Source: an uncultured bacterium (GTDB lineage Bacteria > Eisenbacteria > RBG-16-71-46 > CAIMUX01 > WJJG01). Taken from it: DNA of 64,000 nt. The notes under the pieces were generated by a model. The model had not been told where the DNA came from and ran no database searches. It saw nothing but the letters and a program-made list of their open reading frames with translations. Below, piece after piece: positions 1 through 64,000 of the stretch. The translations under genes were made by a program, and so were the position numbers. Position 1 is the first letter of the stretch. Each line of letters begins with the position of its first letter. Location of the stretch: positions 7,724 through 71,723 of the forward strand of contig CAZPGB010000006.1 of NCBI GenBank assembly GCA_964585945.1. Reading direction: 5' to 3'.

Positions 1-76
1 CGACGCTTGGCAGGGCGCATCCGGCGCTCCAACGACCACCCGCGGCACCCCACGTTGCCACGTCAGGGAGGGAAGC

Positions 77-1168
77 ATGAAGAACGCGCACGCAACACTC
101 GCCGCGCCGCGCGGCAGCGCCGGCCTCGGCATGCTGCTGGCGGCCACGCTCTGTTTCTTGGCCCCGAGCTGTAGCGAATCGGAGCCATCCGACGTCGAAA
201 GCGTCAGCGCCCCCGAGCTGGCGCAGCCTGCGCTGGACGCGCAGGATCTGGTCCCCTCGTTGGAGGACCTGGAGCAGACTCTCTCGCTCGACGAAGCCCA
301 GCTCGAGGCGGTGCGCACCGCGCTGGCCAAGCTCCGCCTGGCGCTGGCCGACCGGCTGCGCCAGCGGTCCGAGCCGGAAGGATCCGGATACGGACCGCGA
401 GCCGGCTCCGACGCGGGCGAGGAACTGAGTCCGCAAATGGACTTCATTCTGGAGTGCGCCGAGTCGTTGGACCACGATCAGCTCATCGCCTTGCTTGGCG
501 TCCTGGCCGAACGGGCCGAGCGGCCCTTGCGCGCCGATCACCGCGAGCGGCGGCGCCGGGGGCCGGATGCCGAGGGCGATCCGATCGCGGCCCGCCTGGA
601 GGCGTGGAGCCAGGATCTGAACCTGACCCCGGAGCAGCTCGAGCAGCTCCGCGCGATCTTCGCGGCGCACCGCGAAGCCCTGCAGGACGCGAGGACCGCC
701 CGGCGGGAAGGGGGCGGCGATGGCGATCTGCGCGAGCGGATGAGGGCCCTGCGCGAGCGGATCCATGATGAGATCGCAGGCGTCCTCACCCCTGAGCAGC
801 TTCAGACCCTCGAGGAGGCCCGCGCGGCGCGCCACGCACAGGGGCAGGAAGAACGCGCGGCCCAGCAGGAAGCGCGGCTTGACCGTCACCTCGAGTTCCT
901 GACCGCGCTGCTCGAGCTGAGCGCGCAACAGACCGCCGGCGTTCGCGAGATCGTCAGCGAGGCCCGGGCGCAGGTGGAGCACGTCCAGGCGATGCTCCGT
1001 GACGGGAGCCTCGGCCGTAGGGACGCCCGCGAGCGCATCGAGGAGGTTCACGCGTCAGCGCGCGAGGCGATCCGGAACCTGCTGGATCCGGAGCAACAGG
1101 AGATCTTCGCAGCCCTCGAGGAGCTGCGCGGCCGGCGTCATCCCCCCGGCCTCCATGGTTGGCGCTAG
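77..1168 (+). CDS. LTXXQ-motif periplasmic protein (Spy/CpxP/ZraP-like), probable lipoprotein
   Basis: Signal peptide with Cys (LAPSC). Repeated LTPEQLEQL / LTPEQLQTL motifs typical of the LTXXQ (CpxP/Spy) family. Charged coiled-coil-like composition. RBS AGGGAGGGAAGC before the ATG at 77. Confidence 0.6.
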   Translation: MKNAHATLAAPRGSAGLGMLLAATLCFLAPSCSESEPSDVESVSAPELAQPALDAQDLVPSLEDLEQTLSLDEAQLEAVRTALAKLRLALADRLRQRSEPEGSGYGPRAGSDAGEELSPQMDFILECAESLDHDQLIALLGVLAERAERPLRADHRERRRRGPDAEGDPIAARLEAWSQDLNLTPEQLEQLRAIFAAHREALQDARTARREGGGDGDLRERMRALRERIHDEIAGVLTPEQLQTLEEARAARHAQGQEERAAQQEARLDRHLEFLTALLELSAQQTAGVREIVSEARAQVEHVQAMLRDGSLGRRDARERIEEVHASAREAIRNLLDPEQQEIFAALEELRGRRHPPGLHGWR

Positions 1169-1351
1169 GGCTCGAACGCGCCCTTCACGGGGGTCCGGCG
1201 CATGAATCCCCACGTGTGCCGTGCCGGGCCCCCGCCAACCCGGTCTCATCGTACCAGCCGGCAGCGCCCCCCCACGCGGCCGCCTAGAACCACCACCCAC
1301 ACCGCCTCGCGAGACGAGCGATGGACCCTGAAACGGGAAGGAGATCCAACC

Positions 1352-2224
1352 ATGACCCATGATGTGTTGGGCCGGTTGCGACGGCCGTGGGTGTGGGCGG
1401 TGGCGGCGGCCGCCGCCCTGGGATTGCAGGGGTGTTCCCGGCAGACGCTGTCGAGCTCCTGGCTGGACCGTGAAATCGCCATCGACGGCCGCGTGCAGGA
1501 CTGGGGCGACGCCCGAGCGCCCATGGAGCGCGAGGACCTGATCTGGGGTGTGCGCAACGACGCCGACCATCTCTATTTGACGCTCACCCCCCGGACGCGC
1601 TCGCTGCAGCGGCAGATGATGTTCCTGGGATTCACGATCTGGTTCGATCCCGCGGGCGGCAAGGAGAAGACGCTTGGGGTGCGCTGTCCCCTGGGAATGA
1701 TGGGCTTCGATCCACCGCCCCTGAGCGCGGCCGACGATTGGGACACGTCGATCGCGAAGGAGCGGTTCCGTGGGACGCTGCATGAGATCGAGCTGCTGAA
1801 GGACGGCGGGGCCGAGGCCCGTCGTCTGAGACGGACCGATGCCGAAGGACTGCGGGTGCACGTCGACCTGGTAGGCGATGTGCTGGTCTACGAGCTCTGC
1901 GTTGCGCTCCACGCTCCGGGGGCGCCGCTGGATCTTGGGCTGGCACCCGGGGCGCTGGTGGGTGTGGGCTTCGAGACGCCGGCGCTCGATCGCCGGGCGC
2001 TCATGGAGGCGATGCGCGAGGGCGCCCGGCCGCCCGCCGGCAGCCGTGGCCGTCCGCCGGCGGGAGGGGCGATGCGAGGCGGCGACCGGGGTGGGTCCGG
2101 GCCGAGTGGGGGTGGGCCGGGTGTGCCCGAACGGCTGGATGCCTGGGTGGCACTGCGCCTGGCCGCGGCCCCGCCGAGCACCGATCCCCCGGCACCGCAG
2201 GCACGGACAGGAACCGAGAGCTAA
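1352..2224 (+). CDS. hypothetical lipoprotein
   Basis: ATG at 1352 preceded by GGAAGGAG. Signal peptide ending in the lipobox LQGC. Gly/Arg-rich low-complexity C-terminus. The longer ORF from 1202 has an implausible Pro/Arg-rich N-terminal extension. Confidence 0.5.
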   Translation: MTHDVLGRLRRPWVWAVAAAAALGLQGCSRQTLSSSWLDREIAIDGRVQDWGDARAPMEREDLIWGVRNDADHLYLTLTPRTRSLQRQMMFLGFTIWFDPAGGKEKTLGVRCPLGMMGFDPPPLSAADDWDTSIAKERFRGTLHEIELLKDGGAEARRLRRTDAEGLRVHVDLVGDVLVYELCVALHAPGAPLDLGLAPGALVGVGFETPALDRRALMEAMREGARPPAGSRGRPPAGGAMRGGDRGGSGPSGGGPGVPERLDAWVALRLAAAPPSTDPPAPQARTGTES

Positions 2225-2463
2225 CCTTCCTATCACAATACAGATCAACCTATTAGCGCCTATCCTTCGTTCAGTTTCCAGGTTTGGCCCCATCCGGGTG
2301 GCCGGACGGGGCCGGCCCGCATGCGTCCGCTGCCGCCGAATTCAGGCTGGTTGAAACCTGCCGGGTGTATTATTCGTCCTATACACCTATCGCGCCGCTG
2401 CGAAACGGTCCGCCGGCGCGGGGGAATCGGGCCGGAGGACCATGTCAGGTGGGAAGGAGCGCC

Positions 2464-3375
2464 ATGCACACCGTGGAACTGGAACACATCACCAAGACCT
2501 TCGGGCGACACGTCGCTGTCGATGATCTATCGCTCGACGTGCCCGCAGGCAGCGTCTACGGGTTCATCGGGCCCAACGGCTCGGGCAAGACCACGACGCT
2601 GCGGATGATCATGAGCATCATCTACCCCGACCGCGGGCGGATTCGGGTCTTCGGGGAGACCGATCTGCAGGCCTGCAACGACCAAATCGGCTACCTGCCC
2701 GAAGAGCGGGGGCTCTATCGGAAGATGAAGGTGCGCGACGTGCTGCGCTTCTACGGCGAGCTCAAGAGCGGACACCGCGTCGACGAGGAGGTGGATCACT
2801 GGCTGGAGAGGCTCGATCTGAGCGACTGGGCGCAGCGGAAGGTGGAGGCCCTGAGCAAGGGCATGAGCCAAAAGGTCCAGTTCATCGCGACTATCTGCAC
2901 CCGGCCGCGGCTGCTGATTCTGGATGAGCCCTTCAGCGGCCTCGATCCCGTCAACGCCGATGTGCTGCGGGCGGCGGTGCTCGAGGTGCGCTCCCAGGGC
3001 ACGACCGTCATCTTCAGCACGCACGACATGGGCGTGGCCGAGAAGATGTGCGATTCGATCTTCATGATCTTCCGCGGGCGCAAGGTTCTCGACGGGCCCC
3101 TGGCCGCCATCCAGGACCGTTGCGGCAACGACACGCTGCGCATTCGCTGTGACAACGGGCGCGCGGCCCTGAGCGAGCTGGCCGGCGTCGAAGCGATCAA
3201 CGACTTCGGCCGGGTGCAGGAGCTGCGCATGGCGCGCGGGACCGATCCCCAGGCGCTGGTGCAGACGGTAATGGCGCGCACCCGCGTGCACAGCTTCGAA
3301 GTGGCCAAGCCCTCGCTGCATGACATCTTTGTGCGCATCGCAGGCCCGGAGGCGAAGGAGGCGACCCATGCGTAA
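2464..3375 (+). CDS. ABC transporter ATP-binding protein (ABC-2 exporter type)
   Basis: Walker A GPNGSGKTT, ABC signature LSKGMSQKV, Walker B LLILDEP. ATG at 2464 follows the RBS GGGAAGGAG. The ORF 5-prime extension from 2284 was rejected. Confidence 0.85.
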   Translation: MHTVELEHITKTFGRHVAVDDLSLDVPAGSVYGFIGPNGSGKTTTLRMIMSIIYPDRGRIRVFGETDLQACNDQIGYLPEERGLYRKMKVRDVLRFYGELKSGHRVDEEVDHWLERLDLSDWAQRKVEALSKGMSQKVQFIATICTRPRLLILDEPFSGLDPVNADVLRAAVLEVRSQGTTVIFSTHDMGVAEKMCDSIFMIFRGRKVLDGPLAAIQDRCGNDTLRIRCDNGRAALSELAGVEAINDFGRVQELRMARGTDPQALVQTVMARTRVHSFEVAKPSLHDIFVRIAGPEAKEATHA

Positions 3376-4678
3376 GACGCTGCGACTGGCCCGCCGCGAG
3401 TACCTGGCGGCCGTGCGAACGAAGGGCTTCCTGATCGCGATCCTGGTGATGCCGCTCTTGATGGGGGGCAGCGCCCTGGGAATGCTGCTGCTGAAGGACC
3501 AGGTCGACACAACCGACAAGCGCGTGGCGGTCATCGACCGCTCGGGAGCCGTGGGCGAGGTTCTCCGCGTTGCGGCCGAGGCGCGCAACGAGTCGGAGGT
3601 CTTCGACGACGAATCGGGCGAGAAGGTTAAGCCGGCCTACGTGATCGATCTGGTGGCCCCCGAGGACGACGCCGGGGCCCAGCGCCTGGCATTGTCCGAT
3701 CGGGTGCGTCGCGGCGAGCTGCACGCGTTTCTCGACATCGGTCCCGACGTCCTGGAGCCGGGCGGGGACCCGGAGCGCGCCCGGATCGCCTACTACGGCA
3801 AGAACGCCGCCATGGATGATCTGCGCACCTGGATGGGTTATCCGATCAACCAGCATCTGCGCCGGTCCCGTCTGGCGGAGGCCGGGGTCGATGAGGCCGC
3901 CATGGAAGCGCTTTTCCGGTGGATCCCCGTCGAGGGGCTGGGGCTGGTCTCGCTGGACGCCTCGGGTCAGGTCAAGGAGGCCCGGCGCAGCAGCGAGGCC
4001 GAGGCGATCCTGGTGCCGTTCGGTTTGGCGATGCTCATGTTCATGATGGTGATGATGGGAGCGATGCCTCAGCTCCAGTCGGTCATGGAGGAGAAGTCGC
4101 AGCGTATCGCCGAGGTCCTGCTCGGGTCGATCAAGCCCTTCGAGTTCATGATGGGCAAGATTCTCGGCGGTCTGGGTGTCACGATCACCGCTTCTTCGGT
4201 CTACGTGGTGGGCGGCGTCCTTGCCGCACGCCACTACGGGGTGAGCGAGTACGTGCCCTATCACATCCTGCCCTGGTTCTTCGCCTACATGCTGCTGGCG
4301 ATCATGATGCTGGGCGCATTCCTCGCGGGCCTGGGCGCGGCCTGCAACGACGCCAAGGAGGCCCAGGGCGTGACGCTGCCGGCCATGATGCCGGTCATGA
4401 TCCCGATGTTCGTCGCCATGCCGGTGCTGCGCGAGCCGCACAGCGCGTTCGCCACCGTCATGTCGCTGGTGCCGCCGTTCACGCCCATGCTGATGCTGCT
4501 GCGGCAGAGCGCGCCGGGAGGCGTGCCCGGCTGGCAGCCCTGGGTGGGCGTCGTGGGCGTGCTGCTGCTGACCCTGTTGACCGTATGGGCCGGCGGTCGC
4601 ATCTTCCGCGTCGGGATCCTCATGCAGGGGACGCCGCCCAAGCTGGGCAACCTCGTGCGCTGGGCGGTGAGGGGCTAG
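3368..4678 (+). CDS. ABC-2 family transporter permease
   Basis: Start ATG at 3368 overlaps the ATPase stop (ATGCGTAA). N-terminal TM segment, a large loop, then about 5 C-terminal TM helices typical of ABC-2 / NatB-like permeases. Confidence 0.8.
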   Translation: MRKTLRLARREYLAAVRTKGFLIAILVMPLLMGGSALGMLLLKDQVDTTDKRVAVIDRSGAVGEVLRVAAEARNESEVFDDESGEKVKPAYVIDLVAPEDDAGAQRLALSDRVRRGELHAFLDIGPDVLEPGGDPERARIAYYGKNAAMDDLRTWMGYPINQHLRRSRLAEAGVDEAAMEALFRWIPVEGLGLVSLDASGQVKEARRSSEAEAILVPFGLAMLMFMMVMMGAMPQLQSVMEEKSQRIAEVLLGSIKPFEFMMGKILGGLGVTITASSVYVVGGVLAARHYGVSEYVPYHILPWFFAYMLLAIMMLGAFLAGLGAACNDAKEAQGVTLPAMMPVMIPMFVAMPVLREPHSAFATVMSLVPPFTPMLMLLRQSAPGGVPGWQPWVGVVGVLLLTLLTVWAGGRIFRVGILMQGTPPKLGNLVRWAVRG

Positions 4679-4764
4679 CTCGGCGGGCTGCACCCGCAAC
4701 GTGGCAAGAACGGTCAAGCACCCTCACGAGCCGCCGGTATAGAGTGGCATCAGGAGGGTGGACC

Positions 4765-5670
4765 ATGAAGGCGATCACGTTCCAGGACTACCAGGCGCGC
4801 ATGCTGCGGGTGCTGGTCCACATTCAAGAGAACCTGGACCGGGACCCCGGTCTGGAGGAGCTCGCGCGGGTGGCCCACTTCTCGCCCTACCACTTCCACC
4901 GCGTGTTCCGCGGGATGGTGGGGGAGTCGGTCAAGGCGCACCTGCGCCGCATTCGCCTGGAACGCGCGGCCCTGCGTCTGAAGCACGGCGCGGGGTCGAT
5001 CACCGATGTCGCGCTGGAGGCCGGTTACGAGACGCACGAGGCCTTCACCCGGGCCTTTCGCGCCTTGATGGGCCAATCGCCCTCCGAGTACCGCGCCCGG
5101 CAACGCGCCGAGCTGCAAGCGGCCGCCCCGAGCGGCGTCCACTACGCACCGGACTGCCGGGTGCTCGCGTTTCAGCCCCTAACCACCGGAGGAGAACCCA
5201 TGGACGTGAACATCGAGACCATGCCGCCGCGCCGCGTGGCCTTCGTGCGCCACATCGGACCCTATGCGCAGTGCGGACCCGCCTGGCGGACCCTGTGCGG
5301 CCGGCTGGGTCCGCTGGGCCGGCTGGGTCCGCAGACCGAGTTCTGGGGCCTGTGCCACGATGACCCCGAAGTGACGTCCCCCGAGCACCTCCGCTACGAC
5401 GCCTGTGTGCCGGTCGACGAGGGCTTCCAGGCCGACGGAGAGGTGGGCGTGCAGGTCGTCGAAGGCGGTGAGTACGCCGTCACCATGCACCGGGGTGCCC
5501 ACGAGAACCTGGGGCAAACCTATGCGCGGCTATGCGGTGAGTGGATTCCGCGCAGCGGACGCGCGGTGCGCGCGGCCCCGAGCATCGAGGTCTACCTGAA
5601 CGATCCTCAGCAGACCCCTCCGGACCAACTGCTGACCCGGATTCACATGCCATTGGAGCCGATGGAGTAG
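4765..5670 (+). CDS. AraC family transcriptional regulator with C-terminal GyrI-like effector-binding domain
   Basis: AraC HTH motifs (HFSPYHFHRVFR, ITDVALEAGYETHEAFTRAFR) followed by a GyrI-like domain (RVAFVRHIGPY...EVYLND). ATG at 4765 after CAGGAGGG. The long upstream part of ORF 3919..5670 is antisense noise. Confidence 0.85.
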   Translation: MKAITFQDYQARMLRVLVHIQENLDRDPGLEELARVAHFSPYHFHRVFRGMVGESVKAHLRRIRLERAALRLKHGAGSITDVALEAGYETHEAFTRAFRALMGQSPSEYRARQRAELQAAAPSGVHYAPDCRVLAFQPLTTGGEPMDVNIETMPPRRVAFVRHIGPYAQCGPAWRTLCGRLGPLGRLGPQTEFWGLCHDDPEVTSPEHLRYDACVPVDEGFQADGEVGVQVVEGGEYAVTMHRGAHENLGQTYARLCGEWIPRSGRAVRAAPSIEVYLNDPQQTPPDQLLTRIHMPLEPME

Positions 5671-5761
5671 ACGCCGAGCCCAGCGGGGGTACGGGACCCG
5701 TCGACCTGGGCTGCACGAGCGGCGCGCCGGCCTCGCTTGCGCGTCGGCGCGCCGGTTGCAG

Positions 5762-6805
5762 CTAGTCGAAGTGGGCGTTGATCAGCGGCGTCCAGCGCAG
5801 CCCGCGGGGATTGTTGCCGGCGTAGTTGAGCAGACCGAGCTGCATGCCGTGCAGCTCGTCGGCGTAGTTGACCAGTCCGATGGTCAGACCGTGAACCTCG
5901 TCGCGGAAACGGGTCACGGCGGCCGCGCCGAAGCCCTCCAGCCGCTCGCCCCACAGGTATCCACCCGCGAGGTGGGCGCCGGTCATCGTCTCGGCTCGGA
6001 TGCCGCCTGCCGTGGCCAGGAGACCCTGAGTCTCGTCGCCGCCCAGCCCCAGCCCGCTCAGGAACAGGCCCTGCAAGCGGTGGCCGCCCGCCCCCAGGCC
6101 GGCCACGAAGATGCCGGTCATGTCGTGGCCGCCCATGCCGAGGCCCGCGGTGAAGATGCCGGTCATGTCGTGGCCGCCCATACCGAGGCCGGCGGTGAAG
6201 ATGCCGGTCATGTCGTGGCCGCCCATACCGAGGCCCGCGGTGAAGATGCCGGTCATGTCGTGGCCGCCCATGCCGAGGCCCGCGGTGAAGATGCCGGTCA
6301 TGTCGTGGCCGCCCATGCCCAAGCCCGCCGCGCAGAGACCCGTGATGTCGCTGCCGCCCACGCCGAGACCGGCCACGAAAGCTCCGTCCATCCGGTTCGC
6401 GCCCATGCCCAGTCCAGCGGCGCCGAGCCCGGTGAAATGCCCGGAGCTGAAGCCAAAGAGGCCCACCGCGACGCCCTCGATGTCCGGCTCGCCTGTCCCG
6501 ACCACCGAGAGGTACGCGCCCGAGATCCGATCGCCGGTGTTGCCGCCCAGGCCGAGCACCAGGCCCTCGTAGACCGCGCCCGGATTGCGGCCCGGCTTCC
6601 AGAGCGTGAGGTTCAGCCCCGAGATCCGCGCCACGCGACGATCGCTCCAGTTGAAGCGCAACCCGGTGAATTCCCTGCTGTTGCCGAAAGAGATGCCGTA
6701 GCTCTCGCTGGGCAGCTCCAGCGTCTGGGCGCTGGCGTGAACCGCCACCAGCGCTGCCAAGCACCCGAACAGGCGCCCGGCCGTCCCTCCGATTCCGCCA
6801 CGCAT
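5762..6805 (-). CDS. secreted glycine-rich tandem-repeat protein (15-residue GHDMTGIFTAGLGMG repeats; C-terminal GLVNYA/GLLNYA motifs)
   Basis: ATG (cat at 6803-6805) with a G-rich RBS. Signal peptide LAALVAVHASAQ. Five near-identical 15-aa repeats. Its C-terminus resembles the repeat region of the caspase-domain protein at 14517..16703. Confidence 0.6.
   Translation of the reverse strand: MRGGIGGTAGRLFGCLAALVAVHASAQTLELPSESYGISFGNSREFTGLRFNWSDRRVARISGLNLTLWKPGRNPGAVYEGLVLGLGGNTGDRISGAYLSVVGTGEPDIEGVAVGLFGFSSGHFTGLGAAGLGMGANRMDGAFVAGLGVGGSDITGLCAAGLGMGGHDMTGIFTAGLGMGGHDMTGIFTAGLGMGGHDMTGIFTAGLGMGGHDMTGIFTAGLGMGGHDMTGIFVAGLGAGGHRLQGLFLSGLGLGGDETQGLLATAGGIRAETMTGAHLAGGYLWGERLEGFGAAAVTRFRDEVHGLTIGLVNYADELHGMQLGLLNYAGNNPRGLRWTPLINAHFD
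6113..6337 (-). repeat. five tandem 45-bp near-perfect direct repeats (gccggtcatgtcgtggccgcccatgccgaggcccgcggtgaagat) inside CDS 5762..6805
   Basis: Read directly from the sequence. Units start at 6113, 6158, 6203, 6248 and 6293, with single-base differences. Degenerate copies extend to both sides. Confidence 0.9.
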
Positions 6806-7043
6806 GGATGTCCCCCCGGAAAGGTGTTGAGTCCGTACGACCGTCCAACGGGTGTAACGCTCCCTGTCGACGTAGACGAATGGGGTCCGGGGAAGGTTGC
6901 CCGCGCTCCCGCGAGACCCGACCCGAATAGGGTGTGCGCCGAACGGTACGTGTGACAGAATGGACGGTCGCGTCGTGAGCCATGCATCGACGCGGGCGTG
7001 ACGCGGACACTGCTGAACGGCGTGGAACCGAAAGGGGGACCAG

Positions 7044-8318
7044 ATGGAGGGCGTGCTGAGGAAGGCGACTCACCGAGCGAGGCCGCTGGCGGCTGTCCTG
7101 GGTCTACTAGGGCTCCTGTGGAGCGCTTCACCCGTCCTGGCCGGGGAAATCGTCATGGTCGATGGCGTCCCCCACGTCCGCAATCCGGCCGAGCCGCCCG
7201 AGGGCGTCGAGACCATGGAGCTCGAGGAACTCTGGCGAGCCGGGGGTGAGTCCGACGAGGAGACGCTCTTCGGGGTCATTGTTCAGGCGGTCTCGGACGA
7301 GGAGGGCAATCTCTATCTGCTCGACATGCAGCTCTCCGAGGTTCACGTCTTCGGTCCCGACGGGGCGAAGAAGGGCACGCTCAGCCGTCAGGGCGAGGGG
7401 CCCGGCGAGGTGCGCAATCCTTCCGACATGTTCTTCATGCCCGACGGCAGCCTCGGTCTGGTCCAGACGTTTCCGGGCAAGGTGATCAAGGTGAACCTCG
7501 ATGGCACACCCGCCGGCACCATCACGATGGGGGGCAACGATCCCACCCAGGGCGGCTTCGTCGCGGTGATCGATGGGCAGTGCCGCGATGGGCACATGGT
7601 CTTCGCCGGCGTCAACATCGTGCCCGGCGAGACGCAGCTTCAGCAGACACGCAAGAGCTTCCTGGCCAGCTTCACTCAAGAAGGCGCCGAGCTGACGCGC
7701 TACTGGGAGCACAGCCAGTTCTTCGACTTCGCCGATCTGCGGACCGACGAGCGCGATCAGTACAACGTCTTCCCCCGGCGCTGGACGTTGGGCGCCGAGG
7801 GCCGGGTCTACGCCGCCACCGAGCGCGACGCTTACAAGATCAGCATCTTCGCCCAGGACGGCACCCTCGAGCGCGTGATCGAGCGGGAATTCGAGAACCG
7901 GAAACGCACCGAGGAGGAGATGGGTACCTACCGGCGGATCGCACAGGCGCAGGTGGCCAATCTTCCGGGAGAGCCCAAGGTCGAGATCGCCGACACGCCC
8001 GAGGCGATCCAGTCGGTCGAGCTCTGGAACAACGGCTCGATCTGGGTCACCAATGCCCGCGGCAACCACGATCAGCCCGAGGGGATCATGGCGACCTACG
8101 ACGTGTTCGACCCCAAGGGCCACTTCGTGAAGCAGGTCGCGGTCGCCTGCGACGCCGACGGAAAGGACGACGCACTGCTGCGGGTCGGCTCCGATCGCAT
8201 GGTTCTGATCACCGGGCTGCTGCCGGCCATCATGTCGATGCAGGGCGGGGGTGCGGCGGCGACCGGCGATGAGGAGCCGGCGCCGATGGAGGTCGTCTGC
8301 TACCGGATCAAGAGCTAG
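7044..8318 (+). CDS. secreted hypothetical protein (possible beta-propeller fold)
   Basis: RBS AAAGGGGGA before the ATG at 7044. Signal peptide [19 protein letters not shown]. Repeated Gly/Asp-rich beta-strand-like segments. No catalytic motif recognised. Confidence 0.55.
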
Positions 8319-10474
8319 GCCGCCCGGTCGGGTTGCGACCGTGCGCCGGTCTTCGAGCGGGTCACGCGGGCCAGGTGCGTTTCCATCACCTCGCCCAGCT
8401 CACGGTGATCGACCGGCTTGGGAACGTAGGCGTCCATGCCCGCCGCCAGGCACCGCTCCCGATCGCCCTGCATGGCCAGGGCGGTCATCGCGATGATGAC
8501 GGCGCGAGGCGTCTCGCCCTCCAGGCGGCGGATGGCGCGCGCCGCCTCGAACCCGTCCATCTCGGGGAGCTGACAATCCATCAGGATGATGTCGTGCCGG
8601 TGTGACCGAAAGGCCTCCACGGCCTCGCGCCCGTCGGCGACGGTGTCGGGGCGGTAGCCCAGACGCTTCAGGATGCGCAGGGCCACTTTGCGGTTGATCG
8701 GATCGTCCTCCACCAACAGGACGCGCACGGCTCGGCGGCGAGTCTCGAACAGGCTGTGGCGGGTGATCAGGTCGCGACGGTGCGCCCGATCGGGTCCGCG
8801 CTGCTGGCGGCCGAAGCACTCCTCCAGGCAGGTGCGCAGGTGGCCGTGGCGGATCGGCTTGGTCAGGTAGGCGCTGGCTCCGATGCGCCGCGCCAGGGCG
8901 GCGTCCCCGCGCTGGCCGTTGGCGGTCAGCAGCACGACCGAGGTGCGGCAGAGTGCGGGGTCGGCCTTGATGGCGCGACAGAGATCGGCGCCGTTCATGC
9001 CGCTCAAGTGAAGCTCGACCAGCGCCAGGTCGAAGGCCCTCTCCTCGGTGCGGGACCCCTCCAGGGCCTGCAGGGCCGCCTCGGCCCCCTCCACGGGCAC
9101 GCTCTCGCAGCCCCACGACTGAAGCTGCAGATGCAGGATCTCGCGCGTGCCGGCATCGTCGTCCACGACCAGCACGCGCTTGCCGCGCGTGTCACCGCGC
9201 GCCACCTCCCGCCGCTGCACATCCGCGGGCTGCTTTGCCAGGCTCACCGTGAACCAGAACTCGCTGCCCTGTCCTTCCGCGCTCGTGAACCCCATCGCTC
9301 CGCCCATCATCTGGACCAGCCGCTGGCTGATGGCCAGGCCCAAGCCGGTGCCGCCGAACCTGCGCCCGGTGGATGCGTCGGCCTGGGAGAAGGACTGAAA
9401 AATCCGGCCGCGTCGCTCGGCGGGGATGCCGATCCCGGTGTCACGCACGATGAAGCGCACGACCTGTCGATCGTCGCGCTGATCGTCCAGACGTCCCTCG
9501 ACCGTCACGCGCCCGCGTTCGGTGAACTTGACGGCGTTGCCGACCAGGTTGATCAAGATCTGCCGCAGCCGACCCGGATCGCCGGTCAGGAAGGGATAGA
9601 CCTCGGGACGGATCACGCCGCTGAACGCCAGCCCCTTCTGCTCGGCCTTGTAGAGGAGGACGTCGAGGACCTCGTCCAGGGTCGCGCGAAGGTCGAAGTC
9701 GATCGACTCGAGATCCAATCTGCCGGCTTCGATCTTGGAGAAGTCGAGGATGTCGTTTACGAGCGCCAGCAGGGCGTCGCTCGAGGTCTGCAGGATCTCC
9801 GCGTATTCCCGTTGCTCCGGCGAGAGCTCGGTCTGCAGCAGCAGGCCGGTCATCCCGATGACGCCGTTGAGTGGGGTGCGGATCTCATGGCTCATGGCGG
9901 CGAGAAACTCGCCCTTGGCGCGACTGGCCTCGGCAGCCCTCTGCGCCTGACGCGTCGCCTGTTCGCGGGCCAAGCGCTCGGCGCGGACGATCCGTTCGGC
10001 CCGCAGGCGGTCGGCGCGCAGCAGCCGCTCGGCGCGGCAGGCCTCGGTTACGTCGGTGAAGGTGCCGGCCATCAGCACGCGGCCGGTCGGCGCGAACGAA
10101 AGGGGCTCGCCCCGGGTGGCAATCCGCCGCACCCGTCCGTCGGGCCGCAGCCAGCGGTGCTCGAGGCCGAAGGGCCGCCGATCCGCCCCGGCCCGCTCCA
10201 TGACGCGGCAGACCTCGGCCCGGTCCTCCGGGTGGACGAAGGCCTGGAAGCCTCCCCGCGTGCAGTCGAAGGCGTCGCCTGAGACCCCCAGCTTGCGTTG
10301 GGCCTGCTCGGACCAGGCCATGCGATCGCTGCCGGGGTCCCAGATCCACGCCCCGGCGTCTGCGGACCGCTCGCCGGCGGGTGCCGCCTCTTCCGGGCCG
10401 CGTCGGGTCTCGCCGGGAAGGTCTGGTCGAGCTCCTGGTTTCACGCGATGATGGTTCCTTGCGAATCCGGCCAC
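8315..10474 (-). CDS. hybrid sensor histidine kinase / response regulator (PAS-HisKA-HATPase-REC-REC)
   Basis: H-box [15 protein letters not shown]. HATPase region GNAVKFT...DTGIGI...GGTGLGLAI. Two receiver domains ([12 protein letters not shown]...; [13 protein letters not shown]...[12 protein letters not shown]). The start is GTG at 10474 (cac on the plus strand), so the exact start is uncertain. Confidence 0.85.
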
Positions 10475-10655
10475 GAGCCCGAGGGCTCGAGGCGTTGCCG
10501 GTGGTGTCGCCCGGACGCTCCTGGTAGATCTAATCGTTGGGTTTGACTCTCATCGTGAGCCACACTTGCGGCGGGAGAGAATCGCTACGGCCGGTGTTCC
10601 ACGGTCGGAGGATCCGGGGGGACGGCCCCCATTGCCGGCGATGGAGGAGGAAGGC

Positions 10656-11798
10656 ATGCGGCGCATGTGGATACGGGCGCGGACAAAGCACGTACGGCTT
10701 ACCGCGTTCGCACTGTTGATGTTGGGACTGTCGTCCTGCGGCGGCGGCGACCGCGGGCGGGACGAGGCGGGCCAAGTGAAGACCGGGGAGGGCCATGTGG
10801 TGATGATTGCGGACCAGGAGGAACTCAGCCGCCGCCTGGCGGAGGCCGGGGACCAGCTCGTCCTGGTGGATCTGTATGCCGATTGGTGTGGCCCCTGCCG
10901 ATTGCTCTCGCCGGTGTTGGAGGAGATCGCGCGGGAGCGGGCCGACCAGGTGTCGGTCTTCAAGGTCAACGTCGATGAGAACCGCGAGCTGGCCCGGGCC
11001 TTTGGCGTGACCGGAATCCCCCTGGTCGTCTTCCTCAGGGGTGGCGAGCGCGTGCACGCCATCACGGGCGTTCATCCCAAGGCCACGTACCTGCGCGCAA
11101 TCGAGCGATTCGGCGCGGTGGCGCAGACTCCGGCGACCGAGACGCCCGATGGGGAGTTGATCGACGGCGTGCGCGTGATCCGCATTGGCTCGGGTGTCGA
11201 TCTGGGGCCGCTGCAGGTCTTCCGCGGGGAGACGGTGCGGCTGGTGGTCGAGGCGACCGGCTGGCCGTTCCAGCTCAGCATTCCAGCCTTCGACATCCTC
11301 GAACGGGCGCCGGAGGACCGGGCTCTCGAGGTGTCCTTCAAGACGGCGGAGGTGGGCGTCTTTCCGGTCTTCTGCAACGGTCGCTGTCCCGCGGGGGACG
11401 GCGCCCGCGTGGGGCAGATCGTGGTGGTGCCCCTGACCTCCGTTGGGGAGACGCGCTTCACGGAGCTGACGACCGAAGAAGCCCGGGCCCTGATCGCGCG
11501 CGACGATCCCCTGATTCTCGACGTGCGGACGCCCCAGGAGTTCTATTCCGGACACCTGGAGAAGGCGACCCTGATTCCGCTTCAGCAGTTGGAGCCAAGG
11601 GTGGAGGAGATCGAGGCGCACCGGGATCGCCCGGTGCTGCTCTACTGCCGCTCGGGCAACCGGAGCACGGTGGCCGCCGAGATCCTGATGCGCCACGGCT
11701 TCAAGGATCTGTACAACCTGCGCTATGGCATCCGCGATTGGATCCAGGAGGGCCACCCGGTGGTGGATGCCTCCGGATCGATGGCCGCGAAGTCCTAG
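10656..11798 (+). CDS. tri-domain lipoprotein: thioredoxin (WCGPC) - Cys-containing beta-sandwich - rhodanese
   Basis: ATG at 10656 after GGAGGAGGAAGGC. Lipobox LSSC. Thioredoxin motif DLYADWCGPC. Middle domain with FCNGRCPAGDG. C-terminal rhodanese domain (ILDVRTPQEF...LLYCRSGNRS). Confidence 0.75.
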   Translation: MRRMWIRARTKHVRLTAFALLMLGLSSCGGGDRGRDEAGQVKTGEGHVVMIADQEELSRRLAEAGDQLVLVDLYADWCGPCRLLSPVLEEIARERADQVSVFKVNVDENRELARAFGVTGIPLVVFLRGGERVHAITGVHPKATYLRAIERFGAVAQTPATETPDGELIDGVRVIRIGSGVDLGPLQVFRGETVRLVVEATGWPFQLSIPAFDILERAPEDRALEVSFKTAEVGVFPVFCNGRCPAGDGARVGQIVVVPLTSVGETRFTELTTEEARALIARDDPLILDVRTPQEFYSGHLEKATLIPLQQLEPRVEEIEAHRDRPVLLYCRSGNRSTVAAEILMRHGFKDLYNLRYGIRDWIQEGHPVVDASGSMAAKS

Positions 11799-11858
11799 CC
11801 ACAAGAGGCGGCGGCGCCCCTTGGCCCGGCGGGGCGTGACCGGCCTCCGATCCGCGGG

Positions 11859-12716
11859 TCAGCGTTGCCATCCGAACCGCTCCACCATGGTCCGGTAGCC
11901 GGGCTCGGATCCCTCCGGATAGCGCGCCTTCCAGCGCCGGTAGATCGCGCGCAAGCGGTCCGGAGAAGCATCCTCCTCCAGCAGGGGCGCCAGCGTCGAT
12001 AGGAGGAAGTCGGAGTCGGCATAGCTGAAGTAGGCCCACGAGAGAATGGGGCTCGCGCTCCAGCGCGCCTGATAGACGCGGTCGCCGTCGGACGCCAGCA
12101 TGGCGATCAGGTGCTGTTCACCGTCGATGAAGAGCGAGAGCCACTGCACCGCCCAGCGGCGCAGGAGATCGGCGCTGCTGCGGTTGAGGATCACGTCGAC
12201 CCCGCTCACGTCCGCGGGCTCGTAGACCTGCACCGCCAAGCGCACCCCGCGTCGAACCGCGGCGCGAATCTCATCCTCGAGCTGGCGCAAGGGCTCGGGA
12301 AAGAGATCCAGGAACCCGACCTCGCGGCTACCCCTCAGCATCTGCCGGCACCGGCTGTAGACCTGGTCCACCGTCTGCAACGCGTAGACCCGACTGTCGT
12401 CGGGTGAGCACCCCAGTTCCCGCACCGCTTCGGCCACCTGGGCCCGTTGCTCCTGAAACCGATGGGCCATCTGCTCGAGCAACTCATCCGGGGGAACCGC
12501 TCGGCACAGGCGGGCGTCTCCGTCGTCCACGAGGATGGCGCCCTTGGCCTGCAGGGAAGCCAGGGCTTTGTAGGTGTTCGTCTTCGACCGGCCGATCCCC
12601 TTGGAGATCTTGTAGCCGGTGGCAGGGGAGTGCTGGATGAGAAAGACGTAGATTTCGGCCTCGAGCTGGGTGAGCCCGATGTCGCGGAAGAGACGCACGC
12701 ATTCACTCGATCCCAT
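11859..12716 (-). CDS. TrmB-family winged-helix transcriptional regulator (paralogue 1)
   Basis: N-terminal TrmB HTH: IGLTQLEAEIYVFLIQHSPATGYKISKGIGRSKTNTYKALASLQAKGAI. Start taken at the internal Met (MGSSE); ORF start 12773 is the alternative. 34-40% identical over its full length to the 13301..14170 protein. Confidence 0.65.
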   Translation of the reverse strand: MGSSECVRLFRDIGLTQLEAEIYVFLIQHSPATGYKISKGIGRSKTNTYKALASLQAKGAILVDDGDARLCRAVPPDELLEQMAHRFQEQRAQVAEAVRELGCSPDDSRVYALQTVDQVYSRCRQMLRGSREVGFLDLFPEPLRQLEDEIRAAVRRGVRLAVQVYEPADVSGVDVILNRSSADLLRRWAVQWLSLFIDGEQHLIAMLASDGDRVYQARWSASPILSWAYFSYADSDFLLSTLAPLLEEDASPDRLRAIYRRWKARYPEGSEPGYRTMVERFGWQR

Positions 12717-12929
12717 GGCGCTGCCCCTATCGGATGGTCTCACGGGTCGATGGGATTGCCAGCGCGAAGCCACGATGGTGGCGACTCTACACCGTGATGC
12801 GGTTGGCCAGAAGGGTGGAAGTGGAGGGGGAGGGAGCCGTCTCGACCAGAGATCGGCCGGCCGGGCGATTCCCGGCGTGGGCGCGACCCCGCGCTCACGC
12901 GACGTCCGCCGCGCGCACGGGGGGGGACG

Positions 12930-13286
12930 CTAGGAGTCCTCGACGTGGACGAACGGACGCAGCACACGGCCAATGCACTTCAGCATCCCGCCCATGCCCA
13001 GACCGTTGTCCAAGGGCTTGTAGGTGCACTCCACGCCGCCCAAGCGGACCCCCACCGTGGGTGTCGTGGCCCCGTCACCGCCTCCCAGCCCGCTGAGGGA
13101 CACCTCGCAGCCGGCGATCTCGAAGGTCACGCTCAAGCCCGGGCAGTCCGCCGCCGCAGCGTCCGCCGCCAGGATAGGGGAGGTCAGCAGCAGGATCGTC
13201 AGAATGCTACCGATCCAAACCGCCCTGCGCGCGGCCAGCCATCCGGCGACCCGGCCGCTTGTCGATCTGTCCGCCATGCGTTGCAT
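12930..13286 (-). CDS. small secreted cysteine-containing hypothetical protein (about 118 aa)
   Basis: ATG (cat at 13284-13286) preceded by GGAGAGGAAACG. Signal peptide IGSILTILLLTSPILAA. Four Cys residues. Lies 14 nt downstream of the TrmB-like gene 13301..14170. Confidence 0.45.
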   Translation of the reverse strand: MQRMADRSTSGRVAGWLAARRAVWIGSILTILLLTSPILAADAAAADCPGLSVTFEIAGCEVSLSGLGGGDGATTPTVGVRLGGVECTYKPLDNGLGMGGMLKCIGRVLRPFVHVEDS

Positions 13287-13300
13287 CGTTTCCTCTCCGC

Positions 13301-14170
13301 TCACGTGGAATTCCCTGCACTGCCTGCGAAACGTTGCTGCATATCTCGAAAGCCGTTGGAAATGAAAGCCGGGAAGGCCTCCGTCCAATGGCGATACTCC
13401 TCGCGCATCTCGGCGCTGCCGGCGCCGGCCTCCATCAGGTTGACCAGATCATTGGCCAGCAGCGTCCACTTCGCGTAGCTGGCCTGGCCCCAGGAGAGCA
13501 GCAGGCTGGCCGTCCACACCCCCTGGTGCAATCGCTCCTCGCTGCGGTCGAGGGCGGCCAGCAGGCTTTCGCGCCCGTCGGTGAAGACCGACATCCAGGA
13601 GATGGGCAGCATCTGCTCGGTCTGCTCGCTGCCCACCGCCACCGTGGTGCGCACCCCCGGAATCTGCGTCGGCTCGTATGCCATCAGCAAGACGCGCACA
13701 CCCCGGGCCGCGGCCTTGCGGATGTCTTCCCGAAGCTGTGCGAGCGGTCCGGGAAACAGGTCCAGCACGGCGATCGAGCGGCACTCGGCCAACATGATCC
13801 GGGCGCGCTCGAAGACCTGGGCGGCCGTGGTCAGACGGTAGACGCGCTCGTCGCTCTCGGACGGGATCAGGTCGCGCAACGATGCGCTGGCTTCCTGCCG
13901 CTGCCGGCCGAAGTCGCGCTCCAACCGGTCGAGCAGCTCCTCGGGCGCAATCGCCCGGCATTGACGCCCTTCGGCGTCATCGACGACCACCGCGCCGCGG
14001 GCCTGGAGAGAGGCCAGGGTCTTGTAGGTCGCGCCCTGGGTACGGCCGATCGCCTTGGCGATCGCGTATCCGGTGGCGGGTGAGTGCTGCACGAGGTGAA
14101 CGTAAACCTCGGCCTCGACTCGCGTAAACCCTAGTTTTTCAATGGCTTTCACGCCCGCCTCGGTGCTCAA
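13301..14170 (-). CDS. TrmB-family winged-helix transcriptional regulator (paralogue 2)
   Basis: TrmB HTH: LGFTRVEAEVYVHLVQHSPATGYAIAKAIGRTQGATYKTLASLQARGAV. TTG start at 14170 with GGAGG 3 nt upstream. Confidence 0.7.
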   Translation of the reverse strand: MSTEAGVKAIEKLGFTRVEAEVYVHLVQHSPATGYAIAKAIGRTQGATYKTLASLQARGAVVVDDAEGRQCRAIAPEELLDRLERDFGRQRQEASASLRDLIPSESDERVYRLTTAAQVFERARIMLAECRSIAVLDLFPGPLAQLREDIRKAAARGVRVLLMAYEPTQIPGVRTTVAVGSEQTEQMLPISWMSVFTDGRESLLAALDRSEERLHQGVWTASLLLSWGQASYAKWTLLANDLVNLMEAGAGSAEMREEYRHWTEAFPAFISNGFRDMQQRFAGSAGNST

Positions 14171-14210
14171 GCGCCTCCTCCGCGTCGGCGGCCCTCTCCG
14201 TTCCTGATGT

Positions 14211-14234
14211 TGCTACTCTACTAGTAGAATAGTA
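14211..14234. promoter_or_regulatory. AT-rich imperfect palindrome (GCTACTCTA-CTAG-TAGAATAGT) overlapping the -10 element; candidate operator for TrmB-like autoregulation
   Basis: tgctactctactagtagaatagtatagc is an isolated AT-rich island in a 70% GC context. The arms are inverted repeats centred on CTAG, matching 7 of 9 positions. Confidence 0.4.
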
Positions 14235-14262
14235 TAGCGGGGGCCCGCGGAACTGTCCAGCT
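14229..14262 (-). promoter_or_regulatory. sigma70-like promoter on the minus strand (-35 TGGACA, 17-nt spacer, -10 TATACT) for the TrmB-like operon
   Basis: Minus-strand reading: CTGGACAgttccgcgggcccccgcTATACT, about 60 nt upstream of the TTG start at 14170. Confidence 0.5.
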
Positions 14263-14516
14263 ATTCTTGTGACGGCTGAAAGGAGCCTTTCGTTCAATTG
14301 GACGACGCCCCAGGCTCGTTCTTCCGCGCGATTCTCTCGGCGGCCCTGCGTCTCGCGCCCCAGGCCGCGGACGGCCAGAGCCGCGTGGGCTGGGTCCCGA
14401 CGGTTTACGTCGAGGGTGCGCGCGGCTGGGTGCACGGGGGATCATCGCCACGCTGATGGACGAGGCCGTAGGCCTACGCCGCCCGCAGTCTCGCGCGCCG
14501 GAGGGGGGCCGGAAGA

Positions 14517-16703
14517 CTAGAACTGGATCCCCACGTAGTAGCCCGGCCACACGCGCACCCAGGTGCGGTCGCTCTTCTCGTCGTGCCAGAGGTCGCCGCC
14601 CACCAGGTCGCCGCCGTCGTTGCGCCGCGAGGTGAAGACGTTGACCGTGGCGCCGGCCGTGAGGGCCAGGCGCGGCGCGATCCGCCAGCCGAAGCCCACG
14701 CGGCCCTTGTTCAGCAAGTGCAGGTCGCGGTCGGATCGCTGGTCGCCCTCGCGCTCGTCCTCGAAGATGTAGTAGGAGAGCGCCTCCACCGTGCCGAAGA
14801 CCGACCCGCTCAGCGGCACGTGGGCGCCCCAGCCGAAACCGGCCAGCCACCGCTCGTTCTCTCCCGGTGACTCGACGCCCCCGGCGAAGATCGAGTAGAT
14901 GCTGCGGTTGCCGAGCTGCACGCCGACCATCGGGCCGCCGGCGTCGGTGTGCCACACGGCGGGGCGATGCCGTCCCCGTTGCACCAGGCTGAGCACCCCG
15001 ACCGGAGCGCCGGCGACATCTTGGGCGACGTTGAGGACGCCGATCTGCGCGCCCGAGACCGTGCGCGCCACATTGACCACGCCGATCTGCGCACCTTCGG
15101 CGTGGCCACTCACGTTGACGACGGAGAGCTGGAGTCCCCGCAAGGAAGGGGCGTAGTTGCCCAGCCCGCTGGCCTGCACGCCTTCGCAACGACCCAGGCT
15201 GATGCTGGCCAAGCCGGCCCCCTGGAAGAAGCCGACATCACCTTCCACGACGTTGAGCGCCCCCCACTGCATGCCCTGGAATGCGCCGCCGATGGAGTTG
15301 GCCAAACCCGCCCATTGGATCGCGCGCACATCCCCGCGGACACGGTTGATCAGACCCGAGAACTGCGCCCCTTCGAGGTCGCCCTCGACCAGATTGAGGC
15401 CGCCGGCGATCTGCAGGCCGTCGACGTTGCCCAGGTTCCAGTTGCCGACGTAGCCGATCTCGAAGCCGTTGACACCCGCGTTGCGTCCGAGGGTCAGATT
15501 GAGTGAGATGTCGCTCACGGTGCGCTCCGCCTCGGGCCCCGCGGTGCTCATGCCCGGCCACAGGCTGGCGGTGAAGTCTCGGTGAAGGACCTGGGTCTCC
15601 TCGATCGTTGCCTCGGGGGTGGGTGGGAACTCGCCGCGCGCGGCGGTCGCCTCGGGGGTCATCGGGATCAGATCGGCCATCTCCAGCCGCGTGAGCCCTT
15701 CCTCGGGCAGGTGGATCGCAGCGGTGTAGTAGCGACCGTCGTGGTCGAGAAAGACGCGGTAGTCGCCGGCATCCAAGCCCAGCTCGATGTGCCGTCCCTG
15801 GGGCTTGTGCAGCTCCACCACCAGAGCGTCCTGCGCGTCGCGCACGTGGAGGCGACCCTGCACCGATTCGGTCAGCACCAATCCGGCGCTGCTCGTGCGC
15901 AGATCGGTCATCACCAGATCGCCGGCGCCGACCATCTGGATGTCGTACCCGGGATGCTGGGGTCCGCTGAGCGTGCCCTCGGTGCGGGCGAGGGTGGTGT
16001 GAAAGGCGAACTGGTAAGCCTCGTTCAGCGTCACGCGCCGGTCCTGGGTGACGTCGGCCGCTCCGCGCAAACCGGTGACCAGGGCGTGGGTGAAGAAGCT
16101 GCCGCGGATGCGGTCCGATTCCTGCGCCGCCTCGTCGTGGGAGCTGGAGGTGAGGAACGCATGGCCCTTCATCTTGGCCGACGCGTCCATCAGAAACGGC
16201 GGTCGCCGGCGGCCCCCTTTCAGCCGCGTGAACGCGCCCGAGGCGCAGCTATCCAGGATGATGATCCGCACGTCGGCCGACACGGCGTTCACCGCCGCGC
16301 GCAAGTCGGTATAGGACAGGAGCTCCTCGCCCAGCCGCAATCCTTGGTCGTCGGAGTGTCCGGAGTAGTAGAGAATCAACTCCACGCGGCTGTGCTCTCG
16401 GGCGGCCGCGGCGATGCGGCCCTCGAGCTCGCCGAGCGACTGTCGCAGCGCCGCCGGTCCGGCGTCGAGCAGCAGCAGCCGGTCTTCGGGGTCGACGCCG
16501 CCCAGGTTCTCGAATACCCGCGCGACCGTCTGCGCGTCGGTGGCGGCGTAGTGCAGCGTGACCCGATTCGCCCCGCCGTCGTTGTTGCCCAGCGCCAGGA
16601 GGAAGCGGCGCACGGAGAAGACCTCGTCCTGTTCCTGGGCGCCGGCCGGCCCCCAGAGGGCCGCCCACAGCAGGGCCGACGCGATGCAGAGCAGACGCTT
16701 CAT
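14517..16703 (-). CDS. exported peptidase C14 (caspase/orthocaspase-like) domain protein with C-terminal Gly-rich 14-residue repeat domain
   Basis: Signal peptide MKRLLCIASALLWAALWGPAGAQE. Catalytic dyad context ILYYSGHS and IIILDSCASG. The C-terminal half carries repeats GAQIGVVNVARTVS / GAQIGVLNVAQDVA / GLQLSVVNVSGHAE. The start overlaps the upstream gene stop (ATGA at 16700-16703). Confidence 0.8.
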   Translation of the reverse strand: MKRLLCIASALLWAALWGPAGAQEQDEVFSVRRFLLALGNNDGGANRVTLHYAATDAQTVARVFENLGGVDPEDRLLLLDAGPAALRQSLGELEGRIAAAAREHSRVELILYYSGHSDDQGLRLGEELLSYTDLRAAVNAVSADVRIIILDSCASGAFTRLKGGRRRPPFLMDASAKMKGHAFLTSSSHDEAAQESDRIRGSFFTHALVTGLRGAADVTQDRRVTLNEAYQFAFHTTLARTEGTLSGPQHPGYDIQMVGAGDLVMTDLRTSSAGLVLTESVQGRLHVRDAQDALVVELHKPQGRHIELGLDAGDYRVFLDHDGRYYTAAIHLPEEGLTRLEMADLIPMTPEATAARGEFPPTPEATIEETQVLHRDFTASLWPGMSTAGPEAERTVSDISLNLTLGRNAGVNGFEIGYVGNWNLGNVDGLQIAGGLNLVEGDLEGAQFSGLINRVRGDVRAIQWAGLANSIGGAFQGMQWGALNVVEGDVGFFQGAGLASISLGRCEGVQASGLGNYAPSLRGLQLSVVNVSGHAEGAQIGVVNVARTVSGAQIGVLNVAQDVAGAPVGVLSLVQRGRHRPAVWHTDAGGPMVGVQLGNRSIYSIFAGGVESPGENERWLAGFGWGAHVPLSGSVFGTVEALSYYIFEDEREGDQRSDRDLHLLNKGRVGFGWRIAPRLALTAGATVNVFTSRRNDGGDLVGGDLWHDEKSDRTWVRVWPGYYVGIQF

Positions 16704-17533
16704 GGGCGCGACTCCTTCTTGCGGAGTATCCGGGCGTGTTGGTCGAGGCCGTCGGGCAGCGCGAGCAGATCGTGGGCCGCCCGCTCGGGTGATCGGGCCA
16801 GCTCCCGCGCGGCGGCCAGCACGGCGGCCGCGTCGATCGGACCCTCGGATGTGATCAGAAAGAAGCGCTCGAAGTCGGGCGCATCGTCCAGTTCGTAGGC
16901 ATGGGGCAGAAGCTGCTCGCCGCCCTCGGCGAGCTGGGTCGACCCCCGGGCGGTGGCGGGGAAGTGAAGCACCACCTCGCCCCGGCCGTCGATCGAGAGG
17001 ATCACCGCGTGGCGCGCCGCCAGCGGCACGACGCCGAGCTGCAGCACATCGCCCGCGCGGGCGACGTCCCCATCGGCCAGGGCGTCGAACCCTTCGCCGG
17101 CGCGGCGGTAGAGCCGCAGATGGGTCTCGCCCTTGGCACGGGTCGTCTCGGTCGCGGTTGCGGCGACGGAAGGCGCCTCCGGGACCGGCGGCGTCCGATC
17201 CGGTCGCACCACCAGCAGCAGCAGGACGGCCGCCGCGGCCACGGCCGGCGCCAGCAGCATCCAGCGGGGCGCCTGTCGCGCGGGAGCCGGACCTTCGGCG
17301 GCAGGCGCCGCATCGGCGGCATCGACCCGGCGGGTGACCTCGGCCGCGAAGACCTCGGGCGGCGTGGCCTCCAGGATCTCCTCGTTCGACCGGTGCAGCG
17401 ACTCGAAGCGCTCGCGCAACCGCCGGTCGGTCCGCAAGCGATGAGCCAGCGCCTCCTGCTCGTCCGGCGGCAGCTCCCCCAGCGCATACAGCTCCAGCAG
17501 ATAGGTGGGGACGGCGTTGGGCGCATCGGTCAT
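16700..17533 (-). CDS. putative transmembrane anti-sigma factor
   Basis: N-terminal anti-sigma-like region (YLLELYALGELPPDEQEALAHRL). Single TM (WMLLAPAVAAAAVLLLLVV). An extracytoplasmic domain of about 130 aa. 4-nt overlap with the sigma gene upstream and the caspase gene downstream. Confidence 0.6.
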   Translation of the reverse strand: MTDAPNAVPTYLLELYALGELPPDEQEALAHRLRTDRRLRERFESLHRSNEEILEATPPEVFAAEVTRRVDAADAAPAAEGPAPARQAPRWMLLAPAVAAAAVLLLLVVRPDRTPPVPEAPSVAATATETTRAKGETHLRLYRRAGEGFDALADGDVARAGDVLQLGVVPLAARHAVILSIDGRGEVVLHFPATARGSTQLAEGGEQLLPHAYELDDAPDFERFFLITSEGPIDAAAVLAAARELARSPERAAHDLLALPDGLDQHARILRKKESRP

Positions 17534-18015
17534 GATCCTGCTCCTTCCATCTCGAGCGCCCGGGCGCGCAGCATGCGGAGGCGCTTGCGCACGCCCGACA
17601 CCGAGAGACCCACTTCCCGCGCCACCTGCTCGAGCGTCAGGCCGTCGCGGTAGTGCAGCACGGCGATGAGCCGCGTCGAGGGTCGCTCGCGGCGGAAGAT
17701 CCGATCCAGGCGCAGGCTGGCGAAGATGCCCGCCTCGCTGTCGGAGGCGCAGGCGATGCGCTGGAGCAGCGCGTCGTCGGCGTCTTCAGGATGCCGGCGC
17801 TGAGAGCGCAAGATGTTCAGGCACACATGGGTCGCCATCCGCATCAGCAGTCCCGCCGGCGCGCTGTCGGTCAGGCGGTCCTGGTTGCGCACGAGCTGGA
17901 CGAACACGTCCTGCGCTGCTTCCATCGCCCTCTCCTCGTTGCGCAGCATCTCCCGGCAACGGCGGACCACCATCGGCCCGTAGCGCCGGTACCATGCCTC
18001 GACATCGATCGGCAC
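17530..18015 (-). CDS. ECF (group IV) RNA polymerase sigma factor
   Basis: Sigma70 region 2 (AAQDVFVQLVRNQDRL) and region 4 HTH (LTLEQVAREVGLSVSGVRKRL). GTG start at 18015 after GCAGGAGGGAGG. Confidence 0.85.
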   Translation of the reverse strand: MPIDVEAWYRRYGPMVVRRCREMLRNEERAMEAAQDVFVQLVRNQDRLTDSAPAGLLMRMATHVCLNILRSQRRHPEDADDALLQRIACASDSEAGIFASLRLDRIFRRERPSTRLIAVLHYRDGLTLEQVAREVGLSVSGVRKRLRMLRARALEMEGAGS

Positions 18016-18227
18016 CGCACCTCCCTCCTGCGACTACCCCCGACAACACCGGGTCCGCCCGAATCTGTCACCCCCGATCGCGGCCGATCCGTGCCGGCGA
18101 CGTCGATGCTCCCCGACGGACGGACTGCGCCAAGCGAAAGGGTAGGGTCTTCCGGCGCCGCGCTGCGCATCGGGATCCGCCCCGCGAGCCGCGGGTGGGC
18201 CAGGGCGCTAGAAGAGCTGCCCGGGTG

Positions 18228-18893
18228 TCAGAAGATCTGCCCGATCGCGTCCTTGAAGTCGCGGGTGAGGAACTGCACGCGCCCGATCAGAAGCGAGACG
18301 CGCGCCATGACCGTGTAGCCGAAGGAAGCGCCGAAGCCGGCCATGATGCAGAGCCGCCCGAAGTAGGCGAAGCGGCCCACCGCCCCCTTGTGCTCCACCG
18401 AGAAGAGGAAGAAGACCAGGCAGGCCAGCGTTCCCACGACCAGGAAGATCGCCCCGATCGAGGCGCCCAGGTTGCTCGTGAAGGTGCCGTTGGGATCCAG
18501 CGCGACCAGGCTGCGCACCGTGCCCTCGGTTTGCTGGAGGATGCGCCCCTCGAGCGTGGCCGGGATGCTGAGCCCCGAGCTGGCGCCCAGCAGGAAGGCC
18601 AGCGACCAGCGGCTCAGCCAGCCGTGCTTGGGCGTGAAGCGGGTGAAGAGCAGGATGCCGAAGATCAGGGGGATCAGGTAGTCGTACTTGCCCTGGTAAA
18701 GGATGTTGTCCCAGATCTTGGGCAGGAAGATGTTGTTGTAGTAGGTGATGATGATGAAGCCGACCGAGATGCCGACCGCCAGGTGCTCGGCCATCTTGTA
18801 GAAGGGATTGTCCCGGTAGAGGAAGGAGTAGATGGCCAGGGTGACCAGCCCTGCCAGCAGGGTCCACACGATGTTGAAGCCCCCTGATTCCAT
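18228..18893 (-). CDS. uncharacterised polytopic membrane protein (module gene D)
   Basis: Six predicted TM segments; Phe/Tyr/Asn/Ile-rich. Local GC about 55-58% versus about 70% in flanking DNA. Confidence 0.55.
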   Translation of the reverse strand: MESGGFNIVWTLLAGLVTLAIYSFLYRDNPFYKMAEHLAVGISVGFIIITYYNNIFLPKIWDNILYQGKYDYLIPLIFGILLFTRFTPKHGWLSRWSLAFLLGASSGLSIPATLEGRILQQTEGTVRSLVALDPNGTFTSNLGASIGAIFLVVGTLACLVFFLFSVEHKGAVGRFAYFGRLCIMAGFGASFGYTVMARVSLLIGRVQFLTRDFKDAIGQIF

Positions 18894-18950
18894 CTAGCCT
18901 CTCCTCCGGGCCGCGCACGATGCACGGCGATGCGTCTGCAAGCCGTCCAT

Positions 18951-19793
18951 CTAGGCGCCCCTCCTGCGGGCCGTCAGGTAGGCGACGTTGCCCAGCACGA
19001 TGAACAGGATGATCAGGTAGTGGATCACCTTCTGGGACCGCATGCCGTTGGTCCCGTCGCCCAGCTTGCCCACGCGCTTCTCGTACTCGGCCGCTCCTTT
19101 GAGACCTCCCAGCACGCCCTTGATCTGCCCGCTCTGGTAGAAGGGCTGGATGTCGGCCGTGTAGACGGCCGTGAGACCGGTCAGGACGGTCAGGCCGTAG
19201 CGCGACCCCGGGTAGATCGCCCAGAACTCGCCGACCGCGGTGGACGCCAGGCTGAGCACCGCCGGGATCTGGTCGTAGTTCTGGATGTTCTCCATCATCG
19301 GGATCTCATCGATCGGCGTTCCGTAGTAGTCCTTCGGGAACGTGCGCTTGATGTCCTCACCCATCTGGAGCATGGCCACCGCCGCGTTGGGCTGAAAGCC
19401 CAGGAAGGCCCAGTCGATGTCCCGCTTGCGGTCGTACTGGGCGGCGATCCGCGGCACCACGTCAGCCGCGATGCCGGCCCCCAGGCCGGTGTACTGCAGG
19501 CTGATCACCAGGACACGGATGTTGCGCGAGAAGCAGTGGTGCAGCACGGCCTCGGCCATCGGCGTCAATTCGGCCGAAGCGGCCGGGTCGTAGTCGAAGG
19601 AGAGCAGGAGCGGGTTCGCGTCGGGCTGGATCTGATCGATGATCCGGAAGGTGTCCTCCACCTCGCGGGAGACATCCACGCGGACGGGCGGCCAGGCCAC
19701 GTAGAACGGAATGACCACGCCGATGAACACCAGCGTGAAGATCACCCGTCGGTCCAGCTTGAGCATCCGGTCCAGGAGCGTCGGTGTCTCCAT
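18951..19793 (-). CDS. uncharacterised bitopic membrane protein (module gene C)
   Basis: N-terminal TM (VIFTLVFIGVVIPFYVA), a central soluble domain of about 200 aa, and a C-terminal TM (VIHYLIILFIVLGNVAYL). Confidence 0.55.
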   Translation of the reverse strand: METPTLLDRMLKLDRRVIFTLVFIGVVIPFYVAWPPVRVDVSREVEDTFRIIDQIQPDANPLLLSFDYDPAASAELTPMAEAVLHHCFSRNIRVLVISLQYTGLGAGIAADVVPRIAAQYDRKRDIDWAFLGFQPNAAVAMLQMGEDIKRTFPKDYYGTPIDEIPMMENIQNYDQIPAVLSLASTAVGEFWAIYPGSRYGLTVLTGLTAVYTADIQPFYQSGQIKGVLGGLKGAAEYEKRVGKLGDGTNGMRSQKVIHYLIILFIVLGNVAYLTARRRGA

Positions 19794-19796
19794 CGG

Positions 19797-20432
19797 CTAC
19801 TCCTTCCCGGACCCCAGATAGGACCGCTCGATGCCCATCACCACCTTGAGCGCGGTCGAGGCCATGCCCAGACCCACGCCCAGAATGATCGCCCGCTTCG
19901 CCACCAGGTTGGGGTTGTCCAGAATCCAGCGGGCGATCGCGGGGATGCCCAGGGAGGCGCCCTCGTCGAGCCGGCCGATCATGACGATGACCGCGGCGAT
20001 GAGCAGAATGGTTGCATCGACGCTGCGCGTGCGGAAGGCGCGGAAAGCCGCCGAGGCCAGATAGAAGGCCAGCAGCGAGAACATCGTCGCCTGCACCGGC
20101 AGCAGGATGGCGTTGAAGAGGTCCTGATACAGCGTGCCTTCGCCCCGTCCGCCGATGAAACCGGCCAGGAGCATCACCGTCAGCCCGACCAGCGCGGCCA
20201 GGCTGTAGACCCAGTCCTTGTGCCGCTTGCGCTCGGGCCCCGAACGCTGCACGCGGTGGGTGTGGCGCTGGATGACGCTGGCCAGTCCCAGGATGATCGA
20301 GAAGGCGTAGACGATCTGCATGTAGTCGTTGATGCGGTCGTAGTAGGGCAGGAACGCGGGCACGAAGTACTGGATGGCCATGAAGCTGCCGGCCAGGAAG
20401 CAGATCGTCAGCGGTACGCGCGTCCTCATCAT
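19797..20432 (-). CDS. uncharacterised polytopic membrane protein (module gene B)
   Basis: About 5 TM helices. ATG at 20432 overlaps the stop of gene A (ATGA). The ORF track start 20471 would overlap gene A by 43 nt. Confidence 0.55.
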   Translation of the reverse strand: MMRTRVPLTICFLAGSFMAIQYFVPAFLPYYDRINDYMQIVYAFSIILGLASVIQRHTHRVQRSGPERKRHKDWVYSLAALVGLTVMLLAGFIGGRGEGTLYQDLFNAILLPVQATMFSLLAFYLASAAFRAFRTRSVDATILLIAAVIVMIGRLDEGASLGIPAIARWILDNPNLVAKRAIILGVGLGMASTALKVVMGIERSYLGSGKE

Positions 20433-21679
20433 CCGCCCGACCCCCTCACGCGCAAGATCTCGTTGACCCAAGCGATCGGCTCACCGCGCACCAGCGCGCC
20501 GGCGGTCATCAGGGCCACGCCGACGATGATCATCAGAATGCAGAGCAGCTTGTAGTAGTCCTGCCCTTTCAGGCTGCCCAGCAGCGTCGGCTCGCGGCCG
20601 ATGTAGGCGCTGGCCGCGTAGAGCTCCTCGCCGATGATGGTGTAGTCGCAGGCGGTGACGAAGAAGGGTAGCTGCGTGATGGCGTCGGTGCCGGCGATCT
20701 GGATCGCCCCCACCGAGGCGCCGGTCTCGGCCAGTACGAGCGACTCGGCGTAGAACATCCCCAGCAGCAGATTGGCCCCGGGCCGCTCGCGCACCATCGT
20801 GCCGCAGACGGCCGCCGCGTAGGTGAACTGGTCGTTGGTGACGAAGTAGATGTCCTCGGGCCGGTAGTTGTGGGGGAAGCCGGCGGCGATGAAGGCCTCC
20901 TTGACGACGTCCTGCGTAACCGGATAGACGATCGGGTCGCGGTTGGGAATCAGGATGCGCGCCTGGTAGCGGGCGATCTTCTTGGCCACCTCGGAGAGGA
21001 TGTTGAGCGAGGCGATCGTGGCTACGTCCTGGATGGTGCTGATGCCGGGAATGTAGAGTGTCGGCCGGCCCATCTCGGTGCAGCGCCCGACGGCCTCGTC
21101 GATGGCGTCGAGGCCCGCGATGCGGCGGATCTTGAGCTCGCGACCCCGGCGGGCGACGTGGATGAAGCCCAGGATCATCGCCACGAAGATGATGACCGCC
21201 ACGAGCGTGTTGAGCTTGTTCGTGTAGAACCACTGCCGCGCGGGCGCCACCGGGGCCGAGGGCTCCGTGCTCGCCCGCATGCCGTCGGGACCATGCGTCT
21301 CGATCATGTAGACGTAGCTGCGGCCGGGGCGCAGTCCGGTGTCGTCGTAGCTGAAGCTCTCGGTGCGCAGGCGGGCCGGGAACGACTTCACCACGGCGAA
21401 GCTGTCCACCCCGGGATCCTGCCGCAGGATGACGTAACGGTCGACGGTGGGCGCATCCATCGCGTCACCGGGCGCGCGCCCGAACTGGATGCGCAGCGCG
21501 GTGCCGGCGTCGAGCGGCTTGTCTTCCACGGAGAAACCGGTGACGGGGGCGACGGCCGATGCAACTGCAGCAAGGGGGAGTGCGAGCGCGAGCAGCACCA
21601 AGGCGATGATCTCGGATGTCCGCTGTGTCCGTGCTAGGCCCAAGCCGGTGCGTTCCACGCGCCCCTCGTCCTCCACCAA
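20429..21679 (-). CDS. uncharacterised membrane protein with N-terminal signal/TM, FN3-like beta domain, TM, conserved about 220-aa domain, C-terminal TM (module gene A)
   Basis: TTG/GTG start region at 21659-21679 (RBS GAGGACGAGGGG before the GTG at 21661), so the start is uncertain. Beta-rich segment RYVILRQDPGVDSFAVVKSF...YVYMIETHGPDG. Hydrophobic helices VAVIIFVAMILGFIHV and LLCILMIIVGVALMTAGALV. Confidence 0.55.
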   Translation of the reverse strand: MVEDEGRVERTGLGLARTQRTSEIIALVLLALALPLAAVASAVAPVTGFSVEDKPLDAGTALRIQFGRAPGDAMDAPTVDRYVILRQDPGVDSFAVVKSFPARLRTESFSYDDTGLRPGRSYVYMIETHGPDGMRASTEPSAPVAPARQWFYTNKLNTLVAVIIFVAMILGFIHVARRGRELKIRRIAGLDAIDEAVGRCTEMGRPTLYIPGISTIQDVATIASLNILSEVAKKIARYQARILIPNRDPIVYPVTQDVVKEAFIAAGFPHNYRPEDIYFVTNDQFTYAAAVCGTMVRERPGANLLLGMFYAESLVLAETGASVGAIQIAGTDAITQLPFFVTACDYTIIGEELYAASAYIGREPTLLGSLKGQDYYKLLCILMIIVGVALMTAGALVRGEPIAWVNEILRVRGSGG

Positions 21680-21790
21680 GACCTCATGGGAATGCCCGTC
21701 GCCTATTCGCAGCGGATCCTAACAGGATCGACGCTCCGGTGCAAACCCGCGTCGGCTGCGGGGCCGGATCCCGCTTCTTCGGCCGCCCCG

Positions 21791-24508
21791 TCAGCGCAGC
21801 ACCAACACGCGTGCCCGGGCCGCGCCGCGTGCGCTCTGCCAGTGGAGCCAGTAGACGCCGCCCGGCACGAGATGCCCGCTTCGGTCGTGTCCGTCCCAGT
21901 GGAGGCGGTGCGCGCCGGGGGCCGCGTGCGCGCCGTCGAGAAGCGTAACGATACGCCGGCCGTCGGGACCAAAAAGGGCGAGGGTGCCGCGCGCCTGGGC
22001 GGGCAGGTGGAGCCGGATCGAGGCGCCCGACAGCACCGGGTTGGGGGAGATCTCCAGCCGGGGACCCGCTGCGCGGGCGGTGGGCCCGGCGGGGTCCACC
22101 GCCGGACCTCTCACCCCGGAGGTCGACGGCACACCGGTGAAGGACAGATCGTCGAGATACCAGCCGCGGCGCACGACGTTGCGGTCCGAGCCGAACTGCC
22201 ATCGCAGGCGCACCCACTGTCCACACAGCGCGTCCAGCGCGAAGGTGCGCTCCACCCAGGCGCCGGTCGTGCCGGTGAAGGCCTGCTGGCCGCCGATCGG
22301 GTTGCAGTTGCCGTCGACGATGCCGTCGTAGCCCTCGGCGGGCGCGACCAGGCTCCAGCTCTGGCCGCCGTCGGTCGATGCGCGCAGGTGTCCGCCGTCG
22401 CTGGCCGCCTCGTTCTCATACCAGGTCCAGCAGCGCAGCGTGGCCGCCTCGAAGTGGACCAGACTGAGCGGCGGCGCGTCGAGGCGATCGTCGGCGCAGG
22501 CGTCGTAGTCCTCGCCCAGCACCGTGCCCCAGACCCGGCTCCCTGAGTGGGCGCCGGCCATGGCGTCGCTGCCCCAGGCCCACTCGCCGAACGGGTCGAG
22601 CCCTTCGCCGGAGGTCTCGAAGTCCCAGACGTCGGCCAGGGTGAAGTCGACGCCGTGCGCGGCCTCGCCCTGCGCCAAGAACAAGGTGCGTCCGCGGGGC
22701 ATCCGGTCGGGCAGCGAGGCGCAGAGCGCGAGGGTGCCCGGCCAGACCGGATCGAGGACGTAGACGCCGTCGGGGCCGGTGAGCGCGCTGGCCGTCTGTC
22801 CCTCGATCTCCACCCTGGCGCCCGGCAGGGGTGCGCCGCCGGGCGAGCGCACCGTGCCGCTGAGGCTGCCGGCCACGAGCGGATCGAGCATCAGGTCGAG
22901 CGCCACGACGGCGCCGCCGGTGACGCTCACCATCACCGTGTCGGGCCAGCAGCCGGACGTCCCGGCGACCAGGGTGTACGCGCCGGGAAAGATCTCGCCG
23001 AAGGCATACTGGCCGTCGGCTCCGGTCACCTGCACCGGATACCCGGTGCCCACCAGACGCAGCGTCGTGTTCGACGGATCGCCGCCCCCCGCGATCGACA
23101 CGGTGCCCTGAATGCCGCCGGGGAGGTCCTGCACCTGGGCGAGCTGGGCGGCGGCGATGGCGTTGGTCACCGTGATCTGGCGCCACAGCCAAGGGTCCAA
23201 CCGGTCGACGCGGTCGCAGAACCGGTGGTAGCAGGGGTTGCTGTCCCACTCGTTCTCGATCGACAGCACGGCGGGAAAGCCGTGGTTGTGAAACGGCACG
23301 TGATCGGAGCCGAAGCCTTCGCCGGGATAGCGGTAGATGGTGAGCCCGGCGTGGTCGACCGCGACCTGCTCGAGCAGATCCATCATCCAGACCGAGCTCG
23401 TGCCCTCGTAGAACCCCTCGAGCCAGAGGTCCTCGCCCTGGGGGTCGTGGTAGCCGGTCATGTCCATGTTGAAGACGCCGCGGATGTCCATCCCCTGCAG
23501 CTCGGCCTCCGACGCGAAGTGCTCGCTGCCGTGCAGGCCCTGCTCCTCGGCGGAGAAGCAGATGAAGATGAGGGTGTAGTCGGTCGTCACGGGCGCCAGC
23601 AGGCGCGCGATCTCCAGGACGGCCGCGGCGCCCGAGCCGTTGTCGTCGGCGCCGGGGGCCAGGTTCTGCGGGTCGGGCGAGGTCGAGTCGAGGTGGCCGC
23701 CGACGATGTAGATGCGGTCGGGGTCGACCGCGCCCTCCTTGATGGCGACCACGTTCTTCAGCTCGTACGACATGTAGGTGAACGGATCGAACCAGGCCGT
23801 CAGGCCGGCCGCTTCGAAGGCGGCCTTGGCGTAGGCGCAGGCCAGCTCCATCTGGGGCGTCCAGGAGTGGCGCGTCTGCAGCTCGGTCGACAGATAGTCG
23901 AGGTCGCCGGACATCCGGTCCGCACGCACCGCCCCGGCGAGCGCGCTCCAGAGGTCCCGTGCGGCTCCGGGGAGCGTGCTCATGGGCTCGCCGCGGTCGA
24001 TCGCCTCGGGCGGTCGCCGGGGCACGACGCGCTGGGCCCGGCCTCCGGGGCCCGCCTTGAAGGGCCAGTCGCCCGGGGCTAGCTGCAGCAGGGCCACCGC
24101 GCGGTCCGCATCCAGGACCAGCGGGTCGCGGGGGGGAGGACCGGCGTGGGCAGCGCCGCCGGCGGACCAGCCCGCGGGCCAGACGCCGGCGCGCAGCGCC
24201 TCGAGCTCGCGGTGCGGCACGAGGAGATAGACCGATCCCTCCCGGTGTCCGCCCACCGCCGTGACGGCCGGATCGTCCAGCCACCTGCTGCCGGCCGGCA
24301 GCAGGCCCAGCGAGCGGCCGGCAAAGGTGTGCAGCACTCGCCAGTCGGGCACGTCGCCGGCGGATCCACCCTCCCAAGATGCTACAATAAAATCGTTTAC
24401 GCTTGAATCTTCAGGCTCGGCGCGAGACCCGTCCGCGCTCGCGGCGATGGCGGCCAGGGTCAGCGCAAAGGCCCATGATAGGGCGAGTGTCTTTCGGATC
24501 CAGACCAT
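21791..24508 (-). CDS. secreted M28 family zinc aminopeptidase with C-terminal beta-sandwich/sorting-type domain
   Basis: Signal peptide. M28 motifs IVGGHLDS, DDNGSGAAAVLE, FSAEEQGLHGS, GSDHVPF. CarbopepD_reg-like repeats. A C-terminal segment of about 80 aa resembles FlgD-Ig/T9SS-type C-terminal domains. Confidence 0.8.
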   Translation of the reverse strand: MVWIRKTLALSWAFALTLAAIAASADGSRAEPEDSSVNDFIVASWEGGSAGDVPDWRVLHTFAGRSLGLLPAGSRWLDDPAVTAVGGHREGSVYLLVPHRELEALRAGVWPAGWSAGGAAHAGPPPRDPLVLDADRAVALLQLAPGDWPFKAGPGGRAQRVVPRRPPEAIDRGEPMSTLPGAARDLWSALAGAVRADRMSGDLDYLSTELQTRHSWTPQMELACAYAKAAFEAAGLTAWFDPFTYMSYELKNVVAIKEGAVDPDRIYIVGGHLDSTSPDPQNLAPGADDNGSGAAAVLEIARLLAPVTTDYTLIFICFSAEEQGLHGSEHFASEAELQGMDIRGVFNMDMTGYHDPQGEDLWLEGFYEGTSSVWMMDLLEQVAVDHAGLTIYRYPGEGFGSDHVPFHNHGFPAVLSIENEWDSNPCYHRFCDRVDRLDPWLWRQITVTNAIAAAQLAQVQDLPGGIQGTVSIAGGGDPSNTTLRLVGTGYPVQVTGADGQYAFGEIFPGAYTLVAGTSGCWPDTVMVSVTGGAVVALDLMLDPLVAGSLSGTVRSPGGAPLPGARVEIEGQTASALTGPDGVYVLDPVWPGTLALCASLPDRMPRGRTLFLAQGEAAHGVDFTLADVWDFETSGEGLDPFGEWAWGSDAMAGAHSGSRVWGTVLGEDYDACADDRLDAPPLSLVHFEAATLRCWTWYENEAASDGGHLRASTDGGQSWSLVAPAEGYDGIVDGNCNPIGGQQAFTGTTGAWVERTFALDALCGQWVRLRWQFGSDRNVVRRGWYLDDLSFTGVPSTSGVRGPAVDPAGPTARAAGPRLEISPNPVLSGASIRLHLPAQARGTLALFGPDGRRIVTLLDGAHAAPGAHRLHWDGHDRSGHLVPGGVYWLHWQSARGAARARVLVLR

Positions 24509-24655
24509 CGTGGTGCTCCTCGGGTCGCCCGCCGAAGGGCGCCTGGCGGGTTCTGAGACGACCGCAGCCCCAAGTGTACCATGTCACGCCCGCCGCCGGC
24601 CCGGGCGGGTGAGTGCCGGGGCGTGCCGGCCGTTGCCGGCGTGGGGGACCGGTCG

Positions 24656-25744
24656 CTAGAGGAAGGCCCGCAGGCGGCGATAGGTGCCGGGGAAGTACTC
24701 CTCGAAGAGGCGATCCATATCGTCGATCGCCGCCCGCAGCAGGGCCACCTTCTCGTGATAGGGCTGGAAGGCGCTCTTGAAGCCGCTGATCAAGATGCCG
24801 CGCAGGTCGTAGATGCTGAGCTGGAACGTTCGGCAGGCCAGATCCAGCTCCTTGGTGACCGAGGTGTTGGAGACCAGCCGGTTGTCGGTGTTGATCGTCA
24901 CGCGCAGCCCCGCATCGAAGTAGATCCGAAACGGGTGGCTGTGGATGCTGGTGGTCGCCCCGGTCTGCACGTTGCTCGTCAGACACAGCTCGAGCGGGAT
25001 GCGGTGGTCGTTGACGTAGTTCATCAGCTCGCGGTCCTGCCAGAGCAGCGTGCCGTGCCCGATGCGGTGCGCGCCGCAGTAGTGGAGGGCTTGATGGATC
25101 GAGGGAGGTCCGAAGCCCTCGCCGGCGTGGACCGTTCCCGAGATGTTGTTGTTCCGCACGACGTAGAAGGCTTCCCGGTGGTCCTTGGCCGGGAAGTGGG
25201 CCTCCTCGCCGGCCAGATCGAAACCGACGACGCCGTTGTGCTTGTAGGCCACGGTCATCTCCGCCAGCCGCAGGCTCATCTCCGGGGTCATGGTGCGGAT
25301 GCCCGTCAGGATCACGCCCGTGCGAAGCACATAGCGGTCCTCCGCGTCGCGCAGGCCCGACAGCACCGCGTCGACCGCCTGCTCCCAGCTCTGCCCCTGG
25401 GCCTCGTGCAGGGGCGGGGCGAAGCGCGCCTCCATGTAGCGGACGTTCTCCTTGGCCGCGTCCTCGGCCAGCTCGAAGGCCACCCGGCGCAGGGCATCGG
25501 GTGTTTGCAGCACCTTGAGCGTGAGGTCGAAGACGCTCAGGTAGCGCTTCAGGTCCTGGGTGGCCGTCTCCTCCATGTAGCGCACCACGTCCTCGCACGT
25601 CTCGAAGGGCAGCTCGACCTGCTGTTGCCGCGCCAGCTCGAGTAGCGTCTCGGGTCGCAACGAGCCGTCCAGGTGGACGTGCAGGTCGGTCTTGGGCAGG
25701 CGGTGCACGAGCTCGTGGGGTATCTCCATCCTTTGCTCCTTCAA
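24656..25744 (-). CDS. add: adenosine deaminase
   Basis: HVHLDGSLRPETLLELA metal-binding motif. Full-length adenosine/AMP deaminase-family fold signature (SLSTDDP-like region CLTSNVQTG). Confidence 0.9.
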   Translation of the reverse strand: MKEQRMEIPHELVHRLPKTDLHVHLDGSLRPETLLELARQQQVELPFETCEDVVRYMEETATQDLKRYLSVFDLTLKVLQTPDALRRVAFELAEDAAKENVRYMEARFAPPLHEAQGQSWEQAVDAVLSGLRDAEDRYVLRTGVILTGIRTMTPEMSLRLAEMTVAYKHNGVVGFDLAGEEAHFPAKDHREAFYVVRNNNISGTVHAGEGFGPPSIHQALHYCGAHRIGHGTLLWQDRELMNYVNDHRIPLELCLTSNVQTGATTSIHSHPFRIYFDAGLRVTINTDNRLVSNTSVTKELDLACRTFQLSIYDLRGILISGFKSAFQPYHEKVALLRAAIDDMDRLFEEYFPGTYRRLRAFL

Positions 25745-25808
25745 CGCCGCGGGGCGGTGTGCCCCGCCATGGGCGCCGACGATCGCTCGTCGGCGCGCGA
25801 GTTCGCGT

Positions 25809-27164
25809 TCAACCGCTCAGATTCGCGCGCGCGAGCAACGCCTCGCGCTGCGTCGTGGCCTGCGCGCGAATTCGTTCCAGATCGCCGTCGACCAGCGCGC
25901 CGTCGCGCACCAGGAAGCGGCCGTCGACGACCACTTCCCGCGGTCGCGGCACCCCGGTGGCCAGCGCCAGACGGTGGGCCGCCGAGCTCTGTGGGTCCCA
26001 GGCGAGGTCCTCGTCGCGGAAGAGAATCAGATCGGCCCGGCGGCCGGCCGCCAGGGTGCCCACCTCCCGCTCCAGGCCCACGACGCGCGCGCCCTCCCGG
26101 GTCGCCATGACCAGCGTCTCCTCGATCGGCAGGGCGCCGGGACCCGCGCGCAGGCTCTGCATCTGGGCGGCCAGGCGCATGTCCAGGACCACCGACAGCG
26201 CATCGTTGCAGGCGGCCGCGTCGGAGCCCAGGCCGACCGGCACGCCCGCGGCGCGCAGGCCCACCACATCGGCGGTGCCTGAGCCCAGCTTGGCGTTGCT
26301 GCCGGGGCAGTGAACCACACCCGCGCCACAGCGCGCGAGGGCTTCCTGCTGGCGCCGATCGATCCAGATCGCGTGGACCAGAATGGTCCGGACCTCGAAA
26401 ACCCCCCAGCGAGCGAGGATCCCGATCGGGTCGTCGCCGTGCATGGCGCGGCAGGTCTCGTTCTCCCACGGCGTTTCCGACACGTGGGTGTGGATGGGCG
26501 CGCCGCGCGCTCTGGCCGCCGCCGCCAGCTCCTTCCACAGCGGCTCGGAGACCGAGAGGGTGAACCGGGGCGCCAGCGCGCCGCGCACCCTTCCATCGGC
26601 CGCCCCGTCCCAGCGGTCGTGCACCCCCAGCGCCTCGCGCAGGGCGGTGGCGGTGTCCTGGACCAGTGCGGGCGGCACCCGCTCGCCGGTGTCCATCAGC
26701 GCCTTGCCGAGCACGATCCGAATGCCCATCTCCCGGGCCACCTCGCCGATGACGTCGGTGTGGTGGACCGAGCCCATGTCCAGCAGCGTGGTGCTGCCCG
26801 CCAAGAGCGACTCGGCCACTCCGAGCCGGGCCGACGCGGCCATCGACTCCGGGTCGTGGGCCGCCTCCAGGGGCCAGATGCGCTCGGCCAGCCAGCGGTC
26901 GAGGGGCCGGTCCTCAGCCGTGCCCCGCAGGAGGCTCTGACAGAGGTGGATGTGGGCCTGCACGAAGCCCGGGAGCACCCACCAGCCCGGTCGGTCGAGC
27001 ACGCGCGTGGTCGGCTCGGGCTCGCCCAGGTCGGACCCCAGAGCGTGGATCCGGGAGCCCGCCACCTCGAGGTCGCCGGTCAGATCGCCCCGGTCGGGGT
27101 CCATCGTGATCAGTCGCGCACCCCGAATCCGCCATCGCGGGGTCTGGTCGGCGACCCTGGTCAT
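25809..27164 (-). CDS. amidohydrolase-family deaminase (MtaD/TrzA/SsnA-like; 5-methylthioadenosine/S-adenosylhomocysteine or guanine deaminase type)
   Basis: ATG (cat at 27162-27164) after AAAGGAG. Metal-binding LPGFVQAHIHLCQSL. An amidohydrolase-1 signature runs through the C-terminal HxH/D residues. The ORF extension to 27422 was rejected. Confidence 0.8.
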   Translation of the reverse strand: MTRVADQTPRWRIRGARLITMDPDRGDLTGDLEVAGSRIHALGSDLGEPEPTTRVLDRPGWWVLPGFVQAHIHLCQSLLRGTAEDRPLDRWLAERIWPLEAAHDPESMAASARLGVAESLLAGSTTLLDMGSVHHTDVIGEVAREMGIRIVLGKALMDTGERVPPALVQDTATALREALGVHDRWDGAADGRVRGALAPRFTLSVSEPLWKELAAAARARGAPIHTHVSETPWENETCRAMHGDDPIGILARWGVFEVRTILVHAIWIDRRQQEALARCGAGVVHCPGSNAKLGSGTADVVGLRAAGVPVGLGSDAAACNDALSVVLDMRLAAQMQSLRAGPGALPIEETLVMATREGARVVGLEREVGTLAAGRRADLILFRDEDLAWDPQSSAAHRLALATGVPRPREVVVDGRFLVRDGALVDGDLERIRAQATTQREALLARANLSG

Positions 27165-27318
27165 GCCATCTCCTTTCGCTCCTCTTTCGCTCCTCCGAGC
27201 CCGTTTCCTCCGCCCTGGTCGGGCTTTGGCGCTTGACACCCCCTCGGCCGCCCCGATACATCTTGGCGCAAGCTGGCGGGCTCGATCCGGTCCGAGCGAG
27301 CCCCGCCGTGGAGGGCTC

Positions 27319-27891
27319 ATGCGTGTTCTGCTCACAGAGTCGCAGATCCAGCAGCGGATCCGCGAGCTGGCCCGGGAAATCGCCCGGGACTTCCTCGGCA
27401 AGAGCCCGGTGCTGATCGGCATTCTGAAAGGGTCGATCTACTTCATGGCCGATCTCATGCGCGAGCTGGACGTCGACCACGAGGTCGACTTCATCTCCAT
27501 CTCCAGCTACGCCTCCGGCGTCACGTCGTCGGGCACCGTGCGCATGCTCAAGGATCTGGACCAGGACATCACCGGCCGGGACGTCCTGATCGTCGAGGAT
27601 ATCATCGACAGCGGCTTGTCGCTTTCCTATCTTCGCAAGAACCTTTTGTCGCGCAATCCGCGCAGCCTGTCGATCGTCACCCTGTTGGCCAAGGAGGTGC
27701 CCCGGGAGCGGCAGATCTACGTCGACTACTGCGGCTTCGACATCGGCGACGAGTTCGTGATCGGCTACGGTCTGGACTACGCCGAGCACTATCGTGAGCT
27801 GCCGTACATCGCCGTGATGGAATCCGAAGACCGCGCCCGTGTCGATGCGCTCCACGAGGCGGTCCAGGAGGGGCCCTCGGCCCCCGCGTAG
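27319..27891 (+). CDS. hpt: hypoxanthine-guanine phosphoribosyltransferase
   Basis: PRPP-binding motif VLIVEDIIDSGLSLSYL. Length and N-terminus MRVLLTESQIQQRIRELA typical of Hpt. Confidence 0.9.
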   Translation: MRVLLTESQIQQRIRELAREIARDFLGKSPVLIGILKGSIYFMADLMRELDVDHEVDFISISSYASGVTSSGTVRMLKDLDQDITGRDVLIVEDIIDSGLSLSYLRKNLLSRNPRSLSIVTLLAKEVPRERQIYVDYCGFDIGDEFVIGYGLDYAEHYRELPYIAVMESEDRARVDALHEAVQEGPSAPA

Positions 27892-27947
27892 GGGACGCGT
27901 CACCACCTGGGGAGTCGATTGCACGACGGGCTTGAAGGGAGGGAAGC

Positions 27948-28655
27948 ATGAGTCCCGGCCGACCCGAGGACGCCTTCTTCGTGGCCCTGTGCGGCAACAT
28001 CGGCGTCGGCAAATCCCTCTTCGCCGAGCGGCTCGGCCGGCGCATGGGCCTGGACATCTACTACGAGCCGGTCTCGCAGAATCCCTACCTGGAGGCGTTC
28101 TACCGGGACATGCGGCGCTGGGCCTTTCATCTGCAGATCTACTTCCTGGCCGAGCGGTTCAAGGCCCAGAAGGCGATGAACCAGAGCGGGCGGCCCTTCA
28201 TCCAGGATCGCACCATCTACGAGGACGGCGAGATCTTCGCGCGCGTGCTGCACGAGCGCGGCGAGATGGAGCGGCAGGACTACGAGAGCTACCTGGCGCT
28301 CTTTCGCGAGATGGTCGACCTGCTGGCCCGCCCTTCGCTCCTGATCTACCTGCGCGCCTCGAGGCCGACGCTGCTGCGCCGGATCGCCGACCGGGGACGC
28401 CGCTGCGAGGCGTCGATCGAGCCACGGTACCTGGACCAGCTCGAGGAGGCCTACCGCGCGTGGGCGCCCGGCATGGCGAGCGTCTGTCCGGTCCTGGAGG
28501 TCGACACCGAAGCGATCGTCTATCCGCCGGGGGAGGAGGTGCTCGAGCCGATCGTGGCCCGCATCCGCCGCGAGGCGGCCGGCCGCGGCGTGGCGCTGCC
28601 GCCCACGGCGACGCGGATCGAGACGCCGTCGCGGCCCGGCGGCGGGGGGGCGTGA
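27948..28655 (+). CDS. deoxynucleoside kinase (dAdo/dGuo/dCyd kinase family)
   Basis: P-loop LCGNIGVGKSLFAERL. dNK family motifs (YEPV...NPYLEAFY, DRTIYED, lid RRIADRGRRCE). Confidence 0.85.
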   Translation: MSPGRPEDAFFVALCGNIGVGKSLFAERLGRRMGLDIYYEPVSQNPYLEAFYRDMRRWAFHLQIYFLAERFKAQKAMNQSGRPFIQDRTIYEDGEIFARVLHERGEMERQDYESYLALFREMVDLLARPSLLIYLRASRPTLLRRIADRGRRCEASIEPRYLDQLEEAYRAWAPGMASVCPVLEVDTEAIVYPPGEEVLEPIVARIRREAAGRGVALPPTATRIETPSRPGGGGA

Positions 28656-29440
28656 TCGTGGTACCGAGGAAGACGGCGACATCGGGACGGGCCGGGCGCG
28701 CGGGCGAGACCACGTCCCGTCGCCCCAGGGCGGCCGCCGGAAAGAAGCCCGCACGGCGCAAGCCCTCCGGCGCGCGGCCGGTGCGCGGTCGCAAGACCGA
28801 GCTGCGCAGGGTGTTGATCGGTGTGGCGGGGGGCTCGGCCTCGGGCAAGACGATGGTGGCCGACCGCGTCTGCGAGGAGCTGGGCACCGATCAGGTGGCC
28901 ATCGTCAAGCAGGACTTCTACTACAAGGATCTGAGCCACCTGCCGTTCGAGGAGCGCACCAAGCAGAACTTCGATCACCCCGACGCCTTCGACATGGAGC
29001 TCTTCTACAACCACGTGCGGCTGCTGCTCGAGGGGTCGGACCTCGAGGTCCCCGTCTACGACTTCAGGAAGCACCTGCGCCTGAAGGAGACGCTGACCAT
29101 CTCGGGCTGCCGCATCATCATCCTCGAGGGCATCCTCCTGCTCGACGATCCGCTCCTGCGCACGCTGATGGACATCAAGGTCTACATCGACACCGACTCC
29201 GACATCCGCCTGATGCGCCGCATCCGGCGCGACGTCGCCGAGCGCGGCCGCACGCTGGAGGCGGTGCTCGATCAGTACGAGAACAGCGTGCGCCCGATGC
29301 ACCTGCAGTTCGTCGAGCCCTCGAAGCGCTACGCGGATGTGATCGTGCCCGAGGGCGGCCACAACGAGGTGGCCATCGATCTGCTGGTCACCAAGATCCG
29401 CTCGATCCTCGAACCGCGGGCGGGGGCCAAGCGCGCATGA
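28652..29440 (+). CDS. udk: uridine/cytidine kinase
   Basis: P-loop GVAGGSASGKT. Udk signature DFYYKDLSHLPFEERTKQNFDHPDAFD. GTG start overlaps the dNK stop (GTGA); the exact start (28652 vs 28658) is uncertain. Basic N-terminal extension. Confidence 0.75.
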   Translation: MIVVPRKTATSGRAGRAGETTSRRPRAAAGKKPARRKPSGARPVRGRKTELRRVLIGVAGGSASGKTMVADRVCEELGTDQVAIVKQDFYYKDLSHLPFEERTKQNFDHPDAFDMELFYNHVRLLLEGSDLEVPVYDFRKHLRLKETLTISGCRIIILEGILLLDDPLLRTLMDIKVYIDTDSDIRLMRRIRRDVAERGRTLEAVLDQYENSVRPMHLQFVEPSKRYADVIVPEGGHNEVAIDLLVTKIRSILEPRAGAKRA

Positions 29441-30045
29441 CCTTCGGCACCCCACAGGGCACCGGCTGGATCGAGGTCATCTGCGGCTGCATGTTCAGCG
29501 GCAAGACCGAGGAGTTGATCCGCCGTCTGCGTCGCGCGCAGATCGCCCGCAAGAAGGTGGCCATCTTCAAACCGGTGGTGGACGACCGCTACGCGCCCGC
29601 CGAGATCGTGACCCATGACCGGGTGAGCATCGAGTCGATCCCGGTGCGCCATCCACGCGAGATCCTCGATCGCGGGGCCGCAGCGGATGTTCTGGGCATC
29701 GACGAGGTGCAGTTTTTCGACCGCAGCGTCGTGGACGTCTGCCAGGAGCTGGCGGCGCGGGGCACGCGGGTGATCGTGGCCGGTCTGGACACCGACTACC
29801 GCGCCCAGCCCTTCGACCCGATACCCGAGCTGATGGCGGTGGCCGAGTACGTGACCAAAACCCAGGCGATCTGCGTGGTGTGCGGCAACCCGGCCAGCCG
29901 CACCCAGCGCGTGGTGGCCGGAGGCGACCGAATCCTGGTGGGGGGGATCAGCGCCTACGAGGCGCGCTGCCGGCGCTGCTATCGTCCGCCGGAGGCCGAG
30001 TCGGGGGAGCTGTTCGGGCCGTCGGAGTCCGGGGAGGAGGCCTAG
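29437..30045 (+). CDS. tdk: thymidine kinase
   Basis: P-loop CGCMFSGKTEELIRR. C-terminal zinc-ribbon cysteines (CVVCG...CRRC). The ATG overlaps the udk stop. Confidence 0.9.
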   Translation: MTFGTPQGTGWIEVICGCMFSGKTEELIRRLRRAQIARKKVAIFKPVVDDRYAPAEIVTHDRVSIESIPVRHPREILDRGAAADVLGIDEVQFFDRSVVDVCQELAARGTRVIVAGLDTDYRAQPFDPIPELMAVAEYVTKTQAICVVCGNPASRTQRVVAGGDRILVGGISAYEARCRRCYRPPEAESGELFGPSESGEEA

Positions 30046-31095
30046 ATGATCTGGCGCATGGGAGACCGCGGCCGGGCCGCGGACAACCGCCCGTGGGCGC
30101 TCCTGGCGAGCGCGCTGCTCCTGCTGGTGGTCGGCTGTTCGGGCGGCGATGGGGGCGCCGAGCGCGGCCCGGCCGACTTCCACGTCGGCCTCGTATTCGA
30201 TGTGGGTGGCCTGGGTGACAAGTCCTTCAACGACCTGGCCTACGCCGGGTTGATGCGCGCGCGCGAGGAGCTGGGCGTCAGCTTTGAGTACTTCGAGCCC
30301 ACGCAGGGGGCGGAGCGGGAGTCGGCGCTGCGCCTCTTCGCGCAGGGTGACGCCGATCTGATCATCGGCGTGGGGTTCCTCTTCACCGACGACATCCGCG
30401 CCGTGGCCGAGGACTTTCCCGACAAGCGGTTCGTCTGCATCGACTACACCTGGATGCCGGGCGACAGCGTGCCGCCCAACCTGGTGGGCGTGAAGTTCCG
30501 CGAGCACGAGGGCGCCTTCCTGGTGGGCGCCCTGGCCGCGATGGTGACCGAGACCGGGACGATCGGCTTCGTGGGGGGCATGGACATTCCGCTGATCCAC
30601 AAGTTCGAGGCCGGGTATCGCGCCGGCGCCAAGCACATCGATCCCGATTGCCGCGTGATCGTCAACTACGCCGGGGTCACCGGCGATGCCTTCAAGAACC
30701 CGTCGAAGGGCAAGGAGCTGGCCCTGTCGCAGTACGATCAGGGCGCCGACATCATCTTCCACGCCTCGGGCTCCACGGGTCTCGGGGTGTTCGAGGCGGC
30801 CCGCGAGAAGGAGCACCTCGCGATCGGGGTGGATGCCGATCAGTCCTCCGAGGCGCCGGGGCTGGTGCTCACCAGCATGACCAAGAACGTGGATGTGGTC
30901 GTCTTCCGGGAGATCGCCGCGGCGGTGTCGGGGAACTTCGAGGGCGGCGTCGAGGAGCTGGGCTTGCGCGAGAACGCGATCGGCTACGTGCGCAACGAGA
31001 CCAACGAGCGCTGGTTCACACCCGACGTGGTCCAGCGGCTGAACCGCATCCGCGGGGAGATCATCGCCGGGGGCATCGACGTCCCGAAAGAGTGA
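30046..31095 (+). CDS. BMP family (Med/PnrA-like) nucleoside-binding lipoprotein, ABC transporter substrate-binding component
   Basis: Lipobox VVGCSGG. BMP family motifs VGLVFDVGGLGDKSFND, IGVGFLF, IDYTW. Immediately upstream of the ABC ATPase and permeases. Confidence 0.85.
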   Translation: MIWRMGDRGRAADNRPWALLASALLLLVVGCSGGDGGAERGPADFHVGLVFDVGGLGDKSFNDLAYAGLMRAREELGVSFEYFEPTQGAERESALRLFAQGDADLIIGVGFLFTDDIRAVAEDFPDKRFVCIDYTWMPGDSVPPNLVGVKFREHEGAFLVGALAAMVTETGTIGFVGGMDIPLIHKFEAGYRAGAKHIDPDCRVIVNYAGVTGDAFKNPSKGKELALSQYDQGADIIFHASGSTGLGVFEAAREKEHLAIGVDADQSSEAPGLVLTSMTKNVDVVVFREIAAAVSGNFEGGVEELGLRENAIGYVRNETNERWFTPDVVQRLNRIRGEIIAGGIDVPKE

Positions 31096-31111
31096 GGGGC
31101 ACGATCGAGAG

Positions 31112-32725
31112 ATGACGGCCGAGTCCGGGACCGCCCTGCGCGCCCCCGAGGTGCGGCTCGAGGAGATCACCAAGCGCTTCGGCTCCACGGTGGCCAACGA
31201 TCGGGCCAGCGTCCGTTTCGCGCCCGGATCGATCCACGCGCTGGTCGGCGAGAACGGCGCCGGCAAGTCGACGCTCATGCGGGTGCTCTACGGCCTGCTG
31301 CGCCCCGACGCGGGCCGCATCTGGATCGACGGTGCACCGCGCACCATCGCGTCTCCCGCCCAGGCGCTCGAGTGCGGCATCGGGATGATTCACCAGCACT
31401 TCATGCTGGTGCCGCCGATGCGTGTGCTCGAGAACATCGCCCTGGGCTGCGAGGGGCTACGCGGGCTGCACGCCCTGCCCCGCGCGCGTCTGGCGGCCGA
31501 GCTGCGCCGCCTCTTCACCTCCTACGGCTTCGAGATCGACCCCGAGGCGCCGGTGGCCGCAATGGGCGTCGGCGCGCGCCAGAGGGTCGAGATCGCGCGG
31601 CTGCTCTACCGGGGCGCCCGGGTGCTGATCTGCGACGAGCCGACCGCGGTTCTGGCCCCGCCGGAGGTCGCCTCCTTCTTCGAGAACCTGCGCCGGCTGC
31701 GCAGTGAGGGGCGCACGGTGGTGCTGATCACCCACAAGCTCTCCGAGGTCCTGGCGATCGCCGACCGCGTCACCGTGTTGCGCAAGGGGCGCGTGGTGGG
31801 CGAGATGGAGCGCGACCAGATCCGCCGCGACGCGCTCGTGCAGATGATCATGGGGCCGGCGCGGGCGCAGGTGGACGAGCGGGGCGATCAGCCGACCGTG
31901 CGGGCCACGCCGATCGCGGCCGCGCCGTCGCTGCAGCGCGCGCGCGCGGCGAGCCGGGGCGCGGGACCGGCGCTGCAGCTCCGCCAGATCACGCTGCGCG
32001 GCTCGGGGGGCCGGTCGCTGCTCGAGCGTATCGATCTCGAGGTCGCGCCGGGCGAGATCCTGGGCATCGCCGGCGTGGCCGGCAACGGGCAGAGCGAGCT
32101 GGCCGAGGTGGCCTCCGGGCGCCGAGTCTTCGATGAGGGCGTGCTGCGCGTGGGGGGCTGCTTCTACGAGCCGGGGAAGCTGCCCGCCGCCCGCGAGCGC
32201 CCGTCGCTGATCCCGGAGGACCGCAACCAGGAAGGGCTGATCGGGGCGTTCCGCCTGTGGGAGAACCTGCTGCTGGGGCGCACGGAGGAGGCGCCCTTCG
32301 TGCGGCGGGGGCTCTACGCCCACGGCCCCGCGCGCCGCTGGGCGCGGCGGCAGCTCGAGCGCTTCGCGGTGGCGCCGCCCGACGAGATGCTCGCCGCCCA
32401 CGCCCTGAGCGGCGGCAATCAGCAGAAGCTGCTCTGCGCGCGTGAGCTCACGCGGGGCGGCAGCGTGCTGGTGGCCGCGCAGCCCACCCGCGGCGTCGAC
32501 ATCGCCAGCATCGCGTTCATTCACAGCACGCTGCGCGAGTTCCGCGCGGCGGGCGGCGGGGTGCTGCTGATCTCGGCCGACCTGGACGAGATCCTCGCGC
32601 TGTCCGACCGCGTGGCGGTGCTCTACCGCGGCCGCCTGGGTCGGGCTGAGGCGCGCGCCGATGTGGATATGGAGGGGATCGGCCGGGCGATGGTCGGGTT
32701 GGACGGCTCCCGGCCGGCCGTCTAG
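31112..32725 (+). CDS. ABC transporter ATP-binding protein with two fused ABC domains (nucleoside/sugar type)
   Basis: Two Walker A sites (GENGAGKST; GVAGNGQSEL). Signatures LSGGNQQK, and Walker B (LICDEP, LLISAD). 537 aa. Confidence 0.9.
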   Translation: MTAESGTALRAPEVRLEEITKRFGSTVANDRASVRFAPGSIHALVGENGAGKSTLMRVLYGLLRPDAGRIWIDGAPRTIASPAQALECGIGMIHQHFMLVPPMRVLENIALGCEGLRGLHALPRARLAAELRRLFTSYGFEIDPEAPVAAMGVGARQRVEIARLLYRGARVLICDEPTAVLAPPEVASFFENLRRLRSEGRTVVLITHKLSEVLAIADRVTVLRKGRVVGEMERDQIRRDALVQMIMGPARAQVDERGDQPTVRATPIAAAPSLQRARAASRGAGPALQLRQITLRGSGGRSLLERIDLEVAPGEILGIAGVAGNGQSELAEVASGRRVFDEGVLRVGGCFYEPGKLPAARERPSLIPEDRNQEGLIGAFRLWENLLLGRTEEAPFVRRGLYAHGPARRWARRQLERFAVAPPDEMLAAHALSGGNQQKLLCARELTRGGSVLVAAQPTRGVDIASIAFIHSTLREFRAAGGGVLLISADLDEILALSDRVAVLYRGRLGRAEARADVDMEGIGRAMVGLDGSRPAV

Positions 32726-32757
32726 CGTACAATGCCATCAGGGAGGGGCCCCGACAT

Positions 32758-33802
32758 CGTGGTGCGCTTGCAGAGACTGATTCGGCACGGCTTCCCCGTC
32801 GCCAGCGCGCTGACCGCCGCGGTGCTGCTGGCGATCGCGATCGCCGTGCTGCTGGGTGTCTCGCCCGCGCGGCTGGCCCACACCCTCATCGAGCGCCTGG
32901 GACCGTTCGCCTGGGGCCAGGTGCTCTTTCGGGCCACCTTCCTCACCTTCACCGGGCTCTCGGTGGCGCTCGCCTTCCAGGCCGGTCTGTTCAACATCGG
33001 CGCCGAGGGGCAGGCCGTCGTCGGATCGTTGGGCTGCGCGCTGGTGGGCATCGCCCTGACCGGCTGGCCCGCCTGGATCGTGCTGCCCGCCGCGATCGCC
33101 GGCGCGATGGTGGCGGGCGGCCTGTGGGGCTTCATCCCGGGCTGGCTCAAGGCGCGCTTCGGGACGCACGAGGTGATCAACACGATCATGCTCAACTTCA
33201 TCGCCTTGGCCGGATCGAACTTCTTGATGACCCGCTACCTGGCGCTGCCCGAGACGGTGCGCACCGCCGAGGTGGGCGCCGCGCTGCCGCGCCTGGATGC
33301 GCTGGTGCCCGCGCTGCGCGGCTCGGCGGTCAACGCCAGCCTGGGTCTGGCCGTGGCGGCCGTCGTGGTGGCGCACATCTTCACGCACCACACCGTCGCC
33401 GGCTTCAAGCTGCGGGCCGTGGGGCGCGGGCCGGTCCAGGCGCGCATGGCCGGCATCGATCCCGGGCGGCGCCTGGTGCTGGCCTTCGCGCTGGCCGGCG
33501 CGGCCGCCGGGCTGGTGGGCACCAACTTCGTGCTGGGCTACAAGCACTACTACGAGGACGGCTTCACCGGCGGCATCGGGTTCCTCGGTATCGCCGTCGC
33601 GCTGATCGCGCGCAACGAGCCGCTGGCGATCCTGCCGGCCGCGCTGCTGTTCGGCTTCCTGGCCGAATCGGGATTGGTGGTCAACACCCTGCTGCCGCGT
33701 GAGATGGTGGACGTGCTCACCGGCGCCATCTTGCTCGTCTTCATCGTGGCCGAGCGCATGCGGGCCCAGGGCCTGCGCCGCTTGCGGGAGCCGTCGCGAT
33801 GA
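32758..33802 (+). CDS. ABC transporter permease (nucleoside/sugar type, first membrane subunit)
   Basis: About 8-10 TM helices. Start taken at GTG 32758; the ORF-track start 32732 overlaps the ATPase end. Confidence 0.75.
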
Positions 33803-34722
33803 GTCCGATCGCCCTGGTGCTGTCGCTCATCGCCCAGACGCTGCGCATCAGCGTGCCCTATGCGCTGGCCTCGTGCGGTGGGGTGCTCTCGGAGCGCGGC
33901 GGCGTGGTCAACATCGCCCTGGAGGGCATCCTGCTCAACGGCGCCTTCTGCGCCGTGGTGGGCACCATCTTCACCGGCTCGCCCTACGCGGGCATCCTGT
34001 GCGCCATGTTCGGGGGACTGCTGACGGCCGCCCTGCACGCCCTGGTCACGGTGACGGGCAAGGCCGATCAGATCGTCTCCGGACTGGCGATCAACATCCT
34101 CAGCTTCGGCTTGACGCGGGGAGGGCTGCGGGTTCTCTTCCACAGCGCGAGCAACTCCCCGCGGATCGAGGCCCCCGCGACGCCGTGGACGGAGATGGAG
34201 GCCGGCGTCGTCGGACCGCTGGTCCGGGTGCTGGGCAATCCGCTCTTCCTGCTGACCGTGGCGCTGATTCTGGCGTCGCTCTGGCTGCTGTTCCGGTCCG
34301 GTCTGGGCCTGGCCCTGCGCACGGCAGGGGAGCATCCCGAGGCGGCGCACTCGGCCGGGTTCTCCGTGGCCCGCCTGCGCTGGCTCGGTGTGCTGGCCAG
34401 CGGTCTGCTCGGGGGCCTGGGCGGAGCCTGGCTGGCCTTCGAGCAGCACTCCTTCACCGACCAGATGTCGGGCGGGCGCGGCTACATCGCGCTGGCGGCG
34501 ATGATCGTGGGCAAGTGGCACCCGCTGGGGGCGGCCGCCGCCTGCCTCCTCTTCGGCGCGGCGGAGACGGCCCAGATCCGGCTGCAGGGCAGCGGCGCGC
34601 CCACACAGCTCTTGCAGATGCTTCCGTTTGCGCTGACGATCCTCGTGCTGGTCGTCTGGATCGGACGATCGGTGGCGCCCGCGGCGGTCGGCCGGCCCTA
34701 CGATCCCGAGCAGACCGACTGA
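33799..34722 (+). CDS. ABC transporter permease (second membrane subunit)
   Basis: The ATG overlaps the previous stop (ATGA). Polytopic, with the conserved permease loop region GGLGGAWLAFEQ. Confidence 0.8.
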   Translation: MSPIALVLSLIAQTLRISVPYALASCGGVLSERGGVVNIALEGILLNGAFCAVVGTIFTGSPYAGILCAMFGGLLTAALHALVTVTGKADQIVSGLAINILSFGLTRGGLRVLFHSASNSPRIEAPATPWTEMEAGVVGPLVRVLGNPLFLLTVALILASLWLLFRSGLGLALRTAGEHPEAAHSAGFSVARLRWLGVLASGLLGGLGGAWLAFEQHSFTDQMSGGRGYIALAAMIVGKWHPLGAAAACLLFGAAETAQIRLQGSGAPTQLLQMLPFALTILVLVVWIGRSVAPAAVGRPYDPEQTD

Positions 34723-34761
34723 GCCGCGCCCGCGGCCCGAGGAGAGGCGGATGAGAGGACC

Positions 34762-35586
34762 ATGAAACGGGTCTCCGAGTCGATCGACCCCGCGGCCCTG
34801 GCGGTGTTGCGTGCGGCCGCAGGAGATGTGCCCTTCGGGGGCGCGGCGGTCCTGGGCTCGGGGCTGGGCGGCCTGCTGGACGGGTGGAAGCCGGTGGCAT
34901 TCTTCTCGCCCGACGACCTGCCCGGCTATCCCCGTTCCACCGTGGAGGGGCACGCCGGCCGGGCGGCGGTCGTGCGCTGGGGCGAGCAGGCGGGACTGGT
35001 CTTTCAGGGTCGCGTGCACGTCTACGAGGGCTGCCGGCGTCCGGAGGTGACCTTCGGCGTGCGGCTGGCCGCGGCCCTGGGCTGCCGCTGGATCCTGCTG
35101 ACCAACGCCGCCGGCGCCACCGACCCCCGCCTGACGCCCGGCACCATCATGGTGGTCGAGGACCACGTGCGGCTGCTGCTGGGGGGGCGCGCGCTGGGCA
35201 CGACGGTCACCCCCGGGACCCGGTTGCGGGGCAGCCCCTACGACGCGCGCCGCACCGAGCGGCTGTTTCGGGAGCTGAGCCTGGCGCGCCTGCGAGTGGT
35301 CCGCGGCGTGCTGGTCGGCGGGCTGGGGCCCAACTACGAGACCGCCGCCGAGGTGGAGATGATCCGCCGCCTGGGCGGGCACGCCGCCTGCATGTCGACC
35401 GTGATCGAGGCCGAAGAGGCCGCACGGTTGGGCATGGACACAGTGGCCCTGTCGCTGATCACCAACCTGGCCACCGGCCTCACGCCGCGGCGGCTCGATC
35501 ACGACGAGGTGGTCGCGATCGCGGACCGGATGGGCCCCGACCTGTCGCGGGCGCTGGCCCGCGTGGTCGCGGACTGGTGTGCGTGA
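34762..35586 (+). CDS. purine nucleoside phosphorylase (PNP/MTAP family)
   Basis: Motifs GSGLGGL, HAGRAAVVRWGEQ, VHVYEG, GPNYETAAEVEM, STV.EA typical of trimeric PNP family enzymes. Confidence 0.85.
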   Translation: MKRVSESIDPAALAVLRAAAGDVPFGGAAVLGSGLGGLLDGWKPVAFFSPDDLPGYPRSTVEGHAGRAAVVRWGEQAGLVFQGRVHVYEGCRRPEVTFGVRLAAALGCRWILLTNAAGATDPRLTPGTIMVVEDHVRLLLGGRALGTTVTPGTRLRGSPYDARRTERLFRELSLARLRVVRGVLVGGLGPNYETAAEVEMIRRLGGHAACMSTVIEAEEAARLGMDTVALSLITNLATGLTPRRLDHDEVVAIADRMGPDLSRALARVVADWCA

Positions 35587-35631
35587 ATCCCCATCCCCGC
35601 CGAGAGCGGGCGTCGAGCCTGCGGGCGCGGA

Positions 35632-37044
35632 CTACCCGGACGACTTGGACGCGTGCCGGATGACGAGGTGGTCGTCCTGCACGTCGACCATGATGCTGCG
35701 CGCGGCGGCGTGCTCGAGCAGGTACTTCGAGAGCGGGGTGAACAGCTTCTCCTCGAGCGCCCGGTTCAGATACCGCGCGCCCGCCTTGCGGACCTCTTGC
35801 TCCTTGATGAACGTGTCGTAGACGCGGTCGCTGATGATGACGCCCCGGTTCTGCTTCTTGAGCCTCTCGAGGACGGTGTTGACCTTGTAGCGCGCGATCA
35901 GCCGCACGTCCTCGGGCGTGAGGCTGTTGAAGAAGAGGACCCCATTGAAGGCTCCGATCAGCTCCTGGGAGAACTGCTCCTCGAGGATCTTGCGTCGCCG
36001 CTCCTCGCGCGGGATGCGCGAGCGCGTGAACCCGATCTGTTCGACCAGCTCGACATCCTCGACATCCATGCGCGTCGTAGCGAAGACGATCGAGCGGCTG
36101 AAGGAAACCTCACCCTGCGCGTCGATCAGGTTGCCGCGCTCGAGGATGTGGAGCAGCAGGCGGCGGACCCCCTCGTGGGCCCGCTCGATCCCGCGAAACA
36201 GGATCACCGAGTTGGGATTGCGCCGCACGGGCGTGGTCAGGGTTCCCTCGATCAACACCCCCTCGGCGCCCGGGTACGCGGTGACCAGCAGGTCCTCGAG
36301 GTCCTCTTCTTCGGAGTAGTCGGCCATGTCCAGGTTGATCACCCGGCTGTCGCTGCCCAGCAGGACCTCGGCCACGGCGTTGGCGAACTCGGTCTTGCCC
36401 ACGCCGGGCGGCCCGACGAGGAGAAACGAACCGTCGGGACGGCTGGGCTTGAAGTCGAGGTTGGTGCGGCGGATGCGGATCACGTTGGCCACGCGCCGAA
36501 TGGCCTCTTCCTTCCCGACGATGCGCTGGCCCAGCTGCTCCTCCAGGTGCAGCAGCGTGCTGTTTTCATCGCGCACGATGCGGCGCCGAGCGGCGCGCTT
36601 GGCGTCGGCGGCGGATTTCCTGGACGATCCGGAACGGCTCGCGCGTGCCGACGGGCCCTTCGACGCAGGACGCCGCTCGCGGGCTGTCTCGCGCGACGGA
36701 ACGCTCTTGGCAGTCTTGCGAGCCTGATTCTTCTTGCGCTGAGCGCCGGCGGCCGGCTTCTTGGCGGTCTTCTTCTTGCGCTGAGCGGTCGTGGGCGGCT
36801 TCTTGGCGGCCTTCTTCTTGCGCTGAGCGGCGGTGGGCGTCTTCTTGGCCGCCTTCTTGGAGGCCTTCTTCCTGCCCGCAGGGTCTTTACGCTGGGAGCG
36901 GACGGCGCCCGACCCGGGGGCGCCGCCGGCGGGCTTCCGCGGGCGCGGCTTCTTGCGGCGCGGGGCGACCTTGCGCCCGCGACGGGAGCCGGGCGCGGCG
37001 GCCGACGGGCGGGAACCAGTGCGGGTCTTCTCCGGCTTCTTCAT
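35632..37044 (-). CDS. AAA+ ATPase-like protein (ClpA/ClpB D2-type domain) with N-terminal Lys/Ala-rich histone-H1-like tandem repeats
   Basis: ATG (cat at 37042-37044) after GAGGAGCAGGAGG. N-terminal repeats KKAAKKTPTAAQRKKKAAKKPPTTAQRKKKTAKKP. Walker A GPPGVGKT. Sensor/arginine-finger region like ClpB D2, but the Walker B reads ILFRGIERAH instead of the acidic hhhhDE. Confidence 0.7.
   Translation of the reverse strand: MKKPEKTRTGSRPSAAAPGSRRGRKVAPRRKKPRPRKPAGGAPGSGAVRSQRKDPAGRKKASKKAAKKTPTAAQRKKKAAKKPPTTAQRKKKTAKKPAAGAQRKKNQARKTAKSVPSRETARERRPASKGPSARASRSGSSRKSAADAKRAARRRIVRDENSTLLHLEEQLGQRIVGKEEAIRRVANVIRIRRTNLDFKPSRPDGSFLLVGPPGVGKTEFANAVAEVLLGSDSRVINLDMADYSEEEDLEDLLVTAYPGAEGVLIEGTLTTPVRRNPNSVILFRGIERAHEGVRRLLLHILERGNLIDAQGEVSFSRSIVFATTRMDVEDVELVEQIGFTRSRIPREERRRKILEEQFSQELIGAFNGVLFFNSLTPEDVRLIARYKVNTVLERLKKQNRGVIISDRVYDTFIKEQEVRKAGARYLNRALEEKLFTPLSKYLLEHAAARSIMVDVQDDHLVIRHASKSSG
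36725..36870 (-). repeat. imperfect tandem repeats of about 42-45 bp (cttcttcttgcgctgagcgg...ggcttcttggcgg) encoding the Lys-rich tail
   Basis: Three or more copies read directly from the sequence. Confidence 0.7.
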
Positions 37045-37383
37045 CGCCTCCTGCTCCTCCGTCCTCGCGGATGCACTGCTCCAAGGCCTTGTCCAGAAGC
37101 CAATTGAAGCATCGCCCCCAGGCCTCTTCGGCGCCGGCCCCGTCCCACTGAAGTGAAGGCGCATCGTTCGGGCGGCGTCCACCATCTACAGTTCGGCATT
37201 GTGGGGGCCGACGTTGATTCTGTCGAGTCCGCCGTTTGGTGTGCGCCGCCGCGATCCGCTAGGATCGGGGGGTCGGAACTGCGGGCGGGATGGACCGCGA
37301 GGGCTTTGCGCCCCGATGGCTGACCCGCGCCATCGGCGCGGCCGAGTTGCTCGCGGCGGCGAGTCCAGGGAGGGAGGCGTCGA

Positions 37384-38477
37384 TGGCCAAGGTGAAACGC
37401 TTGGGGGTGCTCACCGGCGGTGGGGACTGTCCCGGTCTGAACGCGGTTCTTCGCGGTCTGGTCAAGGCGGCCGCCTTCGATCACGACATCCATGTGGTGG
37501 GCTTCACCGACGGCTTCGCCGGCCTGATCAAGGACCACATCGTGCGCCTGGACTCCGACGCTGTGTCAGGCATCCTGGCCCGGGGCGGGACCATCCTGGG
37601 CAGCTCCAACAAGGACAATCCGTTCCGCGTTCCGGTCAAGGGCAACGGGGAGAACACGTTCGAGGATCGTTCCGACGAGGCGATGCACAACTTCGATCGC
37701 TATGGGCTGGATCTGCTGGTGGTGGTCGGCGGCGACGGCAGCCTGACGATCGCCAACCAGTTGGCCGAGAAGGGGATGCCGGTGATCGGCATCCCCAAGA
37801 CGATCGACAACGACCTGGCGGCTACGGACGTGACCTTCGGCTTCGACACCGCCCTGGCGACGGCCTGTGCCGCGCTCGACAAGCTCCACACGACGGCCCA
37901 GTCGCACCATCGCATCATGGTCCTGGAGGTCATGGGCCGGTACGCCGGATGGATCGCGCTCGAAGCGGGTCTCTCGGGCGGGGGCGACATCATCCTGATT
38001 CCCGAGATCCCCTTCACCGTCGACAGCGTGGTGGGGGCGATCAAGGACCGGCGTTTCCAGGGCCGCTACTACACGCTGATCGTGATCGCCGAGGGCGCCA
38101 AGGCCCAGGGCGGCGAGCTGCACGTCGCCAAGGTGGTCAAGGATTCGCCCGATGCCCTGCGCTTGGGTGGCGTGGGCGCATGGTTGGCTTCGGAGCTGGA
38201 GGCGCGGCTGGAAACCGAGGTGCGGGTCACCGTGTTGGGACACTTGCAGCGCGGGGGCACCCCCTCGGCCTTCGATCGGATCCTGGGCACGCGCTACGGC
38301 GTGCACGCGGCCAACTGCGCGGCCAAGGGGCTGCGCAACGTGATGGTCTCGCTGCGCGGGACGCAGATCACGGAAGTGCCGCTGGCCGAAGCGGTCGAAG
38401 TGTTGCGCCGCGTCGACCCCGAGTCGGAGCTGGTCCACGTGGCGCGCAGCGTGGGCACGCGCTTCGGTGACGAGTAG
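37384..38477 (+). CDS. pfk: 6-phosphofructokinase (PfkA/PPi-PFK family)
   Basis: GVLTGGGDCPGLNA, VVVGGDGSLT, IPKTIDNDL, MGR motifs. RBS GGAGGGAGG before the ATG at 37384. Confidence 0.85.
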
Positions 38478-38535
38478 CCTCCGCTGCCCGCGGCCGCGGG
38501 CCGCCAGGATCACGACGACGTCAGGACGGTGCAGG

Positions 38536-39882
38536 ATGCACGACGAGCCTCGCGACAGACGCCCAACGCCGGCGGGACGACCCGGAGACGGCGGCCGCAC
38601 CGGACCCCGCCGGGTGCGCGGGCTCATGCGCGGGCTCGTCGCGGGGCTGGCCCTCCTGGGGGCGGCGAGCGGATCGATCGGGGCACAAGGGGAGTGCGAC
38701 GAGGAGTCGCCCGCCAAGGGGCGCCACATGGCGCGGCCCCGTTTCGTGGCGGAGGTGACCGCCTGCATCGAGGCCGACAGCGCCTACGCGTTGCTGCACA
38801 TCGACGTCCCCTACCGCGAGCTCGCCTTCCGCAAGCAGGGCGATGGGCTGGAGACCTCGTTCGACCTGATCGTGCACATCCAGCGCGGGGACCGTCAGGT
38901 CGCCGGCGATGTCTGGACCGAGGAGGTCCGGGTGGGGGACCGGGCGGACCTGCGCGGACGCCAAGCGCGTTTCGTCAAGGACCTGACCTTCCCGCTGCCC
39001 CCGGGGAACTACACCCTGGACGTGCGGCTCTCGGAGCCCAAGGCGGGCCAGGAGGGCCGCCTCTGTCTGGGGGTCGAGATCCCCATGCGGCTGCCGGGTC
39101 AGGTCCTGCTCTCCTCGATCCTGGTGGGCGCGTGCGGCTTATCGGGCACGATCGCCCAGCTCCGTGCTTCCCCCGCGATCTCGTTCGAGATCGACGAGGC
39201 CGACCGCTCGGTGTGCGCCTACGCGGAGCTGTACCATGCGGACGTGCCGATGGACTTCGTGGAGCTCCACTGGCGGCTGAAGGCCTCCAACGGCGACATC
39301 GTGCGGCAAGGCGAGCGCGTCTACCCGGCCGGGGATCGCGTGACCGCGCTGAGCTGGGAGCTGCCGCTCGGGGACCTGTGGCTCGACGTCTACCGGCTCG
39401 AGGTCGCCGTCGCGGCCGCCGGCAAGCAGGCCCACGCCTCCACGTCGATCTCGCTGCGGGCCGAATCGGACCCGGCCCTCTCCACCTTCTTCCGCGAGTC
39501 GTTCGGCGTGCTGGCCTACATCGCCGGTGACGAGGAGCTGCAACCCCTGCGGATGGCCGCGCCGCGCGACCGCAAGCACATGTGGGATGCGTTCTGGGCC
39601 AAGCGCGACCCGACCCCCGAGGATGGCTACAACGAGTACAAGGAGGAGTTCTTCCGGCGGCTCAACTTCGCCAACGAGGAATTCACCGTGATCCGCCCCG
39701 GCTGGAAGACCGACCGCGGGCGCATCTACATCACGCTGGGTCCCCCGGACGATGTGCGGCGGGATCCCTACTACGTGGGCGGGCAGTCGATCGAGATCTG
39801 GTACTACGACCGGCTGGGCCGGCAGTACGTCTTCGTCGACCGCACCGGCTTCGGAGACTACGAGCTGCGCTGGACCGAGTGA
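38536..39882 (+). CDS. GWxTD domain-containing secreted protein
   Basis: C-terminal GWKTDRGRIYITLGPPDDV...IEIWYYD matches the GWxTD domain. Signal peptide LVAGLALLGAASG. Start uncertain (ATG 38536 vs 38626). A perfect GC palindrome at 38484-38499 sits just after the pfk stop. Confidence 0.65.
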   Translation: MHDEPRDRRPTPAGRPGDGGRTGPRRVRGLMRGLVAGLALLGAASGSIGAQGECDEESPAKGRHMARPRFVAEVTACIEADSAYALLHIDVPYRELAFRKQGDGLETSFDLIVHIQRGDRQVAGDVWTEEVRVGDRADLRGRQARFVKDLTFPLPPGNYTLDVRLSEPKAGQEGRLCLGVEIPMRLPGQVLLSSILVGACGLSGTIAQLRASPAISFEIDEADRSVCAYAELYHADVPMDFVELHWRLKASNGDIVRQGERVYPAGDRVTALSWELPLGDLWLDVYRLEVAVAAAGKQAHASTSISLRAESDPALSTFFRESFGVLAYIAGDEELQPLRMAAPRDRKHMWDAFWAKRDPTPEDGYNEYKEEFFRRLNFANEEFTVIRPGWKTDRGRIYITLGPPDDVRRDPYYVGGQSIEIWYYDRLGRQYVFVDRTGFGDYELRWTE

Positions 39883-41078
39883 AGTCCCGCCAAGAGCGCC
39901 TCCACCTCCGCAACCCGCTGCTGCCACCCATGTGCCTCGGCCGCCTGCCTGCGCAGGGCGCGTAGCTGCGGCCCGTCGGATGCGAGCGCGCGGTCGCACG
40001 CGGGCAGAAACCCCTCCCGGTCACGGTAGACGTACGCCAGTGGCTCGCGCGCGTGCGCGGCCAGGCTGGGCAGGTCCGCCGTCACCACCGGTCGCCCGCA
40101 CGCCAGGTACTCGAAGAACTTCATCGGGAAGCTGTGGCGCGTCACCTCGTTGTCGACGAACGGGATCAGGCAGACGTCCAGGTGGTGGATGTAGCCGGCC
40201 AGCTCACGGCGGCCGCGCTCGCCCAGGAAGTGGACGTTGGGGCAATCCGCCAGCGCCCGGGCCGGCGTGGAAGGCTCGCCGCGGCCCACCGCGCCGACGA
40301 ACACCCAGGAGGCATGGGGGCGGCTTCGGGCCGCATCGGCCAGCAGCGCCAGATCGCACTTGTAGGCGGCCAGGTTGCCGACATAGCCGATGCGCGGTCT
40401 GGGCAGCGCCGCCAGGTCGGCCGGCTCGGGCGGCGGCGCCGCGGGCGGGGGATAGGCCTCGAGATCGGCCACGTTGCCCATCAGAACGACCCGCCGGTGG
40501 TGCGCGGCCAGTCGATCCTGCAGCGGGGCCGAAGCGGCCACGACGATCGCCGCGCGCGCGAGCAGGCGACGTTCCAGGGAGGCGATGAGCGGCCCATCGA
40601 CGCCCGGGTTGGCGGCGTAGGCGTCCACGCAGTGATAGACGATCGGACCGACGTCCAGTCGCTCGAGCACCGGCGCGGCCGACGGCAGGAAGGCCCAGGC
40701 GACCGGCCGCGTAAAGCCCAACCGGCGCAGGGCCCCGCCCACCTGGCGGGCGAGCAGGCGTGGACCCAGCCAGGCGGTCAGACCTGCGCGCGCGGGCGGC
40801 AGCGTGAGGGGCGAGAGCACGAAGAGGTGCCGGTCGGGTGCGGGGCGACGCAGAGCGCTCCCCAGGGCGGCCAGCCGGCGGCCGATCTTGCGTGCATCGC
40901 GCCGCCCCGGCCGCGGCGCGCGCAGCCCCAGGCTGTTCACGTACAGCACGCGGTGACGGCGCGCCAGGCGCCACATCAGGTGCTGGGCATTCACCCAGTT
41001 GGGCTCCTCGAAGTCCGCCGATCCGAAGCAGAGGATCTCGGCCGCCTCCGGCGCATCGCTGTCCTGTGGGCGTCTCAT
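39858..41078 (-). CDS. glycosyltransferase family 4 (GT1-type fold, group 1)
   Basis: C-terminal GT4 region (FVGAVG...FLGERGRRELAGYI...LIPFVDNEVTRHSFPMKFFEYLACGRPVV). ATG at 41078 overlaps the upstream stop (ATGA). The long ORF extension to 41555 was rejected. Confidence 0.75.
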   Translation of the reverse strand: MRRPQDSDAPEAAEILCFGSADFEEPNWVNAQHLMWRLARRHRVLYVNSLGLRAPRPGRRDARKIGRRLAALGSALRRPAPDRHLFVLSPLTLPPARAGLTAWLGPRLLARQVGGALRRLGFTRPVAWAFLPSAAPVLERLDVGPIVYHCVDAYAANPGVDGPLIASLERRLLARAAIVVAASAPLQDRLAAHHRRVVLMGNVADLEAYPPPAAPPPEPADLAALPRPRIGYVGNLAAYKCDLALLADAARSRPHASWVFVGAVGRGEPSTPARALADCPNVHFLGERGRRELAGYIHHLDVCLIPFVDNEVTRHSFPMKFFEYLACGRPVVTADLPSLAAHAREPLAYVYRDREGFLPACDRALASDGPQLRALRRQAAEAHGWQQRVAEVEALLAGLHSVQRSS

Positions 41079-41887
41079 GAGGGGTCGGCCTCGAACCGCT
41101 CGGGGCTGAGGAAGTAGAGCTGACCCGCGCGCGGATAGCCGCCGCGACACCTCGGGCACCGCACCCGGAGCACGTCCACCTCCACCTCGCCGCTGCAGCG
41201 GGGGCAGCGCAGCAGTGGGGCCAGATCCATCCGGCGCGTGCGCCGGCGCCGCACCACGACGTGGCGCAGGGCGAGCCCGCCGGCCTTGCGCGCGAGAGCC
41301 CGCACGAAGCCCACGGGGCTCTGCGCCACCCAGGGCAGATAGGCGTCGGGGTGCGGCGGCGCCTGAACGATCCGATAGGTGATGCGCTCGCGCCACTCGA
41401 GCGCGGTCTTGAAGAGGCGCGGGTTGGTGTGCGCGAAGAGCTTCCAGCTCAGGTTGTCCTGGATCAGGCGGTTCGTCAGATGCTGATGGAATCCGCACGC
41501 CGCGGGCGGCTTGGCCGCGAAGAGCAGTTCCCCGCGCTCCAGCGCCACACTCCACCGGTGGTAGCTGCGATGGGGCTCGATACGCTCCATCAAGGCCGAC
41601 GGCGTCTCGATGTAGCCGGCGCGGGCCACCCGCTCCAGCTCGCCCAGCGCGCGTGTGGGATCGTGGACGTGCTCGACGACGTGGGCGGCGATGGCGTAGC
41701 CGAAGACGCGGTCGCCGAAGGGCAGTGCCTCCAGATCACAAACCACAATCGGCCGTCCATCGCGGCGCAGGCTGCCCTCGCGCTCGTCATCCGCGATGAG
41801 CTTGTCCACCAGGACGTCGCTGTGCGGGTAGGGGCGGTGCCCCGATCCCACTTCCAGCACGGGCCCTTGGATTCCGAAGTAGCGCAT
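41075..41887 (-). CDS. class I SAM-dependent methyltransferase with C-terminal Cys4 zinc-ribbon (Trm112-like)
   Basis: Motif I VLEVGSGHRP. Acidic loop DLEALPF. C-terminal CPRCSGEVEVDVLRVRCPRCRGGY. Start ATG at 41887 (alternative GTG at 41905). Confidence 0.65.
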   Translation of the reverse strand: MRYFGIQGPVLEVGSGHRPYPHSDVLVDKLIADDEREGSLRRDGRPIVVCDLEALPFGDRVFGYAIAAHVVEHVHDPTRALGELERVARAGYIETPSALMERIEPHRSYHRWSVALERGELLFAAKPPAACGFHQHLTNRLIQDNLSWKLFAHTNPRLFKTALEWRERITYRIVQAPPHPDAYLPWVAQSPVGFVRALARKAGGLALRHVVVRRRRTRRMDLAPLLRCPRCSGEVEVDVLRVRCPRCRGGYPRAGQLYFLSPERFEADPS

Positions 41888-41956
41888 CTCCCAGACCCTA
41901 GCCACCGTCTCGATCCACGGTCCAGTTCAATCGCTCGTGAGCGCGAAGCCGCGCGG

Positions 41957-43126
41957 TCAGCCGCCGCGCGAGCCGGCGCCGGCCAGCACCTCCTCGTAGA
42001 TCTGCAGCACGCGATCGGCCACGGCGCTCTTGCTCCAGCAGCGCTCGGCCGTCGCCCGCGCGGCCGCGCCGAGCCGCTCGCGGCGCTGGGTGTCTTCCAG
42101 CAGACCGTCCAGCTCCTCGGCGATGCGCTCCGGGTCGGGGGGCGAGGCGATGAGCACGGCGTCGCGGTCGTGGGTCAGCCACTCGGCCGCGCCGGCCACG
42201 TCGGTGGTCAGCACCGGCAGCCCGCTGGCCATCGCTTCGGCGATGACGAGCCCGAAGGCCTCGTAGAGGGTGGGAAAGGCGAACACATCGGCCGCGGCGT
42301 AGTAGGCCTCGACGTCGGGCACCGGTCCGGTGAAGGTGACCCGCTCCATCACGCGGTGGCGCGCCATCTGGCGCCGGGCGTGCGGGGTCGGCGGCTTGCC
42401 GATCACGACCAGCCGCGCCTCTCGCGTGCGCATGCGGGCCAGCGCCTCGAGCAGGAAGCGCAATCCCTTGCGCACGTACTCGTAGCCCACGAACAGGATC
42501 ACGGGCGCCTCGCCCAGGCCCAGACGGGCGCGCACGCGGGCGCGCCGCACGGCGCGCTCGCGCGGGTGGAACGCCTCCAGATCGACCCCGTTGGGCACCA
42601 CGTGGATGCGGCCGGGGTCGGTGCCGTAGCTGGCGACGATCTCGTCCTTGATGCGGCTCGAAACGGCGATGATCCGGCGATGGCCGTGCGGCGAGAAGTT
42701 GTGCCGCTCGAGGGCGTAGATGGCCGGATGCACGGGGTTGAGCGTCTTCTTGGTCCACTCCCACGGTCCCCCGATGCGGCGCATGAGCTCCATGCCGTAG
42801 CGATGGCAGGAGTGGGCCGTGATCACATCGGCGCCGCGGCTGTCGGTGGCCTGGCCGTGGACGAGGTCGAAGCGATCGCGCCGGCGCTGGCGCTGTGCGG
42901 CCCGGCTGGCGCGGACGGCGAAGAGGGGCACGCGCAGGGCGTAGGGTCGCGCGGGCACCGGCACGCGCACGAAGCGCACGCCGGGCGCAGTCGCTTCGCC
43001 GGGAGGGTCGGCGCAGAAGAAGGTCACCTCGTGGCCGCGCTGCAGGTAGGCCTCGCAGAGGTCCGTCGCCACGCGCCAGATGCCGGCGGTCTTGCCGTAG
43101 CCCCGACTGAGCATCGCGATGTGCAT
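41957..43126 (-). CDS. glycosyltransferase family 4
   Basis: N-terminal GT4 region (MHIAMLSRGYGKTAGIWRV...). E-x7-E region FPTLYEAFGLVIAEAMASGLPV. ATG at 43126 shares its A with the TGA of the upstream flippase gene. Confidence 0.8.
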   Translation of the reverse strand: MHIAMLSRGYGKTAGIWRVATDLCEAYLQRGHEVTFFCADPPGEATAPGVRFVRVPVPARPYALRVPLFAVRASRAAQRQRRRDRFDLVHGQATDSRGADVITAHSCHRYGMELMRRIGGPWEWTKKTLNPVHPAIYALERHNFSPHGHRRIIAVSSRIKDEIVASYGTDPGRIHVVPNGVDLEAFHPRERAVRRARVRARLGLGEAPVILFVGYEYVRKGLRFLLEALARMRTREARLVVIGKPPTPHARRQMARHRVMERVTFTGPVPDVEAYYAAADVFAFPTLYEAFGLVIAEAMASGLPVLTTDVAGAAEWLTHDRDAVLIASPPDPERIAEELDGLLEDTQRRERLGAAARATAERCWSKSAVADRVLQIYEEVLAGAGSRGG

Positions 43127-44700
43127 CACCTCGTCCCCCGGTTTCCCGGCCCCGCCGGCCGTTGCCGGCCCGCCCGGCGACGGCGGACCAGCTCCCCCGC
43201 GGCCGCGCGCAGGGAAGGCACGGCGATCACCCAGCCGGCCCAGAAGAGACCCGCCCAGCCGAGCTGCACCGCGAAGGCGGCCCAGGCCGAGGCGGCGACC
43301 CCGCGCAGCCACCAGGACACGGCGGCGCAGGGCACGGCGCCCGCCAGCAGCAGCAGCAGGCGTCGCGGCGCCCGGGCGCCGCCGTAGCCGAGGCGGCCAT
43401 AGTAGACGGCCAGCGCCCCGAGCGCACCGATCGAGGGGCCCAAGCCCAGGGCCAGAATGCCCAGGCGGCGGTAGGTGAGCAGCACGAAGGCCACGTTGAG
43501 CGCGACCGCGAGCGCTTCGGCGCGCAGCACGCGCCCGTTCTCCATGCGGGCGTGCAACACGTTGCGTAGGAAATAGGCCCCGCCCACGGCCCACAATCCC
43601 GCGCCCAGCCCCAGCAGCGCTCGGCGCGTGGTCTCGTGCGAAAGGCTGTCGAAGGCTCCGCGCTCGTAGAGCAGCCCGATCAGCGGTCCCCCGGAGACGG
43701 TCAGGAAGACCGAGATGGGCACCAACAGCAGGAAGATGAGGCTCAGGACGCGGTCGGTGGTCTCGCGCAGCCGCTCGGGGGGCAGCTCGGCGAAGCGGGT
43801 CAGACTGACCAGCCCCAGCGGCATCAGCATGAGGGCGTGGGTGGTCTCCGTGATGAAGCGGGCGTAGTCCATCGCCGCAACGGTGCCGCCGCCCACCAGC
43901 GAGGAGAGCAGCCGCTCGATCACCAGGTTGGCCTGGATCATCAGCGACAGGAGCAGCAGCGGGCGCAGCGGCACCCAGAAGGATCGCCACAGGGGCGCCA
44001 GGTCCGCACGCGGCAGGTGCCAGCCGGAGGGAAGCTCCCGTCGCGCCGCCAGCATCCCGGTGGCCACCGCGGCCAGCAGCCAGTAGGTCAAGGTGAAGCC
44101 GTAGGCGGCCAGCACCGGGCGGCCGGCGGCCACGGCCGCCAGGATCATCACCAGCAGGCCCAGGTTCTGGACGCCGGGCCGGATCGTCGGCAGGCGGTAG
44201 TCGCGCTGCGCGGCGCCGAGGGAGCTCAGCAGCGTGCAATAGATGTAAGGCGGCACACCCAGGGCCATGATCCTCAGCATGGCCGCCGTGAGCTGCTGGC
44301 GCTCGGCGTCGAAGCCGGGCAAGAGCGTGCGGGACAGCCAGCCGGCGCCCCCGAAGAGCACGGCGGCCAGCGCCAGCCCCGCGCCCAGGAAGAGCAACAG
44401 CACGCCCTGGAACAGCCCGTCGGCGCGGCGGCGGTCCTGGCCGCGCAACCGGGTGTAGAGCGGAATGAAGCAGGTCTGGATGGCGTGGGTGGTCAGCAGG
44501 TGCACCGGGGAGAGGGCCAGGGTGAGCGAGGCACGGTAGCCGTCGGTGACCGGACCGGTGCCGAAGAAGCGCGCCAGCAGGACCTCGCGCACCAGGCCCA
44601 GCGCCTTGCTGGCCAGCGCGCCGACGCCCATGCCCAGCGTGCTGCGGCGCGCCCACGCGGCATCGGGCCCGGGAGAGGCGGTTGGCGCGGAAGGAGGCAT
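43126..44700 (-). CDS. MurJ/MviN-like polysaccharide or lipid II flippase (MOP superfamily)
   Basis: N-terminal MurJ-like motif ASKALGLVREVLLARFFGTGPVTDGYRA. About 12-14 TM helices. 524 aa. Confidence 0.7.
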   Translation of the reverse strand: MPPSAPTASPGPDAAWARRSTLGMGVGALASKALGLVREVLLARFFGTGPVTDGYRASLTLALSPVHLLTTHAIQTCFIPLYTRLRGQDRRRADGLFQGVLLLFLGAGLALAAVLFGGAGWLSRTLLPGFDAERQQLTAAMLRIMALGVPPYIYCTLLSSLGAAQRDYRLPTIRPGVQNLGLLVMILAAVAAGRPVLAAYGFTLTYWLLAAVATGMLAARRELPSGWHLPRADLAPLWRSFWVPLRPLLLLSLMIQANLVIERLLSSLVGGGTVAAMDYARFITETTHALMLMPLGLVSLTRFAELPPERLRETTDRVLSLIFLLLVPISVFLTVSGGPLIGLLYERGAFDSLSHETTRRALLGLGAGLWAVGGAYFLRNVLHARMENGRVLRAEALAVALNVAFVLLTYRRLGILALGLGPSIGALGALAVYYGRLGYGGARAPRRLLLLLAGAVPCAAVSWWLRGVAASAWAAFAVQLGWAGLFWAGWVIAVPSLRAAAGELVRRRRAGRQRPAGPGNRGTR

Positions 44701-44715
44701 ACGGGATGGACCCGG

Positions 44716-46623
44716 CTAGGAGAGACTGCGCGCGCGAATCTCTGCCTGCATCTTGGCCAAGAACGCATCGACCGGCGAGGGCCCGTGCACCTGGTTGTCG
44801 CGGGTGCGCACGTTGACCGCCCCGGCCTCGATCTCCTTGTCGCCGACCACGAGGATGTAGTTGACCTGATCGAGCTGGGCCTGTCGCACGCGCTTGCCCA
44901 GCGATTCGTTGCGCGCGTCGACCTCCACGCGGATGCCGCCCGCCGCCAGCTTCCCGCGCACCTGCTGCGCATACTCGGCGTGGGCGGCGGTGACCGGCAC
45001 CAGGCGGGCCTGCACCGGCGCGATCCAGAGCGGCAGCTTGCCCGCGGTGTGCTCGATCAGGACGCCGATGAACCGCTCCAGGCTCCCCAGGATGGCCCGG
45101 TGGAGCATCACCGGCCGGTGCGACTGGCCGTCGGCGCCCTCGTAGGTCAGATCGAAGCGTTCGGGCATCGAGAAGTCGACCTGCACCGTGCCGCACTGCC
45201 AGCGCCGCTTCAAGCAGTCGCGGATGTCGAAGTCGATCTTGGGTCCGTAGAAGGCCCCCTCGCCCTCGGCCACCACGTAGGTGAGTCCCAACCGGTCCAG
45301 CCCCACGCGCAGCGCCTCGGTGGCCAGGTCCCAGATCTCCTGGTCACCCAGGTACTCCGCGGGCTGCGTGGAGAGCTTGATCTCCGGATCGGGGAAGCCG
45401 AAGGTCCGGTAGACGTCGATGCAGAACTCGATCAGCTTGACCACCTCGTCGTTGAGCTGCTCGCGGGTGCAGAAGACGTGGGCGTCGTCCTGGGTGAAGG
45501 CGCGCACGCGGAAGAGTCCGTGCAACACGCCGGAGAGCTCGTTGCGGTGTACAAGTCCCAGCTCGGCCTGCCGAATGGGAAGGTCGCGGTAGGAGTGGAG
45601 GCGGCTCTTGTAGATCAGCAGCCCGCCGGGGCAGTTCATCGGCTTGACCGCGTGCGGCTTCTCGTCGATGTCGACGAAGTACATGTCCTCCCGGTAGTGG
45701 TCCCAGTGACCGCTGCGCAGCCACAGTTCCTGATTCAGGATGATGGGCGTGCGCACCTCGACATAGCCTCGGCGCCGGCATTCCTCGATGATGTAGCGTG
45801 AAAGCTCACTGAAGATGATGGTGCCCTTGTCGTGCCAGAACGGGAATCCCTGGCCTTCCTCGTGAAAGGAGAACAGGTCCAGGTTCTTGCCGATCAACCG
45901 GTGGTCGCGCTTCTTGGCCTCCTCGATCATGCGCAGGTGCTCGCGAAGCTGTTTGGGGTCGCCGAAGCTGATCCCGTAGATCCGCTGGAGCATCTGCTTC
46001 TCGGCGTCGGCCCGCCAGTAGGCGCCGGCGACTTTCAGCAGCTTGAACGCCTTGATGCGGTTCATGTCGGGGACGTGCGGACCCCGGCACAGGTCGATGA
46101 AACCCTCGCCCTGTCGGTAGGCGCTGATCGTCTCGTCGGCGGGCATCTCGGAGATCATCTCGACCTTGTACGGGTTGTCCTTGAAGACCTCCAGCGCTTC
46201 TTCGCGCGACAGCTCGACGCGCTTCAAGGGCCGTCCCTCGGAGACGATCTCGGCCATGCGCTGCTCGATGCGCTCGAGGTCCTCCGGACTGAAGGGCTCG
46301 TGATCGAAGTCGTAGTAGAACCCCTCCTCGACGACCGGGCCGATGGTGGGCTTGGCGTCGGGAAAGAGACTGGTCACCGCTTCGGCCATCAGGTGGGCCG
46401 AGCTGTGACGGAAGACATCCAGCCCCTCGGGGTCGTCAGGGGTCAGAATCCGCACCCGGCAGTCGGCGTCCACCGGGTGGCTCAGGTCGCGCATTTGACC
46501 ATCCACCTCGGCCGCCACGGCCCGCTTGGCCAGCTTCTTCGAGATTCGCTCGGCGATCTGGGTGAGGCTGCTGCCCGCCTCGACCTCGAGCACCTGCTCG
46601 TCGGGTAGGGTCACCTTGACCAT
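44716..46623 (-). CDS. thrS: threonine--tRNA ligase
   Basis: TGS N-terminal domain (MVKVTLPDEQVLEVEAGSSL). Class II motifs (FRVRAFTQDDAHVFC, HRAILGSLERFIGVLIEH). Anticodon-binding C-terminus. ATG at 46623 with a GAGGA RBS; GTG at 46638 is the alternative. Confidence 0.9.
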   Translation of the reverse strand: MVKVTLPDEQVLEVEAGSSLTQIAERISKKLAKRAVAAEVDGQMRDLSHPVDADCRVRILTPDDPEGLDVFRHSSAHLMAEAVTSLFPDAKPTIGPVVEEGFYYDFDHEPFSPEDLERIEQRMAEIVSEGRPLKRVELSREEALEVFKDNPYKVEMISEMPADETISAYRQGEGFIDLCRGPHVPDMNRIKAFKLLKVAGAYWRADAEKQMLQRIYGISFGDPKQLREHLRMIEEAKKRDHRLIGKNLDLFSFHEEGQGFPFWHDKGTIIFSELSRYIIEECRRRGYVEVRTPIILNQELWLRSGHWDHYREDMYFVDIDEKPHAVKPMNCPGGLLIYKSRLHSYRDLPIRQAELGLVHRNELSGVLHGLFRVRAFTQDDAHVFCTREQLNDEVVKLIEFCIDVYRTFGFPDPEIKLSTQPAEYLGDQEIWDLATEALRVGLDRLGLTYVVAEGEGAFYGPKIDFDIRDCLKRRWQCGTVQVDFSMPERFDLTYEGADGQSHRPVMLHRAILGSLERFIGVLIEHTAGKLPLWIAPVQARLVPVTAAHAEYAQQVRGKLAAGGIRVEVDARNESLGKRVRQAQLDQVNYILVVGDKEIEAGAVNVRTRDNQVHGPSPVDAFLAKMQAEIRARSLS

Positions 46624-46738
46624 GATTCGAATCCTCACGCGTTACGTGAATCGGTCCGTGAGAAGGGCGGGGCTGCGGCCGGCCCCCCACGCTCCCCTCG
46701 GACCGATGCGGCTTGCGAGCATCTGTCCCGGTGCCGGA

Positions 46739-48319
46739 TCAGGGTTCGTTTTCCAGACCCGTCCCCACCGTGCGGAAACCGATGTTGTTGTCGCTGCTGT
46801 CCGGGAAGGCCGCCTGGCGCCAGAACGTCTGGCAGGCGATCGGCGTCGAGCGCCAGCCGCCGCCCTTGACGACCTTCATGCCCATGTTCGCGCCGCCGTG
46901 ATACGGTATGGCGGTGTCCTGGCACCACTCGGCCACATTGCCCGCCAGATCGTAGGCTCCATAGATGGAGCTGCCGTCCTCGGTCGCGTAGCCCCCGCGG
47001 TTGCGGCCGTCGTAGAATCCGCCCTCGGTCGTGCTGACTCCGACGCGCACGTCGAAGGGATCGCCGCTGCCGCTGTAGTTGTAGCGACGCGGATCGGAGT
47101 CGCTGCCCCACGGGTAGGCGGTGCCGAACCCCACCAGGACGCTGGTTGTATCGTCGATCACCACCAGCGTGTCCTCAACCGTACTTAGCGTGCCCCGCGC
47201 GGCTTTTTCCCACTCCAGCTCCGAGGGCAGCCGGCGGCCGAAGAATTCGGCGAAGGCCTTGGCCCCGTGCCAGCTCACCTCGACCACCGGATGATTCTCG
47301 CGGCCGGGCCGGGGCAGGAAGGCCCCGTTCTCGCCCTGGTTGGGGTCGTAGGTCAGACCGGCGTGCTCATCGCCGTCGGGGTAGACCTTGGCGTAGAGGA
47401 TGGCCTCGGGATTGTTCGTGACCACCAGTCCGTTCTCGACGATCACCCAGCGACCGTCGATCCGCTCCTGGAGAAACTGGGCGAAGAGCTGGTTGGAGAC
47501 CTCGAATCTGTCCATGTTGAAGTCGTCGACCCAGGCCACGCGGTCTTCGGGACAGTAGGTGTGGGGATCCTCCGGATAGAGCAGCCCGCAGTTGCCCCGC
47601 ACGAAATAGCCGGCCGGCACATCGATGTGCTCCACGCGCATACCGAAGCTGAAGGTGGGTGAGAGCGTGGTGGCGCCGTAATCATCGTAGGCGGCCACGC
47701 GCCAGTAGTAGAAGCGGGTGAACTCGGGCGTGGTGACCAGCCGGTAGGTGGAGCTGTCGGCGGTGGCGACCAGGTTCTCCTCCAGCGTGACCCGGGAATC
47801 GCTGTAGTGCACGCGGAAGTGGACCGGGTCGCCGTCGGGGTCGCTGGCCGACCAGGCCAGGCGCGTGACCGACATCAGGCCGAGCGAGCCGGTCTCGGGC
47901 TGGATCGCCCCGGGCTCCAGGTCGAAGATGGGCGGCTCGTTTTGCTCGGCCACACCCCAGACCGGCTCGGTGAGGTCGCCCGGGCGGCCGATCTGGTCGA
48001 AGCCCCGGACGCGGTAGTAGTACCGCTCGCCGGCTTCGACGGCGGTGTCGGTGAAGCCGGCGGCGTCGATGTCGAGCGTGTCGATCGGCGTGTAGCCGTC
48101 GTCCATCCGCAACGAGCGGAGCACCTCGTAGCCGGCCTCCGTGGTGGCCTGGTCAGTCCAGCTCAGGCGGAGCGAGTCGGGGGTGGTCATCGAGACGTGG
48201 ACCCAGGCCGGGGCGGTGGGGCCGGGGACGGTGACGCCCTCCACTTGGGTGTCGTCACTGCAGCCGGCGACAAGAAGCACCACGGCCGGCAGAGCGGCCA
48301 GCCATCCTGCGCGCGTCAT
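46739..48319 (-). CDS. lipoprotein with tandem FN3-like domains and C-terminal FGE-sulfatase (SUMF1/formylglycine-generating enzyme-like) domain
   Basis: Lipobox LVAGCS. FN3-like segments (SLRLSWTD...YYYRV; RLAWSASDPDGD...YYWRV). FGE-sulfatase motifs HPVVEVSWHGAKAFAEFFG, LPSELEWEKAARG, GNVAEWCQD, GGGWRS. Confidence 0.8.
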   Translation of the reverse strand: MTRAGWLAALPAVVLLVAGCSDDTQVEGVTVPGPTAPAWVHVSMTTPDSLRLSWTDQATTEAGYEVLRSLRMDDGYTPIDTLDIDAAGFTDTAVEAGERYYYRVRGFDQIGRPGDLTEPVWGVAEQNEPPIFDLEPGAIQPETGSLGLMSVTRLAWSASDPDGDPVHFRVHYSDSRVTLEENLVATADSSTYRLVTTPEFTRFYYWRVAAYDDYGATTLSPTFSFGMRVEHIDVPAGYFVRGNCGLLYPEDPHTYCPEDRVAWVDDFNMDRFEVSNQLFAQFLQERIDGRWVIVENGLVVTNNPEAILYAKVYPDGDEHAGLTYDPNQGENGAFLPRPGRENHPVVEVSWHGAKAFAEFFGRRLPSELEWEKAARGTLSTVEDTLVVIDDTTSVLVGFGTAYPWGSDSDPRRYNYSGSGDPFDVRVGVSTTEGGFYDGRNRGGYATEDGSSIYGAYDLAGNVAEWCQDTAIPYHGGANMGMKVVKGGGWRSTPIACQTFWRQAAFPDSSDNNIGFRTVGTGLENEP

Positions 48320-48428
48320 AGCTCTTCCTCCGCAAGCTCATGATCGAAGTCCGACCCGCGGTAGCTGCCCGAGCGAGCCATGCCCGAACGACCCCCGCCG
48401 GCCGGTCCGCGAGGACTGACCCCCGGCA

Positions 48429-48908
48429 CTACTGTCCGTCCCCCTTGATGCAATCCAACTCCGACATCTGGGACAGCTTTTCGTTCTCCTTCATCAACGT
48501 GACGTCGAAGCTCATCTGGGGCCGCAGTTCCATGCGCGGCAGGCACGGGCTCCACAGCTCGAGATCCTTCGACTTCAGGCTCTCCCGCAGGATCAAGATC
48601 TCCGGGATGAGGTCGGGCTGCTCGGGCACGAACCAGACCAGCACGGTCCAGTCGATGTCCGGCAGGTAATCGACGTCGAGCGAGTAGGAGCCGCCGGCCT
48701 GCGATGTGGTCTCCGTCAGAAGGAAGCCCTCCTCGAACAGCTTGACCTTCACCCCGGCCAATCCTTGGCCGGAACTATCGGTGACCTTTCCCGTGAGCAC
48801 GCCGCGGGCCCTCGTCAGGCCTTCCGGGGTCGCACCCTGACCCCCGGCGCCGCCCGTCACCAACGCCATCGCCAGTATAGGCGGAATCACGAAGCGCAAG
48901 TGTCTCAC
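48429..48908 (-). CDS. small secreted protein with carboxypeptidase-regulatory-like (CarbopepD_reg) domain
   Basis: Signal peptide ILAMALVTGGAGG. GVLTGKVTDSSGQGLAGVKVKLFEEG motif. Locally lower GC. Confidence 0.5.
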   Translation of the reverse strand: MRHLRFVIPPILAMALVTGGAGGQGATPEGLTRARGVLTGKVTDSSGQGLAGVKVKLFEEGFLLTETTSQAGGSYSLDVDYLPDIDWTVLVWFVPEQPDLIPEILILRESLKSKDLELWSPCLPRMELRPQMSFDVTLMKENEKLSQMSELDCIKGDGQ

Positions 48909-49192
48909 TTCGGTACACCTCCTTGGAGAGCCCCCGCTCCAATCTGCGGCCGCGCACGGGCGAGAGCGTACGGCGCCCGCGAAAAGTTGCCGATCAACCT
49001 AGCAACCGACCCCAAGACCGTCAAGGCCAAAGAAACTCTGGACTTCTGAGCGAAACGCTTGCGCGATTTCGGGCCGTTTGCTACGTTGCCGGCGTTCAAC
49101 AGCCGAGCACAGGAGCCTATCTCGCCGATCGGCTCAAGTCTATGCCTTTCCCCTGCCTGTGGACAGGGATGTCCCGAGAGGGCCAGAAGCCC

Positions 49193-50227
49193 ATGTTCCT
49201 TTCGAAGCTCATCGGCTACATGACGAACGACGTGGCGATCGACCTCGGCACCGCGAACACCCTGGTGTATGTCAAAGGGCGGGGGATCGTCCTCAACGAA
49301 CCCTCCGTGGTGGCCGTCGAGAAGGCCACGCGCAAGGTCCTCGCCGTGGGGATGGAGGCCAAGGAGATGCTTGGCCGTACCCCCCAGGCGATCGAGGCGG
49401 TGCGTCCGATGAAGGACGGCGTCATCGCCGACTTCGAAATGACCGAGGAGCTCCTGCGCAAGCTGATCTCCAAGGTCCAGAAGCATCGCTTCATTGTTCA
49501 CCCCCGCATCATCGTCAGTGTTCCCTCCGGGATCACCGAAGTCGAGAAGCGAGCGGTGCGCGACTCGGCCGAGCGGGCCGGCGCCCGGGAGGTCTTCCTG
49601 GTGGCCGAGCCGATCGCGGCGGCCATCGGCGTCGGCCTGCCGGTGGAAAAGCCCCTGGGCAACATGGTGATCGACATCGGCGGCGGCACGACCGAGATCG
49701 CGGTGATGACCCTCAACGGCATCGTGCACGACACCAGTCTGCGGGTGGCGGGTGACAAGATGGACGAGGCGATCCAGCAGTATGTGAAACGCGCGTACAA
49801 CCTGCTGATCGGCGACCGGACGGCCGAGCGGATCAAGATGGAGATCGGCTCCGCGTTTCCGCTGGAAGAGGAGCTGGAGCTGGAGATCAAGGGGCGCGAT
49901 CTGATCGGCGGGATCCCCAAGACGATCAAGGTGACCTCGGTCGAGATTCGCGAGGCCCTGCAAGAGCCAATCAGCGCCATCGTGGAGGGACTGAAGCAGT
50001 CCCTGGAGCAGACCCCGCCCGAGCTGGCATCGGACATCGTCGATCGCGGCATCGTGATGACCGGGGGCGGCGCGCTTCTGCGTGGGCTCGACATGCTGCT
50101 GCGCGAGGCTACCAACCTCCCGATCACCGTGGCCGAGGACTCCCTGCTCTGCGTCGTGCTGGGGTGCGGGAAGATCCTCGACAACATCGAGGCCTACGAA
50201 AAGGTGCTCATGAAGAGCAACGCCTGA
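49193..50227 (+). CDS. mreB: rod shape-determining protein MreB
   Basis: Actin-like ATPase motifs IDLGTANTLVY, DIGGGTTEIAV, GIVMTGGGALL. Start taken at ATG 49193; ATG 49169 is the alternative. Confidence 0.9.
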   Translation: MFLSKLIGYMTNDVAIDLGTANTLVYVKGRGIVLNEPSVVAVEKATRKVLAVGMEAKEMLGRTPQAIEAVRPMKDGVIADFEMTEELLRKLISKVQKHRFIVHPRIIVSVPSGITEVEKRAVRDSAERAGAREVFLVAEPIAAAIGVGLPVEKPLGNMVIDIGGGTTEIAVMTLNGIVHDTSLRVAGDKMDEAIQQYVKRAYNLLIGDRTAERIKMEIGSAFPLEEELELEIKGRDLIGGIPKTIKVTSVEIREALQEPISAIVEGLKQSLEQTPPELASDIVDRGIVMTGGGALLRGLDMLLREATNLPITVAEDSLLCVVLGCGKILDNIEAYEKVLMKSNA

Positions 50228-50251
50228 TCCAACGCCTGCGGAGTCGAATCG

Positions 50252-51073
50252 ATGAAGCGCAAGAGTGCCGCCTACCCCGGGATCGGCGACTGGGTGGCGC
50301 TGGTCGCGGCTGCGCTGCTCTCGATCGCGCTGCTCCTGGGCGGCACGTCGACGCGCTACCGCGTGGCCGAGCTGCTGCGCTCTTCGGTGCTCTACCCCTT
50401 CCGTCTGGTCAGCTCCTACGCCGCGCAGCCGGTCGACCCCGAGCGCGAGCTGACCCGGTTGCGGCGGCAGCTCGCCCGCAACCGGATCGACGCCGCGGCC
50501 CAGCGGGCGGCGCTGCGGGAGAACGAGCGGCTGCGCCGGCTGCTCGACTTCGTGGAAGGCCGGGAGCACCGGCTGCTGCCCGCGCTGGTGGTCGGGCGCA
50601 GCGCCGACCGGTTCGGCGAGGTGCTGACCCTGGGGCGCGGACGCGAGGACGGCGTCTTCGCCGGACAGACGGTGATCGGAATCGAAGGGCTGGTCGGCGT
50701 CGTGACGGGCACCGAGGGCGGGGAGTGCTGGGCCCGCACGCTGCGGCACGGCGCGGTGCCGGTCAGTGGTCTGCTCACCGCGACGCGCTACGTCGGACTG
50801 CTGCGCTGGAGCCCCGAGCGCCAGCTCCTGCGCTTCGAGGGGATCCCCGTGCACCACGACCTGCAGGTGGGCGAGGAGGTGGAGACCTCCGGCCACGGAC
50901 GGATCTTTCCCAAGGGGATCCCGGTGGGAACAGTGGTGTCGGTCGCCGACGACCGCACCGGACTGCTGAAGGAGATCTACGTGCGACCCCATGTGGATCT
51001 GGACCGCATCGAGGAGGTCTTCCTGCAGGTGCCCGCACCCCCCGATTCGTCGGCGACGGCCACGGAAGGATAG
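50252..51073 (+). CDS. mreC: rod shape-determining protein MreC
   Basis: N-terminal TM, coiled-coil (LTRLRRQLARNRIDAAAQRAALRENERLRRLL), beta-domain GQTVIGIEGLVGVVT...GIPVGTVVSV. Confidence 0.85.
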   Translation: MKRKSAAYPGIGDWVALVAAALLSIALLLGGTSTRYRVAELLRSSVLYPFRLVSSYAAQPVDPERELTRLRRQLARNRIDAAAQRAALRENERLRRLLDFVEGREHRLLPALVVGRSADRFGEVLTLGRGREDGVFAGQTVIGIEGLVGVVTGTEGGECWARTLRHGAVPVSGLLTATRYVGLLRWSPERQLLRFEGIPVHHDLQVGEEVETSGHGRIFPKGIPVGTVVSVADDRTGLLKEIYVRPHVDLDRIEEVFLQVPAPPDSSATATEG

Positions 51074-51082
51074 GAAGAGGAC

Positions 51083-51577
51083 GTGTTCTATCTGCGCTAT
51101 CTGGTGCTCACCTTCGTCGTGCTGCTGCTCGATGCCACGCTGGTCCACCGCCTGGCCATCGGGTCGGTACGGCCCGACCTGGGTCTGGCCCTGGTGGTCT
51201 ACGCGGGACTCGCCGGAGGGGGGCGCGGCGGCACCCTGTTCGGCTTTCTGGTGGGATTGGTGCGCGGCTGCGCGCAGCCGGAGTGGCTGGGTGTCGACGC
51301 GCTGCTGTTCAGTCTGGTGGGGTTCGGGGCCGCCTACACCTCCCCGATGGTGAACCGTGAGCATCCGCTGGTGCAGGCGGGCCTCATCGCGCTGCTGCTC
51401 ATGGGCCACGATCTGCTCCGGGCGTTGATCGTCACGTCGGCGTCGCTGCCGCGCACGCTTCTGCTCTGGCTCAGCGTGTCGCCGGCGGCCGCCCTCTACA
51501 CGGGGCTGCTTGTGCCGCTGGCAGTGGCGCTGCTGCCGCGCGTGCTGATGGGGGACTCGCGGCGTGCCCTTTCCTGA
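51083..51577 (+). CDS. mreD: rod shape-determining protein MreD
   Basis: Small polytopic membrane protein immediately after mreC. GTG start. Confidence 0.75.
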   Translation: MFYLRYLVLTFVVLLLDATLVHRLAIGSVRPDLGLALVVYAGLAGGGRGGTLFGFLVGLVRGCAQPEWLGVDALLFSLVGFGAAYTSPMVNREHPLVQAGLIALLLMGHDLLRALIVTSASLPRTLLLWLSVSPAAALYTGLLVPLAVALLPRVLMGDSRRALS

Positions 51578-53450
51578 GAACCTCCGCGAGCGGCGCCGGC
51601 GGGCCTGGATCTACGGCGCCCTGGTGGCCGCCGTGCTGCTGCTCCTGACGGTCCGGCTCTTCCACTTGCAGATCGTCCGGGGCGAGAGCTATGTGGAGCT
51701 GGCCCGCGAGAACATGGTGCGCAGCGAGCCGATCCCCGCCCTGCGGGGCTGCATCTACGACCGCCACGGACGGCTGCTGGCGGGCAACCGGGCCAGCTTC
51801 AATCTCAGCCTCGAGGCGGGCCACCCCTTCTACGCGGACCGCGACCATCTGCGCTCGGCGGTGGCGGAGGCGGCCCGCATCCTCGGCCGCGACCCCGCCG
51901 AGCTGGAGCAGCGCGCCTTGCGCTACCGCACGATGTTCGAGCCGCTGCTGCTGGCGCGCGATCTCGATCAAGCCCTGTTGGCGCCCTTCGTCGAGCGCCT
52001 GCATCCGATCGCCGGGATCACGATCGACCAAGTGCCCCTGCGATGGAACCCCCACGGCGCTCTGGCGGCGCACGCCCTGGGCCACGTTGGCGAGATCAGC
52101 GAGGAGGAGCTGCAGGAAGCCGAGAAGGGGGTCTACCGTCGCGGCCAGCTCGTGGGCCGCTCGGGGCTCGAGCGCCAGTACGAGACGCTGCTGCGGGGCT
52201 TGGACGGGGAGACCTACGTGAAGGTCGATGCGCTGGGACGCAAGATCGACCTGTTCCCCGATCTGCCCCCCTCGGAGCCGCGTCCCGGGGCCGACCTGCA
52301 CCTGACCTTGGACGCCCGCCTTCAGCGCGTGGCCGAGGTGGCCCTCCAGCAGGCCCCGCGCGAGAGCGGCGCCGATGAGGCCCTGCGCGGGGCGGTGGTG
52401 GCCCTGGATCCCCTGACGGGCGAACTGCTGGTGTGCGCCAGCGCGCCGACGTTCGATCCCAACGCTTTCGCGCACGGGTTGACCACCGAGCAGTGGGCCG
52501 CTCTCAACGTGGCCGCGCACCCGTTGCTCAATCGCGTGACGCAAGCGGGCTATCCGCCGGGGTCGATCTTCAAGATCGCCACCACGCTGGCCGGCCTCGA
52601 CGGGCAGGTGATCACCCCCGACACCGCGCTCGGTCCTTGCTACGGCAGCTACACGTTCGGCAACCGGTCCTTCCGCTGCTGGAAGGCGGAGGGGCACGGT
52701 CGGGTCCGCCTGCTCCAGGCCTTCGCGCAGTCCTGCGACGTCTACTACTACCAGGTGGCGCGCGGCCTGGGCATGCGCCGGCTGCTCGCCTACCTGGACG
52801 CGCTGGAGCTGGATGTCACCACGGGGGTCGACCTGCCGCAGGAGCGCGAGGGTCTGGTGCCCACCATGGAGTGGTACCGGCGGCGGCTGGGGACCGAGCC
52901 GCCCGAGGGCAACGCCCTCAACCTGGGAATCGGCCAGGGCGAGATCATCCTCACGCCGTTGCAGCTCGCCAGCTTCGTGGCCGCGGTGGTGACCGACGGG
53001 CAGATGCGTCGCCCGCACGTGGCCCGCCGCGCGGTGGGAGCCGGGGGCGAGGTGGTCTGGGACTACGGTCCGCCCCAGATGGTGCACGACCTGGAGCTCT
53101 CCGCCGAGCGCCGCGATCTCGTCCGCGGGCTGATGGAGGAAGCCGTGGAAGGGGAGCGGGGCACCGGGGCGCGGGCGCGCGTGAGCGGCTGGCGCGTCGG
53201 GGGCAAGACCGGCACCGCCCAGAACCCGCACGGTGAGGACCACGCCCTGTTCGTCGGGGTGGCGCCCATCGACCGGCCCGGCATCGTCGTGCTGGTGGTG
53301 ATCGAGGAGTCGGGTCACGGCGGAACAGTCGCCGCGCCGGTGGCGCAGAAGGTCCTGGAGGCCTTCCTGCAGGAGGACACGCCGCCCATGACCGGCGGCA
53401 CGGCCCCCGTGAGCCGGCGGCCGTCCGAGACGCGGGGGGTGCCCGGATGA
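51564..53450 (+). CDS. mrdA: penicillin-binding protein 2 (peptidoglycan D,D-transpeptidase MrdA)
   Basis: N-terminal TM. PBP dimerisation domain. Transpeptidase motifs PGSIFK (SxxK), SCDVYYY, KTGTA. The GTG start overlaps the mreD end. Confidence 0.9.
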   Translation: MPFPENLRERRRRAWIYGALVAAVLLLLTVRLFHLQIVRGESYVELARENMVRSEPIPALRGCIYDRHGRLLAGNRASFNLSLEAGHPFYADRDHLRSAVAEAARILGRDPAELEQRALRYRTMFEPLLLARDLDQALLAPFVERLHPIAGITIDQVPLRWNPHGALAAHALGHVGEISEEELQEAEKGVYRRGQLVGRSGLERQYETLLRGLDGETYVKVDALGRKIDLFPDLPPSEPRPGADLHLTLDARLQRVAEVALQQAPRESGADEALRGAVVALDPLTGELLVCASAPTFDPNAFAHGLTTEQWAALNVAAHPLLNRVTQAGYPPGSIFKIATTLAGLDGQVITPDTALGPCYGSYTFGNRSFRCWKAEGHGRVRLLQAFAQSCDVYYYQVARGLGMRRLLAYLDALELDVTTGVDLPQEREGLVPTMEWYRRRLGTEPPEGNALNLGIGQGEIILTPLQLASFVAAVVTDGQMRRPHVARRAVGAGGEVVWDYGPPQMVHDLELSAERRDLVRGLMEEAVEGERGTGARARVSGWRVGGKTGTAQNPHGEDHALFVGVAPIDRPGIVVLVVIEESGHGGTVAAPVAQKVLEAFLQEDTPPMTGGTAPVSRRPSETRGVPG

Positions 53451-54676
53451 GCGTGCCCGCCTCCAGGAGGCCGATCTTCTGGGACCCGTGGTTGATCGTG
53501 CCCGTGATCCTGCTGGTAATCATCGGAGCGGTCACCGTTTACTCGGCCACAGTGCTGTCGCGCAGCGGTGAGGTGGGGCTGTTCCAGCGCCATCTGGTCT
53601 CGATCGGCTTGGGGGTCTTGCTGGCCCTGGTGATGGCCTGGCTGCCCCCGCGCATCCTCGAAGACCTGGCCCCGCTGTTCTACGCCGTGGCGGTGATCCT
53701 GCTGCTGCTCGTCCTGGTGGCCGGAGAGTCCTACGGCGGAGCCCGACGCTGGCTCTCCGTGGGTCCCGCGCGGTTCCAGCCGTCGGAGCCGGCCAAGATC
53801 GCGACGATTCTGTTCCTGGGCCACTACCTGGCCCGCAAGCGGTGCGACCTGTCGCGGTTCTGGTCATTGGCGGGCGCCCTGGCGATCGCGGCGATCCCTT
53901 TCCTGTTGGTGCTGCGGGAACCGGACCTGGGCACCTCGCTGGCGTTTGTGGCCATCGGAGGGGGCATGCTCCTGTGGGCGGGTCTCTCCTGGCTCACGCT
54001 GTTCGCCTTCGTCTCGCCGCTGATCGTGGCCCTGCTCTCGCCCTGGGTGCTCTTCTGGATTCCCTTCCTGATCGCCGCGGTCGCGCTGCTGCGCCACTAC
54101 CGGGTGGGCTGGCTGTTGATCGGCTTGTACGCGCTGCTGCACATCGGCATCGCCGTCGAGACCCCCCGCTTGTGGCGCAGCCTCGAGCCCTACCAGCGGG
54201 CCCGCTTGAGCACGTTCCTGAACCCGGAGCGGGAACCGGCCGGCGCGGGGTATCAGGTGATTCAGTCGAAGATCGCCATCGGCTCGGGCTGCATGACCGG
54301 TCAGGGGTACGGGCGCGGATCGCAAAAGGCGCTGGCCTTCCTGCCGCGCCAGCACACCGATTTCATCTACTCGGTGGTGGGGGAGGAGTGGGGCTTCCTG
54401 GGGGGCGGCCTGATCCTGCTGCTCTTCGGCGTCCTGCTGTTGCGCGCGCTGGCGTTGGCGCGCCTGATCCGTTCGCGTTTCGGATCGGTGGTGGCGGTGG
54501 GCGTGGTCTCACTGCTGTTCTATCACTGCGCGATCAACGTGGCGATGACGCTGGGCATGGCCCCGGTGACCGGCCTGCCGCTGCCGTTCATGAGCTTCGG
54601 CGGTTCCTTCATGGTGACGGCCCTGGCCGCGACGGGGCTGCTGCTGGGCGTGGCCGCTCGGCGTCGCGAACGGTGA
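53447..54676 (+). CDS. rodA: rod shape-determining protein RodA (SEDS family glycosyltransferase)
   Basis: FtsW/RodA/SpoVE family. 10 TM helices. Conserved SEDS motifs (RWLSVGPARFQPSEPAK, GMAPVTGLPLPFMSFGGS). The ATG overlaps the mrdA stop. Confidence 0.9.
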   Translation: MSVPASRRPIFWDPWLIVPVILLVIIGAVTVYSATVLSRSGEVGLFQRHLVSIGLGVLLALVMAWLPPRILEDLAPLFYAVAVILLLLVLVAGESYGGARRWLSVGPARFQPSEPAKIATILFLGHYLARKRCDLSRFWSLAGALAIAAIPFLLVLREPDLGTSLAFVAIGGGMLLWAGLSWLTLFAFVSPLIVALLSPWVLFWIPFLIAAVALLRHYRVGWLLIGLYALLHIGIAVETPRLWRSLEPYQRARLSTFLNPEREPAGAGYQVIQSKIAIGSGCMTGQGYGRGSQKALAFLPRQHTDFIYSVVGEEWGFLGGGLILLLFGVLLLRALALARLIRSRFGSVVAVGVVSLLFYHCAINVAMTLGMAPVTGLPLPFMSFGGSFMVTALAATGLLLGVAARRRER

Positions 54677-54760
54677 TCCCCGGTGATGGGCTGGTGATCG
54701 CGGGCCCGCGGCAGGCGGGATCTCAGGCCGAGACGTCTCTGACCGAAGGGAGCGGGCACG

Positions 54761-55606
54761 ATGAAACCGACCCTGCTGGAACTGGGCCCCTTGAAGATCC
54801 ACGCCTACGGCCTGGCGCTGGCCCTCTCATTCCTCATCGGCAGCATCCTGGTGACCCGCTGGGGCCGCGAGCGGGGGTACCCGGAAGACGAGCTGATGCG
54901 CCTGTTCTGGTGGATCCTGATCAGCGCGCTCATCGGCTCGCGTCTCTACTACGCCATCCAGCACCCCGACGACTTCCGCGAGAACTGGCTCGGCATCTCG
55001 CAGATCTGGCGCGGCGGGCTGACCCAGTACGGCGGCGTGATCGGGGCGATCATCGCCGCGGCGCTCTTCGTGCGCTCGCGCGGTTGGAGCTTCCGCGACA
55101 TCAGCGATCTGGTCGCGCCCGCCCTGGCGCTGGGGGAGGGGATCACCCGCATCGGCTGCTATCTCAACGGCTGCTGTTTCGGCGACGTCTGCGATCTGCC
55201 CTGGGCGGTGCGGTTCCCGGCCGGCTCGCACGCCCACGCCGTGTTGGGCGGTGTGCTCGTGCACCCCGCGCAGCTCTACCTCAGTCTCTCCAACCTTCTG
55301 CTGTTCCTCTTCATGGTGCGCCTGCGGCCGCGACTCGTGCGGCCCGGCCGCCTCTTCGCGATCTACTTGGCGGTCTCCTCCCTGATTCGCCTGGCGGTCG
55401 ACTTCACCCGCTACTACGAGGCGAGCGACCGGATCGAGATCGCCGGCCTGACGCTGGCCCACAGCCAATGGGTCTCGGTCCTCTTCGTCGCCGTGGCGGT
55501 CTGGATCTGGTTCAGCGCGCCGACGCACCGCCGCCATCCCTACGGGGAGGACGACGCCTCCGGTGAGGCGTCCTCCGCCACCGGCGGGTCCTCCTCGGCC
55601 GGCTAG
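54761..55606 (+). CDS. lgt: phosphatidylglycerol--prolipoprotein diacylglyceryl transferase
   Basis: Lgt signature motifs: GGLTQYGGVIG and RIGCYLNGCCFG. Confidence 0.9.
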   Translation: MKPTLLELGPLKIHAYGLALALSFLIGSILVTRWGRERGYPEDELMRLFWWILISALIGSRLYYAIQHPDDFRENWLGISQIWRGGLTQYGGVIGAIIAAALFVRSRGWSFRDISDLVAPALALGEGITRIGCYLNGCCFGDVCDLPWAVRFPAGSHAHAVLGGVLVHPAQLYLSLSNLLLFLFMVRLRPRLVRPGRLFAIYLAVSSLIRLAVDFTRYYEASDRIEIAGLTLAHSQWVSVLFVAVAVWIWFSAPTHRRHPYGEDDASGEASSATGGSSSAG

Positions 55607-55658
55607 GCGCTAGGGGCTTGCGGGCGCGGCGGCACGCCGCTGGCTGACACGCCGGGTC

Positions 55659-56342
55659 GTGAAGATCCCGAGCCCTCAATCGATCTGGGCGGCCACCCTC
55701 GACCTGGTGGCCCCCTTGCGCTGTCCGGTGTGTGGGCGCGTGCTGGCGGAGGCGGCCCGTTGCCCCGACTGCCGGATGCCCGACCCCGCCCGGGTGGCGC
55801 GGACACTGGGGCAGGACGCGCGCGGTCCCTATCTGATCCTGACCGGCGGGGCGCTGACGGGTCGCTATCGCCGTCTGCTGCATGCCTTCAAGTACACGCA
55901 GGACCCCGGCGCACGGGCGCTACTGACCGCGCAGACCGTCCTGGCCCTCCCGCCGGGAGGCGGCTGGGACGCCCTGGTGCCGGTGCCCACGCATGCGGTG
56001 CGGCGGCGCGAGCGCGGCTTCGACGCGGTGGAGGCGCTGGGGCGGGACCTCTCGCTCGCGCTGCGCATGCCACTGCTGCGGCTGCTGCGCCGGGTTCGCT
56101 ACTGCGCGCCGTTGACCGGGCGGGGGGCCCTGGAGCGGCGGCGGCTGGTCGAAGAGACTGTTGCCGCGGCGCCGTCGTGGGGCCGCCTCCTGCTGCTGGA
56201 CGACGTGGCCACGACGGGCACGACGTTCCGCACCTGCCGGCGGCTGCTGCTGGCGGCCGGCGCCGAGTCGGTCGACCTTCTGGTCGCCGCCCACCGGCCC
56301 CGCGCGCGCCGGAGGATTGTAGCGGCCCGGAGGCTGTGCTAG
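55659..56342 (+). CDS. ComF family protein (phosphoribosyltransferase-like, competence protein ComFC-type)
   Basis: N-terminal Cys4 motif (CPVCG...CPDC). C-terminal PRTase motif LLLLDDVATTGTTF. GTG start. Confidence 0.7.
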   Translation: MKIPSPQSIWAATLDLVAPLRCPVCGRVLAEAARCPDCRMPDPARVARTLGQDARGPYLILTGGALTGRYRRLLHAFKYTQDPGARALLTAQTVLALPPGGGWDALVPVPTHAVRRRERGFDAVEALGRDLSLALRMPLLRLLRRVRYCAPLTGRGALERRRLVEETVAAAPSWGRLLLLDDVATTGTTFRTCRRLLLAAGAESVDLLVAAHRPRARRRIVAARRLC

Positions 56343-56436
56343 CGTCCCGATGGCCGCGCGGGCCCAAATGTGCCGACCACCCGTCGACGCGGCCCGGGGA
56401 AGCGGTCGGGTGGACGGCGGGCGAGGGGATGGGCGG

Positions 56437-57963
56437 ATGTTTCGCGAGATCGTCATCAATGCTGACCCGGCGGAGACCCGCGTGGCGGTGCTGGAAGACG
56501 CCACGCTGGTCGAGTTCTTCGTGGAGCGTGAGGAAGAGCGCCGGCGCGTGGGCGACATCTACAAGGGCCGCGTCAACAAGGTCCTGCCGGGCATGCAGGC
56601 CGCCTTCGTCGACATCGGCCTGCCGAAAGCGGCCTTCCTGCACAGCTCCGACATGCTCACCTCGATCATGGATCTCGATGCCTTCGACCTCGACGAGGGC
56701 CGCGTGCGCCGCACCCGACCGCGGGACGTCTCCATCGACAAGCTGCTGCAGAAGGACCAGGAGATCTTGGTGCAGGTCATCAAGGAGCCGATCGGCACCA
56801 AGGGCCCCAAGGTGTCGGGCCGCTTGAGCCTGCCGGGGCGGTTCATGGTGCTGATGCCGGGTCTCGACCGGATCGGGGTCTCGCGCAAGATCGGCAACCG
56901 CGAGGAGCGCACCCGCCTGAAGAAGATCCTGCGCGAGCTGCGGCCCAAGAACGCCGGCCTGATTAGCCGCACCGTGGGCGAGGGGATGTCGAAGAAGGAG
57001 TTCGCCCAGGACGTGAAGTATCTGGTCGATCTCTGGCGCGACATCGAGGGGCGCTCGGCCCGGCTCCCGGCGCCGGCGGTGATCCATCGCGACATGGGCC
57101 TGACCACCAGCCTGATGCGCGACATCTTCACCCATCAGGTCGATCGTGTGGTGGTCGACTCGAAGGACGTCTACAAGGAGATCCTGCGCTACCTGAAGAT
57201 GGTCGCCCCGGAGCTGAAGACGCGCGTCAAGCTGTTCACCGGCGAGGGGCCCGTCTTCGACGAGTACGGCATCGAGGCGGAGATCCAGAAGAGCTTCGAG
57301 CGCAAAGTCTGGATGAAGAAGGGCGGCTACATCATCGTCGAGTCGACCGAGGCGATGGTGACCATCGACGTCAACACCGGGCGCTTCACCGGCAAGCGAT
57401 CCCAGGAGGACACGATCCTCAAGACGAATCTGGCCGCCGCCCAGGAGATCGCCCGCCAGCTCCGGCTGCGCGACCTGGGCGGGATCATCGTCATCGACTT
57501 CATCGACATGGAGGAGGAGGGTCATCGGCGCAACCTGCTCGACGCCTTCGTCAAGGCGCTCGACCAGGACAGCGCCCGCACGCGCGTCTTCCCGGTCAGC
57601 GAGCTGGGGCTGGTGGAGATGACGCGCCAGCGCGTGCGCGAGCCGCTGATCAACTACTTCAGCCAGGGCTGTCCCTATTGTCTGGGCACCGGACGGGTGG
57701 CCTCGATGCCCGCCGCCGCCATGCGGGTGGAGCGCAGCCTCAAGCGGGTGGGGGGGCACACCCATGAGAAGGAGATCCGGCTCACCCTGCACCCCGAGCT
57801 GGCCACCTACCTGTTCGACAAGCGGGGACACCGGATTGAGCAACTCGAAAAACAGTATGGGTTTAGAATAGACATCCGCGAAGACCCCCGCCTGGGCCCC
57901 GACGCCATGCGGATCTACTTCCCGCGCATGAAGAAGGACGTGACGGCCGACTTCTTGGTCTAG
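56437..57963 (+). CDS. rng: ribonuclease G (RNase E/G family)
   Basis: S1 domain GDIYKGRVNKVLPGMQAAFVDIG. DNase-I-like catalytic region. Zn-link CPYCLGTG. ATG at 56437 after GAGGGGATGGGCGG. Confidence 0.9.
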   Translation: MFREIVINADPAETRVAVLEDATLVEFFVEREEERRRVGDIYKGRVNKVLPGMQAAFVDIGLPKAAFLHSSDMLTSIMDLDAFDLDEGRVRRTRPRDVSIDKLLQKDQEILVQVIKEPIGTKGPKVSGRLSLPGRFMVLMPGLDRIGVSRKIGNREERTRLKKILRELRPKNAGLISRTVGEGMSKKEFAQDVKYLVDLWRDIEGRSARLPAPAVIHRDMGLTTSLMRDIFTHQVDRVVVDSKDVYKEILRYLKMVAPELKTRVKLFTGEGPVFDEYGIEAEIQKSFERKVWMKKGGYIIVESTEAMVTIDVNTGRFTGKRSQEDTILKTNLAAAQEIARQLRLRDLGGIIVIDFIDMEEEGHRRNLLDAFVKALDQDSARTRVFPVSELGLVEMTRQRVREPLINYFSQGCPYCLGTGRVASMPAAAMRVERSLKRVGGHTHEKEIRLTLHPELATYLFDKRGHRIEQLEKQYGFRIDIREDPRLGPDAMRIYFPRMKKDVTADFLV

Positions 57964-58001
57964 TGCGCCCGGGCCGCGGACCCGGCGCCGCGACGCGCAG
58001 C

Positions 58002-58031
58002 TTGACACGCCGGGGCAGCGAACTCTATACT
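58002..58031 (+). promoter_or_regulatory. sigma70-like promoter (-35 TTGACA, 18-nt spacer, -10 TATACT) upstream of rplU-rpmA
   Basis: cTTGACAcgccggggcagcgaactcTATACTcgc, read directly. About 50 nt upstream of the GTG start of rplU. Confidence 0.6.
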
Positions 58032-58083
58032 CGCTTCTTTGTCGATTTCAAAGAGATGGACAGGAGTGCCCGGGAGGTGGGCG

Positions 58084-58398
58084 GTGTACGCGATTGTCTC
58101 GCTACAGGGATTCCAGTATCGGGTGGATCCGGATGCGATCCTGCGGGTGCCCGCGTTCGCGGCGGCGGAAGGTGACGAGATCACCATCAACGACGTGCAT
58201 CTGATCGCGGACGGGGACGAGGTTCTCGTGGGCAAGCCCACCGTGGCCGACGCCGCGGTCAAGGCCGAGGTCCTCGGTCACGCGCGCGGCCCCAAGGTGC
58301 TGGTGGGGAAATACAAGCGTCGCAAGGACTATCGTCGGCGTCGCGGCCATCGGACCAACTACACCGAGATTCGCGTCAAGGAGATCGTGCGACCCTAG
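58084..58398 (+). CDS. rplU: 50S ribosomal protein L21
   Basis: GTG start after GGGAGGTGGGCG. VYAIVSLQGFQYRV...KVLVGKYKRRKDYRRRRGHR typical of L21. Confidence 0.9.
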   Translation: MYAIVSLQGFQYRVDPDAILRVPAFAAAEGDEITINDVHLIADGDEVLVGKPTVADAAVKAEVLGHARGPKVLVGKYKRRKDYRRRRGHRTNYTEIRVKEIVRP

Positions 58399-58416
58399 GA
58401 CGCGCGGGAGGCAGTC

Positions 58417-58677
58417 ATGGCACACAAGAAGGGCGTCGGCAGTTCGAAGAACGGCCGGGACTCGAATCCGCAGTATCTGGGCATCAAGCGTTACGGCGGC
58501 GAGCGCGTAACGGCGGGCACGATCGTCATCCGCCAGCGCGGCACCCGCATCCTGCCCGGTGAGAACATCGGACGCGGCAAGGACGACACGCTCTTCGCCC
58601 TCATCGACGGGCGCGTCCTGTTCGAGCGCAGGGGCAAGAACCGCAAGCGCGTCAGCATCGAGCCGCTGGAGGCCTGA
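58417..58677 (+). CDS. rpmA: 50S ribosomal protein L27
   Basis: [29 protein letters not shown]... canonical L27 N-terminus. Confidence 0.95.
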
Positions 58678-58711
58678 CAAGGAGCGTCGTCGGGCAGCGT
58701 CGTGCATTGCC

Positions 58712-58760
58712 GGGGCCGGCCGCATCCCACCGGTGGGATGGCCGGCCTCGCGTCGTTTAG
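58712..58760 (+). terminator. GC-rich hairpin (GGCCGGCCG-CATCCCACCGGTGGGATG-GCCGGCC) followed by a short T-run; probable intrinsic terminator after rpmA
   Basis: A perfect 18-bp palindrome (58723-58740) flanked by a GCCGGCC inverted repeat, then cgtcgttt. Confidence 0.5.
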
Positions 58761-58879
58761 GCGCGCGGCAGCTTGGTGGTTGACCGGGCGGCACCGTCGA
58801 TCCAATCTTGGGCGGCGACCGGCATGGCGACGTAGGCGCGCACCCAGGGCCGCTGGGGCCGCGAGAGGAGTGGAGGTTC

Positions 58880-59695
58880 ATGGGCTGCGAGGGCGGCGGG
58901 GTGGCCCTGATCATCCCCGCCCGGCTGGGGGCCACCCGTTTTCCCGGCAAGCTGTTGGAGCGCGCCGCCGGGCGCAGCATCCTCGAGTGGACCTGGCGAC
59001 GCGCGCGGGCGGCGGCGGGGCCACAGCGCGTCTGGATCGCGACCGACAGCGATCCGATCGCGCGGGAGGCCGGGCGCTTCGGCGGGGTCGTGATCCGCAC
59101 CGGTGAGCACCCGAGCGGCACCGATCGGGTGGCCGAAGCGGCCGACCGCATCCAGCCCGCGCCGCGGTGGGTCGTCAACCTCCAGGGCGACGAGCCGCTG
59201 ATCGATCCGAGCGTCATCGGCGCCGTCTGTGAAGAGCTGCAGCGCTCCGACGAGGCGGTGGTCACCTGCAGCGCGCCGTTGACCGCGTACCGCGAATGGA
59301 TCGATCCGGCGGTCGTCAAAGTGGTCTGCGACCGAAACCGAGAGGCGCTCTACTTCTCGCGGGCACCCATTCCCTCGACCCCGCGTGGCGCAACGCCCGA
59401 CGCGTTCGCCGACGTGCGGGCCGTCGCCCGGGTGCACGTGGGCATCTACGGCTTCCCCGCCCCGTTGCTGCGGCGGATGGTGGGAGAGGAGCGCGCGCCT
59501 CTGGAGCGGATCGAGTCGCTCGAGCAGTTGCGTCTGCTCGAGACCGGTGTGCGGATCCGGGTCGTGCCGGTGGCGCGGCGCAGCGTGGCGGTGGACGTTC
59601 CGGAGGATCTCGAACGGGTGCGACCCCTGTTGGAGCAAGAGGCCTCGGCCGGCGAGGACGAGGCCGGAGCATCGAACCAAGGGAGGCAAGGTTGA
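58880..59695 (+). CDS. kdsB: 3-deoxy-manno-octulosonate cytidylyltransferase (CMP-KDO synthetase)
   Basis: ALIIPARLGATRFPGK, NLQGDEPLIDP. ATG at 58880 after GAGAGGAGTGGAGG. The TTG-initiated ORF from 58808 was rejected. Confidence 0.9.
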   Translation: MGCEGGGVALIIPARLGATRFPGKLLERAAGRSILEWTWRRARAAAGPQRVWIATDSDPIAREAGRFGGVVIRTGEHPSGTDRVAEAADRIQPAPRWVVNLQGDEPLIDPSVIGAVCEELQRSDEAVVTCSAPLTAYREWIDPAVVKVVCDRNREALYFSRAPIPSTPRGATPDAFADVRAVARVHVGIYGFPAPLLRRMVGEERAPLERIESLEQLRLLETGVRIRVVPVARRSVAVDVPEDLERVRPLLEQEASAGEDEAGASNQGRQG

Positions 59696-61404
59696 CCCAG
59701 AAGAGCGTATCGTCGTCCGGGGGTGTGTTGCCCAATGGGGAGCGCCGGCACATCTTCATCACCGGCGGGGTCTGCTCGGCCCTCGGCAAGGGGATCGTCT
59801 CGGCCTCGCTGGGCTTCCTGCTGAAGGAGCGGGGCTTTCGTGTCACGCTGCAGAAGTTCGATCCCTATCTCAACGTCGATCCGGGCACGATGAGCCCGTT
59901 TCAGCACGGCGAGGTCTATGTGACCGACGACGGCGCCGAGACCGACCTCGACCTGGGCCACTACGAGCGCTTCACCGACCAGAGCCTGAGCGGCGAGAAC
60001 TGCACGACCGCGGGTCAGATCTACGACACCATCATCACCAAGGAGCGGCGCGGCGACTTCCTCGGCAAGACGGTGCAGGTGATCCCCCACGTCACCGAGG
60101 AGATCAAGCGCCGCATGGTCGCCACCGCCCGCGGCCAGGACGCCGACATCAACATCGTGGAGATCGGGGGCACCGTCGGCGACATCGAGGGGCTGCCCTT
60201 CCTGGAAGCGATCCGGCAACTGCGGCTCGACCTGGGGCGCGAGCGGGTGATCTTCGTCCACCTGACCCTGGTGCCCTACATGCGCGCCGCGGCCGAGCTG
60301 AAGACCAAGCCGACGCAGCACAGCGTGCGCAAGCTGACCGAGATCGGGATCCAGCCCGACCTGCTGGTCTGCCGCACCGAGGTGGCCCTCGGCGACGAGC
60401 TGAAGGACAAGATCGCCCTGTTCTGCAACGTCTCGCGCGACTGCGTGGCCGAGTCGCGTGACGTGGAGACGGTCTACGAGGTGCCGCTCATGCTTCACGC
60501 ACAGGGCCTCGACAGCCGGGTGCTCTCGTTCCTGCGGCTGGAGGGGCCGCGCGACATCGAGCTGGGCGCCTGGCGCGAGATGGTGCAGACGATTCTGCAG
60601 CCGCCGCGCGAGGTCGAGATCGCGATCGTCGGCAAGTACACGCACCTGAGGGATGCCTACAAGAGCATCGTGGAGTCGTTCGTGCACGCGGGCGTGGCCA
60701 ACCGCGTGCGCGTCCACATCCGCTGGATCGAATCGAGCCTGATCGAGGGCGAGCCGCCCGAGACGTACCTCGACGGCGTCCACGGCCTCCTGGTGCCGGG
60801 GGGATTCGGGGTGCGGGGCATCGAGGGGATGGTGCGGGCCATCCGCTACGTGCGCGAGAAGGAAATTCCCTTCTTCGGCATCTGCCTGGGTCTGCACTGC
60901 GCCGCGATCGAGTTCGCCCGCAACGTGTGCGGACTCGATGGCGCCCACTCCACCGAATTCGATCCCACCACGCCCCACCCGGTGATCGACCTGCTGCCCG
61001 AGCAGCGGGGCGACGTGCCGATGGGCGGCACGATGCGTCTGGGGGCCTACGACTGCGACGTGGCCGAAGGCAGCCGGCTCTACGAGGCCTACCATGCCGA
61101 GCGGATCTCCGAGCGGCACCGCCACCGCTACGAGTTCAACAACGCCTACCGGGCGCGGCTGGAAGCGGCCGGCCTGCGCGTGACGGGCGTGCATGCGGCC
61201 CGGGACCTGGTCGAGACGATCGAGCTGCCCGGGCATCCGTGGTTCCTGGCGGGCCAGTTTCACCCGGAGCTGAAGAGCCGGCCCCGGCGTCCCGCGCCGC
61301 TGTTCCGTGAGTTCGTCAAGGCGGCCAAGACCTGCGCCTCGGGCCAGCCGACCCTGCCGGGCCTGGCCGCGGCCGCGTCCCGGGGCAGGAGAGACGAGGG
61401 ATGA
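59692..61404 (+). CDS. pyrG: CTP synthase
   Basis: [17 protein letters not shown]-loop-like N-terminus. Glutaminase triad region [19 protein letters not shown] start overlaps the kdsB stop (TTGA) after AAGGGAGG. Confidence 0.9.
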
Positions 61405-62312
61405 GCCCCAACCCGGACGCGGGCCCGGCCGCCGGGGTGAGCCCGATCGCCCCCGATGCGCGGCGACCCTTCATCATCGCGGGCCCCTGCGTGATCGAAG
61501 AGGAGGCGATGGCGTTGCGCGTGGCCGAGACCGCCGCCCGCGAAGCGCGGCGCCATGGTCTGACCTACGTGTTCAAGTCATCCTATCTTAAGGACAACCG
61601 CACCAGCGCCGGCGCCTACACGGGCCCGGGCCTCGAAGAGGGCTTGCGCATTCTGCGCCGGGTGCGCGCGGAGGTGGGCGTGCCGGTGCTCACCGACGTG
61701 CACACCGCCGAAGAGGCCGCGGCGGCGGCCGAGGTGGTCGACGTGCTCCAGGTTCCGGCGTTCCTGTGCCGTCAGGGCCGGCTGCTGCGCGCGTGCGGGC
61801 GGACGGGCAAGGCGGTCAACGTCAAGAAGGGGCAGTTTCTGGCGCCGGCCGACATGGCCCACGCCGTCGCCAAGATCCGTGAGGTCCACCCGGGGGCCGA
61901 CATCTGGCTGACCGAGCGGGGCACTGCGTTCGGCTACCGCGACCTGGTGGTGGACATGCGGGCCGTGGCCCTCATGCGGGGTCTCGGCGGCCGCGTGGTC
62001 TTCGACGCCACCCACTCCCTGCAGCACCCCGGCGCCGGAGGCGACCGACGCTTCGCGGCGTCGCTGGCGCGCGCGGCGCTGGGTGCGGGCGCCGAGGGTA
62101 TCTTTGCGGAGATCCACCCCGATCCCGCGCGCGCCCGCTGCGACGCCAGCACGCAGCTTCCGCTGGCGCAGCTTGGGACCTGGATGGAGCAGTGGGCCCG
62201 GCTGGGCGCCCTGATCACCGAGCTGGAGCGACAGGACCCGCCCCTGGGAGAGGGCCGGTGGCCCGGTCTGGAGACTCGCGGCCCGGGCGACGATGGGGGG
62301 GCGGGGGCGTGA
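61401..62312 (+). CDS. kdsA: 3-deoxy-8-phosphooctulonate synthase (KDO8P synthase)
   Basis: FIIAGPCVIE, YVFKSSYLKDNRTS, DVLQVPAFLCRQ, THSLQ motifs. The ATG overlaps the pyrG stop (ATGA). Confidence 0.9.
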   Translation: MSPNPDAGPAAGVSPIAPDARRPFIIAGPCVIEEEAMALRVAETAAREARRHGLTYVFKSSYLKDNRTSAGAYTGPGLEEGLRILRRVRAEVGVPVLTDVHTAEEAAAAAEVVDVLQVPAFLCRQGRLLRACGRTGKAVNVKKGQFLAPADMAHAVAKIREVHPGADIWLTERGTAFGYRDLVVDMRAVALMRGLGGRVVFDATHSLQHPGAGGDRRFAASLARAALGAGAEGIFAEIHPDPARARCDASTQLPLAQLGTWMEQWARLGALITELERQDPPLGEGRWPGLETRGPGDDGGAGA

Positions 62313-63364
62313 TGGCGCGTGGGGCATCAGGATCGGACCCTTGTGGACCGGATGGCCTCGACCGGACGGGCCTCGACCGGGCGGGCGTGGAGCGGGCGGC
62401 GCTCGATGTGGCCCGCGCTGAGGCGCGGCGCATCGAGGAACTGGGCCCGCTGTTCGCCTCCGACGCCTTCCACGAGGCGCTGGCGCTGCTCCACGGCTGT
62501 CGCGGCCGCATCCTGGTGTGCGGCCTGGGCAAGTCGGGGCTCGCGGGCCAGCGCATCGCCGCCTCGCTGCGGTCGACCGGCTCGCCCTCGATCTTCATCC
62601 ATCCCGTTGAGGCGGCGCACGGCGATCTGGGGATCGTCGACGGGCAGGACGTGGCGCTGCTCATCAGCAAGAGCGGACAGAATCCGGAGCTCTCGGCCCT
62701 CATTCCCACGTTCCGGCGCATGGGTGTGGCGATCATCGCGCTCACGGCGCGGCCGGGGTCGGATCTGGCGCGCTCGGCCGACCTGGTGCTCGACATCGGG
62801 CCCGTCCATGAGCTGCCGCCGCTGACCGAGGTCCCGACGGTCAGCACCACGCTGTTTCAGGTGGTCGGCGACGTGCTCACCGTGCTGCTCTGCCGGCTGA
62901 AGGGCTTCTCGGCGGAGGATTTCGCGTTCCTGCATCCCGGGGGCATCCTGGGCCACCGCGTGACGCAGCGCGTCTGCGACGTGATGCATCGTGGCGAGGA
63001 GCTGCCGCGCGTGACCGAGGAGACGCAGCTCGTGGAGGCGCTGACCCAGATCATGGACAAGCGGTTGGGCATGACCACCGTGGTGGACGGCGAGGGGCGG
63101 CTCACGGGGGTGATCGCCGACGGCGACTTGAAGCGGATCTTGCATCGCACCGGCGGCAGCCTGGTCGGTCTGCGCGCCGGCGAGGTGATGACGCGCGATC
63201 CGAAGACCATCGCCGCCGACGCGCTGCTCGTGACCGCGCTGAAGACGATGGAGACCAACCGACCCGGCGCGATCACGTTCCTGGTGGTCGTGGACGATGA
63301 GAGGCGCCCGACAGGCGTGGTGCACATTCATGACTGCCTCAGTCTGCCCGACCCGCGCGGTTGA
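62312..63364 (+). CDS. kdsD: arabinose-5-phosphate isomerase (KdsD/KpsF; SIS + tandem CBS domains)
   Basis: SIS domain (ILVCGLGKSG..., LISKSGQNPE), two CBS domains. The ATG at 62312 overlaps the kdsA TGA (TGATG). Confidence 0.85.
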   Translation: MARGASGSDPCGPDGLDRTGLDRAGVERAALDVARAEARRIEELGPLFASDAFHEALALLHGCRGRILVCGLGKSGLAGQRIAASLRSTGSPSIFIHPVEAAHGDLGIVDGQDVALLISKSGQNPELSALIPTFRRMGVAIIALTARPGSDLARSADLVLDIGPVHELPPLTEVPTVSTTLFQVVGDVLTVLLCRLKGFSAEDFAFLHPGGILGHRVTQRVCDVMHRGEELPRVTEETQLVEALTQIMDKRLGMTTVVDGEGRLTGVIADGDLKRILHRTGGSLVGLRAGEVMTRDPKTIAADALLVTALKTMETNRPGAITFLVVVDDERRPTGVVHIHDCLSLPDPRG

Positions 63365-63432
63365 GGCCGGATCCCTCGCGGCGGCCCGCCGGTCCGCGGG
63401 CGGCTGATGGGACCCCTTCGGCCGTGAAGCGG

Positions 63433-64000
63433 ATGAAGCCGATCTGGCGCACGGTGCGGTTCCACGCCCTGCGGGTGCTGCTCACGCCCGTGGCCTGGCT
63501 GCCGCGCGGGGCGGGCCTGCGCATCTTCGGCGCGCTGGGCGCTCTCTGCTACGATCTGCTGCCGCGGACACGGCGCATCATTCTGGGCAACATCACGCTG
63601 ATCCACCCCGACTGGGACGCGGGCCGTCGCCACCGGTTCGGACGCGGGGTGTTGCGCTGGCTGGGGCGAAACGGATTCGACTTCGTTCGTCTGCGCGGCT
63701 ACAGTGAGGAGGATCTGAAGCATCTGGTGCGCATCGAGGGACTCGATCACCTGCGCGCTGCACAGCAACCGGGCGTCGGCGTGATCTGCCTCAGTGCGCA
63801 CCTGGGCTGTTGGGAGCTGATGCCGGCCCGGTTGCGGGCCGAGGGTTTCGACGTGGCGGTGGTCTACCGCCGCCTGCGCTCGCGCGAGCTGCACGCGTAC
63901 GTGACCGCGCGCCGCGCGCGCCACGGCATCGAGACCCTGGATCGCGACACCGACGGCCGCCGCATCCTGCGCGCGCTGCAGCGCGGGGCCGTGCTCGGCG
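63433..64000 (+). CDS. lipid A biosynthesis acyltransferase (LpxL/HtrB-like lysophospholipid acyltransferase family), 3-prime truncated by window end
   Basis: Own translation from ATG 63433: MKPIWRTVRFHALRVLLTPVAWLP...GVICLSAHLGCWELMPA. This contains the HxGxWE-type acyltransferase motif. No stop before position 64000. Confidence 0.6.
   Translation, partial: MKPIWRTVRFHALRVLLTPVAWLPRGAGLRIFGALGALCYDLLPRTRRIILGNITLIHPDWDAGRRHRFGRGVLRWLGRNGFDFVRLRGYSEEDLKHLVRIEGLDHLRAAQQPGVGVICLSAHLGCWELMPARLRAEGFDVAVVYRRLRSRELHAYVTARRARHGIETLDRDTDGRRILRALQRGAVLG

Follow-up and report, generated by a model that had tools for sequence, protein, structure and literature searches.

An in-frame 45-bp tandem array in a predicted solenoid protein related to a caspase-fused repeat domain

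The 64,000-nucleotide stretch of DNA analysed here (hereafter the window) carries at 5762..6805, on the reverse strand, a gene whose product is rich in glycine repeats and whose coding sequence contains a 45-bp tandem array. What kind of protein is this, how did its array come about, and is its repeat domain the same as that of a caspase-domain protein encoded in the same window? The original prediction was that the array is freshly expanded and prone to copy-number change, and that one repeat domain exists both free and fused to a protease. We examined these points by profile searches, comparison of orthologues and structure prediction.

The exported repeat protein and its family

The features of the gene, all on the reverse strand, are as follows.

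5762..6805, reverse strand: coding sequence of the 347-aa exported repeat protein, stop codon at 5762-5764 (ORF listing, homologues, family HMM, AF2)
6728..6805, reverse strand: putative signal peptide, residues 1-26, MRGGIGGTAGRLFGCLAALVAVHASA, cut before Q (read from the sequence; a helix in AF2)
6437..6727, reverse strand: conserved N-terminal module, residues 27-123 (predicted irregular first coils and cap, with the 15-aa period kept)
6032..6436, reverse strand: nine regular Gly-rich 15-aa repeats, residues 124-258 (register layout and AF2)
6122..6301, reverse strand: core of the 45-bp array, four units with the identical peptide MTGIFTAGLGMGGHD (0-2 synonymous differences)
5810..5896, reverse strand: two LA_2272-type 14-aa repeats, residues 304-332, VHGLTIGLVNYADE and LHGMQLGLLNYAGNN (NF047436, Tandem Repeats Finder)
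5765..5809, reverse strand: conserved C-terminal strand, residues 333-347, PRGLRWTPLINAHFD (homologue C-termini, alignment, AF2)

The mature protein amounts to about 21 repeats of 15 aa. We read its N-terminus as a signal peptide of the Sec/SPase I type, without a convincing lipobox: a helix at residues 6-25 lies outside the fold in the AF2 model, and the homologues show equivalent A-x-A or G-S cleavage regions with no conserved Cys. A lipoprotein reading of the motif LFGC was rejected, the single Cys (C15) being located ahead of the hydrophobic core and the cleavage region being HASA, cut before Q. The N-terminal module follows the motif LELPxxxYGISFGNSxEFTGLRFNWSDRxVxRIxGLNLTLWKP..., in which G37, G41, G48, R50 and D55 are invariant and W69 is kept in at least 90% of the 117 aligned sequences. 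The consensus of the central repeats is x-T-G-[ILV]-F-x-A-G-L-G-M-G-G-x-D, and the protein ends with a family motif, NPxGLKVLPLxNxxF, seen among the 120 homologue C-termini listed, P340 and N343 being invariant in the 117-sequence alignment. The C-terminal GLVNYADELHGMQLGLLNYAGN described in the original prediction is indeed present, at residues 310-331, and corresponds to a two-copy 42-bp DNA repeat detected by Tandem Repeats Finder at 5818-5903.

Several long ORFs overlap on both strands around 5762..6805. A scan for promoters and terminators flanking the gene found none. No neighbour gene is common to the window and six homologue contexts, and the gene is solitary in all six of these additional contexts.

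The gene could in principle be an artefact, either a spurious frame in 69% GC DNA or a mis-assembled repeat, since long frames overlap it on both strands, the exact protein is absent from the public collection and the repeat, at 225 bp, exceeds the usual length of a short read. Against this, 304 homologues were recovered at E<=1e-3 with conserved termini in this one frame only, the family HMM scores the protein at E 1e-99, its AF2 model is of high confidence (pLDDT 92.5, pTM 0.83) and the same unit builds arrays of different length in orthologues. Distinct synonymous variants label single units of the array, which argues against a simple collapse, although the exact count remains assembly-dependent and could be wrong because the near-perfect repeat exceeds short-read length. 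For the gene itself the artefact reading is already refuted, and as a whole we regard it as scarcely credible.

The family to which the protein belongs is large and uncharacterised. A profile search retrieved 456, 3140 and 8327 representatives at E<=1e-30, 1e-10 and 1e-3, respectively, the first figure being a count of clusters, and the hundreds of 50%-identity clusters extend over Gemmatimonadota, Calditrichota, Ignavibacteria, Fibrobacterota, Krumholzibacteriia, Latescibacterota, Rhodothermaceae and Aminicenantales. No Pfam model, PF00353 (HemolysinCabind) included, matches the protein at E<=1, and none matches any of 117 relatives. Its sole curated match is the NCBIfam LA_2272_repeat model (NF047436) at its C-terminus, residues 306-332, and this match is marginal (25.1 bits for a cutoff of 25, E 1.1e-5); the same model matches 106 of the 117 family members at E<=0.01. 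The defining 14-16-aa repeat G-x-Q-[IVL]-G-[LIV]-[LIV]-N is found in two canonical copies at the C-terminus, while the remaining 15-aa repeats, a Gly-rich variant, can be aligned to canonical LA_2272 repeats at the profile level only. Two related models describe other proteins. The LA_2272/LA_2273 lipoprotein model (NF047435) does not match the protein, which has no lipobox Cys, and matches one of the 117 members weakly. The VC2662 equivalog (NF047437) gives 9.1 bits (E 0.81) for a cutoff of 140 bits, and only partial matches in family members (best E 5.8e-13), indicating a related repeat and not membership of the equivalog.

The family is a Gly-rich offshoot of the LA_2272-repeat superfamily, encoded by solitary genes. 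As with the LA_2272 repeat in general, it consists of exported proteins of didermic bacteria; the last two repeats of the target pass the model, and the Gly-rich repeats align profile-to-profile with the form G-x-Q-x-A-G-x-x-N. The target differs in that most of it is a Gly-rich 15-aa variant, with GLGMGG where the model type has GLxN, which falls outside the 30-position NCBIfam model, and in having family-specific N- and C-terminal modules and no lipobox. For VC2662 there is only a mention, as a hypothetical protein that was enriched in an ompU mutant of V. cholerae (PMC10865864), and Leptospira LA_2272 is known by bioinformatic prediction only, as an outer-membrane or beta-helix protein (PMC2387172, PMC5348505).

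The 45-bp array and copy-number change among orthologues

Tandem Repeats Finder delimits the array at 6107-6367, with a 45-bp period, 5.8 copies, 91% matches and no indels. A search with the 45-bp unit as query, allowing up to three mismatches, found four units, at 6122-6166, 6167-6211, 6212-6256 and 6257-6301, and no match in 100 shuffles. These four core units encode the same peptide, MTGIFTAGLGMGGHD, and differ from one another by 0, 1 or 2 bases, all synonymous (GGC/GGT, GCG/GCC). Degenerate units flank them, ITGLCAAGLGMGGHD to one side and MTGIFVAGLGAGGHR to the other, with DNA that is 78-80% identical to the adjoining core unit; identity between adjacent units runs 0.80, 0.98, 0.98, 0.96 and 0.78 along the array. 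Thus, the five nearly identical units first described at 6113-6337 form a real, in-frame array, made up of four exact units and one of about 87%, and it does not hold that each of them encodes GHDMTGIFTAGLGMG.

Core units that are 96-100% identical in DNA between diverged edges are the usual signature of unequal exchange, indicating that the array has expanded recently, as had been predicted. The orthologue L015 provides a contrast: its units of similar peptide use the same codon at just 48% of identical residues, which makes the L015 repeats old and the homogeneity of the window array recent. The four central units are recent duplicates or products of gene conversion. The unit peptide itself is ancient and is conserved from genome to genome, only the last duplications being fresh.

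Copy number was compared among orthologues in place of strains. The distance between the N- and C-terminal anchors is 283 aa in the window protein and 298, 328 and 358 aa in its three closest orthologues, offsets of exactly 1, 3 and 5 units of 15 aa, which means that copy number does change. In a subfamily with 16-aa repeats the corresponding distances are 248, 264, 280, 296 and 312 aa. Arrays of about 9-13 units are found in the orthologues L016, L015 and L001, with a 13.5-copy 45-bp array in L001. Since its central units resemble one another more than the edge units do, and lengths differ among orthologues by whole numbers of units, the gene fits the class of tandem-repeat proteins that evolve by gain and loss of whole units (concerted evolution).

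The closest relative in all collections searched is about 50% identical. The public gene index has no entry for the exact protein, no relative closer than 46% identity was found in the genome contigs collection, an exact-pattern scan of metagenome contigs with the degenerate 45-bp unit gave no match, and a protein-based metagenome scan gave 50% identity at best. Compared with the window unit, the consensus DNA unit matches at 43/45 positions in L001 (best single unit 44/45), 39/45 in L016 and 32/45 in L015. The value for L001 raised the possibility of horizontal transfer of the array, which was not adopted, L016 and L015 showing ordinary synonymous divergence. No synteny was found between the window and the L001 locus. 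The near-identity of the L001 unit (43/45, 44/45) to that of the window stays unexplained.

The original prediction also offered antigenic variation as a use for a variable array. In its general form, the locus would be a contingency locus: frequent slippage would make a surface antigen vary, antigenically or in phase, and the resulting heterogeneity of the population would help it to evade phage or predators. Near-identical tandem units, unit numbers that differ among orthologues and the term "surface repeat" of NCBIfam would suit such a locus. However, the unit is 45 bp, or 15 codons, and lies in frame inside the ORF, so its gain or loss resizes the protein and cannot switch the gene off, as would a frame-shifting or promoter repeat of a phase-variable locus. 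Moreover, the unit peptide shows strong conservation across genomes whose GC content ranges from 54 to 69%, indicating purifying and not diversifying selection, and the topology of a fused relative, described below, points to the periplasm. Nothing supports antigenic variation, and we consider a contingency locus quite unlikely.

The caspase-fused repeat domain

The second repeat protein of the window is made up as follows.

14517..16703, reverse strand: 728-aa protein with caspase domain, solenoid and outer-membrane barrel (Pfam, NCBIfam, family HMM)
14982..15518, reverse strand: predicted solenoid repeats of 14-16 aa, residues about 396-574, of the type G-x-Q-x-A-G-x-x-N (AF2 on alignment A3, hhalign)
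14523..14972, reverse strand: predicted small antiparallel beta-barrel, residues about 578-727, ending in ...YYVGIQF (Foldseek)

Pfam Peptidase_C14 covers residues 33-217 of this protein, whose gene begins 7.7 kb from where the target gene ends (and not 15.3 kb, as first stated) and is part of a conserved ECF-sigma/anti-sigma operon at 14517-18015, which also encodes a 277-aa anti-sigma-like protein with a periplasmic domain. When the HMM of the target family was run against the other 618 ORFs of the window, the caspase ORF was its only match (E 1.9e-12), and the caspase protein also passes the LA_2272_repeat model (30 bits for a cutoff of 25). Profile-to-profile alignment by hhalign of the target family (A2) with the caspase solenoid family (A3) is significant over 212 columns (99% probability, E 6e-18), and the target repeats VHGLTIGLVNYADE and LHGMQLGLLNYAGNN align to GAQIGVVNVARTVSGAQIGVLNVAQD of the caspase protein. 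The proposal that the repeat domain exists both free and caspase-fused is supported by the NCBIfam model, the HMM and the profile alignment. Nevertheless, the two profiles share only 18% identity, indicating that the relationship is old and that the two are not recent paralogues.

The AF2 model of the caspase solenoid, built on A3, has a pLDDT of 95.3 and two short strands per repeat. The C-terminal part gave 777 Foldseek matches with outer-membrane barrels on top; in the PDB, these are the 8-stranded barrels NspA, OmpA, OmpW, OmpX, Ail and OprF-N (probability 0.97-1.0, E 1e-3 to 1e-2). Most homologues of the caspase (510-520 aa) are without the solenoid, the target-family HMM matching 15 of the best 120. 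Other relatives join the solenoid and barrel to different N-terminal domains, including STN (PF07660) and CarboxypepD_reg-like (PF13715). The proteins of this A3 family share with the target a homologous solenoid, a signal peptide and the same phyla; unlike them, the target has neither C-terminal barrel nor N-terminal effector domain, ends in a short cap instead, and has more regular, Gly-rich repeats.

Predicted fold, localisation and role of the free protein

In the AF2 model of the target, the N-terminal module shows short strands every 15 residues (pLDDT >93 from residue 31), the repeats of residues 124-258 form strands of 13 residues, interrupted by breaks of 2 residues, with an exact period of 15 (pLDDT ~98), and a last strand occupies 338-345. 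We read the model as a capped beta-solenoid, interpreting the C-terminal strand (333-347) as its cap, and each 15-residue unit probably corresponds to one coil, as judged from the periodic DSSP pattern (and not from inspection of the coordinates), the absence of barrel matches and analogy to the 16-residue solenoid of ice-nucleation proteins. Foldseek returned eight PDB matches at E<=10, none significant and none a beta-barrel; the best has E 2.3 and a TM of 0.24, and the weak matches are solenoid or fibrous proteins only (RsaA, LpxD, GlmU). The search of BFVD gave nothing significant, with weak matches to hemagglutinin-repeat and tail-fibre proteins, and a sequence-profile search of the PDB with the target family gave only spurious matches to mitoribosomal uS11 (E >0.004).

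The strand pattern could also be that of an integral outer-membrane beta-barrel, a meander of about 20 strands with one strand and a tight turn per repeat, and with the C-terminal Phe as BAM signal. Strands of 13 residues with 2-residue breaks would indeed be compatible with hairpins, ...N-x-x-F is the ending of many proteins in the family, and the related caspase protein does carry an outer-membrane barrel. However, Foldseek, which readily finds the barrel of that caspase protein and thereby serves as positive control, finds no OmpA-, OmpX- or porin-like barrel among the eight matches of the target. In addition, the residues outside the strands are the G-L of a nearly invariant GLG, Leu being atypical in a 2-residue hairpin turn, a polar H-D pair would sit in mid-strand, and further residues (D, RR, GDS, ER) often follow the C-terminal Phe, unlike in a strict beta-signal. 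We judge a barrel to be very improbable.

Two known repeat folds were compared with the predicted solenoid. The RTX beta-roll (GGxGxDxUx) is likewise a Gly-rich parallel beta structure, and the target's G-M-G-G-H-D-M-T-G superficially resembles one nonapeptide, but the period is 15 and not 9 or 18, and the second Gly and the hydrophobic position are missing. A calcium-binding reading of GMGGHD was rejected on this misfit of period and motif and on the lack of conservation of the Asp, the wider family having GAGxxL. In ice-nucleation proteins (InaZ/PbINP), whose defining features we took from PMC10727499, models treat each 16-residue unit as a single coil in a narrow solenoid that ends in a C-terminal cap, and different genes have different numbers of repeats. 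The long arrays of very similar 15-16-residue units make this a structural analogy only: the two are not similar in sequence, the target has a period of 15 and about 21 predicted coils where the ice-nucleation protein has about 65, MTGIFTAGLGMGGHD contains no TxT or SxT, Tyr ladders are absent, and the N-terminus is a putative signal peptide with starter coils and not a membrane domain.

By extension of this analogy, the target could present a self-assembling or ligand-ordering surface, as an ice-nucleation or antifreeze solenoid or a functional amyloid, with repeat number setting the size of the active face. The similarity of a 15-16-residue coil to the 16-residue one (PMC10727499), the high regularity of the units and the wide occurrence of the family in environmental bacteria would agree with it. 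It is nevertheless very doubtful, since TxT or SxT ladders are absent, conservation falls on Gly, Leu and Ala instead of an ordered polar face, conserved caps at both ends disfavour end-to-end polymerisation, and no secretion or nucleator partner genes are found nearby in the window or the six homologue contexts.

We favour, as the likely reading, a Sec-exported capped-solenoid rod of the cell envelope whose length changes through the array, the same solenoid acting as a spacer in the caspase protein. The whole mature part would form a single capped beta-solenoid of about 21 coils, each adding 0.48 nm to a rod of roughly 10 nm, and the 45-bp array would be the DNA image of its most regular coils. 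Because the units are near-identical and in frame, unequal recombination or replication slippage could add or remove whole coils, which would alter the length of the rod and leave its fold undisturbed. In the caspase protein, the solenoid would be a rigid spacer that keeps the protease domain apart from the 8-stranded outer-membrane barrel anchoring it. Both termini of outer-membrane barrels are periplasmic. This would place the fused solenoid on the periplasmic side of the outer membrane, and the free one probably there too. The "surface" label of NCBIfam and the predicted outer-membrane nature of LA_2272 run counter to a periplasmic placement.

A more specific proposal is that the rod is a length-adjustable periplasmic "ruler" or strut, with steps of 0.48 nm, whose barrel-fused form sets the distance of the caspase, the latter processing the co-encoded anti-sigma factor and so turning on the ECF factor. 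We hold this to be speculative and unlikely; if it were true, a solenoid fold without a solved analogue would be the basis of a new element of envelope architecture and of a new way to activate ECF factors. If instead the function is merely structural, the locus would be a case of ordinary repeat-protein evolution. The family is large and has neither a Pfam model nor a solved structure, yet the prediction for it, a narrow solenoid of 15-16 residues per coil, is very confident. Orthologues that differ by exact numbers of predicted coils, together with one fresh four-coil duplication, would make a clean natural example of DNA repeats setting the length of a rigid rod, and the reuse of the solenoid between a caspase domain and an outer-membrane anchor in an ECF operon offers a concrete place to probe what the rod is for.

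The 45-bp array and its protein family

The gene carrying the array encodes an exported protein:

5762-6805, minus strand: 347-aa repeat protein with an N-terminal signal peptide (MRGGIGGTAGRLFGCLAALVAVHASA, followed by Q)

The mature chain keeps a 15-residue period up to residue 303, followed by two repeats of 14 residues and then a short tail. At the DNA level, Tandem Repeats Finder (TRF) detected a 45-bp period over 6107-6367 (5.8 copies, 91% matches, zero indels) and a second repeat of 42 bp in two copies at 5818-5903. In the 15-codon register, four successive units (6122-6301) all code for the same peptide, MTGIFTAGLGMGGHD, and their DNA varies at two positions only (GGC/GGT and GCG/GCC), both synonymous. 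A mismatch-tolerant search for the unit returned these four copies versus 0 in 100 shuffles. Diverged yet recognizable units, ITGLCAAGLGMGGHD and MTGIFVAGLGAGGHR, flank this core, and DNA identity between neighboring units along the array is 0.80, 0.98, 0.98, 0.96, and 0.78. The array announced by the original prediction is thus real, but its five near-identical units are four exact ones with degenerate flanks. Within 5643-7131, long ORFs of 476, 399, 172, and 153 aa on either strand overlap the gene in other frames, where the repeat is translated into Pro/Arg-rich or His/Arg-rich periodic peptides. They are by-products of the 69% GC content and of the repeat rather than genes, and an automatic gene caller could choose a wrong frame here.

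The gene is solitary: it faces an AraC/GyrI-like regulator gene tail to tail and is transcribed away from a gene for a secreted beta-propeller protein. A scan of its surroundings detected no promoter or terminator consensus, and no neighbor is common to six homolog loci. The divergent gene (7044-8318, plus strand) encodes a 424-aa secreted protein weakly matching DUF5128, a family of 6-bladed beta-propellers. This gene and the repeat protein gene could have a regulatory region in common, but it is not conserved as a neighbor in the other genomes examined.

No Pfam family matches the protein at E<=1, and a single NCBIfam family does so at its curated cutoff, LA_2272_repeat (NF047436, 25.1 bits for a cutoff of 25, residues 306-332). 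A search of 5.8 billion proteins gave 304 homologs, all at or below ~50% identity. They have in common a signal peptide, Gly-rich repeats along the center, and two terminal modules, SLDLPxxGxGISFGNSxxFTGLRFNxxDxxVxRIxGxNxTLWxP at the N-terminus and GLTIGLVNYAxxLxGVQIGLLNxxxxNPxGLKVLPLxNxxF at the C-terminus. The repeat period is 16 residues in most members and 15 in a minority including the protein studied here. When 1.84 billion cluster representatives were searched with a profile, 456 matched at E<=1e-30, 3140 at E<=1e-10, and 8327 at E<=1e-3, with lengths of 199 to 644 aa among the matches listed. Judging by source names, members would come from Krumholzibacteriia, Aminicenantales, Rhodothermaceae, Latescibacterota, Fibrobacteraceae, Calditrichia, Gemmatimonadota, and Ignavibacteria. 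LA_2272_repeat matches 106 of the 117 aligned members, and Pfam models match 0 of the 117. We found no experimental work on LA_2272-type proteins in the literature; LA_2272 is known from bioinformatic predictions only, where it is listed among putative outer-membrane proteins and has a fold-recognition match to a beta-helix (PMC2387172, PMC5348505). For the related NCBIfam family VC2662, the one mention is of VC2662 as a hypothetical protein for which an ompU mutant of V. cholerae is enriched; its deletion in that background leaves the phenotype of the strain unaltered (PMC10865864). The repeat protein belongs to a large uncharacterized family of exported, probable beta-solenoid proteins, which forms a Gly-rich variant of the superfamily of LA_2272 repeats, itself known and defined in silico.

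Predicted fold of the repeat protein

AlphaFold2, run on the 117-sequence alignment, gave a model with a pLDDT of 92.5 and a pTM of 0.83, low confidence being confined to one internal loop (residues 276-284). Over residues 119-271, 13-residue strands alternate with 2-residue breaks, and the pattern recurs every 15 residues exactly; before residue 119, strands are shorter with the same period. Foldseek against the PDB returned just 8 matches at E<=10 (best E 2.3), which are solenoid proteins (RsaA, LpxD, GlmU, and a beta-helix glycosidase) with no beta-barrel among them. Comparison with BFVD gave zero significant matches, the weak ones being fibrous or repeat proteins, and a PDB sequence-profile search gave spurious matches only. 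We infer from the model that the protein is probably a narrow capped beta-solenoid of ~21 coils, one per repeat, measuring roughly 10 nm. This reading is favored because the model strands are strictly periodic, because the breaks fall on the G-L of a nearly invariant GLG motif, which fits a core-facing corner and is atypical of a hairpin turn, and because no barrel is matched by a method that readily recognizes barrels in the caspase C-terminal control. A precedent also exists in the ice-nucleation protein, a solenoid with a 16-residue coil instead of the 15-residue repeat seen here (PMC10727499).

The caspase protein and its operon

A related repeat lies in a three-gene operon with overlapping stop/start codons (14517-18015, minus strand):

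17530-18015, minus strand: ECF sigma factor
16700-17533, minus strand: 277-aa protein, in the middle of the operon, with a hydrophobic stretch resembling a membrane helix
14517-16703, minus strand: caspase protein

The same repeat domain had been proposed to exist both free and fused to this protease, with the caspase gene 15.3 kb downstream; the measured separation is 7.7 kb. By BLASTP the two proteins are only weakly similar (E 0.002), yet the right segments are aligned. LA_2272_repeat is above cutoff in the caspase protein too (30 bits), and among the 619 stop-to-stop ORFs in the window, the family HMM matches only the repeat protein (1e-99) and the caspase ORF (1.9e-12), with one domain over the Gly repeats and a second, low-bias domain over RGLQLSVVNVSGHAEGAQIGVVNVARTVSGAQIGVLNVAQD. 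Aligning the two family alignments with hhalign gave 99.0% probability (E 6e-18, 212 columns, 18% identity). The NCBIfam cutoff, the HMM, and hhalign, all stronger tests than BLASTP, agree and bear out the proposal: the two repeat domains are homologous, through an ancient relationship.

The C-terminal half of the caspase protein has 168 homologs, some with other N-terminal domains such as STN and CarboxypepD_reg-like. Its AlphaFold2 model (pLDDT 95.3) places 8-9 long antiparallel strands after the repeats, and this last part resembles the 8-stranded outer-membrane barrels NspA, OmpA, OmpW, OmpX, Ail, and OprF-N (Foldseek probability about 1, E 1e-3 to 1e-2). The caspase-half family exceeds 2000 proteins, mostly of 510-520 aa without solenoid. 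Among its best 120 proteins, 15 contain the solenoid module and match the repeat protein family HMM, and three more match the solenoid-plus-barrel profile only, two of them named partial sequences. The solenoid thus appears to act as an optional spacer between effector domain and barrel anchor. Outer-membrane barrels have both termini on the periplasmic face, and one with 8 strands offers no pore for translocation; effector and solenoid are therefore inferred to be periplasmic.

The 277-aa protein has no Pfam match and is read as anti-sigma-like. The order sigma factor, ~264-aa protein, caspase is repeated in two unrelated metagenome contigs (L039:2174-5534 and L040:2171-5507), suggesting a conserved signaling module in which the anti-sigma factor may be a target of the caspase anchored in the outer membrane. 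Two neighboring TrmB-family regulator genes, which may be paralogs (11859-12773 and 13301-14170, minus strand), lie between a thioredoxin-rhodanese gene and this operon. A DUF6754 protein (20429-21679, minus strand, E 7e-114) adjoins a 905-aa M28 peptidase also containing CarboxypepD_reg and MAM-like domains (21791-24508, minus strand), a pair that joins the other genes noted here in a local cluster of envelope or secreted proteins.

Evolution of the array

No close relative was present in any collection searched, and the nearest orthologs of the repeat protein were compared instead, all with the unit form MTG[IV]F[AT]AGLGMGG[HGD]D:

L001 (Fibrobacteraceae MAG): 69% GC
L016 and L017 (identical protein): 69% and 68% GC
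L015: 54% GC

The 45-bp array of L001 has 13.5 copies (TRF). The distance between the conserved GISFGN and GVQIGLLN is 283 aa in the protein studied here, 298 in L016, 328 in L015, and 358 in L001, exactly +1, +3, and +5 units, and in the 16-residue subfamily it clusters at 248, 264, 280, 296, and 312. These whole-unit steps indicate that whole coils were gained and lost in evolution.

Between units of similar peptide sequence, the same codon is used at identical residues in 48% (L015), 71% (L016), and 81% (L001) of cases, the 48% pointing to saturated synonymous sites. The unit peptide is thus old and held by purifying selection. The four central units here are 96-100% identical in DNA, and the recent event is therefore only the last duplication or homogenization of about four coils, as opposed to the repeat as such. 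A homogeneous center with diverged edges, as in this array, is the pattern left by unequal exchange. Because the unit is 15 codons, changes in unit number alter length only and cannot switch the gene off. The predicted recent expansion hence holds for the core and length change holds between orthologs, while antigenic variation left no sign. As judged from these comparisons, the array appears to record a recent whole-coil duplication, orthologs differing by whole coils.

The consensus unit of L001:5923-7179 shares 43/45 nucleotides with the unit of 6122-6301 (best single unit 44/45), including the non-preferred codons GCG and CTC, a match with a chance of about 2e-4 by codon usage. At the protein level the flanks of the two genes reach just 33-50% identity, and their synonymous sites are saturated (52-62% same codon); the L016 (39/45) and L015 (32/45) units look ordinary. 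Possible explanations are a constraint on the nucleotide sequence itself, an exchange of array DNA, or coincidence. In P0095, a family member from a Rhodothermaceae MAG (L037:5001-6017), the unit GGLGVGTGGNLTGIAL is present three times, and P0095 and two other members (P0013 and P0003) have runs of identical or nearly identical units. Local homogenization is thus recurrent in the family, in 15-aa and 16-aa subfamilies alike.

Most likely, the protein serves as a rigid rod or spacer of the envelope, with a length that would be fixed by repeat number. The main value of these results is a confidently predicted fold without solved analog, together with a spacer hypothesis that can be tested in the caspase operon.

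Follow-up and report, generated by a model that had tools for sequence, protein, structure and literature searches.

Gene layout and putative promoter of the locus

Three minus-strand genes lie at 17530-18015, 16700-17533 and 14517-16703 of the window (the whole 64-kb stretch of DNA analyzed here), and an open reading frame was found for each of them at these coordinates. The tight coupling described in the original prediction was read directly from the sequence, with an ATGA overlap of 4 nt between the sigma and anti-sigma genes (17533-17530) and another between the anti-sigma and caspase genes (16703-16700). Shine-Dalgarno-like sequences lie 5' of the sigma gene (AGGAGG, 18029-18024) and 5' of the caspase gene (AAGGAG, 16717-16712). 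The features of the locus, with the basis for each in brackets, are:

18045-18071, minus strand: putative ECF-type promoter (conserved bipartite motif, weight matrix)
17530-18015, minus strand: ECF sigma factor, 161 aa, GTG start (TIGR02937, Sigma70_r2)
16700-17533, minus strand: single-pass anti-sigma-like protein (ActD-like), 277 aa (ATGA overlap, NF052375 match, model)
Residues 1-80 of the anti-sigma-like protein, minus strand: cytoplasmic helical N-domain (model)
17210-17266, minus strand: transmembrane helix of the anti-sigma-like protein, residues 90-108 (model)
17129-17143, minus strand: T131-R132-A133-K134-G135 at the linker/domain boundary of the anti-sigma-like protein, candidate cleavage site (homologue conservation)
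16703-17128, minus strand: periplasmic Ig-like, DUF4384-related domain, residues 136-277 (model)
14517-16703, minus strand: metacaspase-like protease (ActE-like), predicted to be outer-membrane-anchored, 728 aa (ATGA overlap, Peptidase_C14, model)
16638-16703, minus strand: signal peptide of the protease, residues 1-22, with an A-G-A/Q cleavage-type motif, the cut falling between A and Q (sequence)
15978-16613, minus strand: caspase/metacaspase-fold catalytic domain, residues 31-242 (C14 family and caspase-hemoglobinase fold)
16212-16229, minus strand: T159-R160-L161-K162-G163-G164 in the post-Cys loop of the protease, candidate autoprocessing site (homologue conservation)
15660-15944, minus strand: beta-sandwich domain, residues 254-348 (secondary structure and pLDDT of the model)
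14979-15587, minus strand: beta-solenoid of G-x-Q...N repeats, 14-16 residues each, residues 373-575 (model)
14520-14972, minus strand: 8-stranded OmpA-like outer-membrane beta-barrel ending in ...YVGIQF, residues 578-728 (model)

The putative promoter, some 30 nt upstream of the GTG start of the sigma gene, consists of a -35 element, GTGACA (18071-18066), a 16-nt spacer and a -10 element, GTGTT (18049-18045), which reads GGTGTT in its extended form from 18050. In 44 of 56 related loci, the motif GT(G/A)ACA-N16-GTGTT stands 50-85 nt ahead of the sigma gene, compared with a maximum of 8 in shuffles, and we infer promoter activity from this conservation. The window site, with a weight-matrix score of 31.8, is the only one scoring at least 12 on either strand of the 64 kb, and 18071-18045 is also the sole match to the promoter pattern there when up to one mismatch is allowed. 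In loci without the sigma gene, the motif stands directly upstream of the ActD-like gene (L002, L018, L027, L032 and L034), and in one further locus (L013) directly upstream of a lone caspase gene. Control of the caspase gene by the sigma factor, raised in the original prediction, gains from this comparative promoter evidence, which supports including the caspase gene in the transcription unit of the sigma factor itself. The ATGA overlap and the conserved motif would correspond to the co-transcribed anti-sigma factor and group-specific autoregulatory promoter of ECF systems, and comparison across loci strongly supports a self-contained, autoregulated ECF signaling unit.

The three encoded proteins

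The 161-aa sigma factor contains only regions sigma2 and sigma4, in agreement with the size and region content of ECF (group 4) sigma factors and with the earlier assignment. It scored 55.3 bits against NCBIfam TIGR02937 sigma70-ECF (cut-off 42.9) and 41 bits against Pfam Sigma70_r2 (cut-off 24), while Sigma70_r4_2, at 24.5 bits, fell just short of its cut-off of 25.7. The GTG-started N-terminus lines up with ATG-started homologues (L039), and the nearest solved structure is ECF SigE (9m9d_F, E about 1e-3). The main text of the ECF classification by Casas-Pastor et al. 2021 makes no mention of caspase, C14 or DUF4384.

The model of the second protein (pLDDT 85.7) comprises four N-terminal helices within residues 10-75 (pLDDT above 90), a transmembrane helix at the hydrophobic segment 90-108, a disordered linker (111-132) and a folded periplasmic domain (138-272). 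A single-pass protein had been proposed with an extracytoplasmic domain of about 130 aa; the single transmembrane helix stands, and that length is close to the folded portion of ~135-140 aa, but the extracytoplasmic part as a whole is ~170 aa. Residues 12-144 matched the NCBIfam antisigma family NF052375 (1.8e-10, 41 bits, below the cut-off of 100), and a helix with the pattern L-x-x-x-x-L-G-E-L is nearly invariant among homologues. Searches by sequence found no solved relative. The ZAS zinc motif H-x3-C-x2-C is absent, with no cysteine within residues 1-80, and if this is an anti-sigma domain it would be of the non-zinc type. The periplasmic domain is a divergent DUF4384 relative with an Ig-like sandwich fold: it scored 15.2 bits against Pfam DUF4384 (PF14326), below the gathering cut-off of 27, the same family was matched by 11 of 40 homologues (best E 4e-6), and the best fold match was the Ig-like AGS-C domain 9ard_A (E 9.5e-3, probability 0.99). 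Homologues carry the source names ActD, ActD-like, DUF4384 and anti-sigma RskA/RsiW.

The third protein matched Peptidase_C14 at 33.7 bits (cut-off 21.4) and, weakly, NCBIfam "caspase, EACC1-associated type" (68 bits, cut-off 140). More than 3600 full-length homologues were found. YYSGHS and LDSCASG are both present, and the dyad first recognized in them is borne out by alignment: His116 (16356-16358) and Cys153 (16245-16247) align with His182 and Cys238 of the Candida glabrata metacaspase, and H116, C153, D56 and D151 are invariant in 120/120 homologues. Asp56 and Asp151, predicted to form a metacaspase-type acidic S1 pocket, align with Asp120 and Asp236 of CgMCA-I. A 25-residue offset stated in PMC9622860 relates this CgMCA-I pair to Asp95 and Asp211 of TbMCA-Ib. 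The two residues reportedly form the S1 pocket (McLuskey et al. 2012). With such a pocket the protease should cut after Arg or Lys, and orthocaspases and metacaspases are described as cutting after basic residues (PMC6426788, PMC9622860).

In the protease model (pLDDT 83.7), a helix at residues 2-16 is followed by a low-confidence segment, and hydrophobic N-termini are found in all homologues. The beta-sandwich, a strongly conserved block of the protease alignment (A1), is followed by a disordered linker (351-369). The repeats of the Gly-rich domain noted earlier are real; their period, given as 14 residues, is 14-16 over about residues 425-575, and they are followed by a C-terminal barrel (578-728). 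The best matches to this barrel were OmpA, OprF-N, NspA and PagL, all 8-stranded. It is predicted to anchor the protease in the outer membrane, so that the protease would not be freely secreted, as had been supposed. Because an 8-stranded barrel has both of its ends in the periplasm, the protease would hang from the outer membrane into the periplasm, which is the most likely orientation of the catalytic domain. This topology rests on the predicted barrel, and the order of protease, beta-helix and barrel, which recalls autotransporters with their passenger on the cell surface, counts against it. The type Va autotransporter proteases (Hap, Pet, EspP) share the signal peptide, protease, beta-helix and C-terminal barrel, but have 12 strands rather than 8, a lumen-spanning helix, and a serine rather than a caspase-fold cysteine protease; membership in that class was rejected on the eight modeled strands at 578-727 and the lack of a helix there. 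The original prediction did not include the ECF-type promoter at 18071-18045 or, within the protease, the beta-sandwich (254-348) and the C-terminal barrel (578-728).

Distribution of the operon and relation to the Myxococcus act genes

The synteny proposed at the outset extends well beyond this genome. Sigma, anti-sigma and caspase genes are adjacent in 56 of the 68 loci with enough upstream sequence to be informative, and the anti-sigma/caspase pair occurs in 5 more. These loci span at least five phyla (Myxococcota, Spirochaetota, Fermentibacteria, Eiseniibacteriota and Latescibacterota), and the three-gene operon is present across hundreds of bacterial species. Even in genomes that have the sigma gene at another place, the anti-sigma and protease genes stay side by side and overlap by 4 nt. 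A distance-matrix comparison singled out no pairing between caspase and anti-sigma factor, which counts against cleavage of one by the other. The operon is a real, widespread and largely uncharacterized variant of ECF signaling, and may represent an uncharacterized way of signaling across the cell envelope.

The module had been considered without a place in any characterized system, which does not hold for its second and third genes. By sequence comparison, these are true homologues of the genetically studied actD and actE of the Myxococcus xanthus act operon (actABCDE), and the three-gene operon is the common form of these little-understood genes. The window anti-sigma profile matches a protein named "ActD protein" in locus L034 from model position 3, nearly at the N-terminus, and the caspase gene next to that actD encodes a protein with 41% identity to the window protease over residues 31-728. 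At NCBI, the Myxococcus protein is called "ActD protein", and related copies are called "ActD-like protein". The pair of Myxococcus sp. RHSTA-1-4 stands behind genes for a GGDEF response regulator, an NtrC-type sigma54 activator and an epimerase/GNAT protein. It still overlaps by 4 nt, carries a T/E-R-x-K-G motif and has the same ECF promoter motif between actC and actD. L034 was the only locus with the act arrangement. In the window, actA (GGDEF response regulator), actB (sigma54 activator) and actC are absent upstream, and here, as in most lineages, the pair stands behind its own ECF sigma gene instead, making the window operon the sigma-linked "ActD-like" form. Genetic work on the act operon by Gronewold and Kaiser in 2001 and 2002 reportedly concerned the timing of csgA expression. 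We found no literature account that describes ActD as an anti-sigma factor, or ActE as a caspase-like protein of the outer membrane, the original act papers being outside the scope of the search.

A candidate site-1 protease and competing interpretations

Both partner proteins carry a T-R-x-K-G motif. Among 238 anti-sigma homologues, K134 is present in all 238, G135 in 235, R132 in 200 and T131 in 158. In the protease, the motif lies 6-11 residues past the catalytic Cys in a flexible loop (residues 161-177 have a pLDDT below 50), with R160 in 119/120 homologues and K162, G163 and G164 in 120/120. The core R-x-K-G occurs in 119/120 proteases and 199/238 anti-sigma proteins, compared with about 10 in shuffles, and in the models of both proteins it sits within or ends a low-confidence loop. 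The post-Cys motif is a likely autoprocessing site, and T131-G135 is a candidate cleavage site for the protease. Together with the metacaspase-type S1 pocket, the shared motif suggests that the protease cleaves the anti-sigma factor, and it makes the earlier idea of a protease acting on this factor plausible. Alternatively, K134 and G135 could have a structural role where the periplasmic domain begins, and R160 and K162 could bind substrate rather than form a cleavage site.

The reading that we favor, with a probability of roughly 0.4, is an autoregulated operon whose outer-membrane protease cleaves the anti-sigma factor in response to an envelope signal. Comparison strongly supports that the sigma factor is made together with a single-pass anti-sigma-like protein, its non-zinc helical domain in the cytoplasm and its Ig-like, DUF4384-related domain in the periplasm, and that the sigma factor's own putative promoter, GTGACA-N16-GTGTT, drives one transcript that includes the metacaspase-like cysteine protease. 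With its predicted catalytic domain, beta-sandwich, rigid beta-solenoid stalk and 8-stranded barrel, the protease would hang into the periplasm opposite the anti-sigma domain projecting from the inner membrane. Upon an envelope signal, it would cut the anti-sigma factor in the juxtamembrane linker between K and G of the near-invariant T-R-x-K/G, a site-1 cut that would open the anti-sigma factor to intramembrane proteolysis. The freed sigma factor would then raise transcription of the operon, resupplying protease and anti-sigma factor together. In Myxococcaceae, a second copy of the pair (actD-actE) would have been placed behind actABC with the same ECF promoter kept.

A real possibility, if short of even odds, is that an envelope cue reaches the sigma/anti-sigma pair either by way of the Ig-like domain or by the action of other host proteases (DegS- or Prc-like enzymes, for example), and that the outer-membrane protease is the main regulon product, serving envelope quality control or remodeling without acting on the anti-sigma factor. 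The protease gene's position under a putative sigma-dependent promoter is consistent with this, and conserved downstream genes in many ECF groups are simply regulon targets. All other genes found behind the same motif encode envelope proteins (MotA/ExbB, TonB-dependent-receptor-like proteins, DUF2807 lipoproteins and small outer-membrane proteins). Roles that go beyond sigma control are suggested by the paralogues sharing this promoter, among them repeats and barrel without a caspase domain (L016), a periplasmic domain without an anti-sigma domain (L010) and caspase genes that stand alone. What such a regulon product leaves unexplained is the adjacency and 4-nt overlap of the anti-sigma and protease genes even with the sigma gene elsewhere, and the conservation of T-R-x-K-G in both proteins.

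Display of the caspase on the cell surface, where the beta-solenoid and barrel would act like an autotransporter and the protease would process extracellular or neighbor-cell proteins, is unlikely, although in Myxococcus it could account for the effect of the act operon on C-signal timing. The barrel is 8-stranded rather than 12-stranded with no linker helix, barrels of the OmpA/OprF-N/NspA/PagL type cannot hold a polypeptide in the lumen, and the obligate partner domain, that of the anti-sigma factor, is predicted to be periplasmic.

Still less probable is a partner that does not cleave, in which the protease or its stalk would bind the anti-sigma periplasmic domain with T-R-x-K-G as a pseudosubstrate, shielding the anti-sigma factor from other proteases until a signal parts them. 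TonB-dependent transducers protecting anti-sigma factors in cell-surface signaling provide a precedent (PMC11637429), and both the tight coupling of the pair and a gene order like that of fecI-fecR-fecA fit such an arrangement. Searches of Pfam and NCBIfam, however, found no FecR domain, TonB-dependent transducer or signaling domain in the second or third protein, and the invariance of the whole catalytic apparatus argues for real proteolysis.

A programmed cell death or anti-phage defense module around the caspase, one way of taking the programmed response in the original prediction, is highly improbable: bacterial caspase-like proteases such as craspase and SAVED-CHAT act in defense (discussed in PMC11506125) and the EACC1-associated match is in keeping with this, but none of the three proteins matched a PADLOC model at E up to 0.01, the neighbors are membrane proteins, TrmB regulators and peptidases with no defense genes or defense island, the protease is predicted to be exported and membrane-anchored, and the module is vertically inherited as a unit across phyla.

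The proposed cleavage by a co-encoded protease has a precedent in DdvS/DdvA of M. xanthus, which also joins an ECF sigma/anti-sigma pair to a caspase-fold protease with a His-Cys dyad in the periplasm. There, the anti-sigma factor DdvA, whose periplasmic part includes a caspase-like CHAT domain, is proposed to cleave its own flexible juxtamembrane linker as a site-1 target before RseP acts (PMC11506125). In DdvA, however, protease and anti-sigma factor form a single protein, the protease is of the CHAT family with TPR repeats, the anti-sigma domain binds zinc, and the system controls a CBASS/CRISPR defense island, whereas the operon described here has a separate C14 protein, predicted to be tethered to the outer membrane, with no zinc motif and no linked defense genes. 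The proposed pathway has the logic of RpoE-RseA-DegS/RseP, in which a single-pass anti-sigma factor is first cut on its periplasmic side (site 1) and then within the membrane. DegS is a serine protease of the inner membrane whose gene lies elsewhere and which is activated by the C-termini of outer-membrane proteins, in contrast to a candidate site-1 cysteine protease of caspase fold that would be anchored in the outer membrane and share a transcript with its presumed substrate. FecI-FecR-FecA has the same order of sigma, anti-sigma and outer-membrane protein, is likewise autoregulated, and has an outer-membrane component facing the anti-sigma periplasmic domain across the periplasm; here, that partner would be a protease carried by a beta-solenoid stalk and an 8-strand barrel. 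Membership in the FecIRA class was rejected because neither a FecR-type anti-sigma factor nor a TonB-dependent transducer with an N-terminal signaling domain, which define it, was matched in Pfam or NCBIfam. Finally, the characterized orthocaspases and metacaspases (such as Microcystis MaOC1, yeast Yca1 and Arabidopsis MC4/MC9) are cytoplasmic or soluble, whereas the family described here is predicted to leave the cytoplasm and to carry a beta-sandwich, a beta-solenoid and an outer-membrane barrel in the same chain, and its genes are linked to those of an ECF sigma/anti-sigma pair.

Operon layout and promoter

The three genes of the operon lie head to tail on the minus strand, behind a bipartite promoter motif.

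Features of the operon in the window
18071-18045, minus strand: promoter motif GTGACAGATTCGGGCGGACCCGGTGTT, about 30 nt upstream of the GTG start of the sigma gene
17530-18015, minus strand: sigma gene ORF, 161 aa, GTG start
16700-17533, minus strand: anti-sigma-like ORF, 277 aa
14517-16703, minus strand: protease ORF, 728 aa

Reading of the reverse strand bore out the tight coupling claimed in the original prediction, with stop/start ATGA overlaps at 17533-17530 and 16703-16700, and located Shine-Dalgarno-like sequences ahead of the first and third genes. The operon is separated by 212 nt from the upstream gene, whose end is at 18228, and by 346 nt from its downstream neighbor, a TrmB family gene (13301-14170). 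By consensus scanning, neither the operon nor the DNA upstream of it contains a sigma70-type promoter, and the operon holds no intrinsic terminator; the sole sigma70-like site, at 14259-14231, is the TrmB gene's own promoter. G+C content is 65-73% across the whole window, and the operon has the same composition as its surroundings. The region directly downstream (11859-14170, minus strand) holds two TrmB-family paralogues (13301-14170 and 11859-12773) on either side of a small exported ORF (12930-13388). Upstream, positions 18228-24508 (minus strand) hold a run of four membrane-protein genes, three without a Pfam match and the fourth matching DUF6754 (E 7e-114); ahead of this run comes the gene for a 905-aa M28 peptidase that carries CarboxypepD_reg and MAM-like domains.

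A count of bipartite words in the regions ahead of the 56 sigma genes gave GTGAC-N17-GTGT at 28 loci and GTAAC-N17-GTGT at 16 more, compared to a maximum of 8 in shuffled sequences. The relaxed pattern G-GT(G/A)ACA-N15-(G)GTGTT was present 50-85 nt upstream of the sigma gene in 44/56 loci, and the motif-bearing loci span AT-rich spirochaetes to GC-rich myxobacteria. The motif scores 31.8 with a weight matrix built from the other loci, and the 64 kb of the window contain no other site scoring at least 12 and no other pattern match with up to 1 mismatch. As 0.38 matches with up to 1 mismatch are expected in a 64-kb window, the pattern alone is not significant, and the promoter call rests on position and conservation across loci. 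Judged from sequence, this position is the typical layout of an autoregulated ECF operon, and the promoter and gene overlaps place the protease gene on a predicted sigma-dependent transcript, in line with one of the two options raised earlier, a protease under the control of the ECF pair. Across 1.65 Mb of related loci, with both strands counted, sites scoring at least 18 occur almost exclusively upstream of these operons, with a few upstream of other envelope genes, including small lipoproteins.

Genes directly behind the motif at individual related loci encode TonB-dependent-receptor-like proteins with a Plug domain in Spirochaetota (L053 1116-3470, L056 893-3292, L058 897-3275), a MotA/ExbB channel protein (L008 2452-3120) and an adenylate/guanylate cyclase in Fermentibacteria (L003 3633-4544). 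In Archangiaceae, DUF2807 "GIN-domain" lipoproteins lie between promoter and sigma gene (L050, L062, L078; ~2950-3730). Truncated paralogues also lie behind the motif: a 387-aa protein of repeats and barrel only, without the caspase domain (L016 1217-2380), and a 189-aa protein of a transmembrane helix and periplasmic DUF4384-like domain only, without the anti-sigma domain or K-G motif (L010 3018-3587).

The three proteins and a shared motif

The first gene encodes the ECF sigma factor that had been predicted, matching TIGR02937 at 55.3 bits (cut-off 42.9) and Sigma70_r2 at 41 bits (cut-off 24), with Sigma70_r4_2 marginally below its cut-off (24.5 bits against 25.7). For the second protein, all family matches are sub-threshold, including an NCBIfam "antisigma" match over residues 12-144 (1.8e-10) and DUF4384 (15.2 bits), the latter matched by 11/40 homologues (best 4e-6). 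Depending on the source, its homologues are named anti-sigma RskA or RsiW, DUF4384 protein, ActD or ActD-like. A structure model built from 40 homologues (pLDDT 85.7) reproduced the single-pass topology claimed earlier, with four N-terminal helices (residues 10-75), a transmembrane helix (90-108), a disordered linker (111-132) and a folded periplasmic domain (138-272). The N-terminal part contains an almost invariant L-x-x-x-x-L-G-E-L helix and has no cysteines, which rules out an anti-sigma domain of the zinc-binding type. The periplasmic domain has an Ig-like sandwich fold (best match AGS-C domain 9ard_A, E 9.5e-3); a Foldseek search with the model returned generic Ig-like sandwiches only and no match for the small helical N-domain, and a sequence search of solved structures with the protein's profile yielded no match even at E 10.

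The protease has a signal peptide and a beta-sandwich (254-348) followed by a disordered linker. Its repeats are detectable at the protein level only, the gene itself showing just a trivial 15-bp repeat in the signal-peptide region. As the protein ends in ...GIQF and the last residue is I, F, L or Y in 102/120 homologues, the protease, originally described as secreted, is assigned to an outer-membrane-anchored form instead. Elsewhere in the window, a 347-aa ORF with a signal peptide (5762-6805, minus strand) contains G-rich repeats of the protease-stalk class, including five perfect tandem copies, 15 aa each, of GMGGHDMTGIFTAGL. It matches the protease-family profile at profile positions 387-554 only (E 1.6e-18) and has no caspase domain, barrel or upstream ECF promoter motif; as it overlaps other long ORFs, the gene call itself is tentative.

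Alignment of the protease-family profile with the Candida glabrata metacaspase pairs YSGHS with YSGHG and DSCASG with DSCHSG, segments which hold catalytic His182 and Cys238 of that enzyme (numbering of PMC9622860). The proposed His/Cys dyad therefore stands, as H116 and C153 align with the metacaspase dyad. In addition, D151 and D56 align with Asp236 and Asp120, which by the offset in PMC9622860 are Asp211 and Asp95 of the Trypanosoma enzyme. All four residues, H116, C153, D56 and D151, are invariant in 120/120 homologues. We take Asp211 and Asp95 to be the acidic S1 residues of the Trypanosoma metacaspase (McLuskey et al. 2012). Orthocaspases and metacaspases cut after Arg or Lys (PMC6426788, PMC9622860), and because of the invariance of these four residues the protease is predicted to be active with the same specificity.

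A motif is shared by the protease and the anti-sigma protein. In the protease it lies 6-11 residues past the catalytic Cys, with T159 in 101/120 homologues, R160 in 119, then any residue, and K162, G163 and G164 each in 120; residues 161-177 of the surrounding loop have pLDDT <50, and the loop occupies the same position as the caspase intersubunit linker. In the anti-sigma protein it sits at the end of the disordered, variable-length juxtamembrane linker, with T131 in 158/238 homologues, R132 in 200, any residue next, K134 in 238 and G135 in 235. R-x-K-G is found in 119/120 proteases and 199/238 anti-sigma proteins, compared to ~10 in shuffled sequences. With cleavage after Arg or Lys predicted, T-R-x-K-G, cut between Lys and Gly, is most simply read as the recognition site of the protease; the motif residues could instead be structural.

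Distribution and the link to the act operon

The module is common. Full-length relatives of the protease number more than 3600 in the protein collection, at least 575 GTDB species-representative genomes encode a relative (a lower bound, from 575 of the 599 matched stretches listed), and a search with the periplasmic domain returned 3183 cluster representatives (~3200 clusters at 50% identity). In the best 150 of these matches the domain is mostly C-terminal likewise, in proteins of ~230-330 aa, with about a dozen shorter (156-200 aa). For the synteny survey, ORFs from the best 80 genome loci and a few others were searched with profiles of the three window proteins, and counts were taken over the 68 non-redundant loci whose sequence extends 1.5 kb or more beyond the protease gene on its upstream side. 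The predicted order of sigma, anti-sigma and protease genes was recovered in 56/68 loci, the latter two without an adjacent sigma gene in 5/68, and the protease gene by itself in 7/68. The full trio occurs in Myxococcota (Myxococcaceae, Polyangia, Nannocystaceae, Haliangium, Anaeromyxobacter, Bradymonadales), Spirochaetota, Fermentibacteria, Eiseniibacteriota and Latescibacterota. There was no fourth conserved gene, no flanking family exceeding ~10/79 loci, and the recurring families are lineage-specific Myxococcaceae neighbors. A mirror-tree (distance-matrix) test on 21 complete loci and the window compared the sigma factor, anti-sigma N-domain, periplasmic domain, caspase domain, sandwich, repeats and barrel; these vary together throughout (r 0.48-0.86; partial r 0.15-0.54 once sigma is controlled for) and no pairing is singled out, so this test does not discriminate.

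The promoter motif directly precedes the anti-sigma-like gene at the five loci that lack an adjacent sigma gene. At a locus of Myxococcus sp. RHSTA-1-4 (L034), the pair is preceded by genes for a GGDEF response regulator, an NtrC-type sigma54 activator and an epimerase/GNAT protein, which matches actA, actB and actC in composition, and the fourth protein is annotated by NCBI as "ActD protein". The motif GGGTGACAGTTTCCACGGGCGCCGGTGTT (L034 4031-4065) lies between actC and actD, 37 nt upstream of the actD start, and would thus act as an internal promoter that requires a sigma factor from another locus, probably that of the paralogous "ActD-like" operon. "ActD" and "ActD-like" proteins coexist in several genomes, including on one 11.96-Mb chromosome in Archangium gephyra. 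Because of the L034 gene context, the ActD annotation and the shared motif, we regard the window operon as the widespread, sigma-linked form of actD-actE. Myxococcaceae have a second copy of the pair behind actABC, which probably remains under the sigma factor that belongs to the first copy; as ActD retains the N-terminal helices, it may bind this sigma factor too. The pair, initially not placed in a characterized system, is homologous to ActD/ActE of the Myxococcus act operon, whose genes set the level and timing of C-signal production according to citing papers (PMC3824092, PMC4320627).

ECF sigma/anti-sigma systems and bacterial caspase homologues are already known, and actD and actE already named. 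Signal transduction in bacteria relies on ECF sigma/anti-sigma pairs as one of its major routes; for most ECF groups, we know of no activating protease or signal. To our knowledge, actD and actE have been known since 2001 solely through their effect on Myxococcus developmental timing, and bacterial caspase homologues have so far been discussed mainly with regard to cell death and defense. The searchable literature yielded no description of the three-gene module, of the promoter or of the shared T-R-x-K-G motif, and no account that treats ActD as anti-sigma-like or ActE as a metacaspase-like protease anchored in the outer membrane; literature matches for ActC, ActD or ActE with Myxococcus were solely Alternative Complex III papers. 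Caspase, C14 and DUF4384 go unmentioned in the main text of Casas-Pastor et al. 2021, and the genomic association may be catalogued in the supplementary group descriptions of the ECF classification.

A proteolytic signaling model and its alternatives

The gene identities, operon, conservation, autoregulatory promoter, domain architecture and intact catalytic residues are established or strongly supported. The composition of the module offers a concrete, testable mechanism, in which an outer-membrane-tethered caspase-fold protease may start regulated proteolysis of its own anti-sigma factor. The catalytic domain would face the periplasm, since the N- and C-terminus of an 8-strand barrel are both on the periplasmic side and the modeled loop lengths agree with this orientation. 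Cutting after Arg/Lys, the protease would use T-R-x-K-G in its own chain as a self-maturation site and the copy in the anti-sigma linker as the site-1 cleavage site, with intramembrane proteolysis to follow. The closest precedent for linker cleavage is DdvA: its periplasmic CHAT domain, part of the same chain, is proposed to cleave the DdvA linker, after which RseP acts (PMC11506125). We give a probability of roughly 40% to the protease cleaving the anti-sigma linker to start signaling. If true, this would provide a molecular identity for actD and actE and add an envelope-signaling role to bacterial caspase homologues.

The main rival, that the protease is merely an output of the regulon, is a credible possibility that we rank a close second. 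Autotransporter-like surface display is less likely, given a barrel of 8 strands and the lack of a linker helix. The suggestion of a programmed-response module found no support as a defense or cell-death role, and the defense reading was dropped because PADLOC gave no match.

A broader version of the linker-cleavage model, which as a whole we consider less likely than not, is a dedicated envelope-spanning proteolytic sensor. A rigid beta-solenoid stalk would hold the metacaspase-like protease below the outer membrane, and the protease would serve as the specific site-1 protease for the co-translated anti-sigma factor, recognizing the same T-R-x-K-G motif as in its own maturation. As contact would depend on envelope geometry or integrity, such as the spacing of the two membranes or the condition of the outer membrane, so would signaling; Myxococcus would have taken over this ancient sensor, as actD-actE, for the timing of C-signal production.

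Finally, six Myxococcaceae loci (L036, L046, L051, L057, L075, L079) contain protease paralogues without an adjacent anti-sigma or sigma gene, which may represent a different functional context for the same protease architecture. Clustering of the flanks identified a gene family of ~920 aa on the same strand upstream of the protease in 9 related loci, among them L036 (1099-3861), one of these six; its N-terminus looks TonB-C-like by eye.

Follow-up and report, generated by a model that had tools for sequence, protein, structure and literature searches.

The locus lies on the minus strand of a 64,000-nucleotide stretch of DNA (hereafter the window), in which ORF calling returned four consecutive reading frames, A to D. 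Their positions and those of the two domains of A are the following:

20429-21679, minus strand: gene A, 416 aa from a TTG start (415 aa at NCBI); signal/TM1, predicted periplasmic FN3 domain, TM2, predicted cytoplasmic DUF6754 domain, TM3
21245-21547, minus strand: FN3 ectodomain of A, residues ~45-145 (PDB profile match and AlphaFold2)
20498-21241, minus strand: DUF6754 core of A, residues 147-394 (Pfam PF20539); TM2, soluble domain of ~190 aa, TM3
19797-20432, minus strand: gene B, 211 aa from ATG (a length also called in L081); polytopic, ~6 TM
18951-19793, minus strand: gene C, 280 aa; TM, predicted periplasmic six-stranded Rossmann-like alpha/beta domain, TM
18228-18893, minus strand: gene D, 221 aa; polytopic, ~5-6 TM (ORF, hydropathy and alignment)

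The ORF coordinates agreed with the original prediction of four consecutive minus-strand genes and with the spacing proposed for them. The start codon of B overlaps the stop codon of A (ATGA), gaps of 3 nt and 57 nt separate B from C and C from D, and a further 212 nt lie between D and a gene for an ECF sigma factor. With the ATGA overlap followed by the 3-nt gap, A, B and C are translationally coupled in the window. The lengths first given for C and D were exact, while A (about 410 aa) and B (212 aa) came out here at 416 and 211 aa. Since thousands of homologues exist for each of the four, A-D are real genes, far beyond chance ORFs. The A family comprises more than 7,700 homologue clusters at 90% identity and its DUF6754 part at least 2,200 clusters at 50% identity (2,218), while the D family counts at least 8,000 clusters at 90% identity, all of them annotated as hypothetical and lacking Pfam domains.

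Hydropathy analysis returned three hydrophobic spans in A (residues 19-51, 151-179 and 372-400), about six in B, two in C (residues 13-39 and 253-276) and five to six in D, confirming that all four are membrane proteins and that B and D are polytopic. The three spans of A, together with an FN3 domain, reproduced the architecture expected for this protein, namely a signal/TM segment, an FN3-like beta domain, a TM, a second domain and a final TM. The A profile matched titin FN3 in the PDB at E=7e-17 and AlphaFold2 modelled residues 45-145 as seven strands with a pLDDT of about 90 (85-97); the fibronectin type III assignment is thus based on profile and model, Pfam fn3 itself not being reported for the window protein. 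The statement that none of the four proteins carries an assignable motif was correct for B, C and D but not for A, whose residues 147-394 match Pfam DUF6754 (PF20539) at E=7e-114, with 379.7 bits against a cutoff of 27 and coverage of model positions 2-249 out of 257. The literature searched contained no mention of DUF6754 (PF20539, IPR046642).

The two domains of A differ markedly in conservation. The soluble part of DUF6754, predicted to be cytoplasmic from the K/R-rich flanks that follow TM2 and precede TM3, showed a median identity of 64% to homologues of other phyla, and about 90 columns of the A alignment are invariant. Such identity across phyla would imply a central and strongly constrained activity of the cytoplasmic domain. 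In the AlphaFold2 model of full-length A, calculated from 26 sequences, DUF6754 had a pLDDT below 50 at residues 179-220 and 286-368, across its most conserved part. Variability in the family resides in the FN3 ectodomain, whose median identity across loci is 25%. In the relatives, the ectodomain measures anywhere between about 10 and more than 1,000 aa and some proteins have none (P0320, P0332), giving homologue lengths of 292-1341 aa, with DUF6754 at the C-terminus in all relatives checked. The ectodomains found in the A relatives include FN3 domains, PQQ/BamB-like beta-propellers and HEAT repeats. One relative, P0281, carries repeats spanning about 1,000 aa, which in our own reading of the sequence, with no database match, resemble carbohydrate-binding modules.

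The proposed bitopic nature of C, with some 200 aa of soluble core, was borne out by the AlphaFold2 model (pLDDT 92.8, pTM 0.89), which consists of six beta-alpha units flanked by two TM helices. By this model, the domain is a Rossmann-like, six-stranded alpha/beta fold, predicted to lie in the periplasm between the two TM. Conserved residues of the alignment gather at the C-terminal strand ends, among them those of the loop GGLKGAAEYE, and invariant residues occupy the beta1-alpha1, beta2-alpha2, beta3-alpha3, beta5-alpha5 and beta6-alpha6 loops. A Foldseek search of the C model against the PDB returned nothing at E<=1e-3, and hence no solved structural family. The alignment of B, a protein with a predicted N-in/C-in topology, showed the conserved motifs AAYRAFRAR and GIERxWLGG, and that of D a conserved Gly/aromatic motif at the C-terminus, MIGFGASFGYTVMARxSLLIGR. 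Conserved charged or polar residues occur within or close to the TM segments of B, C and D, and no Cys/His cofactor motif is conserved in the alignments of the four proteins.

B, C and D gave no match in Pfam, NCBIfam, PADLOC or PDB sequences, and the FN3 domain of A was the sole match of PDB profile searches carried out with all four proteins. The PADLOC models recognised no family in A-D, and thus no anti-phage defence system. The reported absence of ATPase and transporter signatures in A-D held throughout the Pfam, NCBIfam and PDB profile searches and the homologue scans. When 30-32 homologues per protein were scanned for remote Pfam links of B, C and D (E<=1), only scattered matches emerged, DUF3704 weakly in 9/32 D homologues and Acyl_transf_3 weakly in 6/30 B homologues, both of which were treated as noise. 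Paralogy was undetectable by hhalign both between A and C, which share a TM-alpha/beta domain-TM layout (probability 0.7-4.5%), and between B and D (1.2-2.8%); internal repeats, including inverted ones, were found in neither B nor D (<=1.5%).

The conservation of the four genes was examined over 80 related loci, which represent about a dozen candidate phyla. All of them contained A, while 74-76 contained B, 69-71 C and 65-68 D; the genes almost always followed one another as ABCD on one strand, and missing members mostly corresponded to contig ends. In four loci A occurred with no detected B, C or D, though the contigs run 1.5-10 kb past A. The cassette was found in WOR-3, TA06, Stahlbacteria, Latescibacterota, Fermentibacterota, Cloacimonadota, Poribacteria, Planctomycetota and Eisenbacteria, among others, and in a Brocadiia MAG, where a gene encoding an OmpA domain adjoins ABCD. 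Two sets in a row (ABCDABCD) were seen in at least 13 loci and three sets in 3, with as many as three tandem sets in L032, whose genome measures about 2.3 Mb. A and B seemed to be fused in L049, but the two reading frames are separated by a stop codon. When the ORFs of these loci were clustered all against all, A-D alone proved conserved, and neither the clustering nor a Pfam census of 259 flanking ORFs revealed an enriched extra partner such as an ATPase, a regulator or an outer-membrane protein; the most frequent flanking families were MazG (11/150 ORFs) and Wzi (7/109 ORFs), the latter being capsule-assembly proteins encoded downstream. Rfam matched nothing in the window and, in seven loci, nothing but tRNAs, giving no riboswitch or other RNA clue. 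The gene-neighbourhood analysis thus supports the view of A-D as one uncharacterised membrane module whose genes travel together, as the original prediction had asked of them.

The same prediction had suggested that A-D may form a seven-gene envelope system with the adjacent ECF sigma, anti-sigma and caspase genes. The genes are on the same strand, and the 212-nt gap between D and sigma (RNA fold z-score +1.9) holds no minus-strand terminator-like site, the one site found being on the plus strand inside gene A. The seven-gene arrangement also recurs in L083 (A 80% identical), which reads ABCD-sigma-antisigma-caspase-TrmB. However, L083 alone shares this linkage: homologues of the trio were found in 0/80 related loci, the 25 top Pfam families listed for the 259 flanking ORFs include neither a sigma nor a caspase family, and ABCD occurs in phyla and contexts with wholly different neighbours. 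In L082 (A 79% identical), which with L083 makes up the two closest relatives, ABCD is followed by a 75-aa ORF and TrmB, and the trio is absent. Since L082 lacks the trio between ABCD and TrmB while L083 has it, the sigma/anti-sigma/caspase trio is an independent three-gene insertion and ABCD is autonomous. A single seven-gene envelope-stress system is thus largely refuted and we regard it as extremely improbable.

A horizontally acquired, compositionally foreign island is an equally poor description of the module, and we give it hardly any chance. The drop to about 55-58% GC on which this idea was founded did not hold, as the region measured 65.8% (63.4-67.3% in the single genes) against 69.4% for the window, and 58% was reached by a single 300-nt stretch inside D. 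The region falls in the lowest 1.5% of same-size windows (sd 1.7%), a dip that is real but modest. The deficit of A-D resides entirely at codon positions 1 and 2, while their GC3 of 91-95% equals or exceeds that of the flanking genes (84-93%); therefore A-D are native to this genome, which is probably a MAG of Candidatus Eisenbacteria. The richness in F/Y/N/I/K residues noticed at the outset was verified, with contents of 20-29% in A-D against 8-14% in five of six flanking genes and 18% in the sixth (ORF 24656-25744). The GC dip is the result of this F/Y/N/I/K-rich membrane composition, and of the two readings first offered for it, strong structural constraint is the one that stands. Furthermore, the slot between an M28 peptidase gene and TrmB is common to relatives, and no mobile-element genes adjoin the module.

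As to function, we tentatively propose that A-D might be the subunits of a self-contained inner-membrane complex, a translocation machine devoid of an ATPase and probably engaged in ion-gradient-driven uptake of nutrients or solutes. The complex and its topology are suggested by the operon structure and the positive-inside rule, with transport and its direction as the most conjectural parts of the proposal. B and D (~6 TM each, the latter with its Gly-rich, possibly re-entrant C-terminal motif) would form the membrane core. C would provide a Rossmann-like ligand-binding domain, clamped on the periplasmic face by its two TM helices, and A its highly conserved alpha/beta domain, clamped in the same way on the cytoplasmic face, together with a dispensable, lineage-variable periplasmic adaptor, here one FN3 domain. 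A small ligand would be taken up by C at the crest of the beta-sheet, passed across the membrane by B and D, and received, modified or gated by the cytoplasmic domain of A, and the tandem paralogous sets found elsewhere may be versions of differing specificity. The observations gathered for this proposal are the conserved cassette, its tandem copies, the exclusive conservation of A-D, the lack of a flanking ATPase, the translational coupling, the membrane nature of all four proteins, the confident C model with its invariant loops, the contrast in conservation and length between the two domains of A, and the conserved charged or polar residues in or near the TM of B, C and D. Those against it are the lack of sequence or profile similarity of A-D to any transporter family, the lack of internal inverted repeats in B or D, the low pLDDT over the most conserved part of A, the four loci with A but no B, C or D, and the pairing of a variable ectodomain with a hyper-conserved cytoplasmic domain, likelier in receptors or polymer-secretion machines than in solute importers.

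The layout of ABCD was compared with that of known systems. The TRAP (DctPQM) and TTT (TctABC) transporters have no ATPase, combine an extracytoplasmic alpha/beta component with two integral membrane subunits and often occur in several paralogous copies, as ABCD does. However, no DctP/Q/M or TctA/B/C match was found in Pfam or NCBIfam with A-D and 30-32 homologues each of B, C and D; C, clamped by two TM, has a single Rossmann-like lobe in place of a two-lobe binding protein, B and D are both of about 210 aa, and ABCD has an additional hyper-conserved cytoplasmic domain. The GldG/ABC_transp_aux-type auxiliary proteins of ABC-2 systems resemble C, with N- and C-terminal TM anchors around a periplasmic alpha/beta domain, but PF09822 was detected in 0/32 C homologues at E<=1 and neither an ABC ATPase nor an ABC-2 permease lies in or beside the cassette. 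Likewise, ABC_tran had no match in A-D, the 80 loci share no conserved ATPase cluster, and B and D homologues showed no consistent Pfam match, to ABC permease families or otherwise. MotAB, ExbBD/TolQR and GldLM are also inner-membrane systems with periplasmic extensions and no ATPase, but they are two-protein systems of their own families, whereas A-D are four proteins with no match to these. Rnf/Nqr gave no Pfam or NCBIfam match with A-D or with the B, C and D homologues, and the alignments of A-D lack conserved Cys/His cofactor motifs.

Two other functions were weighed against uptake. By analogy, ABCD might be a platform for polymer export or envelope assembly, in which the cytoplasmic domain of A would act in catalysis or loading, B and D would form the conduit, and C and the A ectodomains would guide a polysaccharide, lipid-linked or protein substrate outward, a role that we consider rather unlikely. 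The 64% identity of the cytoplasmic domain is at a level typical of enzymes, and the FN3, beta-propeller and HEAT ectodomains, the carbohydrate-binding-like repeats read in P0281, the downstream Wzi genes (7/109 flanking ORFs) and the OmpA-domain gene of Brocadiia would suit such a machine, but these neighbours are rare and lineage-specific, the ectodomain may be wholly missing (P0320, P0332), and up to three tandem sets in the ~2.3-Mb genome of L032 would be unusual. The layout recalls synthase-dependent polysaccharide secretion of the BcsA-BcsB type, with a cytoplasmic alpha/beta domain between TM helices, a membrane-anchored periplasmic flavodoxin/Rossmann-like partner and, in some relatives of A, carbohydrate-binding-like periplasmic modules, a resemblance that serves as a lead and not as a test. 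ABCD differs from it in having no GT2/cellulose-synthase or PilZ match, a DUF6754 soluble domain of ~190 aa and no significant Foldseek match for C; the lack of Glycos_transf_2 or Cellulose_synt matches and of QxxRW among the invariant columns of A speaks further against a GT2 membrane synthase, and families of glycosyltransferases, acyltransferases, flippases or polymerases were likewise not matched at significance. A transmembrane receptor or signalling complex, with the periplasmic part of A as sensor, its conserved cytoplasmic domain in contact with a universal partner and B, C and D as co-receptor or scaffold, appears quite doubtful. Chemoreceptors and sensor kinases join a variable sensor to an invariant cytoplasmic module, which is the pattern of A (25% versus 64% identity, 292-1341 aa), C is built like a sensor domain (TM-periplasmic domain-TM), and several paralogous sets occur per genome. 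Nonetheless, A-D contain no known output domain and have no conserved regulator in their neighbourhood, the adjacent ECF sigma gene is unlinked, A members devoid of an ectodomain exist, and a scaffold role does not readily account for two conserved polytopic subunits.

A broader reading, which we offer as speculative and unlikely to hold in full, is that ABCD could represent a class of membrane machine not recognised before and widely distributed among FCB/PVC candidate phyla, in which DUF6754 would be a new energising or catalytic module in place of an ABC ATPase or a synthase domain, driving translocation through a B/D conduit to or from the periplasmic domain of C, with interchangeable A ectodomains setting specificity. 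Of the four proteins, only A is covered by a family model, and DUF6754 is a catalogue entry without function. The cassette is fixed in about a dozen largely uncultured phyla and often amplified two- or three-fold, and with B, C and D belonging to no Pfam or NCBIfam family, identifying the activity of A-D would annotate thousands of genes now called hypothetical and could uncover a new route for material or information across the inner membrane.

Genes A, B, C and D form a fixed, translationally coupled cassette of membrane proteins with no conserved partner and no ATPase, and this cassette has been retained from phylum to phylum and is often amplified. ORF calls returned the four consecutive minus-strand genes described in the original prediction with exactly the spacings it had reported: the start codon of B (ATG, 20432) and the stop codon of A (TGA) overlap in the sequence ATGA, 3 nt separate B from C and 57 nt C from D, and 212 nt follow before the sigma factor gene. 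The flanking genes, annotated by Pfam and NCBIfam, are ordinary. The features of the region are:

21791-24508, minus strand: M28 peptidase with a FlgD_ig C-terminal domain, upstream of A
20429-21679, minus strand: A, ORF of 416 aa from TTG
19797-20471, minus strand: B, longest ORF; 211 aa from the ATG at 20432
18951-19793, minus strand: C, ORF of 280 aa
18228-18893, minus strand: D, ORF of 221 aa
17530-18015, minus strand: ECF-type sigma factor, first gene downstream of D
16700-17533, minus strand: anti-sigma factor, downstream of the sigma factor
14517-16703, minus strand: caspase-domain (Peptidase_C14) protein, downstream of the anti-sigma factor
13301-14170, minus strand: TrmB-family regulator, downstream of the caspase gene

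The NCBI protein identical to A (P0001) has 415 aa, and B was called as 211 aa in L081, an assembly made independently from the same organism. Hydropathy analysis located three hydrophobic spans in A (19-51, 151-179 and 372-400), two in C (13-39 and 253-276), about six in B and five or six in D, in agreement with the earlier assignment of all four products to the membrane.

A foreign origin of the genes had been put forward together with a GC drop to 55-58%. The size of this drop was not confirmed, as the A-D region showed a GC content of 65.8% (63.4-67.3% for the single genes) against 69.4% for the window, falling in the lowest 1.5% of equal-length windows (sd 1.7%), and 58% was reached only in one 300-nt stretch inside D. 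The enrichment in F/Y/N/I/K was instead real, these residues accounting for 20-29% of A-D compared with 8-14% in five of the six measured flanking genes and 18% in the sixth. It is the first and second codon positions that carry the GC deficit, which parallels the F/Y/N/I/K content, while GC3 is 91-95% in A-D and 84-93% in the flanking genes, indicating that A-D use the codon preferences of their own genome. The GC dip is then a consequence of protein composition and not of foreign origin, an explanation that the GC3 values render highly improbable. In the same window, the composition profile displayed a strongly negative AT skew of -0.17 to -0.26 over several kb at 32001-37000 and 51001-56000, unlike the rest of the sequence.

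The distribution of the cassette was then evaluated. More than 7,700 homologues of A occur in a 90%-clustered database, the named ones belonging to Candidatus Eisenbacteria (68-79% identical), WOR-3 and TA06. A GTDB scan with one genome per species confirmed at least 584 loci, 80 of which were retained for comparison; these span WOR-3, Stahlbacteria, TA06, Latescibacterota, Edwardsbacteria, Fermentibacteria/Hyd24-12, Cloacimonadota, Coatesbacteria, Poribacteria, Planctomycetota and Eisenbacteria. By tblastn with the window proteins, A was present in all 80 loci, B in 76, C in 71 and D in 68, and an HMM search of the locus ORFs gave 80, 74, 69 and 65 respectively, the absent cases of B, C and D being mostly due to contig ends. 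The same cassette order is widespread across phyla, confirming that A-D travel together and that the uncharacterised, constrained membrane module originally proposed is real. A single ABCD set was found in 32 complete loci and in truncated ones, ABCDABCD in 13, three tandem sets in three loci from WOR-3/TA06-type genomes (L032, L042 and L066) and a duplicated A (AABCD) in a few. Four loci (L019, L023, L039 and L077) contain A without detectable B, C or D on contigs extending 1.5-10 kb past A; these solitary genes might be either orphan paralogues that rely on BCD genes at another site or A proteins able to act alone. A Brocadiia MAG shows the order A(1277 aa)-B-C-D-OmpA-like-A(1276 aa) at L084:1022-11831, demonstrating that the cassette also exists in Planctomycetota, and its A genes (about 1,276 aa) encode ectodomains of about 1,000 aa made of repeats resembling carbohydrate-binding modules.

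All-against-all clustering of the ORFs from the 80 loci left A-D as the sole widely conserved clusters, the next real cluster being a small MazG-like gene in 20 loci. When the two ORFs closest to the cassette on either side (259 in total) were classified by Pfam, the best families were MazG (11 of 150 upstream) and Wzi (7 of 109); a recurrent partner of ABCD was not found in this census, and ATPases, sigma factors and caspases were not among the families listed. The MazG-like nucleotide pyrophosphohydrolase, of about 100 aa, immediately precedes A in about 20 of the 80 loci (e.g., L015:7575-7871) and is the only recurrent neighbour of the cassette, probably reflecting lineage synteny.

The four genes had also been proposed to form a seven-gene envelope system with the adjacent sigma factor, anti-sigma factor and caspase genes. 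Homologues of these three proteins were searched by tblastn with the window proteins and occurred in none of the 80 loci. Of the two closest relatives, L083 (A 80% identical) reproduces the arrangement of the window, M28-ABCD-sigma-antisigma-caspase-TrmB, while L082 (A 79% identical) reads ABCD-(75 aa)-TrmB without the trio. Comparison of the two loci identifies the trio as a unit of its own, whose insertion between ABCD and TrmB is confined to part of this lineage, and the seven-gene system, in spite of the shared order in the window and L083, has almost no probability left. The trio (14517-18015, minus strand) thus behaves as a three-gene indel, present in L083 and absent from L082. The caspase protein (728 aa) carries an N-terminal Peptidase_C14 domain and, around residue 520, LA_2272-type repeats, and it weakly matches "caspase, EACC1-associated type"; a sigma/anti-sigma pair that is coupled to a caspase-like protease may deserve a separate study. 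Downstream of the caspase gene lie two TrmB-family paralogues (13301-14170 and 11874-12716, minus strand), 42% identical over 281 aa; TrmB also follows ABCD in L082 and L083. The M28 peptidase directly upstream of A (905 aa) contains CarboxypepD_reg, an InhA-like MAM domain and the FlgD_ig domain, which may serve as a tail for secretion or sorting; the gene is present in L083 and is not conserved beside ABCD elsewhere.

Database searches assigned residues 147-394 of A, comprising TM2, a soluble domain and TM3, to Pfam DUF6754 (PF20539) with E=7e-114. The earlier statement that no motif could be assigned therefore fails for A and stands for B, C and D, which had no match in Pfam, NCBIfam, PADLOC or PDB sequences by family profiles; for 30-32 homologues of each, a Pfam search at E<=1 produced nothing beyond sporadic weak matches. 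No mention of DUF6754, PF20539 or IPR046642 was found in the searched literature, and hhalign revealed no relationship between A and C, B and D, or the halves of B or of D. The N-terminal beta domain of A is indeed FN3, as anticipated, with a match to titin FN3 (E=7e-17, PDB profile search) and an AlphaFold2 pLDDT of about 90.

When 1.84 billion representatives were searched with the DUF6754 part of A, 2,218 clusters at 50% identity were found at E<=1e-3 and 812 at E<=1e-30. The domain is C-terminal in nearly all of the 150 best matches, whose total length ranges from 292 to 1341 aa. The N-terminal, putatively periplasmic part comprises about 10 residues in the A homologues P0332 and P0320, one FN3 in the window protein and up to about 1,000 residues in others; most of the longer versions are without a Pfam match, some showing fn3, HEAT repeats or PQQ-type beta-propellers, and the repeats of P0281 look like carbohydrate-binding modules in our own reading of the sequence, not by a database match. 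Median identity to the window A over the 80 loci is 64% for the soluble part of DUF6754 and 25% for the FN3 region. In an alignment of 26 sequences from several phyla, about 90 columns are invariant and many of these hold charged or polar residues, with examples such as GRxTEMG, PN.DP, AESL.LAETG, IQIAGTD, QLPFF.TACDYT and EELYAASAY. Since A has an N-terminal signal sequence and K/R-rich segments after TM2 and before TM3, the positive-inside rule suggests a periplasmic FN3 and a cytoplasmic DUF6754, with the soluble domain at residues 180-370 approximately. The AlphaFold2 model of A, built from a shallow 26-sequence alignment, showed pLDDT values below 50 at residues 179-220 and 286-368; the sequence pattern of DUF6754 looks like that of alternating beta-alpha units.

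The AlphaFold2 model of C (56 homologues; pLDDT 92.8, pTM 0.89) consists of a TM helix (15-31), six beta-alpha units with strands at 62-67, 94-98, 128-133, 179-183, 203-207 and 226-229, and a long C-terminal helix (246-279) including the second TM. The invariant residues D67/P70/E75/P78, G105/G107, D127/G132 and G206/T208, together with Q223/G226/G230/G233/E236-Y237-E238 in the GGLKGAAEYE loop, gather at the C-terminal strand ends, which in Rossmann-like folds usually form the crest for ligand binding, and the invariant H258 and N269 lie within the second TM helix. The conserved DRR before TM1 and the R/K-rich C-terminus point to a periplasmic location of the C domain, which spans residues 40-245 approximately. 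B and D both display 43% median identity across loci. Their conserved polar residues include H58, E140 and R181 in B and N29, E36 and Q121 in D. B has six TM segments, predicted N-in/C-in, with the conserved motifs AAYRAFRAR and GIERxWLGG on the predicted cytoplasmic side and PN.AAKRG before the last TM. D shows a conserved FSFLYKDNPFYKFAEH between TM1 and TM2, EHKG after TM5 and a Gly/aromatic-rich C-terminus, MIGFGASFGYTVMARxSLLIGRxQFLL, which could speculatively be a helical hairpin; its homologues, at least 8,000, are of very uniform length (206-213 aa), all annotated as hypothetical and without Pfam domains.

DUF6754, a family without function, and FN3 are the only memberships that hold. 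ABC, TRAP/TTT, Rnf/Nqr and MotAB/ExbBD/GldLM systems, GT2 synthases, GldG-type auxiliaries and defence systems were compared as possible layout analogues, and for each of them a defining feature was looked for and not found. Judged by sequence, ABCD appears to lie outside every known system detectable here, even if confident structures of B, D and the DUF6754 domain, or HHpred-level comparisons, may yet bring out a distant superfamily link, and represents a very large, phylum-spanning family with unusual architecture. The four proteins are proposed to assemble in one inner-membrane complex, in which B and D would provide the membrane core, C a ligand site of Rossmann-like type facing the periplasm, and A the hyper-conserved domain on the cytoplasmic face plus an optional, variable periplasmic adaptor.

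As to the function of such a complex, variable ectodomains joined to a near-invariant cytoplasmic domain fit rather well with a polymer-export or envelope-assembly platform, which we regard as unlikely, and also with a receptor complex, which appears less likely still. A translocation machine operating without an ATPase ranks first, as a tentative proposal. For such a machine the import of a solute or nutrient seems most likely, since paralogous sets arranged in tandem within a small genome typify uptake systems.
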